Below are positions 1-40,137 of a stretch of DNA of 40,137 bases, one piece after another (position 1 is the first letter of the stretch; each line of letters opens with the position of its first letter). The notes under the pieces are model-generated. The model saw only the letters and a list, made by a program, of their open reading frames with translations, was not told the origin of the DNA and ran no database searches. The position numbers and the translations under genes were made by a program. Source of the DNA: Sarea resinae. Its lineage: Eukaryota. The stretch lies in contig JAPEUD010000057.1 in assembly GCA_026026165.1 (NCBI GenBank), forward strand, positions 124,001 through 164,137, read 5' to 3'.

Positions 1-448
1 TCGTCCAAGCCAGCCAGACTGATCAATGACATGACCACGGCCCCGAATTCCGGGTTTCTCTCCAAGCTGAAATATCTCTTTCCGCCCGCTTTTCGGACAG
101 CTGCTCCGAACATGACGGCAGAATATCCCACATAGCCGCCGAGTTCGACCATGGTTTGGGGCTTCACTTGGGCAATCAGGTCCGTCACGATCTTGCCCTT
201 GTATTCTCCGACATTCATCAGATATCTCTCCTTCCGGGCGAACTCGTCGATGGTGCGCAAAACTGCCGTTGGGGAGCCTCGAATTTCCGCTATCGAGGGA
301 TGGTTGTAGATGAAGTGAAGGAGCTCGATTTCCCGGCCATCGTCAAACTAGAAGCTTGTGAGATGTATTTCCCCGGGCGAGGCGACAAACTTACAAAGAC
401 CTCGGATTCCTGCTCGGCATACGCTTTCTTTTCGTCGAAGGGAGCCAT
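1..448 (-). CDS. Catechol-O-methyltransferase-like SAM O-methyltransferase (mycosporine MysB-type); 5' part only, truncated by the window edge
   Basis: Manual translation: exon1 448-395 MAPFDEKKAYAEQESEVF; intron 394-348 (GTAAGT..TAG); exon2 347-1 FDDGREIELLHFIY...YLMNVGEYKGKIV...MVELGGYVGYSAV...YFSLERNPEFG. It has the COMT-family SAM-binding motif (ELGGYVGYS) and is divergent from DDGS. Not in the ORF track. Confidence 0.88.
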
Positions 449-1790
449 TGGAGGTTTGACGCCTGTGGAGCAAGAAACTGCTATATGAATTCAAAATCGC
501 ATGAGTCTGGAGTATGTCACTACATGCAATTGGCAGTAATCAACATGCAGGCTCGCAACATTGCGTATGCCGCACCAGTGCTTGGTTGGACTGGGAGCGC
601 ATACCCGAGTCATCGAATTTCCGGCGAAAGCAGCGACCGCTGTTGATTCTAGGGCAAACGAATCAGGCTATACCATCGAGAGGGACCAAAAGCAGACATT
701 CCAGGCCAATCCCATTCTCCTCGTGCACGCAGTCTTTGCAAGTCGGCCGAAGATCGACTTCAAAACATAACGTCAGATTGAGCCTGGACAGCGACGCGAC
801 TACGCCCGTTCCGGTTCGTGGTGTACTTCGTAGTACTGTTCCCCGGATCTTCGACCGAACTCCGGACCTCGTAGTCTACCACGTACGGAGTAGTATCTAG
901 CTTCGTAGTATCTTCAGCTTGCACGAACATGATGTAGTTGACAATTGGCAGGACTCTTGATGTCCTGGACCGGTTCACACAACGCCTTGCGCCTCTAGAA
1001 GTATGCCATTGGGCCTCGTGGCTGCGATGATTTGGTCTGATCCCTCTATTCGTTGCGGAACTCACCCTCACCCCAATTGCCGTGCCCTTGGTATCTCAAC
1101 GCATCATCATCACGATAGAGTCTCAAGCATCAAAGAGTCCCAGCCGACCAATGCTGAGATCATCACTAGACACAAAGTTTGACTCCCGTTCCTAGAGCCT
1201 TTCAGAGCCATCACGACAGCTGCCCTGATGCCCAAAGTGGCATTGTCGTGTTGCGAACGGCCCCTGTGGCGCTTTGACCGGCCCCGGTTCGCGTGCAAAT
1301 GCAGCTCAATCGATCCGGGACGAGATCTGGAGATCTTGCGCTAGATGCTGCCGCGAAAGGGGCCGGCGGAGCCAGCCAAGACGATTCAGCTTAGTCCAGG
1401 CCACGCTACCTGAGGAAGCACTCCAGAGCTTAATTCTTTGATGACTTCACAGATCTTTTGGTCCATAGGCCAACCAATGCGGCACGGATCGAGCACATGG
1501 CTGTTTTAGGCCGAGTCGGATTCTTCGACATCACCACTCAAGCCTGAAGCAATCCCGCCGACTAAAGCGAGATTCCATATCACTCTAGCCCAGCCGGTGT
1601 ACAGATTATTACCACGACATCAAAGCCAAGCATCTTCATGTGCCATTGAGATGGTTGACGTGATCATCTTGATGCCACAATATGCACCGTAGTCATTAAC
1701 GACCTCTAGCCAGTTTTTCTATATTTTCCTCACAGTCGTCGCAGCGAAACGCACAGCATTATATCTGCTAATCCAAGAATTGCTCTCATC

Positions 1791-3508
1791 ATGTCTGATC
1801 TCAACGCCTCCGTCAGCGAGACTTCGAACGGTTTCCACGTTGAAGGCTACGAGAAGATATCCTACGACTTTACCTTCTTGGACGGAGTCTTCAACCCTCA
1901 CAATTCGAACCTTGCCGACTGCTACAAGAAATGGGGTCGTGTTCTTGCCGTGACAGATCTCAACATCTTCAACCTCTATGGCAAGCAGATGGAGAACTAT
2001 TTCGAGGCCTATGGCTTGGAGTTGAAGATCCACAAAACTAAGATTGGAGAAAAGGCAAAGACCATTCCAACTTTTCTCAGTATCGTTGACTCGATGAACG
2101 AGTTTGGAATCATCCGCAAAGTATGATCATCTCTCAAATATACTTGATTTTACTGACTTTTCAGGAACCGGTGCTCGTTGTTGGTGGCGGATTAGTGACC
2201 GATGTTGCTGGGTAAAACTTTGCCATTGCCAGAGATCATATCAAGGCACTCTGTCCCGCCTATATCGTTGGTCTTTTATTTGGTCCCAACTGACGGCCTG
2301 CATCCAGATTTGCTTGCGCGGCCTATCGCAGAAGCACGAACTTCATTCGAGTACCTACCACGGTCATTGGACTGATTGATGCTTCCGTATCGATCAAGGT
2401 CGCCGTTAATTATGGCAATTACAAGAATCGGCTGGGAGCTTACCATGCACCGATTCATACTTTTCTTGACTTTTCGTTCCTCCGCACCTTGCCCACGGCG
2501 CAGATCAGGAACGGATTTGCCGAACTGATCAAGATCTCGACTTGCTCACACCTCGAGACCTTTAACCTCCTCGATGAGCACTGCGAGGAGATTATCGAGA
2601 CGGCATTTGGGCGTTCCGATGGAGCATCGGCCAGTGTCCGCGCAGCCGCCGATAAGATCAACAAGGACGGCATCTACGAGATGTTGAGGCTTGAAAGTCC
2701 TAACCTGCACGAGATTGGTTTGGATAGAGTCATTGCTTATGGCCATACGTATGTACACCCCTTGGTTAGCAATCCTCATCTAATCCATCGCAGGTGGTCG
2801 CCCATGCATGAGCTTGTGCCAGAGGTTCCGCTCCGCCATGGCCATGCCATCTCTATCGACATGGCATATTCGGCAACGCTGGCCCACATGCGAGGGCTCA
2901 TCTCCGACACGGAGTATCGAAGGATTCTCAACCTGTTTTCCCGGGCCGGTCTGTCAATGGACCATGATCAATTCGACGAAGAGATTCTCGACAAGGGCAC
3001 GGCAGCAATCCTCAAGACGCGCGACGGAAAGCTTCGCGCTGCAGTGCCCAATCCCATCGGCACATGTACTTTTTTGAACGATGTGTCCGCGGCCGAGTTG
3101 AATGCCGCTCTTCGTCGACACAAGACGACCATGAAGGAATACCCTCGCCAAGGCCAAGGTCTCGAGGCGTTTGTTGACGCCAGCGACACTGGATATACGG
3201 AGAATAGCATCCAGGAGAATGAGGCGACCGACTTTGCGGCCGACAAGGCGGGCGAGATGAATGGCAATGGGCACATGAATGGCAATGGTCACATCAATGG
3301 CCATGGCAATAAAGCCAATGGAAACGGTCACATGAACGGCAATGGCCACATTAGCAATGGCCACATCAATGGCCGTGATCATGCCAACGCCGCCAAAGTC
3401 AAAAAGGACATGTTGTTCAATCCGACCGACGACGACGGTGATGGTGGTTTGGGCGACGGCATGGCCCAGAGACGTGTCGATGGATTGGTCGGCAAAGCCA
3501 GCGCTTAG
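1791..3508 (+). CDS. Demethyl-4-deoxygadusol synthase (sedoheptulose-7-phosphate cyclase, DHQS-like; MysA-type)
   Basis: Exons 1791-2120, 2165-2211, 2308-2748, 2794-3508. Motifs GEKAKT, VVGGGLVTDVAGFACAAYRR, PTTVIGLIDASVSIKVAVN, KNRLGAYH, LESPNLHE, AYGHTWSP, LRHGHAISIDM, KTRDGKLR. C-terminal NGH-rich tail. Confidence 0.93.
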
Positions 3509-4172
3509 GTGTCGATGTTTATTTTGTTTCTCCATTGGGTAATCTCCATAGTCAAAAGTAACAAATATACGGAGTACATGGATAGAGAGCCAGAGCCGGG
3601 ATGGCTGCCAGGTACCAACAATCCGGTAGACCGCGATGGCGATCGCCTCAATTGCTGTGACCTTACGTACGACTTGGCCCGACTTGGCTCGACTTGGGCA
3701 GCGTCAAAGTAGTGTAGTCACGCCACCAGTCCAACGTGAAGGAAAGCATCGTGTGACTGCGGTTCTCCCATCGGTGATGCGGAACAGAACTTACTTCAGT
3801 AGATCTTCTCCGCACCCCGTCCCGTGCCGCCCGGAGCAAGACTGTGTGACTTGGGGCCGTGAGACTTTTCATTCATGGTCGAGTGAAAGATGACAACTCA
3901 GTGCCTCCACTCATAGAGACGAATGGATTGTGGTGTTGATCGTCTCCGACCGTCAGACTCGAGCTGTTCAACTGCATGACGTGTACGAACGATCAACCGT
4001 CAGTCGCACACGCTCTAGGGCTCCGCCGCCACATTTGTTGTGACCTCGACCAGCCCCAGCTTTCCGCTCTCACCTCCACCTCGCCCTCCCCATCAGAGTC
4101 CCAAGCATCCATTTCGACGAGCGCACGCTCAGCCAAATCGTCTCGTCGATTGTTGATGTGGAGATTGCCGAC

Positions 4173-5705
4173 ATGTTGGACCGGAGTTCCTCGTGGCTGG
4201 CGCACCTCTCGCAGAATGCCGCTCTCATTCTTTTGAGCCTCGCATTCCTGCCTCTCAGTACCGCCGTCCTTTTCGTCAGCTACGCCCTCGGAGCCTTCAA
4301 ACATCCCAGCCCGGGACGATGTCGCCTTCGACGCTCGAGACACTTTTACCCCAAGACCATACTCGTCACGGGTGTCGGCATGGCGAAAGGATTGACCCTG
4401 GCCCGGACCTTCTACCAGGCGGGTCACAATGTCATCGGGGCCGACTTTGAGTCTGATGGCATTCCCGTCAACGGCAGATTCTCGCGGTCTTTGCTTCGCT
4501 TTTACCGTCTTTCAAAGGCCGAGTCCCCCAATGGCGCCTCGGAGTATCTGCAGGATCTACTCTCGCTGATCAAAAGGGAAAAGGTGGATCTGTGGGTGAG
4601 CTGCTCGGGCGTGGCGACGGCCATTGAGGATGGCCTGGCCAAAGAGATTATCGAAAGCCAAACCAGCTGCAAGGCCATACAATTCGATGTCAGGACCACG
4701 TCGACTCTGCACGAGAAGAACTCCTTTATCGACAAGACGAGAAGTCTGGGTCTCACTGTGCCGGAAACCTACCACGTCACATCGCGCGCTGCTGTCCACA
4801 AGATCCTGCACACCGCCGACGTCAAGCAATACATCATGAAGCCCGTCGGCATGGATGATGCGACGCGTGGAGACATGACCCTGCTACCTCGACCGACGAT
4901 CAGCGAGACATATAACCATGTGGCCAAGATCAAGATCTCAAAGGAATATCCTTGGGTGCTGCAGCAGTACATTCGCGGAACGGAATATTGCACGCATGCA
5001 GTGATCGTCAAGGGCGCCGTCAAAGCCTTTGTCGCCTGTCCGTCGGCAGAGCTGCTCATGCATTACGAGGCCCTTTCCCCAAGATCTGCACTCTCACGGG
5101 CAATGCTACAATTCACGCGGCAATTTGCGGCACGTTATGGGGGGGACTTGACGGGTCATCTCTCGTTTGATTTTCTCGTCGATGAGAAGGTGACGGAGAA
5201 GGGTGTGGAGCAAATTCTTTATCCTATCGAGAGCAACCCCCGCGCCCATACTGCGGATGTGCTCTTGGAAGGGATGGGTGGGAAGCTTGCGGAGGCATAT
5301 CTCTCTGTCCTTGGTCCCGAGTCTAATGGCAAGGTCAACGGAAATGTCAACGGAAATGTCAATGGCAATGTCAAGGGCATCAACGACTCTCTGCAGCGCG
5401 TTGTTGTAGCCCCATCCCAGTGCCCAAAATATTACTGGTTGGGCCACGACGTCGTATCTCTCGTCTTGCATCCACTTTTTCGCCTTTTCACAGGCCTCAT
5501 CACTCTTTCCCAATTCTTTCATCATGTTCTTACATTCCTGACCCATCTCGTCAGCTACAAGGACCCAACGTTTGAATCCTGGGATCCTCTACCCTGGTGG
5601 TGGTTATACCAGGTCTATTGGCCGGGGAAATTCCTGATGGCGATGGCTTGCAGAAGGAAGTGGAGCAGGGTCAATGTCAGCACGACAAAGATGTTTGCGT
5701 GCTGA
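4173..5705 (+). CDS. ATP-grasp ligase (mycosporine MysC-type)
   Basis: Intronless; first ATG at 4173. Hydrophobic N-terminus, ILVTGVGMAKGLTLAR, YIMKP, WVLQQYIRGTEYCTHA, TGHLSFDF, YPIESNPRAHT, KDPTFESWDPLPWWWLYQVYWP. Adjacent to DDGS and the O-methyltransferase. Confidence 0.88.
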   Translation: MLDRSSSWLAHLSQNAALILLSLAFLPLSTAVLFVSYALGAFKHPSPGRCRLRRSRHFYPKTILVTGVGMAKGLTLARTFYQAGHNVIGADFESDGIPVNGRFSRSLLRFYRLSKAESPNGASEYLQDLLSLIKREKVDLWVSCSGVATAIEDGLAKEIIESQTSCKAIQFDVRTTSTLHEKNSFIDKTRSLGLTVPETYHVTSRAAVHKILHTADVKQYIMKPVGMDDATRGDMTLLPRPTISETYNHVAKIKISKEYPWVLQQYIRGTEYCTHAVIVKGAVKAFVACPSAELLMHYEALSPRSALSRAMLQFTRQFAARYGGDLTGHLSFDFLVDEKVTEKGVEQILYPIESNPRAHTADVLLEGMGGKLAEAYLSVLGPESNGKVNGNVNGNVNGNVKGINDSLQRVVVAPSQCPKYYWLGHDVVSLVLHPLFRLFTGLITLSQFFHHVLTFLTHLVSYKDPTFESWDPLPWWWLYQVYWPGKFLMAMACRRKWSRVNVSTTKMFAC

Positions 5706-6094
5706 GCGGAGAGATGACTGGAATAGCGGGCTGGATGTCTTAGTTCTTTGGCGGGCGTTGGCGGTACATTGCAATAAGATTGATATTTTTGAGTGATATG
5801 AGATATGCCCTTATGAATAGAATGAATTACCTTTTTTATGTTAATTTCCGTAGTATGTAAATCGTCACGTATATTTGTCAACGCGCGTTTCTGACTCTTG
5901 AGGTCAGGTCAATCCGAGAAATTATCAGGGAAACCCAAAGTCAAATGTAGAACAAAACAAAGAATGCCTGGCTTGATCTATAATAACGGGGAAATTGCCG
6001 ATAGACACCGCATCGGTAAGCTGTGATCACCGGGTAACCCTGCGAGTATCAAATCAATTGAAGCTTGATGCGCAAATCTCACCAAATATTCGCC

Positions 6095-7868
6095 ATGGAC
6101 GACATGTCGGAAGAAGATGCTCTTCGGAGCTTTCTTCCTACCTCTTTTGGAAAGCAGTCAAAGGAAGCCAATGTGGCCGCGCAGATTGACAGAACCAAGC
6201 GCACCATCGATTCGAAGCCGGACGATCAGCCTGATCTGGCTGCCAATGCCTCGGATTCCGACTCTGGCAATGATTCCGATGATGAATCCGACGCGTCGTC
6301 TGATGATGAATTTCCAGTCTCGCACGAGCTTGTCCTGAAAACTCATGAGCGTGCCGTCACCACGGCGACTCTCGATCCATCTGGGTCCCGCCTCATAACA
6401 GGATCCACCGATTGCACCATCAAGCTGCACGATTTCGCTTCAATGACCCCAACAACGTTGCGAGCCTTCAAATCTGTAGACCCGAATGCTTCAAAGGGAT
6501 CTGCTACGTCAGAGGTTCATCCGGTTCACCAAGCAATGTTCAATCCAAATTCCCCTGGCCAAGTCCTGGTCATCTCTGCCCTCCCGCAAGCCAAGATCCT
6601 GAGTCGGGATGGAGAAGTGGTCACAGAATTCATCAAAGGGGACATGTATCTACGAGATATGCACAACACGAAAGGGCACATCTCGGAGATCACTTCTGGT
6701 GCCTGGCATCCTACGAATCGAGACATTTGTGTCACCGCGGGCACGGACAGCACACTTCGAATCTGGGATGTCAATTTCAAGCGATCGCAAAAGGAGGTCA
6801 TAGTACACAAGTCGAGAGTTGCGGGGTCGGCAGGAAGGACGAGGATGACAGCTGTTGCGTGGGGTTCTCCTGCTCAGGGTGGCAATAATGTCCTGGTGTC
6901 GGCAGCTTTGGACGGGAGTCTGGTCATGTGGAGCGGCGACGGTCCTTTTACCAGACCGGCTGGGGAGATTAGAGATGCCCACTCTAAAAATACTTGGACT
7001 GGTGGACTGGATATCAGCCCGGATGGAAGGCTGGTTGTTACTAGGGGTGGAGATGATACTATCAAGCGTATGTTTTTTGTCTATTGTTTTACTCCTGCTA
7101 ACGGTCCTAGTATGGGATACGCGGAAATTCAAATCTCCAATAACGGTCGTGTCGCATCCATCAACTTCAAGCCAATACCCGACATCAAATATCCGCTTTT
7201 CGCCCAATTCTTCAAATGTCATCACCGGCTCTCAAACCGGTCATCTACATATCCTCAATCCAGCAACCCTCAAGCCCGATCTTGTCACCCCAGTCACACC
7301 CGGATCTCCTTTGATTACTGTCTTATGGCACGACAAGCTGAATCAGATCATCACCGGCTCGGCCAATGCTGAGACTCATGTTCTTTATAATCCGAATACA
7401 TCTTCTCGCGGCGCAACCTTGGTCATGTCGAAAGCTCCCAAACGACGACATATCGACGATGATCCAAATCTCACTACTGATCTATCTCAAGGCCTCTCCG
7501 GCGACAGCATCGTCAACCCGAACGGGCTATTGACCAGCACCAACCAAGCTTCCACCAGTTATGCCGCACGACATCCCGGCGTTGGACTGACAGCATCTGG
7601 ACGATCTCGAGATCCTCGACGACCACATATGCCAGCCTCCACACCTTTTGCCAAAAGCCAACCAGATGAGAAACATATCAAGGACAATATCCCTCTCAGC
7701 TCGATGCGTGACGAGGACCCACGGGAGGCCCTCCTCAAATACGCAGAAAAGGCGGAGAAGGATCCAATGTTTACGAATGCATGGAAACATACTCAACCCA
7801 AGACCATCTATGCGGAGATTAGTGACGAAGAGGACGAAGGGCCAGAGAAGAAAAAGGCCCGTAAATGA
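6095..7868 (+). CDS. WD40-repeat protein, WDR70/GAD-1-like
   Basis: Exons 6095-7067 and 7111-7868 (intron GTATGT..TAG joins TIKL|WDTRKF). FLPTSFGK N-terminus, KGDMYLRDMHNTKGH, WD repeats, C-terminal DEDPREALLKYAEKAEKDPMFTNAWKHTQPKTIY. Confidence 0.87.
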
Positions 7869-7885
7869 CGGACTCTGAGAGGGTC

Positions 7886-7988
7886 ATGGCGTGTATCACG
7901 TATATGGCATAGGCGTATCATGTATCTGGGCGTTTGGCGTATTACGTATGGCGTATATGGCGTATCAATGGCATCTCAGGCGTATCAT
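7886..7988 (+). repeat. Cluster of degenerate (T)GGCGTAT/GGCGTT motifs in the WD40 gene 3' region
   Basis: About 7 GGCGT cores within ~100 bp right after the stop codon. Confidence 0.55.
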
Positions 7989-8398
7989 CAACAGTGTGTC
8001 AAATGGAGTATCAACAGGGAGAAGTCTTTCATGTTGTCGGACTGGTCTTCTGTAAACTGGTGACGCGATAAATGTGTTTGCTCGTTTCGGCAGTGAGCTG
8101 TGCGGTCGCGATGTGCCAAGTACAAATACAGTAGCTCGTCGAATAGCCCGTCGATCGTCGTCGACAGCTTCTAAGCAGCGGCTTATGACTGTCATTTCCT
8201 AACATGTCGATCAACACCATCACCTCTGACTTGTTCCCATCCACCTCTGGTCGATGACAGGATTTCATCCGAGCTTGCGCTTCCTACATATGACGTTCGT
8301 CAGACGTTGCAGCGCCACGCCAACCGATCGAATTTCTCGGGTCAGGTCCTGCGGACATTCGCCCAAGGAGCGCTTCTGCCTCGTGGGACCTCGAAACC

Positions 8399-10291
8399 AT
8401 GATCATACCTACACCGACGGTGCTGACGGCTCTCGCAAAAGATGACGGCGAAAGCAATTTGCAGCGATGGTCCTCGGTCATCGGCATCGTCACCGCGATC
8501 GTCGGCAATATTCTTATTTCTTTTGCCTTGAACATACAACGTTATGCACATATCAGATTGAGCAGGGAACAAAAGGCGATCTCAGCGAAAGCAGGCAACC
8601 AGACGGATGAGAATGCCGGCCGAGCTGATGAGTTTGCGGACCCCCAGGAGACGGATCCTCTTATCCAGTCCAGCCATTCGCGATCGTCTTCGGAATCGCA
8701 AGCAACTATCCGACCATCGGAAAAAGAGAATCAGCCGCCTCCCAAGACATATCTCAAGTCGCCATACTGGTGGGCCGGCATCGTGCTCATGACCGTTGGT
8801 GAAGCGGGCAATTTCCTTGCGTACGGTTTTGCGCCAGCTTCCATCGTGTCTCCACTGGGCGTCGTGGCGTTGATCTCGAACTGTGTCATCGCACCCATCA
8901 TGCTCAAGGAGCCCTTTCGACAACGGGACTTTTGGGGCGTCATGGTAGCCGTCGGTGGAGCCGTGACCGTCGTGTTGAGCGCGAAACAAGAGGAGACCAA
9001 GCTAGGGCCTGGAGCCATCTGGCACGCCATTACCCGCTGGGAGTTTGAGGCTTACTTTGGGATCACCGTGGCTATGATTATTGTTCTCATGTGGGCCAGC
9101 ACCAAGTACGGAGAGAGGACGATCCTAATCGATCTCGGCCTCGTCGGTCTTTTTGGTATGCATCTTTATCCAGTTCAACAAAAATGCTAACCCCCTCAAG
9201 GAGGCTATACTGTGCTATCCACCAAAGGCGTCGCCTCTTTACTTTCCTACACCTTTTGGCGCGTCGTGACCTTCCCCGTCACATATCTCCTCGTCGCCAT
9301 CCTCATCGGCACGGCCTTGATGCAGATCAAATATATCAACCGTGCTCTCCAAAGATTCGATTCCACTCAAGTTATACCCACGCAGTTTGTCCTTTTTACC
9401 ATTTCTGTCATTGTTGGCAGTTCGATTCTGTACAGAGACTTTCAGTCGGCAGGAGGAGACCGATTGGCCAAGTTTATCGGAGGGTGTGCGCTTACGTTTC
9501 TGGGAGTCTACCTGATTACAAGCGGGAGAGAACGTAAAGGTGATGAAGAGGAGGCAATGGGCTTGACCGAAGGCTACGAGGATGAATTAGCTACAAACGC
9601 CCAAGACGAAGCTTCAAGGCCGCCTTCTACCGGTTCATCTACACCGAAACGGCTTCATACACCTGCTTCGGCCTCGAAGACTGCGTCTCTTCATTCAGTC
9701 ACTGACAGCTCATTCCCAATGGATCCATCCCGTCTAGACAATCCCTGGCGATCATCTGACATGACTCCTACTTTCAAGAGGCTCCAACCGCCACTACAGA
9801 CTACAACGTCATCTCCTGTCCTCCCTTCAGAGGCACTGCATGATCGCCCTGTCACGCCTGCCGCTCTCACACACGCGACTCCACGTACAGGCTTCTCTAC
9901 CCTCTCGAGAAAGTCCTTTTCTAAAATGATGCCTGCTACCTTTGTTTCTCCTTTATCATCATCACTAAGCGCCGTCGTCGCGGATGAGCTTCGTCGAAGT
10001 CAAGATCATTCTCCAATCAAGCCTCGGACGAATCGATCCCATTCGACTGGATTGAGAAAGACGCAATCTCATCGGAATCGATCAAGGGCCCCGTCTATCG
10101 TGTCTACTTTGCCCAGCCAGGACGACCATCACGATCACGATCACGCCGTTCACGATGGAGAGTCAGATACGCCACCTCAAAGCAGCGCCGGAAAGGGAAG
10201 AAGCCTGAGCGCTACTTTTGGGGGCTTTTTAAAGCGAGCGGAAAGTGCCAAGAGAAATGAGGCCGAACAGGAGAATCCGAGTGACGCATGA
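8399..10291 (+). CDS. NIPA-family (DUF803) magnesium transporter-like membrane protein
   Basis: Exons 8399-9155 and 9201-10291. IGIVTAIVGNILISFALNIQRYAH, YLKSPYWWAG, GEAGNFLAYGFAPASIVSPLG, GGYTVLSTKG, YINRALQRFDSTQVIPTQFVLFT; low-complexity C-terminal tail. Confidence 0.9.
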
Positions 10292-10581
10292 TACCGTCTG
10301 GCATTTCAGCATCTGGAGCTTTGAACAGGCGTATAGGTTTGGTAGTTTGTCGGATACGAGTGCCGGTTTCCTGTTTATTACCTTTCCGGTCAATGCCCGT
10401 ATAATAGTATTATCCAAAGTATGATTGCATATTCACGTTCAAAAGTTTATGGTAGCCGAACGCCATTGAAGCATATATACACATGGCAGCATCAGGCTGA
10501 TGCACGCGGGCTGAGACCATCGATTCAAAGATCCCGCAGACTATAGCTTGTAACATCCCACTGCAAGTAACTCGCAGTTCC

Positions 10582-10876
10582 TCAATGATCCTGTCCGTGC
10601 TCCCCGCCATGGCCATCGTTCAGGAACAGATATTCGTAGCCGCAGTAGGCCGCAAATGCCACCGAGGCTATACCGAGGCCGGGCAGGCCGCCCTTGAGGC
10701 GATTAAACCGAGAAAAAGGGCCGCTGTATCGCCATGCCTCACTATGCAAGTCAGCATGATTCGTTTCTTTGGATATCGACTTACGCTCTTGCCCATGGGT
10801 CCTTGGCCGGTGTGCCGGATGCTGCGGCGAGTTTGGCGGGATCGAAGCCCGTGAGGTTTCCTCGTCGAGGGGCCAT
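10582..10876 (-). CDS. NADH:ubiquinone oxidoreductase B12 subunit (NDUFB3/NB2M homolog), 83 aa
   Basis: Manual splice: exon1 10876-10785, intron 10784-10742 (GTAAGT..GCTGAC..TAG), exon2 10741-10582. Protein MAPRRGNLTGFDPAKLAAASGTPAKDPWARAEAWRYSGPFSRFNRLKGGLPGLGIASVAFAAYCGYEYLFLNDGHGGEHGQDH*, with the DPWAR.EAWRY motif, one TM helix and a His-rich tail. Absent from the ORF track. Confidence 0.92.
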
Positions 10877-11280
10877 TGCGATGACTAGACCAAGATCAGT
10901 GAGACCCTCAAAAGTGGTGATGAGGACTTACTTTTAGGAAGTGCGAGTTCGAATGAGTTGATGAGCTCGATGTTCGGTTTCGGCGTATCCATTGTAAAGT
11001 GGCCGGTCTTGGCAAGATCGATGTGATGACTAAGCGATCTGGGGAACAGACACATCATGAATGAGAACACCTCGAGTCAACGCCAGAACCATGCTCTCTG
11101 TCCTTTTCAATTCCACGGAACATTATCATTCGAGAATCACAAAAGGCAAAGGAACGGCAAGAAACGCGGACTGCGACGCGCATTGCGAGCTATTGGACCT
11201 CTACCTGCTTTTTGTTTCAGTGCTCCACGGATGCTTCGACCAAGGAATTCACCTCTACCTCATCTCTTCCGAATCTAGAC

Positions 11281-12778
11281 ATGCCACCGGCCGTCAGTAG
11301 ATTCGGCCCTCAAAGCCTCTCGAATCCTTTTGCGCATCTCCAACAGCCACATCTCCAACATCATCCCGCGCATTCTCAACCGCCAGGCTCGGTCGGCCTT
11401 CCCCCACCATCACTCAATGCTCACCCTACCTTTAGCCCCGGCAATCCGAACCCGAATCTCAATGCCTTTGCTCCTTCTGGCATGACCAATGGCCTTGCCG
11501 GCAGCTTTTCTGGAGGTGGCGGAATCAGCGCTGGTGGAGGGACTGGTCTGGCGAGTCAGGCTGCCCAGATGGGTTTCGCCCATGGTGCCGCCTTGCAACA
11601 ACAACAAGCTCAAGAGGGGGCCATGGCCAGGTCCGATGGGAATCCGATGGCAAAAGGCCGAATACGAGACGTGTGGAAGCAGAACCTGGCACAAGAGATG
11701 CAAGTTTTGCGGGGGCTGGTGGAGAAGTATCCCTATATCAGCATGGTAAGTATCGCGTCTTTTTGATAAAATAAAACTGACCACGCAGGATACGGAATTC
11801 CCTGGTATCGTCGCAAGGCCCATGGGCGCCTTTACCACCAAAGCCGACTATCACTACCAAACGCTTCGATGCAATGTCGATCTCCTCAAGATGATTCAAC
11901 TTGGCATCACTCTTTTTTCCGCCGACGGCGAACTCCCTCCAGCACATGCGGCAGATCCCTCGGGACTGAATACCTACCCAAACAACCTCATGCCCTGTCC
12001 TTGCACCTGGCAGTTTAACTTTCGGTTCTCGCTCCACAACGACATGTACGCACAAGAATCAATCGAAATCCTACAGAAAGCTGGCATCGACTTTCAGACG
12101 CACGAGAAGAATGGAATCGACCCTCTGGAGTTTGGCGCACTTCTGATGACTTCCGGGCTCGTTCTTCTCGATGACGTGCACTGGATTTCCTTTCACTCTG
12201 GCTACGATTTCGGCTATCTGATGAAGATTATGCTCTGCAAGCCTCTGCCCGACGAAGAGACCGAATTCCGAGAGCTCCTCCGCATCTTCTTTCCTTCTCT
12301 CTACGACATCAAGTTCCTGCTGAAACACACGACCAAGAGTGGATCCGTCAACAACTCGCCGCTCACTCCTGCAGCTACTCAGATCATCAGCAGTCTCGGT
12401 CAACGGTCGGGTCTTCAAGATCTGGCCGACGAGCTGGGCGTCAAACGGATAGGATCTCAGCATCAAGCCGGATCTGATTCGCTATTGACCGGCAAGGTCT
12501 TCTGGGAAATGCGACGAGGCATCTTCAACGGCCAGATTGATGACTCTCTCGTCGGTCAAGTCTGGGGACTCAATGGAATCGGCCATCCCGCTTCAAACGT
12601 CTCCCAGACTCCCAATCTGAACGGAGCCACCATCTATTCCAACGGCGCTCCCAGCACACCCAACACCGTTCACGCCGGCTTGGCCAACACCCCGGGCACC
12701 ACCGCCCCATCGGGCATGGGAACCTTGACGCCAGGTGGAGGCGTCGGAGTCTTTGGAGGATTCCAATTCGGAAAGTGA
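11281..12778 (+). CDS. CAF1: CCR4-NOT deadenylase subunit CAF1/POP2 (CNOT7-like)
   Basis: Exons 11281-11745 and 11789-12778. DEDD catalytic motifs SMDTEFPG, FHSGYDFGY, HQAGSDSLLT, plus LRCNVDLLKMIQLG. Confidence 0.94.
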
Positions 12779-13213
12779 CCTTTGTATATTTTCTTACATG
12801 TATTTATTTTAGCAGGAGTTGTCTTGTGCGGCGGCGCTTAACTGGACAATGGGCTGGAATCATTCATGGTGCATTCTTGTCGTCAACCCTGTGACTCAGT
12901 CGAGCCGTCATCGGAGGTAGGATGGATCGAAATGCTATATGTAGTAATATCTCTTTGCTCGTGAAATACACATGTGGGGTTACTTCAGAGGGCAGGACTT
13001 TCATGCCCGAAGGGGTGGAAGCTAAACCCTTTACGGCAAAAGGATCCGAATCGGACGCCCGCTTCTTATCGCCGACCTTATCGAGCATCCACATCCTCCG
13101 CCATTCAGCCGTCGTGGGGATAGAGAATATAGTGTAGAGTTATAGAATATAAGAACTTGATCTCGCTTTCATCTTCCTTCATAATTGACCAACGTGACGG
13201 ACGTGAGACCAAA

Positions 13214-15452
13214 ATGCTCGACTCCATCAAGAAGATTGTCAATGGCGACCCCACCACCCCTCATCCGTTCGATCCTCTGTCGACCGCCGAGATCGAAAAG
13301 GCTGTGAGCATCATCCGCAAGGAACATGGCTCGCTCTTCTACAATGCCATTACGTTGTGGGAGCCGCGCAAGGCCGAGATGATGGAATGGCTGGCCGAGC
13401 CCGAAAGCGCCCCAAGACCGCATCGGGTCGCCGATGTCGTCGTCGTGGCCAAGGGAAGCAAGGTCTACGACGGCTTGGTGGATCTGAACGAGGAAAAGCT
13501 TCTCAAGTGGGAGTCGACCGAAGGAGTGCAACCTCTGGTAGGTTTTTTTTTTCTTCTGAAGCTCATGCTGACCGTCTAGATTACCATGGAAGATCTTCAA
13601 ACCGTCGAGCACGTCGTCCGAAAGGACCCCAAGGTCATTGAGCAATGCGGCATCATCGGCATTCCTCCAGAAGACATGCACAAAGTCTACTGTGACCGTG
13701 AGTCTTTTAGTCTGATCCACAACTAAAGCTAATTTTCTAGCATGGACAATTGGTTACGACGAGCGGTTCGGAAACACCATTCGACTCCAGCAGGCTCTCA
13801 TGTACTACCGTCCCCACATCGACGACAGCCAGTACACCTTTCCCCTCGACTTTTGCCCCATCTTCAACGCCGACACCCAGGAGATTATTCACATCGATGT
13901 GCCACAGGTCAGACGGCCCATCAGCACGGCCCCTCCGAACAACTATCATGTCCCATCCATCGAAGCCGAAGGAGGATACCGAAAAGACATGAAGCCCATC
14001 AACATCACACAGCCAGAAGGCGTTTCCTTCAAGGTCGACGGCCGGACCATTGATTGGCAAAACTGGAAAGTTCACGTCGGCTTCAACTATCGAGAGGGAA
14101 TTGTTTTGAACAATGTCACTTTCAACGACAAGGGCAAGGAACGGCCGGTGTTTTACCGAATGTCTCTGGCCGAGATGGTCGTGCCATACGGTAACCCGGA
14201 ACATCCCCACCAGAGAAAGCATGCCTTTGATCTGGGAGAATATGGTGGTGGCTATATGACCAACAGTCTCAGTCTGGGATGCGATTGTAAAGGCGCCATT
14301 CATTACATGGACGCAGCCTTTGTCAACCGGGCCGGAGCAAGCACTATCATCAAAAACGCCGTCTGCATTCATGAAGAGGACTCGGGGATTCTCTTCAAGC
14401 ATGTACGTTTTTTACCTGCCAATCAATTCCAAGCTGACGCAAGCAGACGGATTTCCGAGATGGATCCATGATCGTCACCCGAGGAAGAAAGCTGATCATC
14501 TCTCACATCTTCACGGCGGCCAACTACGAATACTGCGTGTATTGGATCTTCCACCAAGACGGCACCATCCAGCTCGAGATTAAGCTTACCGGCATTTTGA
14601 ATACCTACGCCCTGAACCCTGGCGAAGACACGTTGGGATGGGGAACCGAGGTATATCCAGGGGTCAACGCACACAACCACCAGCATCTATTCTGCTTACG
14701 GCTGGACCCCAATATCGATGGACCCCAGAACACCGTCTTCCAAGTCGACGCGAAACGCGGTCCTGGCGAGCCCGGCAGCGCCGAGAATAAGTATGGTAAT
14801 GCCTTTTTCGCCGAAAAGACCAAATTCAAAACCGCCAAAGAGTCCCTGTCCGACTATGACGGCAGCACCAGTCGCACGTGGGAGATGGCCAATACCAACA
14901 AGCTCAACGAATACAGCCACAAGCCCGTCAGCTACAAGCTCGTCAGCCGCGAGGTTCCAACCCTCTTACCCCGGCCAGGAGGTCTCGTCTGGAAGCGCGC
15001 CGGATTCGCCCGTCACGCCGTGCACGTCACCAAGTGTAAGTCTCTCCCCGGATTCGATGAACAGAAACTGACTGTAGCAAGACTCGGACGAGCAAATCCA
15101 TCCAGCAGGCCGTCACGTCCCTCAGACATCCGGCGACCCATCCAAGGGTCTTCCCGAGTGGATCGCCGAGGACGAAAACGCCAACATTGACAATACCGAT
15201 GTTGTGCTTTGGCACACCTTCGGCATCACCCATTTCCCCGCGCCCGAAGACTATCCCATCATGCCCGCCGAACCAATGACCTTGTTGCTCCGGCCACGGA
15301 ACTTTTTCCTCAAGAACCCCGCCCTCGATGTTCCCCCTAGCTATTGCGTCTTGCCGAGTCAAAAGGCCGGAGTCCAAGGCAAGGTGCACGATGCCGCGGA
15401 CAAGATGAGTCGCCTTGCCTTTGGGGAGGCCAGTGGATGTTGTAGCAAGTAA
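13214..15452 (+). CDS. Copper-containing primary amine oxidase (TPQ cofactor)
   Basis: Exons 13214-13537, 13580-13697, 13741-14402, 14447-15035, 15082-15452. PHPFDPLS, DPWTIGYDERF, SLSLGCDCKG, IHEED, ANYEY (TPQ site), AHNHQH and GITHFP (Cu ligands). Confidence 0.95.
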
Positions 15453-15837
15453 TTCAATAGGGATATCAAGATGGGCCATACTCGTAGCGAATGTAGGGGT
15501 GTTTAAAATTATGACTGTCAAGGGAATATACGAGGAATACAACATAGCAAGGATCATATGACGAATATCAACTATAACAATCACGAATCTCTTCATTCCA
15601 GACAAAGCTCGGTCGTGAATTGGTCGTTGTGAAGATGACTGCTTAGTAAGCGCGTTCTCCAATCCCAACTATCGCGAGCCGACCAGACAGCTGTCATCAT
15701 ACAATAACTCTCAATAATATCCAACACCTTACGGTGGCTCTCCAGCAACGAAACAAATCCCCTCGAGTAGAAACTTCCGGCGAGACATCTCACATCAACT
15801 CGTAGCTACGCCCCCACGTCTACGGCCACAACCAACC

Positions 15838-16473
15838 ATGGCCGAAGACACGGAAACATTCACGCTCCTCCCCATCGCGCTCGACCCCACCAGCAAAGCC
15901 ATCACCACGACCTCGTCCTCGCTCTCCCTCTCGACCGAACTCGCCTCCCTCAATGCCCTCCACCGCTCCCTCCTGACCCTCACGACACCGCACCAGGTCC
16001 CGCCGCCGCCCGTGCCCATCAACCCGAAACGCAGCGCGCAAATCACCAAGATGCGCGAAAACGCCAACGCGCAGCTGCGGCGCGCCACCCCCAAGGATGT
16101 CGCCCCCGCCCGCGAGGCCATCCGGCTCTACACCTTTGCGCTGGATATGGCGCTGGGCCGGCCCGCGTGGGAGCCGGCCGCGCTCGTGCGCGAGGAGGTC
16201 GCTGCCCTCTACGCCAATCGCGCGCAGGCGTATCTGAATGTCGGCCTCTGGGTCGAGGCGCGCGGCGATGCCGAGGCTAGTGTCGTGTGTAAGCGCGTCG
16301 GCAATGTCAAGGCGTGGTGGCGCTGGGGCAGGGCCTTGGTGGAGATGGGGCTCTGGGAGGAGGCCGGACGGGTCGTCGGAGAGGGCATCGAGGCTGAGGG
16401 CGGCGCGGAGGTGGATCGGGAGTTGGGCTTGTTGAGAGACGAGGTCGAGAAGAAGTTGAGGGCGGGCGTGTAG
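15838..16473 (+). CDS. SEC72: ER translocation complex TPR subunit Sec72
   Basis: Intronless 211 aa. FTLLPIALDP, VPPPPVPINPKRSAQITKMRE, ALGRPAWEP, LYANRAQA, GNVKAWWRWGRAL (TPR-like). Confidence 0.85.
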   Translation: MAEDTETFTLLPIALDPTSKAITTTSSSLSLSTELASLNALHRSLLTLTTPHQVPPPPVPINPKRSAQITKMRENANAQLRRATPKDVAPAREAIRLYTFALDMALGRPAWEPAALVREEVAALYANRAQAYLNVGLWVEARGDAEASVVCKRVGNVKAWWRWGRALVEMGLWEEAGRVVGEGIEAEGGAEVDRELGLLRDEVEKKLRAGV

Positions 16474-16475
16474 GT

Positions 16476-16560
16476 GGGGATTCCAGGACGAGGCCGGAAG
16501 CAGGACGAGGGGGGATTTCAGGACGAGGCTGGAACCAGGACGAGGCAGGAAACAAGACGA
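16476..16560 (+). repeat. Degenerate minisatellite with CAGGACGAGG core, 17-18 bp period
   Basis: Cores at 16484, 16501, 16519, 16536 and a degenerate one at 16553; looks like a duplicated ~35-bp higher-order unit. Confidence 0.8.
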
Positions 16561-17536
16561 TGAGAAGGGAAAGCAAGACCTTGAGAAGACGAGAGACAAC
16601 GCTCACAAGGATGGGGGAAAGAGCGCGTGTATCATGAGAGAAGATGTTCGAAGAGAGAAAGAGAAGAAGAAAGGGGGAAACAAAACCGGCGTTTTTCTCT
16701 ACCCTCACCACAGTGCAGCAGCTCTTGCATGCTTCACATTGCACCTTTACATTGCGCATTGGCCGTTTCATGTCTTATACATGGTATTTTGTTCCTACAT
16801 ATTTTCGTCCAAGCGTGTCCGCTACATCATGTCCGCTATCATGTACTCGTCTGCCAACATAACCTCCCCACCTATCTACCAACCTACGCCGTACACGTAC
16901 GGACCTACTCTGAGACCAAGCAGACGTCAGTCACTTAGCTAAGCAGGTGTTGGGTGTGACGCTCTAAGAATTCCCCACCTTTACCTTTATTTCTCTGACT
17001 TTACTTGGAGGTTTGTAGATTAGATGAGGTTCGCTGTCGATAGGGCTAGTGGGGTTGTTTTGCTTTGGCCGGGGAGGTAGGTCGGTATGGGTTTATCCTT
17101 GTGGTTGTATTTGTGGATGGCGACGTCGTTGCCGTTGGTGATCGAGTGAGACGGGATTCTCAAGTGTTCTTCCATCTCGTCGTGTGGCGTTCAAGTCCAA
17201 GCCGAGCCGCAATGGTCTCACGACATGACGCGTTTGGCGGCAGCCTCTTTGGGGCTTGACGATGGCGATGCGATGCGTCCAAGCGACAGGCCCCGGCCGG
17301 CAGTTGTGTCGCTAGCATCGGCACTGCTGCATCGTGTGACCGACCAACTCATAGTACTCGAACGAGCCTCGGCGCCAAGCTTCCCCTTCCATTTAGAGGG
17401 ATCTCCCCGCCCGTCCCCACGCCTATCGGCGCATCGTCAGCATTACCAACCCCGCCTGCCGCGCTGTAGGCACCTTGGAGCTCTCTCCATCTGCCACCAG
17501 GGAGCTTAGCCCCGGAGCTCCTCGCGCTTTGCTGCT

Positions 17537-17561
17537 CGCTTGCTTGCTTGCTTGCTTGCTT
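17537..17561 (+). repeat. (GCTT)n microsatellite
   Basis: gcttgcttgcttgcttgcttgct. Confidence 0.85.
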
Positions 17562-17732
17562 TTTCTGGAAAACAGCTCCTCACGCGATGTTCTATTCTTA
17601 TGCGCCTCGTGTACAGAGATATATCCCTTTGCTTCCGGTCCTTGTCTCCCTTTCGTTTTCAGCGTTTCTGCCATGCAGTCAACACCTGCAAATCAATCGT
17701 GTCAATCTCTGTAACGCTCTCACGACGTCACC

Positions 17733-18662
17733 ATGTGGTCTCTAACCGCCACGCTCACGTACCTGAAACTCAAATGCCTGGCAACACTCGTGCGGGTCTA
17801 CTACCGCCTCTTCGAAACCGGCCCCCCCGCCACGATGCACTATGACTCGATCCTCAACATCCCGTCCCGCGACGCCGGCAGGACGATCAAGACGCACGTC
17901 TACGAGTCGACACTCCCCCACAGCGGCCCTCGCCCGGTCCTCATCAACCTGCACAGCAGCGGCTTCGTGCTGCCGCTCCACGGCACCGGCGACGCCTTCA
18001 GCCACCACATCGCCACGCACACGCCCTACACCGTCCTCGACGCCTCGTACCGCCTGTCGCCCGAATACCCCTTCCCCGCCGCCCTGAACGACAGCACCGA
18101 CGTGATCAACCACGTCCTCTCGCAACCAGACAGATACGACACCACGCGCATCTCCGTCTCGGGCTTCAGCGCCGGCGGCACGCTCGCCCTCGTCGCCGCC
18201 CTCCTCACCTTCCCCAAGGACACCTTCCGCTCCATCCTGGCCTACTACCCACCCACCAAACAGTCGCAGGACCACGGCTCCAAAGCCGCGCCCGACCCCT
18301 CGGGCCACCCGATCCCCGGCCCCATCGGCCGCATCTTCACCGCCTCCTACTGCTTCCACCCCGTCGCGCCCTACGACCCCGCCGACCCGCGCATCTCGCC
18401 CTACTTTGCCCCGCTCGCCAACCTGCCCGCCCGCATCCTCTTCGTCACGTGCGCCTGCGACAGCCTGGCGCCCGAGACCGAGGAGCTGGCGCAGCGCGCC
18501 CAGGCCGAGGCGGGCCCCGGCATCCGCGTCGTCAGCAGGCGCATGCCCGGCTGCGATCACTCGTGGGATATCTCGCCTAACCTCGGGCCCCTGCAGCGAA
18601 AGGCTAGGGATGATGCCTATGCGCTCGCGGTTGCGATGCTGAATGAGCAGGAGGTCGAGTGA
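17733..18662 (+). CDS. Alpha/beta hydrolase, HSL family (Abhydrolase_3) esterase/lipase
   Basis: Intronless 309 aa. PVLINLHSSGF, YRLSPEYPFPAALND, nucleophile GFSAGG, CDSL (Asp), DHSWD (His). Confidence 0.9.
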   Translation: MWSLTATLTYLKLKCLATLVRVYYRLFETGPPATMHYDSILNIPSRDAGRTIKTHVYESTLPHSGPRPVLINLHSSGFVLPLHGTGDAFSHHIATHTPYTVLDASYRLSPEYPFPAALNDSTDVINHVLSQPDRYDTTRISVSGFSAGGTLALVAALLTFPKDTFRSILAYYPPTKQSQDHGSKAAPDPSGHPIPGPIGRIFTASYCFHPVAPYDPADPRISPYFAPLANLPARILFVTCACDSLAPETEELAQRAQAEAGPGIRVVSRRMPGCDHSWDISPNLGPLQRKARDDAYALAVAMLNEQEVE

Positions 18663-19085
18663 GTCGGGCCGGTCGAGAAGGTTCGACAATGGTCGTTCTG
18701 GCTGGCGGGAGATCGGGGGCGGTGGTGGGGGCGTAGGGGGGCGGGGGAAGGGGGTGGCGCTATATGTACTCTCCTCTCTCTCTCTTCTCCCGTTTCTAGA
18801 CGTTTTCGTAGTATAGGTAAGGTAGGGTAAGGGAGGCAATGGCACGCCATGGCTGGTATCTGATAGAATAGAAACAATAAAACAATAAAAATGCTTCCAT
18901 AACATTCATATAGAATAGAAAAGTCTTGTATCGTATTATATCGTATCAACTCACCTCAGGCTAGGCTAGACAGCTATGGATATATGATCTGACTAGGTAG
19001 ACGGTGTTGAAGACATTGCAGCAATTCCCTCCCTAGATACGCTTTGAAAATAGTATAGTAATCCTATATCAATACTATATCGATC

Positions 19086-19515
19086 ATAGATAACAGATAA
19101 CAGATAGATAGATAAACAGATGACAAGACCGCAGGACCAGCGACAAGATTCTACTTGCGTCTCGTCCTGTCTCGTCTCGTCTCGTCTCGTCTCGTCTCAT
19201 CCGAGTTAGCTGACTGGTTGGCTGGCTGGCTATGACAAACTCGTAAAAAGCAGTGGACGGGAAGCGGGAGAAGTGCGAGAATGAGAAGCGGAGGGGAGGG
19301 AAGTGCGAGAATGAGAAGCCAAAGGGAAACGGAAGGCAAGGCAAGGCAAGGCAAGGCAAGGCAAGGCAAGGCAAGGCAAGGCAAGGCAAGGGAAGGGAAG
19401 GGAAGGGAAGAGACGGGACGGGAACGGAGTGAGAGTGATAGTGTCTGTCTGTCTGTCTGAGGTAGAGTACACATAAGGTAGAGTCCACGTAAGGTAGGTA
19501 GGTAAGGTAGGTAGG
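19086..19515. repeat. Microsatellite cluster: (CAGATA)-like, (GTCTC)n, (AAGGC)n/(AAGGG)n, (GTCT)n, (AGGT)n, and a 20-bp duplication
   Basis: Read directly: (GTCTC)n ~19159-19198; (AAGGC)n then (AAGGG)n ~19333-19410; GAAGTGCGAGAATGAGAAGC at ~19270 and ~19300. Confidence 0.9.
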
Positions 19516-19567
19516 AAGAGGTGAGGTTGGGAGAGGTGAAGTGGGGTGCACGGGTTTGACGGGAAAC

Positions 19568-19733
19568 TGGTGAGGCGTTCGACGAAAAAAGTCCCGAAAA
19601 CTACGACATAGCCCTCCAAAGTGAGACAGACGTTCGACGAAGACGAGCCCGAGTGGAGGAGAGTTCGACTTTCTCGCCGGCCGTTATCCCAAAAATGGTG
19701 AGACGTTCGACGAAAAAGTGTCGAAAACTACGA
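19568..19733 (+). repeat. Imperfect ~38-bp direct repeat with GTTCGACGAA cores
   Basis: TGGTGAGGCGTTCGACGAAAAAAGTCCCGAAAACTACGA (19568-19606) vs TGGTGAGACGTTCGACGAAAAAGTGTCGAAAACTACGA (19696-19733); extra GACGTTCGACG cores near 19628 and 19813. Confidence 0.8.
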
Positions 19734-20237
19734 TTGGGAGATTACGTAAGCTGAGGTCTGTGGGTGCCTGGATTCGCGGTCCCTCTCTAAAATCATTGGA
19801 TGTGTAGTAGTAGACGTTCGACGGAAACAGTATGAAACTAACCTGAAGGTACCTGTCTCTGTGTACTCTTCAATACTCCGAATTGGAAGTAGCTGGAGCA
19901 CCACGCTCAGGTAAGAAGCTAAGGTAGACAGTGATAAGCATCTTGATGTGATCATAGATGGAAGCTCTTGCTGCCTTATACGTGATGAGTGTGTCGGTGT
20001 CTGTTTATCTTGACGTGATAGCTTGCCTTGCCAGTGAAGCATTATGCTGATCCGACTTATCAGTGACTGAGACGTGTAGCTCAGGCCGAAAGATATAAGA
20101 AAAGTTACGGGTAAGCTGTATGAGATATTTGTTAAGCATAGCGATAGGTTTCACCGAGGCGAAGATTACGAGGTAGTAGATGACCAAAAATAGGACAATG
20201 CATTGATTCAGCAAGAAAGCTAAGTCCCAAAAAAGTA

Positions 20238-20402
20238 TCACCACAGCCAGGCACCCCCCCGCCCCCATCGCCCTCCTCGACCCCCTCGGCCTCCTCGGCC
20301 CCCTCTTCCCCCTCGGCCCCGGCCCCCCCGGCCCCCCCGGCCCCCCCGGCCACGCCACTGTTGTTGCTGTTGTTGCTGGTGCTGCTGCTGGTACTGCTGG
20401 TA

Positions 20403-20469
<67 letters not shown>

Positions 20470-21221
20470 CACTGCTGCTGCCCCTGGGGCCCAGGACCGT
20501 AGAAATTGGACCCACCCATAATAATTTGCTGAGGACAACGTTAGTAACACATCAAAGGAATGGTCCAGGTATGACTTACGGTGGGCCAATAAACTACGGC
20601 CCCGAGCCCCCCCACGGGAAGAGAAGGCAGGCCGGGCGCGGGCACGGGGAGGAGGAGATGGCGGGGCGGGCGGGCGGCGGCGGGCGGGCGAGCAATTCCA
20701 GCCCAGCCATGGGGCCGGACACGACCCCGGCCCCGGGCGCGGGGGTGCGGGCCCAGTCGCTCCTCGAGCTGCACCCACCTCTCCACTATGAGTATGTATT
20801 AGTTTCGATCATCAATCATCAACAAAACCAAGTATTACACTTACCAGAGGCGACCGATGGGCCGCGTGGGGGCCGTGGGCGGGGGCCGGCTGGCGGTGGC
20901 GGTGGTGCTGGGGTTGGAGCTGGGGCTGGTGGTGGTGGTGGTGGTGGTGGAGGAGGAGGAGGAGGAGGAGGAGGAGGAGGATGGTGAGGACGCGGCGAAT
21001 GGGATCTTCTATTATCTACACGTTGTTAGCATCTTACTCGAATAGGTCTCACCAAGGACGTGATAGATCAGGAATGACAGGCTCAAATTGAGAGTAGTGA
21101 AGGTGAAGTAAGAAGAGGAAGGTCTCAATAGGATCGAGAGGATAACATTGAGAACAATAAGACGATGGCCTTGCTCAAAGAGTAGGTCCGACGATAGGAA
21201 GTATAACTCACTGTCTGTCAT
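20238..21221 (-). CDS. Orphan 264-aa protein (copy A): hydrophobic N-terminus, poly-Pro, conserved core, poly-Gln, RGG repeats, ends AWLW
   Basis: Exons 21221-21212, 21169-21053, 21015-20845, 20785-20580, 20528-20238 (795 nt). GT..AG introns give consistent phases and no stops. The paralog at 25.2-25.6 kb keeps the exon-4 frame with synonymous changes and in-frame indels. The start codon and the 37-nt intron 2 are the least certain parts. Confidence 0.62.
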
Positions 21222-21987
21222 CTTTGAAGTAGTGATAACCAAAGAGGAAAGGAAAAAGGAAAGGAAAGGAAGACGGAATCTGGACCTACTCATACCTACG
21301 ACTACGGGTTACCCTACGACCATTTTGGACACTCGATTCACCCATTGTGCGAGTCATCCTCAAACGGTTTCAGAGGTGGTCCGATTAGGGCAGGGCTTGC
21401 AGACACTGCTGAGAGCATATGACCTCAGGTTCACGTCGGCCACTCCAGCTGTTGCCGTCATGATGGCTCGCTACCAACGGGACGGGATGGACGATTGGGC
21501 TGAACTGGTATCGTTGCTGCCTGTCCTCTGCTTTCATGTGAGCTCCATCTTTCTCGCATAGAAAGTAATAGACAAGGCATCACTATGATTATGTTTAGTG
21601 ACGTAAGCTCTGATCGTTATAGCGAATTCGAAATCGGTGAGATGTCATGATAATGGAAGCCATCGTCATCACCATAGCAGTAGAGTCTCATGTGGTTCCG
21701 GCGTATGATGCCCGATCCATACAGGTGGTATGGCATGCTGCCCACCTCAGTTCATCTGTGATCTTATGATATCGAAATGAAGCTTCGTGGTGATCTCAAT
21801 GAATCCGGATGACGAGACACAGTAGAACATGCGAGCGAGCGTACGGACTGGATGTTAAACGTCAACAGAGGGCTCATTTGCATTGATCCACCATCATTCA
21901 ACCTCGACCAGACCCCCAAGCTGTTGGCTTCGTCTATCTCGATTCACGATGCTTGATCACAGATGCAATTGGACACGACCCTCGAAC

Positions 21988-22536
21988 CTAGAAGTAGTTG
22001 GTGTTTAGCTGTAGGACAAAAAAAAGTCTGAAAGACACAGGGAAAAGCGGGGGCAATATAGTCTTCAATAAAGCACAGCAAACACAGATAAGGACAGCAG
22101 GTACAGCATATAAAAGAGGATGTGTAGAGTTTTCTGGTGGCACGCGTCCTTTACGGATTCTTTCCTGACACTTCTCAGCCAGCGCTGTCAATGTGCTGAT
22201 TAGTCCTTTCGAGGGCATGGACCAGATCATTGTGTTTGGGCCACTTGGAACAGAGACCACTAGACCATCAGCAGCACCGGCTGCGGTACTGTCAAGTCGT
22301 TGAAGCAGAACTGTCAGAATGGGCGCAGACAAAAGCATTGAATCAAAATAAGCAGCCCGAAATCTTTTCAAAACCATCCTTTTCTTATCGATGGCCCTAC
22401 AGTCATGAAAGCATCGCGGCATATCTCCGTGGGACAAATCAAGCCAAAAGGACACTTTGAGTACACAACGCAGCTCTACCCCATTTCCATACTCAATTAT
22501 AAATTGCGAGACTGATCGATATCGGGCTGCTGTCAT
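21988..22536 (-). other. Unassigned 182-aa ORF in island 1, possibly a degenerate gene
   Basis: Open frame from an ATG on the same strand as the other island genes; no recognisable motif. Confidence 0.2.
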
Positions 22537-23398
22537 GCGGAGGAAGGCGAAATGGGTGATAATGAAGCATTAGCAGTGTGATGATGATAGAACGTCGAAG
22601 GACATGAGGTTCTATGGATGGATGGACGTTGTGCTAAGCTGTTGCACGCGGGGGAGCTAACGCAACCGTCCCTCTGCTACTTTGAGGTAGTGTCCCTTAC
22701 TAAGCTGGCATGAAGCGCTGCCGAAGGTATTTCAAAGTACCTTCTGTCGAAGAACAGCCCATATCGTACTCTGGAGTACATCTATCAACCTCCCACTGCG
22801 TGTTGATATATTCGGCTATATGGCTATCGATTCATCTACCCTACTAAACGGCTAGAACTACAGTGCGTTCATATAGCTAGAAGGGTCTTGCAAATGCATA
22901 CCTTGGTACAGTTGTGGCCGAAGCAGAACGTCGACTTCTATCTATGTTTCTGTCAGTACTTTGTTTGGATAGGTCTCTAACGGCGTGATAGGTCAGGAAT
23001 GGTAGAATGACGTTGATAGCAACAAGGTCGAGGACAGCGTACGATGTCTCTCAAATCCATTACTATTCACGCAGCTTAAGCTATGGGAGAGTAGCGATAG
23101 TGAGAGACCTAGCTTGCCGCAATCTAGAGCTACTACATCATATAGATGATATGCGTTTCTAGAAAATTCGAAAGTAAGGGCCCCTAGATTTTGGCCAGGA
23201 GGATGAGGAACATCAGGTGAACAACAGATCCTGCTGCGGAGAGCGTCGATAGTATGAAAAGCTCATAGATAAAGTCTAGGATATGTCGTTTTCTGATAGT
23301 AAAGGACGTGTTTTGCTCAGCATAGATAGGCAGCTAAAAGAAAACACATTCTTTCCCCTCCCTTACTTTCAACTTATCCTGAAATAATTTAGTTAAAT

Positions 23399-24977
23399 CT
23401 AGATTCTCTTTAATGTACGGTTGTATATCATGGCTAATGCCTCGAAGCGCATTATCAATTCCGCAAACTTCTCTTTATTGTCAGGCAATTCGAGTCTGGA
23501 CGCCTATCACACTGTTCTAAGAACAGCTTCACCTTCTCCCCCTCTCTCCATGGAAACGGCAAACTGGGATGGCTATGTCTGAGGCCAATCTTCACGCCTA
23601 GGACCTTCATGGCCCCGCGCCCTATGTCCCTCCCCCCCTTCGGCGCACTGCATGGCCTTCAGAAGTCTGGCCCTGATGACAGCATTAACTCTCTCTGCAC
23701 CTCTTCGAAGGGCAGCCTGAACTTCCCTTTTAATATCGGCCCTTCTCAGTGAGCGTTGCACTTTCTCGCTATCCACATAGCGCGCAGTGACGCCGTACTT
23801 GTCCTCTTCGATCGTGACTTTCTCTAGGCCAATCGTCGAGTGGCCCCAGAGCTGCTGCTCACCTATCAGACCACTCAGGCTGTACCTCTCCATTGCACAC
23901 GCAGTGTTGAGCCCTATCCGCTGTCGCTCCCTCAACGGTGGGAGAATGCTAGCCCGAACGAAGGCACACGCACTAGGCCCCATCACAGCCACGTCCAGGA
24001 GCCCAATACAGAACCCTTCAGCCAGAAGGATCTCTTTTGCGTCGCTTGCGCGGAGACCCATCTTGCTCGCATTCTATGACGCCAGTATCTTCACCTCGAC
24101 CGAGGTCTCTTCCCTCTCGATCCCTTCAGAGATCCGATAAGTCAGATCTTTTGCCAGCGTGTACTTCCTTCGCTGCTGACTTGAATGGGTCAAGGCACGG
24201 TTCCTGATCCCTCCCTTGCGCCTCCCTGAGCCAACGTACAACGCCAGCTCCTAGCCTCTGAGGGCCACCGCAAGATAGACGCCGCGCTTTTCTGAGACTT
24301 TTTGGCCCTTCACCGATTTAGGCGCCGCGTTCGGCAACGCATCGATCAACCCCACATCAAGCGTAGCAAGAAACGCTTGGGCCTCCGAGTTGAAGTGGCC
24401 GATCAACCGCCCTGCAAGCTCTGCGCTTGACCTGCCTCTCTGCAGCGCGACAATTCCGCCATGGACGGCATTGGCATCGAAATGCCGAACGATCTCATTT
24501 GCCGTGTAGAGCTTCTGCTCGCAGGTATATTTCCTGCCGGCCCATCTGAACGGGAAATTTAGAGTCAGCGTCTGTGCTTGCTGACTCAAAGACTCGATTT
24601 CATATTTACCTTGCCTCCACCGAGACCATCGTCTCCTCGATCTCCTCCACCTCATCATCTTCCACTCCATCCTCCTCCGACCCATCCTCCAATTCAGACT
24701 CATCCCATTCGAACACGACCTCCTCCGAATCCTCACCCTCCAGCTCCTCCGCACCCCCCAGCTCCTCCTCACTCTCTGGCTCCTCCTCACTATCCTTCAC
24801 CTCGTACACGCGTCCTGCCACAGCCGTGGCCGACTTTCGCTCCTCACTCTCCAGCTCCTCCTCACTGTCCTTGACCTCGTATATGCGTCCTGCCACTGCC
24901 GTGCCCAACTCTTCCTCCACCCGCTGCTTCTTATGCAGCCCACCCACCTGCTCCAATCCTCGCTTTGTACCTGCCAT
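23399..24977 (-). pseudogene. GIY-YIG-like nuclease-domain pseudogene with acidic N-terminus
   Basis: Exon1 24977-24610 (MAGTKRG..KKQR, duplicated TAVAGRxYEVKDSEEE, Glu-rich); intron 24609-24546; exon2 in one frame: RGVYLAVALRG*ELALYVGSGRRKGGIRNRALTH...ILAS*...LLAEGFCIGLL...IGLNT...QT*...RTV**ASRL...KRI*. Five premature TAG/TGA stops, no frameshift. Confidence 0.65.
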
Positions 24978-24996
24978 AGTATTCGATATTGACTAA

Positions 24997-25045
24997 ATAA
25001 TTAATTGATTGATTAAAACTGATTAATTGATTGATTGATTGAAAC
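24997..25045. repeat. AT-rich (TTGA/ATTA)n tract just upstream of the GIY-YIG-like gene
   Basis: attaattgattgattaaaactgattaattgattgattgattgaaac. Confidence 0.7.
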
Positions 25046-25164
25046 AAAAGTATTCGAATAACGGCTGGGACGATGTGGGGAAAGAATGGTAAGTCTTGGG
25101 GTGAGAGGACTCGAGCCAGGTAACGAGCCCGCTCCCCACAAGACCCGGCAGTGAGCCTGGATTA

Positions 25165-25629
25165 CGACTCACGGTGGGCCAATATACTACGGCCCCGAGC
25201 CTCCCCCCAACGGGAAGAGAGGGGAAGGCGGGCGTGGGGGCGAGCAGTTGGCAAGACGGGCGAGCGACTCTAGCCCAGCCATGGAGCCGGACACGACCCT
25301 GGCCCCGGTCGCGGGGGTGCGGGCCCAGGATCTCTTCCTGGCGGATCCACCGCTCTACTATGAGTGTGTGTCAGTTTTGATCATCAACGAAACCAGGTAT
25401 TCCACTTACCCGACTCGCGGGCTGGTGGTGGTGGTGGTGGCGGAGGAGAAGGGAGGAGCGACGAAAGTGGGTATCTTCTATTATTGTCTACATACCATTA
25501 GCTCTTATTCAAACAGTCTCACGAAGGACATGAGGGATCAGGAAGGAGGATGGCATTGAGAGAAACAAGAGCATAGCCTTGATCCAAAAGCAGGTCCAAT
25601 AATGCGAGATTCAACTTACTAGGTGCCAT
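25165..25629 (-). pseudogene. Paralog (copy B) of the 20.2-21.2 kb orphan gene; frameshifted exon 2 and no Q/RGG exon
   Basis: Same 10-nt first exon (ATGGCACCTA|gtaagt) and same intron positions. Exon 3 NNRR...PPPPPPP; exon 4 VERWIRQEEILGPHPRDRGQGRVRLHGWARVARP...LGAVVYWPT. Exon 2 is 55 nt (out of phase). Upstream DNA at 25970-26160 and ~26390-26470 also resembles 21240-21410 and ~21630-21670. Confidence 0.65.
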
Positions 25630-27051
25630 TGAATGTTAATCAATGGCGTGTTCGCCAAAGAGGAAGACGGATCGTCTCTGATATCTAGTTAGCAGTCTGC
25701 TTTGATCTAATGATCGAGTTGCATTGGTGAGCCAAGTTGCAAATGCATACCAAAGCTCTTCATTCGAATAGGTCTCTTCTGTGATAGATCGAAATGAAAG
25801 GCTGATCCCGGGAGCAATGAAGCAATGAAAGGATAATCTCGACTGGGAGAAGAGAATGACATCGACAGCAGCAAGCGGATGATATCGACAGCAACAGAAG
25901 GATGGCCTTGCTCGCAAAGCAGGTCCAACAATAGAGATATGACTTACTCTCGGCCGTTCTGAAAAAAGGACATCGATGAGGAAAGAAAGGAAAGGGAAGA
26001 CGGATCCTGGCCGTGCGTAATTCTTATAATTACGAGTACGGATAGGTTACCCTACAACCATTTCTGAACGAATACACCGATTTCTGTGTGCGAGTCATCC
26101 CACCCAATGACAGAAGCGACCCCATTGGGATAGGGCTTATAAACTATTACGTATGTTAATATCAAAAGATTGGAACCTAAGGTAGGTGCTTACCTGAGGC
26201 ATGTGACTCTAGGCTGACGATCATGCAAGGCAATGGCCGATCAGCAGGAGAAGGCATCCACAGATGCTATTGTTGACCTGGAAGATATGATGGAGCCAAA
26301 CTTCTGTAGTCGGCGCTGCTAGTCAACCGTGCTCAGATGAGCTGTAGACTGTTCGCACCGATAGGTACAGTCATCTGAATACCGTCCTAGAAATCGGTGA
26401 TATCTGAATTTACCGAGTAACATGATTCTTCGTAGTTAGTAATTGAGATGTCAAAGCATGCCATCGTCTTCGAAGATATAAGCTCGAGGTAGAGTGACAT
26501 TCTAGTATATCATGGCTTCTTTTCCAGATCTCTTCCCTGCTGCTGAATACAGGTATATCTGTCTCAGATATAGACTACCATCATCAAGCTGCGAGCTGAG
26601 CATGTCGTAGAGTGCACCTTCATCGTGATTAATTTTTTCTAGTAATCAGAACGGCCGATTGGGATACTCGAATAAGCGCATAAGCATGCCTCGATAGACA
26701 GTAACACCTCACGCTCTTGAAATTTCAACATAAATCAGAGCAAATGAGGTCCTCGAGCCGTGAGCTGCATCCATTTCAATGCATGACGCGCGATTACAGC
26801 CGCGATCGAGTATGACTCACGACCGTAACTAGCGGATCCGACGTTTAGCTGTAGGGCAATGCGGAACTTGAGCGATTTCTTCTTTCGGAAAGGCATAAGA
26901 GAAGGCGCAGGCGATATGATTATCAATTAAGCAAACGAAATTCAGAGACAAGTACGGCACATTGAAAATAGACACAACTTCTTGGGGGCAAGCGATCATT
27001 ATGTATTCTTTTTCTTGCCAAACAAAATCAGCGCGGCACTGAACATCCAAA

Positions 27052-27903
27052 TTAGTAGCCTTCAAGCCCATTGAGAGCCAACCCCTCCATCATCGATAGC
27101 CTCGAAGTGACGGAAGCGTCGCAGCATCTCTGATAGACAAGTTGAGCCAGAAGCAATGACGCATTGCGGATATTGTCAAATCTGAGCTTTCTTTTCCTGC
27201 TGTAGAAGGAGAACTCTCGAAAATGGTGGCTGGCCATAGAGGCCTGGAAGCCGCTGCTATAAGGGATCACGGTCGGGTTGACTGCCACGGTTTCTGACAG
27301 CGCTGATTGCGTCGATCTCTCTGGTTGGTGCGATTCAGCAATGACGAGCATATCTCCATCCCAGCCAGACTGAAGGTGATGGCTTCTGTAGGCTTTGCTG
27401 TCTTTATCCGCGAACAAAGTACTTGACAAGGCAAAAAGGCAATAGGTAGTGGAAGAACTGGAATGGTGGATGTTAGAAGTCAAGGGGCATTGTGCGGACA
27501 TTCTGTAGTAAAGGCGATGAGGCGTAAAGTATAGGTCAACGAATGGGGAATAAGCAAATAGTGGATGCACAAGTGAATGAGCAAACAGTGAATGAGTAGA
27601 TCCATGATTCGGAGGCTGCACTTCAACACTTCCCATCTTCAAGAAAGAGCACAGCGTCCTCGTCTCTATGAAGCCATTGAGGCAGAGAAAAGATAAAATG
27701 TAACCTGAAAAGTCAATGCCGTATAGTACCAATAGAGCATGGAACAGAGCGGCAAAGATAGCAAGGATGGAATGACAAGAAGCTCTTCCGCGCACAAGAT
27801 CTGATACGGAGGTAAATCTACCTACCAGTCGCCGATATGTCGGATTCTGCTCATGGAAGTCTATGTCAACGCTCGCGCATACTGGCAAAACGTATGGTCC
27901 CAT
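27052..27903 (-). other. Unassigned 283-aa ORF in island 1
   Basis: Long open frame from an ATG; no recognisable family. Confidence 0.2.
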
Positions 27904-28328
27904 AACTAGTAATAAAAGTCACTGTACCGATTTGATAAGCCGTAATAAATGCCATTGAAATGTGATATTCAAAAAGAAGGTATGAAGAACAAGAATAGAG
28001 GCCCCGAACGTTCTATCGAACTGCGAACGTTGCTTAGGTAATATGTGCGATGGATGGCACGACATCGACTGCATGGGTACTGCGTACCTTAGGAGTGGCA
28101 TTCGCTAAATCGGCTTATATAATCGAGGTCTGGGGCGCCTCGCTTACGCAAGCCTCGTACTCCGTACTTCGTACCTTACGGAGTACCGTTCGGATCAGAC
28201 TCGGCTAATACGGTGGGGCTAGGACGCAGCTAGTGTAACCACCAAAAAATTTCGAAAGGAGCCGGGCCGCCCCCTGAATCCCCGAAAAAGGGTGGAATAT
28301 CAGCGCTTTAAGCACAACATCTTTCAAC

Positions 28329-28432
28329 GCTTGGATAGCGCAGTTGGTTAGCGCGTAGGTCTCATAACACGTGACTGTTCTGTTAACAGAGCAGATATCC
28401 TAAGGTCGTGGGTTCGAATCCCACTCCGAGCA
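28329..28432 (+). tRNA. tRNA-Met (CAT), elongator type, with ~30-nt intron
   Basis: Acceptor stem GCTTGGA/TCCGAGC, D-arm GCGCAGTTGGTTAGCGC, anticodon arm TAGGT-CTCATAA-TCCTA (CAT at 28363-28365), intron ~28367-28396, T-loop GGTTCGAATC, followed by a T run. Confidence 0.93.
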
Positions 28433-28440
28433 AGCACCCC

Positions 28441-28456
28441 TTTTTTTGCATTTTTT
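28441..28456 (+). terminator. RNA polymerase III oligo-dT terminator of tRNA-Met
   Basis: T-runs starting 9 nt after the tRNA 3' end. Confidence 0.75.
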
Positions 28457-28961
28457 CTTCATACAATTTGCTCTACATCTCTTTACATCGTCTCTGCCCG
28501 GTACGGAAGGTGCATTCACTTGGCTGAGACCTTAGCGAGGGTGACCGAAGGGTAGGTACCTCGCGACCTAGCTATGTCTTTCCTTTGGTCTGCGGGTTCT
28601 ATCTATCTCACCAGATAGGAGGGGAGCGGAGTTTTCTCCTTTTACTATTCTGATTTATGTCCTAACTTGCTGCGTATTATATGATAGCACTCAATCCCCC
28701 TTAAGCTTATTACTCTTGCACATCATATCTTTCTCTCTTTATTATAGTTCTAATATTGTCTTATATCTCTATATGTCTAGGTATCTACTACGCTGTTAGA
28801 GCTAGTATCTAATACCTTCTTTTTCGATAGAAACATGCTATTCGTTCCGCCACTCTTCCCAGGACAACAACAATAAGGCTACCGAAGTGCTTTTTATAGT
28901 GGAGTCCTTGATTTGTCTCAACTCTCATCTATATTGCTTATATAGGATTTTAGAAGTTCAT

Positions 28962-30224
28962 CTAAACGTCCAATGTCCTCCCTGTCTTGGAGCTTTCCTT
29001 CGCCAGCTCGATCAACCTGATAACGGCACCGGCTTCCTCGGGCTTGACTGGCACTTCTCCCTTGCCACGCAGCGCATCCGCAAACCTTTGATAGAATTCG
29101 ACGTACGTGGGAGGGTGCGCGGTGGGAAAGACCTTGCTGACCGGCTTGCCGTCTTGGATAGTCGTCAATGTGCCTAATATAATTAGTAAGAGCTGATCTG
29201 GGTACTACTCCAGCTTACCGAAATGATCCTCTGATTCGATGGCGAATCCGGCATCTCCCGGCTTCATTCCTGCCTTCAATTGATCCTCCTGTACATCCAA
29301 GTGGAACTGGCGAGACATTAGCTTCTCTTTTCCATTCCCTGCGACTGTGTCCTACCTTCTTGAAGCTGCCCTTGTCTCCGCGGACCCAATATCTCAGCTG
29401 AGCGACCTCTGGGCTGACGACCGCAGCCTTGACGGTGGCCATCAGCTGGTCGTAGTGCAGCAGTACAGTGCAAGAATCTTCGAAACCGCCAGTATCACCC
29501 TCTCGTTGCGAGCCAACGAATCCGGTGATCTTCTTGGGGAGTCCAAATGTCACGACGACCTGATCGATCAGATGCGTGCCGAGATCGAAGACGGCGCCGC
29601 CCCCAGGCATCACCTTGGTCTTCCAACTGCCGCCGGATGGGACTTCTGGTCTGTGACGGTCGAAGTGGGTCTCGAATTCAGCGACGCGTCCGAGAGTATT
29701 GCTTTTGATGAGATGGGACAGTGTGACAAAGTCGGAATCCCATCGGCGATCTGTTTGATGTCAGCGGAGATCTAACGGCGAACTGCTAATCGGCCATACT
29801 CTGGTATACGGTAAGAAGGCGATGGTTCTTCTTTGCCAGGGCACTCAATTCCTGAGCTTCTTGATGCGTAGGCGTGAAAGGCTTCTCCACGATGACTGGC
29901 CCTCGTTAGAATCCAGAGATGTGTAGGCAGTAAAGACATACCATTCTTGCCCGCCTCCAGCGCGAGCTTCGCCAGATAGAAATGCGATTCGGGCGTGGTC
30001 GTGACCACGACCACGTCCACGGCAGAGTTCTTCACCATCTCTTCGGCCGAGCGGTAGCCCTTGACCCCGGCATGGTCTTTCTCGGCATCATCGTCTGGCT
30101 TGGGGCTGCGCTGGACAATTGCGTGGAGCTTGAACGCTGGCGTCGCGAGGATGAGAGGGATATGGAAGACTTTGGCAGACATGCCATAGCCGATGACGGC
30201 GACGTTGAAGGTTTGGGATGACAT
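28962..30224 (-). CDS. Gfo/Idh/MocA-family NAD(P)-binding oxidoreductase
   Basis: Exons 30224-29942, 29895-29800, 29750-29356, 29306-29219, 29173-28962. VAVIGYGMSAKVFHIP, VIVEKPF, YQNRRWDSDF, FDLGTHLIDQ, HLDVQEDQLK. Confidence 0.93.
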
Positions 30225-31260
30225 GTTGATTCTTCACAATGGCAATAGATAGGTTTTGTAATATCAAATACACGTCGGCGCATAGGCCCATATATATATT
30301 CTTCGAAGAGGCCGCGAAAAGCTATGGTAGATGGAGTGATCTGGAAGCGGGCTGGCTACGAGTGCCCCTCGGTGGGGTAAAATGCCGGCTCTGACGTCTA
30401 ACGCCGTCCATACAAGGAACCAAATCCGAAGCAGGAATGCGCCAATTGGAACCCAATTGCAAAGTTTCAACATATTCCCAGCTATGACTTCCGTCGACTG
30501 CGTGCTTTCCAATGACATACATAGGTAGTACTGCATCAGGTAGGTATAGTAGTGGCCAGAACAGACGCCATGTGTCAAATCCTGCCAGTGAGCGATAATG
30601 CTCGTTTAGAGATGGATGGCACCGCGCCAACTACCTAGAGTGTGAACTAGAAGCAAGGACCCGCCAAACGTCGCGCTTCGACCTTCCACTGCCACCACCG
30701 CGTGTTTGAGCCTGACTAATCATCAACATTACGTGTTTGGTAGAGTCACAGCTGATCCCAACCAAAGACCTCTCGGACGCGCGAACACCGTCATGAAAGA
30801 CAGAAAGAGAATGTTTTAGGCGTCAGAAAAGCACCTAGCTTCGACCCGAGTGCTAAGTGCTGCTAGTATGCCCATGTGCATCGTGACACACTTTGAACCC
30901 TCGTAGCCACAGTCTCCGAGGATGCCCTGGTCCGGATGACTGACAAATGAAAGACACAAGGAGACAGTAAGGAGAAAAGAAGAGAAAGGCAAAGTAGGCC
31001 TCAGAGCCGCAGTACCGCTAATGATCGGACTCAGAACCCTTGATGTCCCCTTCGTCACCCCCAGGTACTTTTCTATCTTGGAGGAGTGGAATGGAGAGCA
31101 TCTCAATGAAATCATGCCTTTCAGACAATGGATCGTCTCCGCCCAAACTTGCTTGTTGGCTTTCAAAGAAGCGCTGAGCTTATTGTGTGGAACTGCTTCT
31201 TAGGCACTCCCACTGTGCTGTTAGTCTGATGCTTATGACGGAATTTGGTTGGCGATACAC

Positions 31261-32030
31261 TCATCTTGGCTTTTGAGTCCAGCACTTTCCGGGGGGGAGC
31301 ACGATTCCGGGGCAATTGGAATTGAGGATATGGGGCCGAGCGATCTCGAGCAGGGCGATGGCCGCCTCTCTGCTGCTTTGGCTCACGGGTCCTATACCCT
31401 GGGTTCGGCGCACGGGAGAGCGAGAATGAGCGCGCGAGCTATCTTGTGCATGGCGCAATATCCGCATCACTTCACGCGCCATCCCAGCTACTCTCTCTAG
31501 CTCGGTATTGCTGGTACTGAGCTGGACAGCGGTGGTGACCATGGAACGCCGGTTGTTGGTTCGATTGCAGCGGCGGGATCGTGGAGCGGCTTCTCGAACC
31601 TTATCCTCTAGCTGTTCATTGGAAGATTACATCCATTGATGCTCTCGTTCCCCACATGTCCGGCATATGGCCATGCAAGGCGGGTGTGATGGCCATTACA
31701 GGTCCCACAATGCCGTGCTATCTCTTGATAGTTTGGGATTTAGGGTGGTCGATAATATTTTCCGCAATTAGGGCACATTGGCCGGTCTTCTCTTTGCCTT
31801 TGCTGTGGCGGCGCCTGTTGCTGCTGCTGCCACTTTTGCTGCCACTGTTGCGGCTGCCACTGCCATTAAGCTCTTTGCTGGCGGAGCTTACGCCGCTGCA
31901 AGAGCCGCTGCAAAGCATCTTTTCTTCGTACTCGTCCTACTGGTTAGCCATCTCTATAGTGTATGGACTTACCTGCTGTTTCTTCCGCTGTTCGTCTTCT
32001 TGTCATTCTCTTTGGTGGTGTTGGTATCAT
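31261..32030 (-). pseudogene. Decayed gene with a Q/W-rich stretch and three CCHC zinc-knuckle-like motifs
   Basis: Manual translation: MIPTPPKRMTRRR..|..QQRA*WQWQPQQWQQKWQQQQQ..CPNCGKYYRPP*..HCGTCNGHH(frameshift)PPCMAICRTCGEREH..., running into the frame of ORF 31261-31542. Has TAA stops and one frameshift. Confidence 0.5.
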
Positions 32031-32345
32031 GAGAAGCTCATACGAGGAGAAAGTGGACAAGGTGTGGAGGAAGTGGATAAGGTGAGTGAAGCTCTTCGTC
32101 CATCTTTGTGCGTCTGCGTCGTTTACTCACCATTAAATATAGTATCTAGCCCTAATCGGCAGGGTAGGACAGGGTTACGGCCGTGTCTCCTGTAGTTGAT
32201 TGCGTTTTTTAAAACATAGATTCGAGACTGATCGTAGGCTTGTTTGCTTTCATGTCTGACGTGATAGTCATGATAATAGCCTCTGTGAGGTGTTTACAAA
32301 CATTTCATATATTGTGGTTGATATTGATCAAAAAAGACACCACCG

Positions 32346-33811
32346 TCATCTTCGTCCTCGTTGATGGGCATCTCGGATGTGCTTATTCAAACTTTCGACA
32401 TGAACGCTGACACTGCAGATATTACATCGTGCCTTTCTTCCCTCTTGGCCCGAGCACCGGTTGCTCCTATGTTTTGCCATGTCCGCAGGTGCCACCTTGT
32501 GGTCACAATCTGAACACTTGACCTTGTCCTCGTGCTTCCTGCTCTTGTGCTGTCTCAAGCCGCGTTGAATATGACTTCTCGCAGAGATCGCAATGGAAGC
32601 TTTTAGACTTCTGAGCAACCTTGCCAGGCGCATGCATTTTTGCCTTGTGGTGTTGGACGTCTGTGTTCGTCGGCCCAACGTACTCGCACGAATCGCATTT
32701 GACCCCAATCGCCAAATGCCTACCAACATGCTTCCTCACTGCGGGGCCCGGGTGTGTGCCTGCCCAGGGAAATGTTTGGCCACAGAACAAGCAATCTCAT
32801 TCTGCGGCTGTTATCTTTCTGACGACATGGTTGACCAGGGCTTTATGGTCGCCAAATGTATCCACACAGCCGCCGACAGGACACAAAAACTGGCCAGTGA
32901 TATCTTGGCTGACCGTTATACGTTCCAGCGAACGCGCCTGCGACCTAACGCCTTTGAGGTGACGCTCGCGTTTTGCTTCTTCCGTCCAAGCTTGCTCTTT
33001 CGGCTCTTTCTCCTCTATCTCGCCAAATGGGTCGATCGTTTTTGAATTTCGACCGCCCAGCTTTAGTGCCCTGTTGTTGCGGGCACCCTGCGCCATGCTA
33101 TCATTCCAATGGTTACTACTGTCTCCAATGATAGGAACGTGGACTTACCTTTCTTTGTTCAGAGCCACCTGGGCAAAAGGTCTCACGAACCGTGCTGCGG
33201 GACGGGAGTCAACCACTTTGTTCTCCAGGTTGTCCCTACTCTGAAGCAAGCTTGAGACTTTGTATTCATCAAAGTCTTTGTTGCTGTTCCACACGAACAC
33301 AAAGAGATTTCCATTCAGGTAGGGATCAAAAATCCCCAAAGAGCAAAGATTGGTCGACAGCCCATCTGCTTGGGCCTGTACGACTATCACTCTTCCACCA
33401 TTCGCCTTCTCCATCTGTGTCTCGATAGAGCTTCTTAGCTCTTTTGGCCCCACTCTTGTGGAGACCAGAAAGTTCGTGTTCATGACAAAATCGGGATGTA
33501 TGTCATCTCTGGGCTGCCGCTACAATCTTTATGATTTAGCTTGTGCGCCCTCTCGATGTAGAGCTTCCCCAAGAGCTCGCAGCGATCTTGAAGACGCGTT
33601 TTGGCGTCTGCAGTCTTCGTGCCCGTGGCTACAGAAGACATCCGAGCCACACATATCACAGCTTTCAGCTGCTCCGGCGAGCTCGGGAGCACTGGCATTT
33701 CCTCCACGTCTGCGTTGCATGAGAACATTGACTTTTGCACTGCAGATGTGGAGACACTTTACCTTCATCATCGAAAGGCATACTCGGACACATGATGCTC
33801 TTAGATTCCAT
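32346..33811 (-). pseudogene. Pseudogene: putative serine-recombinase(resolvase)-like N-terminal domain plus about six C2H2-type zinc fingers
   Basis: Exons 33811-33763, 33709-33149, 33097-32346 with GT-AG introns. KAVICVARMSS...VIVVQAQADGLSTN, then CPVGGC..H, CLFC..H..H, CDSC..H..H, CDLC..H..H, CSDC..H..C, CNIC..H..H. Frameshifts near 33490 and 32560; premature TGA at ~32797. Confidence 0.6.
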
Positions 33812-34662
33812 CTCAGGGAATCGAAAGCGACGATTCATCTAGAAGAAGAGAAGCATAGATGGAGAGCAGGAAGATGAGGAAGAGTAAAACGAGAAGAAGA
33901 ACAGTGATCACGAGAATGATAATGATGATTATGATTGTGATGGATGTTGAGAAGACAGCTGGAGAGGAAGAGAATGAAGATTGCAGTTGCGGAATACTGA
34001 TAGGGTAACCGTGTGATGCTGCCCTACATCCTCTTTACTGATACATCAGATGCGTCAATTACGGTACTTACCTAAGGTATGATATTCGTGGAGGGTGCGT
34101 CGACTGGCCCCCTACTCCGGAATACTTCATAACTTTACCAACCATAATTGCCACAGTCATTACAGGCTCGTTGCTGTTGATGCTGCCATTGCTGTCAGAG
34201 CTGCTGGGCCCCGGAACTATGATACATCTCCAAGCTCTTCTTGTTGCTAAGGAGAGCCAACTCGAGCTGGTGGTTGCATAGAGCACTCTATCACCTGGTT
34301 GTCCCGTCTCTTCTGATTGCCTCACCCGGGCAATGACGGCCCTGTGGCATTCGTATAGCATCGGAGTCGGGCGAGAACAAGAATAGACACTCACAAATAT
34401 TCATCGACGCCTTTCTCGAAGGATGTTATATTTCTGGATCGATGGCTGAGCCAATGTAACTCCCGTACGCGCTGACCGCGATGTCCACAAAAGACAGAAG
34501 GAAAAGATTGTGTAGAGGGTTTTGGTAACGTATGAACGAGTTGTGTCTAATATGCCTCGCGATAGGTAGGTTCCACCACCACTTACCGAGTGGGAGATTA
34601 AGAGGCCAGTAGAGTACCATATTTCCATAATTAAATTTTTGCACGATAGCTATCGCGACAGA

Positions 34663-34713
34663 TCACCAGAGCCATGCTCCCCGTTGCTGTTGTTGCTGCT
34701 GGGGCCCAGGACT
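34663..34713 (-). pseudogene. Terminal-exon remnant (copy C) of the Q/RGG orphan family
   Basis: After GCTAAT..TTTTCAG the frame reads SPGPQQQQQQRGAWLW*, matching copy A's GPGPQ..QQQ..RGGAWLW*. Confidence 0.6.
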
Positions 34714-36448
34714 CTGAAAATGTATTAGCAAAGTAGCGGATCTCAACAATTGGCAGTCCCATGGCTCCCATAGCCTTTGACGTCCCTAACGAGCAAGCGG
34801 CGCCGGGAGATGTCATCTTGCTTGTACTACTCAGCTAGACACGCAGATATACATAATTCTCTGTCTGACGAACGGTCTTTTGCTTTGAGCTTTAGCTCGG
34901 TTGGTGGTTTGGCTTCGAGGCGCTGACCTGCATAGTTAGGTCATTCCGTATATTTCTCAATCGTGCCTGTTCTATTAGGAAGGCTGTAGTAATTCATTGT
35001 ATTTTATATTCTATTCGTTTTCATGGCATCATGTCTTCAATTTTCTTTTCTCTTTTCGGAGTCTTGCTCACTCAAAACCCCAGGACGAGCGCAATACATC
35101 CATCGACCCCATGGTGATTGTCACATTCACTAAAGAATGAGCTTTCTTGATCCAGAGCAAAAGTGAATGGCCACTTCACAAGCGAACGTGCTCTCTTTCC
35201 CCGACATAAGTCCCAGACTTCTTTGGAGGCAGTCGGTTGGTGACAGGCTCGAGACTGAAGAAAAGGGAAGCAAATCAGATCTCTTGATCATTTGTATCGT
35301 CTCGATCAGTTGTAGGCGTCTGAGGCTCGGAAGTTGCTTGAGCTTGCGACGTGTTAATGAGTGAGTAGGGGGTGGGAAAACACCTCCCTATGTATACCTT
35401 ATATTAAGGCCCCTCGGGCCCATCCAGATGTCGTGGATGGACTGTTTCGTTTCACGGGGGAAGCTTACAGTTTCGCCGGATAATTGTTGTATGGCCATAT
35501 CCTAGGCTAGTAAATGCAGACAAAGTGAGGACTCCAGTATGAAAATCAGTTTGGTGGTCTGTCTGTGGTCTCATGAAATAAGCAAACAAGACGCATGATA
35601 GTTAAATGAAGGGCAAGCTTATATCAAAAAAAAGGTGTTGAGAGGCTAACTCTAACAGCACAGTGGATGGATGTGTAGAGACACGAGACAGCATCAGAAC
35701 CAAAGAAGAGAGCAAAATGCAGCAAGCAAGAGTGATGAGCGAGAGAAAGAATTAGTCGCAGTAGAAACAGAACGATCGCAACACTGACAAGGACATAGTG
35801 GAGATGACTGGCGAAAGGGAGAGCATGAGAGGAAGAGATATTAGCACTTTCATGGGCGGCGGTCGAGCACATTCAATGTCTTGTGGTATTGCAGCTCACA
35901 ACATGACCGTAGTAACGACTGACACATTCACTCAAAGTGTTAGGGGGGTGGCTCCATTTCTTACATCATACTTACCCCGCTGGTAGGCAAAGAACATCAC
36001 TAATCCCTCTCCTTTCACATCGACTATCAAGTAACACCATCGACCATCGACGGTAGAATGCTGGCATGTTTCGGGAGGAGGGTCAAGAAGATGAGATTGA
36101 CGCTCGATGGGGTGGAAAGAAAGCAATGGAATTTCGAGGGAATGTGATGGGATGTCGAGAGTGCTCTAGAGTTCAAATATCAGGCGATTTGAAAGCTTCA
36201 AGGGGCGAGTTCGAGAAGTAGCAGAGTATGGGTTTGGTCTATCCTTTGCCATTCTCAAGTCTTTAGATCTCAGCTTCGATCAGTCATAGTCTTGTCATCT
36301 GAGACTTCTACATAGCATTGGTTCCCTCCTGTATGACAATCAACTCATTCTTGGCAACCAGTGAAAAGGAGGTCCAAACAGATGGACAAATAATGAAAAG
36401 AATTGTCGTATTGAAAATCAGACGTGAACGTGGCTCATTGACATGATA

Positions 36449-37672
36449 TCAAAGCTGAAACTTTGTCCTGGTCTTCTCCATCTGTCCCTTCCATTCCCAC
36501 TCGACCCCGCCATCCCCGCCCCTCTGAATACCCTTGTCGACACGTCTGAGCTTCAAGGTGAATCGTGGGCCTAGCTCCTGCAAGCCTGCGCGAATGCCCT
36601 CGACGCCTTTGACCTCCTTTCCGTCAGGCCCGACGACGTTCTTCTCGGTGGCGCGCTTCTCCCGGAAGACGTAGCGATGTCTCCGGAAGAAGAGGTAATC
36701 TCGCTGATTGTGGACGGTGACGACCTGGCGGCCCTCGATGTCTGGTTGCGGGGGAAAGAGGGTTCGGAAGAGATGGGCGGTCAATAGACCGAGGGGAGTG
36801 CGAAAGTTGTTTAGGATCAGCTCCGGGATGTGATTGGTGGGGTTGCCGTGGCCTGGCAACTTGCGGCCCTCGACCCAGTTCGAGATGGAAAAGTGAAAGG
36901 TTGGCCCGGCGGGAAGGTGGACGATGGTGAGCCCCGTCGGGCGTTTCTGGTCTTCTTTCAAGAGGACGACGGTGGTATAATGTCTGTTGCTGGCAAAGGA
37001 GCAAATTTCGCGGAGAGAGAATTTGTGCGCGTAGCGGTGGCCGGAGCGGGGGATGTAGACACTATAGGGAAAAAGAGTCGTCAAGAGTTCGGCTTCGTGG
37101 TGGAGGGTGCTGTTCAGAGAGGTGGTGACGAGGATTTTGGGGACTGGCGGCGGAGTGGTGAAGAGGGTTGGAAATTTAAAGGCCAAGGCGTCGGGAGTGA
37201 GGTCGAGGTTTGTTTTTGCTTGGGAGACTTCGGAGGGTTTTGGTTTGACGTCTTTTTCCTTGGCTTCGTCTTCTTCGTCTTCTTCGTCCTCTTCGTCCTC
37301 GGAGAAATCAATCATGCTATCTCGGTCCTCTGAATCTTCTTCGTCTGCGACATCTGTCGCGACTGCTTCTGCCACTTTCGGTCTCTTCAGCCGTTCGACA
37401 TCGACACTCATGCCCAAGCCATCTCCGGCTTCATCTGTGACTTCATCCCAGACTCGTTTCCTGTCGATGGTGGCAGGTATGTTGCGATTGCGTCGTTCTT
37501 CGCGCAGACTCGGGTCCTTGTCTTCTTCTCGTTTCCGGCGGAAGCGCTCGTCGCGCTTGAGACTGTCCCGCGCCTGCTTCTGTTTGACGTGCAGAGATTG
37601 GCGCTTGAGCTTGTTGGCGGTCTTGAAAGGCAGTGATGCCTTGGACGAGAGTTTGGATTTACTCGACGCCAT
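36449..37672 (-). CDS. RPF1: Brix-domain ribosome biogenesis factor Rpf1
   Basis: Intronless. NKLKRQ, NIPATID, PKILVTTS, HLPAGPTFHFSISN, PELILNNFRTPLG, GRQVVTVHNQRDYLFFRRHRY, LQELGPRFTLKL. Confidence 0.92.
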   Translation of the reverse strand: MASSKSKLSSKASLPFKTANKLKRQSLHVKQKQARDSLKRDERFRRKREEDKDPSLREERRNRNIPATIDRKRVWDEVTDEAGDGLGMSVDVERLKRPKVAEAVATDVADEEDSEDRDSMIDFSEDEEDEEDEEDEAKEKDVKPKPSEVSQAKTNLDLTPDALAFKFPTLFTTPPPVPKILVTTSLNSTLHHEAELLTTLFPYSVYIPRSGHRYAHKFSLREICSFASNRHYTTVVLLKEDQKRPTGLTIVHLPAGPTFHFSISNWVEGRKLPGHGNPTNHIPELILNNFRTPLGLLTAHLFRTLFPPQPDIEGRQVVTVHNQRDYLFFRRHRYVFREKRATEKNVVGPDGKEVKGVEGIRAGLQELGPRFTLKLRRVDKGIQRGGDGGVEWEWKGQMEKTRTKFQL

Positions 37673-37907
37673 GGTGGTGGCTATGTAGAAATTTGGCAGG
37701 TTTTGCAAGTCTGGAATTTCGAGATTATGGATTTCCGTGTCGGTGACAATGGAGATGGAAATACTTTATTCCGGTAGAGAGCCCACCCGAAAGAATCATG
37801 GATCCATGATGACTCGCATCGAAAGTGAATCAGAAACAAATCTTCGCCATTGAACTACACACAAACTCAGGCTGTCCGACTTATTCGTCTTCATCTTCTC
37901 CAAGTAC
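37673..37907. promoter_or_regulatory. Compact bidirectional promoter between RPF1 and glycyl-tRNA synthetase
   Basis: Head-to-head start codons ~235 bp apart. Confidence 0.55.
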
Positions 37908-40106
37908 ATGCGCCAGTTCGGTAGACTGTTGCGCTTTTCCGCCATCGGTCCAAAACGTCTATCCATCGCGCGCCCATTCAGCACCACCGCGCCCGCAGCA
38001 AAGTTCCAGGTCAGCAAGAAAAACACGCCCGAAGTCGTCATGGCGACTACGACCAAGACAGGCCAGCCATTCGAACGGCCGTCTCTTGATTCGTTGATGC
38101 GGCGTAGGCTGTTCTACACACCTTCGTTTGAAATCTACGGTGGCGTCTCTGGTCTCTACGATTATGGCCCCCCGGGTTGCTCCCTGCAGGCAAACATTGT
38201 CGATCTATGGCGCAAGCACTTTGTGTTGGAAGAGGATATGCTGGAGCTGGATTGTACGGCTTTGACGCCCCATGAAGTGCTCAAGACCAGTGGTCACGTC
38301 GAAAAGTTTGCGGATTGGATGTGCAAGGACCCGAAGAGCGGCGAGATTTTCCGAGCCGATCATCTCGTCGAAGAAGTCCTGGAAGCACGATTGAAAGGCG
38401 ACAAGGAGGCGAGGGGCCAGAAGCTGGAGACGGAAGAGGCACCAGATGCGAAGAAGAAGAAGAAAAAGGTCAAGGAGATCAAGGCCATCAAATTGGAAGA
38501 CGCTGTTGTCAAGGAATACGAGGAGATATTGGCAAAGGTAAGATATATACTAAATCATAGATAAATGCTGACGAGATAGATTGACAACTACGATGGCGAC
38601 GAGCTTGGCCTGCTGATTACAAAATATGAGATCAAAAATCCCAGCACTGGCGGTGACCTCCTCCCACCGGTTGCGTTTAATCTGATGTTCCAGACATCAA
38701 TCGGTCCCAGCAGTAATCTGCCTGGCTACCTTCGACCGGAGACGGCCCAGGGTCAATTTCTCAATTTCCAAAAACTCCTCGAATTCAATCAACAGTCCAT
38801 GCCATTCGCCTCGGCCTCGATCGGCAAATCTTTCCGAAACGAGATCTCACCTCGGGCGGGTCTCTTGCGTGTTCGCGAATTTCTGATGGCCGAAATCGAG
38901 CACTTTGTCGATCCCGAGGGTGGCAAGAAGCATCCTCGATTCGAGGAGGTCAAGCATGTCGAGCTTGCATTGTTGAATCGTCACGTCCAACTAGACGGCC
39001 GAACAGAAATCGAGAGGATGGCAATCGGCAAGGCGGTCGAGACAGGCCTCGTCGATAACGAGACTCTTGGTTATTTCCTTGCGAGAATCCAACTTTTCCT
39101 GACGAAGCTCGGTGTCGACCAATCCAAGCTGCGCTTTAGACAGCACATGGCGAATGAGATGGCTCATTATGCTGCGGACTGCTGGGATGCAGAGCTACTT
39201 ACCAGTTATGGCTGGATTGAATGTGTGGGGTGTGCCGATAGAAGTGCTTTTGATCTTTCTGTTCACGCGAAAAAGACCGGCGCTCCTCTGGTGGTGCGCG
39301 AGACTCGCAGCGAACCGTTGCGGATCGAGGAATGGCAGATTGACCTCGACAAGAAGAAATTCGGTCCCAAATTCAAAAAAGACGGCAAAGCGGTCGAGGC
39401 GGCGGTCGAAGCATTATCTCAAGCGCAGCGCGAACAGCTTGCAGAGACTCTACAAAAAGATGGCAAGATCAGCATCGACGTGCCTGGCGTGGGCAATGGC
39501 AAGGTTGAGCTCGAAAAAGACATCATCGTCATCGAACGTCGAACCAGAGTCGAGAATACGAGAGAGTATATTCCCAATGTGATTGAACCCTCATTTGGCA
39601 TCGGTCGCATCCTCTACAGCTTGATCGAGCAAGTCTATTGGACCCGAGACGGTGATGAAGCTCGCGGGGTAAGTGTCCGTCGTACACGATTGCATGACGG
39701 TGGCTGACGTGCACATCAGGTTCTTTCCTTCCCACCCCCCGTGGCGCCAACCAAGGTGCTGCTTGTCCCTCTCTCGACACATGCCGACTTTGGGCCTCTG
39801 ATCCGCCGACTCAGTCAGCGGCTTCGTGTGCTGGGTATATCGAGTCGGGTGGATGATTCCTCGGCTAGCATTGGCAAGCGCTATTCGCGCAACGACGAAC
39901 TGGGCACTCCCTTGGGCGTCACGGTCGATTTCCAGAGCGTCAAGGATGGTAGCTTCACCCTCCGCGATCGAGACACGACCAAGCAGGTGCGAGCGAGCGA
40001 AGCCGAGATTACAGAGGCGATCAAGAGTCTGGTCGAGGGCAACGAGACATGGGCCGACGTCATGCGTAGATTACCCGAGTATTTGGGTCAACAAGATGTG
40101 GATTAA
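37908..40106 (+). CDS. GRS1: Glycyl-tRNA synthetase (alpha2 type), mitochondrial and cytosolic isoforms from two in-frame ATGs
   Basis: Exons 37908-38537, 38580-39668, 39720-40106. YDYGPPG, TSGHVEKFAD, YLRPETAQGQF, FRNEISPRAGLLRVREF, EMAHYA, VIEPSFGIGRI, SIGKRYSRNDELG. Second ATG at 38040. Confidence 0.96.
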
Positions 40107-40137
40107 GCTCGATGGGTCGGGCGGTACGGTGTAGGGG

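Follow-up and report, generated by a model that had tools for sequence, protein, structure and literature searches.

The two stretches of DNA that surround a tRNA-Met gene in the window (the whole stretch analysed, 40,137 nucleotides of a Sarea resinae contig) appear, on balance, to be lineage-specific, weakly constrained DNA in which genes have been locally duplicated and have decayed, and to hold no recognisable mobile element or working system. The window is nuclear fungal DNA. Island 1 (18660..28328, no strand assigned) runs from an esterase gene (17733-18659, plus strand) to the tRNA gene and island 2 (30234..36448, no strand assigned) runs from an oxidoreductase gene to the RPF1/Brix gene (36452-37672, minus strand), both without a Pfam-supported gene; a first-pass annotation of the same DNA had drawn the bounds at 19568-28100 and ~30.8-36.4 kb. 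As that annotation had stated, the islands flank a tRNA-Met gene (28329..28432, plus strand; Rfam tRNA, 59.3 bits; anticodon CAU; 32-nt intron), missed by ARAGORN, and one ordinary gene that separates them, encoding a GFO/IDH/MocA-family oxidoreductase in three exons (28965..30233, minus strand; PF22725, 3.3e-25; PF01408, 9.8e-14; PF02894, 7.1e-6).

The search against Pfam covered the 150 longest six-frame ORFs (≥54 aa) from the 171 (≥50 aa) that overlap positions 19000-36440, and 12 read-through frames, with stops written as X, across 19001-28300 and 30240-36450. A curated cut-off was reached by only three of the 150 ORFs, all of them exons of the oxidoreductase gene, while the read-through frames had no family above cut-off and a sole match at E ≤ 0.05 (CEP104_ZnF, 0.0024, sub-cut-off), bearing out the earlier description of islands that lack conserved genes. 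Every recognisable gene or relic within the islands is located on the minus strand, as had also been described, and GC content is 0.49-0.50 in the islands (0.50 in island 1) compared to 0.535 in the flanks.

The gene family ending in AWLW that had been proposed to be common to both islands is indeed represented in each, by A1 and A2 in island 1 and by A3 in island 2. A1 (20238..21221, minus strand) is a predicted and apparently intact gene of four exons, with a 278-aa product that ends in RGGAWLW and is probably a disordered Pro/Gln/Gly/Arg-rich protein of low-complexity composition (P 18%, Q 15%, G 14%, R 11%). Its introns (21052-21016, 37 nt; 20844-20786, 59 nt; 20579-20529, 51 nt) have canonical splice signals (GT..CTAAC/CTAAT..AG), and a single continuous frame spans all three. 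A word-based protein search with exon 3, in itself weak evidence, returned zero proteins, and because not even a self match was among the results, A1 seems to be unannotated in its four-exon form.

A2 (25163..26138, minus strand), identified by nucleotide alignment, is a partial copy with 65-73% nucleotide identity to A1, comprising the promoter region, a tandemly duplicated unit resembling exon 1, and exons 2 and 3. The similarity stops at the donor of intron 3, leaving A2 without the tail exon, and ACG is found where A1 has its start codon. The two copies of exon 3 differ by 4-7 synonymous and 17-23 non-synonymous codons in each of the six frames, so that purifying selection is shown by no frame and there is no sign of constraint. 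All 13 non-self tblastn matches (581 ORFs) connect the places of A1 and A2, and four of the eight non-self blastn pairs connect 20.5-21.4 kb with 25.1-26.1 kb. A3 (34663..34713, minus strand) is a tail-exon relic with a GCTAAT branch point and a TTTCAG acceptor upstream, and its tail, SPGPQQQQQQRGAWLW-stop, aligns with the ...RGGAWLW-stop of A1. Over GAWLW-stop the differences between A1 and A3 fall at three third-codon positions only, and the retention of this tail despite three synonymous changes hints at selection on it, across a span of only six codons. A second Q/W run (34160..34230, minus strand), which ends in CNDCGNYGW-stop, resembles A3 (75% over 44 nt).

Besides this family, a GIY-YIG-like frame and a C2H2 array are read as knocked-out genes, with a knuckle-like array probably a third. 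The GIY-YIG-like dead gene (23576..24975, minus strand) starts from an ATG at 24975 and has one intron and an acidic first exon with a 75-nt tandem repeat. Two TAG codons break the frame, one at 24074-76 and one within the GVY...YVG hairpin (24251-53). From 24283 downwards it reads GVYLAVALRG-TAG-ELALYVGSG..GIRNRALTH, the sole G[IV]Y..Y[IV]G match in six frames. In members of the GIY-YIG group, 9-11 residues separate the two motifs and conserved Arg, His/Tyr, Glu, and Asn come after them; here GVY-x11-YVG is followed by IRNRALTH, KEILL, and GLN, with the residues assigned by eye. The top HMM match is to DUF123, presumably a member of the GIY-YIG clan, which is below cut-off both for the ORF at 24077-24250 (E 0.024; 15.6 bits, cut-off 25) and in read-through (E 0.14); PF01541 was not reported by Pfam, and the frame has no match in the PDB and none of note in PHROGs. 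The closest named clusters in the Atlas are GIY-YIG (0.88), from a feature search that offers a lead only. Compared against 1.84 billion representative proteins, the frame has no outside homolog: of its four matches, two are proteins encoded in the window itself, one is a short repeated motif, and the last lacks any aligned stretch. Of the GIY-YIG-like relic proposed earlier, then, the motif and its stops are present, but no profile match rises above cut-off. Both stops recur in Logan, a separate assembly of the same source run, in which contig record 1 matches 20994-24486 with zero differences. The public annotation splits the frame into two hypothetical proteins, P0002 (220 aa) and P0003 (162 aa), with the middle 58 codons outside both, and the main use of the present analysis may be as a caution for annotation, with P0002 and P0003 as ends of one broken frame and the spliced A1 seemingly absent from the record.

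The C2H2 zinc-finger dead gene (32349..33519, minus strand) has five to six fingers; its frame meets a TGA at 32797-99, and one finger is interrupted by a 1-nt frameshift near 32560. The frames upstream of the gene, up to 33834, may be part of it. Its repeated C-x2-4-C-x12-H-x3-5-H units comprise a strict match at 32697, others at 32516 and 32426, and another that reappears only once the frameshift is bridged. The earlier reading of a C2H2 relic holds for this classical pattern but not at the level of Pfam, where all zinc-finger matches to the array are sub-cut-off (CEP104_ZnF, 2.3e-5). Logan contig record 5 is identical to 29849-33451 (zero differences), reproducing the lesions. A weak hint of DUF6570 is located at 33483-33758 (Pfam, E 0.065). 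A resolvase-like relic had also been described, an assignment that is not supported: Pfam gives no family for the ORF at 33148-33519 or for any read-through frame, and the Atlas neighbors of the ORF are ResIII-like (0.82) at a low recognition, below the useful level.

Also in island 2 is a short-intron gene remnant (31620..31990, minus strand) with a 36-nt GTAAGT..CTAAC..TAG intron, after which comes a CAG/CAA/TGG run that resembles the Q-run of A1 (77% over 61 nt) and reads as QQWQQKWQQQQQ or, in a different frame, as an S/G-rich peptide. The run is followed by three degenerate knuckle-like motifs in two frames (CPNCGKYY, CGTCNGHH, and CRTCGEREH, at positions 31775, 31709, and 31665), the third being C-x2-C-x4-H and then a stop. 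Of the 12 C..C[GN] motifs across the whole six-frame window, three occur within these 110 nt (31665-31775), although strict CCHC (C-x2-C-x4-H-x4-C) has zero matches in the islands, and the CCHC-knuckle relic of the first-pass annotation is retained here as this degenerate cluster only.

Some of the islands' open frames are long. The longest (288 aa; 27055..27918, minus strand; codon score -0.03) and a 193-aa frame (21991..22569, minus strand; codon score -0.08, within the range of wrong-frame controls) have no Pfam match. Dinucleotide shuffles attained the length of the 288-aa frame in 1 of 300 cases and that of a 218-aa frame in 6 of 300, such that the long frames exceed chance and part of the island DNA therefore codes, or coded recently, which counts against duplication and decay as the account of the islands. 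Codon scores per codon were 0.03-0.43 for Pfam-backed ORFs (n = 13) and -0.35 to 0.16 for wrong-frame controls (n = 32), and all island ORFs of at least 80 aa (n = 58) score ≤0.183. It is unlikely that the islands are mostly a living gene nursery, in which A1, the 288-aa frame, P0002, P0003, and others would be young functional lineage-specific genes and the stops would be real ends. The separate public records for P0002 and P0003, the frames that beat shuffles, the clean spliced frame of A1, and the GAWLW tail kept through synonymous change would all fit such genes, yet the TAG at 24251-53 splits GVY from YVG of one motif in a frame that runs for 225 more codons, the TGA and frameshift are located within the finger array, the codon usage of all 58 ORFs is inside or close to the range of the wrong-frame controls, and A1 and A2 diverge without sign of constraint.

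The hallmarks of mobile DNA were not recovered. Pfam identified no transposase, reverse transcriptase (RT), integrase, Helitron Rep, tyrosine recombinase, or DUF3435 captain amongst the 150 ORFs and 12 read-through frames, in agreement with the first-pass annotation. The islands have no terminal inverted repeats, long direct repeats, or shared ends (the four borders of the islands match one another over 10-13 nt at best), no target-site duplication was identified at them, and no duplicates of tRNA fragments were found. The signature of repeat-induced point mutation (RIP; TpA/ApT >0.89 with (CpA+TpG)/(ApC+GpT) <1.03) is absent from island 1 (0.74 and 1.30) and island 2 (0.65 and 1.39); the 1-kb bins that pass both thresholds number just two, both intergenic (19001-20000 and 28001-29000). 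The source run shows even, single-copy depth at ≥80% identity (main contigs, 317-364; 30 bins, 265-504). No other runs or metagenome contigs with the window's DNA were found, and no homologs of the island genes elsewhere (including two word-based searches, which are weak evidence), such that no co-occurrence of the island genes elsewhere was seen. In the source run, lower-depth contigs that are ~87% alike occur over island 1 only.

The first-pass annotation had suggested a decayed, non-canonical mobile unit, for which these results offer no support: the RIP indices fail in both islands and, as far as testable, the single-copy state (≥80% identity) and the lack of co-occurring homologs are two of the three outcomes it had itself named as refuting. 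That the islands are eroded mobile-element insertions, possibly undescribed and intron-bearing, set on both sides of the tRNA-Met with one decayed copy left and a cargo of a GIY-YIG-type nuclease plus finger, knuckle, and Q/RGG genes, is accordingly quite improbable. Such insertions would account for a GIY-YIG-like motif whose Arg, His, Glu, and Asn are ordered as expected, with its Atlas lead, the knuckle-like cluster beside a finger array, the A-family pieces and single orientation common to both islands, the tRNA gene between them, and GC slightly below that of the flanks; they are opposed by the missing mobility genes, ends, tRNA-fragment duplicates, extra copies, RIP, and homologs, and by A copies that differ in truncation, a pattern easier to reconcile with local rearrangement than with one unit inserting repeatedly. 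More specifically, it is very doubtful that an undescribed, intron-bearing eukaryotic mobile unit with GIY-YIG-type nuclease, zinc-finger or knuckle, and Q/RGG-tail genes inserted on either side of the tRNA-Met and survives only as these single-copy islands, in which case the ~87%-alike contigs could be a second, diverged copy or an allele. If true, a mobile element here would be a new nuclease-based class of eukaryotic mobile DNA, and no finding favors that. An assembly or binning artefact, with foreign or chimeric DNA in a fungal contig, is extremely improbable. The window does come from a metagenome-assembled genome and simple repeats, at which Logan contigs break, crowd the left border of island 1, but depth is even over flanks and islands, the islands contain short fungal-type introns, and Logan contigs (29849-33451 and 33482-38200) bridge both the oxidoreductase-island 2 and island 2-RPF1 junctions with zero differences.

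Local duplication and decay, the preferred reading, matches the local birth-and-death locus that the first-pass annotation had offered as its other option, with A1-A3 in the same orientation at unequal completeness and at least two other genes with disabling mutations. Parts of A1 would have been copied within ~15 kb, in constant orientation, via local segmental duplication or unequal recombination, the CAG/CAA, CCN, and GGN runs would have been reshaped by slippage, and neighboring genes would have been inactivated by point mutations (TAG, TAG, TGA) and a 1-nt deletion or insertion, in an order of events that we infer. Counting against this reading, GIY-YIG-like, C2H2, and knuckle-like motifs occur together in 13 kb beside a tRNA, which is more than we would expect if housekeeping genes had simply decayed at random.

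In birth-and-death evolution, small local families arise by duplication, segmental or tandem, and their copies then become truncated and pseudogenised. The islands resemble this in their single locus with same-orientation copies (A1 whole, A2 the 5' part, A3 the tail), lack of constraint, and dead neighbors, but differ in that the A family is mostly low-complexity, without known function or detected relatives beyond the window. They exemplify a lineage-specific decaying gene neighborhood in Sareomycetes, a poorly sampled class. Penelope-like elements, retroelements that carry a GIY-YIG endonuclease and are able to retain introns, are defined by their RT; the islands share the GIY-YIG-like motif, introns, and a eukaryotic nuclear setting, but are single-copy and without an RT in the 12 read-through frames. 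Gene-poor, cargo-like DNA beside a tRNA, together with the weak DUF6570 hint, recalls Starships, Helitrons, and tRNA-targeting LTR retrotransposons, from which the islands differ by having no DUF3435 captain, Rep/helicase, RT, integrase, LTRs, terminal inverted repeats, or identifiable target-site duplication. UMAG_11064 of Ustilago maydis is described as a decayed, probably non-functional nuclear GIY-YIG homing-endonuclease gene, with clear homology to mitochondrial endonucleases and mitochondrial codon usage, within a telomeric helicase gene (PMC7593156). In both cases a nuclear chromosome of a fungus carries a GIY-YIG-type frame that is no longer intact and is probably non-functional, while the island frame differs in having no detectable homolog, a GC content of 0.559 in its 1-kb bin, an intron of nuclear type, and an acidic exon at the N-terminus.

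The window is eukaryotic, intron-bearing nuclear DNA in which ordinary genes are dense in both flanks of two islands (18660–28328 and 30234–36448). The left flank carries a 3-dehydroquinate-synthase-like piece, a WD40 protein, a NIPA magnesium transporter, a CAF1 ribonuclease, a copper amine oxidase, and an alpha/beta-hydrolase esterase (17733–18659, plus strand), and the right flank a Brix/RPF1 gene (36452–37672, minus strand) and a class II aminoacyl-tRNA synthetase. Between the islands lie a tRNA-Met with anticodon CAU and a 32-nt intron (28329–28432, plus strand; Rfam, 59.3 bits) and a three-exon GFO/IDH/MocA oxidoreductase gene identified with Pfam (28965–30233, minus strand). ARAGORN in its default (bacterial) mode found no tRNA in the whole window, missing the tRNA-Met(CAU), and an Rfam E-value scan of 18700–36500 returned nothing besides this gene. 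Sarea resinae is placed in the Sareomycetes (Pezizomycotina), and the sole outside match to any island protein was the 100% identical, 220-aa ‘MAG: hypothetical protein M1819_005418 [Sarea resinae]’. Directly past the esterase gene is a (GGCAA)n/(GGGAA)n microsatellite (19305–19439), and antisense to the esterase runs a 387-aa ATG-started open frame (17745–18905, minus strand; DNA GC 0.58–0.62; no Pfam match), probably produced by the composition of this DNA.

The 150 longest six-frame ORFs overlapping 19000–36440 (all ≥54 aa; 171 ORFs of ≥50 aa exist) were scanned against Pfam, along with 12 read-through frames for genes in small pieces (six frames each of 19001–28300 and 30240–36450, with stops as X). 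Three of the 150 ORFs reached a curated cut-off, each an exon of the oxidoreductase, and the read-through frames gave a single match at E ≤ 0.05 (CEP104_ZnF, 0.0024), under its cut-off; the islands are therefore without conserved genes, as the first-pass annotation had held. Its failure to see a transposase, reverse transcriptase, Helitron Rep, or DUF3435 captain was likewise reproduced, with no relic of a transposase, reverse transcriptase, integrase, Helitron Rep, or DUF3435 recombinase detectable in the same ORFs and frames. A DUF6570 hint (E 0.065) was rejected as a Helitron trace, matches to Helitron_like_N and PIF1 being absent from all frames.

The region holds copies of a family ending in AWLW. 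In the self-comparison, real paralogy was confined to 20.5–21.4 kb and 25.1–26.1 kb (65–73% nucleotide identity), and all 13 non-self matches in a tblastn of 581 ORFs connect these two segments. The first copy, A1 (20238–21221, minus strand), splices to one continuous 278-aa frame from the ATG at 21221 to the stop at 20240–20238, the three introns (37, 59, and 51 nt) carrying GT..CTAAC/CTAAT..AG signals. The encoded protein is moderately hydrophobic at its N-terminus, continues with stretches rich in Pro, then Arg, then Gln, and with RGG stretches, and ends in GAWLW. The second copy, A2 (25163–26138, minus strand), retains the region upstream of A1, a tandem-duplicated exon-1-like unit, and exons 2 and 3, has ACG where A1 has its start codon, and lacks the tail exon, its similarity to A1 stopping exactly at the intron 3 donor. 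A3 (34663–34713, minus strand), in the second island, is the tail exon alone, with a GCTAAT branch point and a TTTCAG acceptor followed by SPGPQQQQQQRGAWLW and a stop, and its GAWLW-stop differs from that of A1 only at three third-codon positions. With the A1/A2 paralogy in the first island and the A3 tail exon in the second, the earlier claim that both islands contain the family is correct. Similar to the Q-run of A1 are two more CAG/CAA/TGG runs, one at 31.8 kb and one at 34.2 kb, which are low-complexity sequence and are not counted as members.

Between A1 and A2, exon 3 has 4–7 synonymous and 17–23 non-synonymous codon differences in each of six frames, a pattern that matches the expectation of neutral drift. 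As a protein query, A1 exon 3 returned zero proteins, the self match included, such that the 278-aa form seems to be unannotated in the public record; the same word-based search, which the tool itself rates as weak evidence, gave no outside homologs, and a 43-nt core DNA pattern of the family was unmatched in the metagenome contigs scanned. Very short introns with canonical GT..CTAAC..AG signals occur at 21016–21052 (37 nt) and ~31941–31976 (36 nt), both on the minus strand, which suggests that this genome tolerates unusually short introns.

Between the two larger copies lies the GIY-YIG-like frame (23576–24975, minus strand), with a start at 24975, an acidic exon, one intron, and a continuation to 23576 that is cut by TAG codons at 24251–24253 and 24074–24076. 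The first TAG sits between GVYLAVALRG and ELALYVGSG..GIRNRALTH. The motif G[IV]Y..Y[IV]G has its single match across the six frames of the window here, which leaves the earlier GIY-YIG-like assignment a motif-level one; no profile supported the frame, DUF123 (presumably a GIY-YIG-clan family) remaining under its cut-off (E 0.024 and 0.14). PDB sequence searches gave nothing relevant and PHROGs no match, an AlphaFold2 single-sequence model was unusable (mean pLDDT 32.9), and a feature-based Atlas search with the 58-aa piece between the stops placed GIY-YIG clusters on top at 0.88, rated as a lead only. No real homolog was found among 1.84 billion representatives in a full HMMER pass. The four matches were the window's own annotated halves of the frame, P0002 and P0003, a helicase, P0004, with one short motif matched seven times, and one entry without an aligned stretch. 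Homology to the 951-aa helicase (E 6.8e-11) was rejected as one LLAEGFC-type motif matched seven times to its helicase-associated (HA) repeats, the E-value being inflated because seven repeats match one short query stretch; the Pfam HA model did not match the frame. The DAKEILLAEGFCIGLLD motif at 23950–24050 (minus strand) is like the end of the HA repeats (PF03457) in this helicase. A recent mitochondrial origin was also rejected, given a bin GC of 0.559 and the nuclear-type intron. A 75-nt tandem repeat in exon 1 (24765–24914) codes for AVAGR[IV]YEVKDSEEE units. The public annotation presents the one broken frame as two hypothetical proteins (P0002, 220 aa; P0003, 162 aa), and the TAG that terminates P0002 falls within the GVY...YVG motif.

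The second island holds a C2H2 array of five to six finger units (32349–32900, minus strand), real as a pattern, as had been proposed, and dead, with an in-frame TGA at 32797–32799 and a 1-nt frameshift near 32560 within a finger. The accompanying ‘resolvase-like’ label found no support in Pfam or the Atlas, and a word-based search with the finger frame, likewise of low weight according to the tool, found no outside homologs. For the CCHC-knuckle relic, the strict motif had zero occurrences in both islands; what persists of the claim are three of the window's 12 C..C[GN] motifs, clustered within 110 nt (31665–31775) in two frames, one of them a C-x2-C-x4-H followed by a stop, and these motifs could plausibly be an eroded knuckle array. 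Against this, an alternative S/G-rich frame, which comes after a clear 36-nt intron, is open over the Q-run just upstream and ends where the array starts.

A codon-usage log-odds score was trained on the 3,587 codons of 13 ORFs with Pfam support. It gave 0.03–0.43 per codon for the training genes and −0.35 to 0.16 for 32 wrong-frame control ORFs. All 58 island ORFs of at least 80 aa score ≤0.183, with −0.03, −0.08, and −0.23 for the three longest non-repetitive ones, and plus-strand genes were rejected on the scores of the 218-aa and 184-aa plus-strand frames (−0.23 and −0.16). Pointing the other way, the length of a 288-aa frame was matched in 1 of 300 dinucleotide shuffles and that of the 218-aa frame in 6 of 300; the longest frames are longer than expected by chance, and the islands therefore hold sequence that codes for protein now or did so recently.

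Collectively, the islands are somewhat more probably than otherwise a lineage-specific region under weak constraint that local duplication, simple-repeat slippage, and gene decay have shaped. In this region A1 may be a live gene, A2 and A3 would be its dead copies, and the GIY-YIG-like and finger genes, and probably the knuckle gene, would be pseudogenes. The first-pass observation is borne out in part. The local A copies and their broken neighbors favor the birth-and-death locus that the first-pass annotation had offered as one of two readings. A gene nursery that is mostly living is unlikely, as stops fall inside the motifs and the island ORFs have low codon scores. An artefact of assembly is highly improbable considering the even depth and bridging contigs; a separate Logan assembly of the source run, which may rest on the same reads as the window assembly, reproduces 20994–24486 and 29849–33451 with 0 differences, and the stops and frameshift are therefore not the errors of one assembler.

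The other earlier reading, an eroded mobile-element insertion, draws its main appeal from nucleic-acid-type motifs oddly clustered beside a tRNA gene and is rather improbable, since no enzyme relic, terminal repeats, partial tRNA copies, RIP signature, extra copy at ≥80% identity, or outside homolog accompanies them, leaving it without any tested hallmark. No long direct or inverted repeats occur at or between the island borders (best matches among the four borders, 10–13 nt), shared ends were not seen, and RIP indices are unremarkable in both islands (TpA/ApT 0.74 and (CpA+TpG)/(ApC+GpT) 1.30 in the first; 0.65 and 1.39 in the second). The source run covers flanks and islands at an even depth (main contigs, 317–364; 30 bins, 265–504), bin excesses being accounted for by short or low-complexity matches, which indicates one copy at ≥80% identity. 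Single-copy depth and, with no outside homologs found, no co-occurrence of such homologs elsewhere are therefore, as far as tested, two of the three observations that had been named in advance as speaking against a mobile unit. Penelope-like elements, Starships, Helitrons, and tRNA-targeting LTR elements each have their own defining feature, and the islands fail a tested one of each. The closest described dead fungal nuclear GIY-YIG gene is UMAG_11064 of Ustilago maydis, whose mitochondrial homologs are clear and whose codon usage is mitochondrial (PMC7593156), whereas the Sarea frame has neither. Read as a decaying local gene cluster, the islands would be an ordinary type of locus, in a fungus that has been little studied.

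A search of sequencing runs found the window DNA in the probable source run (X1) only, with no RNA run listed for it; two runs of the same study (X2 and X3) gave short matches only, mostly to low-complexity or conserved parts, gaps in their cover being given no weight, and a scan of metagenomes with the RPF1 protein found nothing. Within the source run, contigs at about one-tenth of the main depth (31.8–41.3 versus 317–364) cover parts of the first island (20564–27408) with many differences, being roughly 87% alike (e.g., at 26481–27408, where aligned pieces of about 210–240 nt each carry 27 differences), and one aligns by turns to A1 and A2. These contigs could represent a paralog, a second copy, or the diverged allele of a second strain. 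In the bins at 34236–36891, the depth is that of the main contig alone.

Follow-up and report, generated by a model that had tools for sequence, protein, structure and literature searches.

Proteins of the FET family (FUS, EWS and TAF15) and other RNA-binding proteins with prion-like domains and RGG motifs are characterized by a Gln-rich low-complexity tract and runs of RGG; FET proteins also have an RRM, a RanBP2 zinc finger and an S/Y/G/Q domain. In fungi, related compositions are found in the RGG/GAR proteins, such as yeast Sbp1, Scd6 and Npl3 and the nucleolar proteins Gar1, Nop1 and Nsr1, whose RGG runs bind RNA and are arginine-methylated. An RGG/RG-motif protein is defined by three or more RGG units spaced a few residues apart. 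A further class to consider is that of fungal orphan genes and de novo proto-genes.

Here we describe a candidate gene on the minus strand (21221-20238, termed copy A) of a 40,137-nt window, which is the whole stretch of DNA that was analyzed. On its sequence, the locus looks like a small, species-restricted, intron-containing candidate gene with a floppy product rich in Pro, Gln and Arg/Gly. An earlier note had proposed a five-exon orphan gene encoding a hydrophobic leader, poly-Pro, poly-Gln and RGG repeats. That an intron-containing, gene-like locus lies on the minus strand held up, but the five-exon structure was not supported. Our leading reading, held tentatively, is that copy A is a real, unannotated, young and lineage-restricted ascomycete gene or proto-gene, with four exons rather than five.

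The candidate resembles FET proteins in that a Gln-rich tract is followed by an RGG run (9 RGG in 96 residues) and in that disorder is predicted. It differs in having no RRM, RanBP2 zinc finger or any Pfam domain; its tract is near-pure polyQ derived from a hexanucleotide microsatellite, rather than an S/Y/G/Q domain; and it is small (225 residues), with no sequence relative found. Because no domain was found by Pfam in any exon translation, we place the candidate outside the FET family and every RRM family. With the fungal RGG/GAR proteins it shares a C-terminus in which RGG units follow closely on one another, but those proteins add a folded domain (RRM, Lsm, methyltransferase or others) and the candidate has none. 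Like fungal orphans and de novo proto-genes, it is short, disordered and of low complexity, with no detectable homolog, weak codon adaptation, no annotation and a probably decaying duplicate nearby. What sets it apart from that class is its structure, richer than that of many de novo ORFs: three well-formed introns and, upstream, a conserved block. The candidate is an ordinary kind of object for fungal genomes and, on sequence alone, one of the many unannotated low-complexity ORFs that they contain.

Genomic setting and local introns

Pfam assigned the large ORFs of the window to eukaryotic families, each spread over neighboring frames: copper amine oxidase, NIPA Mg transporter, CAF1, Brix, WD40 and class II tRNA synthetase. 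One copper amine oxidase exon, at 14438-15187, shares 99% identity with the NCBI entry "MAG: Copper amine oxidase [Sarea resinae]" (P0005), a protein that maps back by tblastn to 13214-15449 in four pieces with 91-100% identity. Given the 99% match, we take the window to be nuclear DNA of the ascomycete Sarea resinae or a near-identical fungus. Annotated proteins of such a genome are present, at least in part, in the protein databases searched.

Introns of neighboring genes could be verified against the copper amine oxidase protein or from the ORF junctions of Pfam-supported genes. These introns (11746-11788, 13698-13740, 15036-15081, 38538-38579 and 39669-39719) are 42-51 nt long and have GTRAGT 5' splice sites and CTRAY branch sites. 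By fungal standards, the introns of this genome are very short.

The ∼9 kb from 19000 to 28000 contain no ORF with a Pfam family, while the conserved housekeeping genes on either side all match. This region looks like a lineage-specific, repeat-rich island. Within it, a dense cluster of microsatellites whose periods are not multiples of three (19088-19539), including (AAGGC)n at 19322-19428 and (CGTCT)n at 19158-19198, lies just downstream of the stop codon of the candidate gene and could be 3' UTR or intergenic DNA.

Predicted structure of copy A

Two further copies of parts of the locus lie on the same strand, copy B (25173-25629) and copy C (25754-26160), and these guided the model. Upstream of copy A, a promoter-like block (21286-21400, minus strand, as for all features below) is shared with copy C, with 129 matches and 36 mismatches over ∼165 nt (78% identity). 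A TGACTC-containing motif lies within this block at 21359-21346 and has a counterpart in copy C near 26100. TGACTC is a Gcn4/AP-1-type core, and the motif may be a conserved promoter element. Just 5' of the start codon is a CT-rich tract (21241-21285; Tandem Repeats Finder [TRF] row 21241-21267, period 12), partly kept in copies B and C, which we take to be core promoter or 5' UTR, by what is generally seen in promoters of filamentous fungi.

The coding part of exon 1 (21212-21221) consists of ATG plus 7 nt and ends in phase 1. Its start codon is homologous across the copies, being ATG in A (21221), ATG in B (25629) and ACG in C, and a GTRAGT 5' splice site directly follows the start-codon exon in all three. 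An ATG further upstream, at 21293, shares the frame of the one at 21221 (ORF 21012-21293) and would add 24 residues, rather hydrophobic by eye. It lies within the CT-rich tract and, by our reading of the alignment, is not conserved: copy C has ATA, and copy B has an in-frame stop just upstream of its ATG.

Revised intron 1 (21016-21211; 196 nt; GTGAGT ... GCTAAC ... TAG) has a GC content of 43%, carries indels between the paralogs, and leaves both A and B in frame when removed. It encloses what had been called intron 1 (21211-21170), the "hydrophobic" exon 2 (21169-21053) and intron 2 (21052-21016). Exon 2 of the revised model (20845-21015; 70% GC) would encode a basic start and then a poly-Pro/Pro-Ala segment, with 33 Pro in 56 residues, from period-3 arrays at 20891-20981. 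It is followed by intron 2 (20786-20844; 59 nt; GTAAGT ... AACTAAT ... TAG; 31% GC), by exon 3 (20580-20785; 77% GC), a non-repetitive core whose translation runs from VERW to YWPT and which aligns with copy B, and by intron 3 (20529-20579; 51 nt; GTAAGT ... TACTAAC ... CAG; 43% GC). Exon 4 (20238-20528; 66% GC), with arrays of period 6, 9, 12 and 33, would encode a short G/Y/P stretch, poly-Gln interspersed with W, Y and H, and RGG repeats, ending at TGA 20240-20238.

The composition described in the earlier note was borne out: the longest Pro run is 18, and the 96 residues of the last exon include 39 Q (longest run 22), 9 RGG and 11 RG. If translated in the proposed frame, exon 4 thus contains clustered RGG of the kind that defines RGG/RG-motif proteins. 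Its Q tract is near-pure polyQ specified by a hexanucleotide microsatellite, and its only matches in Pfam are sub-threshold and of low complexity (best E 0.016).

On our reading, the locus would be transcribed, spliced as in the four-exon model and translated. The transcript would carry a 10-nt coding first exon, a 196-nt intron, the poly-Pro exon, a 59-nt intron, the core exon, a 51-nt intron and the poly-Gln plus RGG exon. The predicted product is a disordered protein of 225 residues, with a short basic N-terminus, poly-Pro, a core rich in Arg, Pro, Gly and Trp, polyQ and an RGG tail. Much of its length would come from microsatellites, of period 3, 6 and 9 nt, that lengthened in frame. By analogy, such a product, if translated, may be a self-associating, nucleic-acid-binding low-complexity protein by virtue of its RGG tail and Gln tract. 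The label "prion-like/RNA-binding" is drawn from the composition of a predicted product.

Copies B and C

Copy B lies 4.5 kb from copy A and is a partial paralog that aligns to A and has no polyQ/RGG exon. Its ATG (25629) is followed by a 132-nt intron (25619-25488), an exon (25487-25410), an intron (25409-25358) and the core exon (25357-25173). The start codon, splice signals and frame of copy A are kept. All shared GT..AG pairs are present; the branch site of intron 1 is CTAAC in A and CTAAT in B, which is still compatible with CTRAY, and intron 2 retains its signals, with CTGAC as the branch site in place of the CTAAT of copy A. The 5' splice site of intron 3 in A is GTGAGT in B, and homology between the two stops after it. 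Under the four-exon model, the frame of copy B runs without a stop through 91 codons, as far as the core extends.

Copy C is a 5' fragment located directly upstream of B, comprising the upstream block, the first exon with ACG for ATG and part of intron 1, and is 75.5% identical to A. Gaps in this alignment are of 1, 1, 12, 3, 2 and 1 nt in A and 2, 1, 1, 5, 1 and 4 nt in C. Most likely, copies B and C represent one partial duplicate that is 3'-truncated, doubled at its 5' end and decaying. Repeat-induced point mutation was considered and rejected as the source of the differences between A and B, which comprise 46 transitions and 27 transversions, without the strong excess of transitions expected.

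Coding signal

The alternative that fares best against a protein-coding gene, though we regard it as unlikely, is that the locus is transcribed and spliced but yields a non-coding RNA or belongs to a decaying pseudogene, with the frame surviving since GC-rich repeats lack stop codons. Evidence for coding is modest to weak, and much of it can be set against this alternative in either direction.

The absence of stops had been offered as support for the gene. It is no more than expected by chance, as the GC-rich repeats leave every one of the six frames open: in the stretch of the polyQ/RGG and core exons, open sense frames span 20238-20540, 20132-20551 and 20005-20808, and open antisense frames span 20184-20987, 20207-20521 and 20224-20502. 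The open frame is therefore uninformative, which counts for the non-coding alternative.

Codon usage also tends to favor that alternative. We scored each exon by log-odds, with training on 1972 codons from neighboring genes. Control exons scored +0.50 and +0.61. The core reached +0.05, the highest among its frames, and the poly-Pro and last exons −0.41 and −0.32, respectively. In these two repeat exons, another frame outscores the proposed one.

Comparison of the copies gives a mixed picture. The earlier note had claimed a paralog of the core exon that keeps its frame with synonymous substitutions. Such a paralog is indeed present, at 25358-25173, with its frame kept and indels of 24 and 3 nt; 43 of the 61 aligned positions are invariant. 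The substitutions are not mainly synonymous (Nei-Gojobori Sd 14.2, Nd 21.8), and the differences by codon position over the 61 aligned codons are 10/11/15. The dN/dS ratio is 0.57, not significantly below 1 (Fisher P = 0.15), in what is the sole dN/dS comparison, A versus B, with B possibly a pseudogene itself. Still, the proposed frame has the lowest ratio of the three, the other two giving 1.38 and 1.02, which argues against the non-coding alternative. Identity between A and B is 82.4% for the core exon and 86.5% for intron 2, so exons are no better conserved than introns, which counts for the non-coding alternative.

The length differences point the other way. Between A and B, exon lengths differ by 93 nt (the poly-Pro exon, longer in A) and 21 nt, both multiples of three, whereas intron lengths differ by 64 nt (196 versus 132) and 7 nt, which are not. 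Two exons would both differ by multiples of three with a chance of ∼1 in 9, a likelihood inflated by trinucleotide slippage; the pattern follows in part from such slippage, and this counts against the coding reading. Repeat periods show a similar bias: six of the eight TRF rows within exons have a period divisible by three (3, 3, 6, 9, 12 and 33), compared to two of eight in the flank at 19088-19539. The ATG and phase kept in two copies likewise speak for a coding gene.

We also modeled the core exon with AlphaFold, using a two-row alignment. The mean pLDDT was 56.6 and the pTM 0.15, with a single nine-residue helix, and the model thus predicts that the protein, if made, is disordered throughout. 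Disorder of the core, together with the lack of any homolog or domain (see below), is in line with a non-coding locus. We nevertheless prefer to see copy A as a gene or proto-gene, with the reservations given above.

Splice signals

A more radical view, which we consider improbable, is that there is no gene at all, only microsatellite-rich intergenic DNA that was locally duplicated and in which splice-like motifs and open frames arose by chance. To evaluate the splice signals, we defined a strict intron pattern, consisting of GTRAGT, CTRAY 5-30 nt before YAG, and a length of 40-120 nt, with the intron consensus drawn from Table 1 of a Fusarium study (PMC5677156). The predicted introns 20844-20786 (59 nt) and 20579-20529 (51 nt, with a perfect TACTAAC) match this pattern and carry the full consensus, whereas two others that had been proposed, 21211-21170 and 21052-21016, do not.

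The pattern occurs 12 times in the window, compared to 4.4 ± 2.3 times in 200 dinucleotide-preserving shuffles, both strands considered. That a shuffled window contains ∼4.4 matches lends some credence to chance, as does one actual match, 14969-14932, which is antisense within a real exon. On the other hand, four of the five plus-strand matches fall at exon junctions of Pfam-supported genes (11746-11788, 13698-13740, 15036-15077 and 39669-39719), and the shuffle mean corresponds to only ∼0.05 chance matches per kb-strand, against which stand two strict introns within 320 nt on one strand. GC content, moreover, steps sharply by 25-45 points at the exact junctions of copy A, from 70, 77 and 66% in exons to 43, 31 and 43% in introns. 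It also tells against a chance assembly that the introns join frames in phase, that their signals are conserved in copy B, and that the conserved ATG has a CT-rich tract and a conserved block upstream of it.

A Neurospora study (PMC4408805) reports that the splice signals of filamentous fungi are low in information and can arise by chance. Because of this, both the non-coding and the no-gene readings keep some weight, although we continue to favor an intron-containing gene.

The hydrophobic leader

The least likely of the alternatives, and one we very much doubt, is that the five-exon model is right: splicing would take out introns of 42 and 37 nt, and copy A would make, if only as one isoform, a protein with a hydrophobic leader resembling a signal peptide. 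As had been claimed, the five exons do join in phase: with the given introns removed, the CDS is 795 nt long and runs uninterrupted through 264 codons to TGA 20240-20238. The leader exon of copy A has Kyte-Doolittle maxima of 2.8 (9-residue window) and 1.56 (19-residue window) and a weakly positive in-frame codon score (+0.19), and neighboring genes have introns as short as 42-43 nt. All of these points are compatible with the model.

The other two copies argue against it. Leader-exon sequence has a 62-nt deletion (23 + 39) in B and many indels that are not multiples of three in C, and hence its frame is kept in neither. By hand reading, the five-exon frame of copy B is broken and reaches a stop shortly after the junction. 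The hydrophobic stretch that a signal sequence would require is found only in the former exon 2 of copy A. The four-exon model, which lacks this exon, has no signal peptide. Accordingly, the suggestion that the product is secreted or membrane-tethered depended on an exon that looks non-coding in both B and C.

The two introns flanking the leader fare no better. Candidate intron 21052-21016 is 37 nt long (35 nt in B), shorter than any verified local intron (42-51 nt), and its 5' splice site, GTGAGA, is lost in C. For candidate intron 21211-21170, the 3' zone where branch sites usually lie was inspected by eye in all three copies and showed no CTRAY, TTRAY or CTHAH motif; copy B carries one TTGAA, six bases from the 5' end. 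Were this intron retained, the frame would continue through it without a stop, and so the frame gives no reason for its removal. For Fusarium core genes, PMC5677156 gives intron lengths of 42-529 nt and CTRAY in 91%, with a minimum of 42 nt among 2022 introns. A 196-nt intron fits this range, unlike one of 37 nt, below that minimum, or one of 42 nt that lacks a branch motif.

The 196-nt stretch that holds the leader has the GC content of an intron (43%), and its removal as a unit keeps A (225 codons, same stop) and B (91 codons) open. The "hydrophobic leader" exon is thus probably intron sequence. We prefer the four-exon model because it leaves both A and B in frame, has an intron-like GC content where it places intron 1 and exon differences that are multiples of three, and accounts for a leader that looks non-coding in B and C. 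A comparison of paralogs can correct an exon model based on frame only, as illustrated here by a "secretion leader" that vanishes once the other copies are read.

Search for relatives

The proposal that the gene is an unannotated orphan found support, as no relative was detectable in protein, Pfam or Atlas searches; "orphan" here means without a relative among predicted proteins. In word-indexed searches against longer proteins, none of 1544 candidates scored for the core exon and none of 41 for the N-terminal ORF. A profile of the A and B cores, searched with HMMER against 1.84 billion representatives, gave no genuine homolog; its only two matches (E about 4e-5) are both translated tandem repeats and were judged spurious. 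There was no usable match in the ESM Atlas. Among metagenome contigs, an exact DNA pattern gave 0 matches, and a scan for related loci matched 45 pattern stretches, none of which was confirmed. Exact look-up of the bacterial-style ORFs of the locus in the collection returned 0 of 7.

Nothing above threshold was seen in Pfam for 12 frames/ORFs of the region, which yielded no RRM, transposase or reverse transcriptase, and for lack of the latter two we dropped the idea of a transposon origin. Rfam, scanned over 18500-27000, gave nothing in the locus; its only matches, two snoRNA-like ones outside it, were below threshold (E 0.49 and 0.62). A literature search on the Sarea resinae genome retrieved no paper on the candidate locus.

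No protein with the candidate exons was found in the databases, though a protein from a near-identical genome is present there. This could be read in favor of there being no gene. Alternatively, because no matching protein came from the near-identical annotated genome, the candidate gene appears to be uncalled in that genome. One caveat here is that a gene uncalled in its own genome would be uncalled in relatives too, and blanks in the protein databases should be viewed in this light.

Implications and neighboring features

If the locus is expressed and translated, it would show neatly, on a small scale, how the protein of a taxonomically restricted gene can be made almost entirely from coding microsatellites, and the adjoining partial duplicate would help to date the steps. 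It would be useful for studying the origin of genes de novo and condensate-type low-complexity proteins in a little-studied fungal class. A bolder scenario, and in our view an improbable one, is that the gene is caught in the act of birth. In this case, a short spliced transcript would owe most of its coding length to in-frame growth of three microsatellites, namely (CCN)n, (CAACAG)n and an RGG unit of 9 nt, yielding a species-restricted, prion-like/RGG, condensate-forming protein; the truncated sister copy would preserve a stage that predates the gain of the polyQ/RGG exon or follows its loss.

Two other features of the window deserve mention. A second repeat of the CTG/TTG type, at 31782-31878, resembles the antisense of the polyQ array (61-77% identity; blastn pieces 74-80%) and sits within a plus-strand ORF (31539-32195) with no Pfam family. 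Just downstream of copy B, a separate gene candidate on the minus strand (24606-24992, continuing to ∼24251) begins with Met-Ala-Gly-Thr-Lys and would encode a very acidic, Glu/Asp-rich product. It, too, has no Pfam family, and it contains a 75-nt tandem repeat at 24763-24918.
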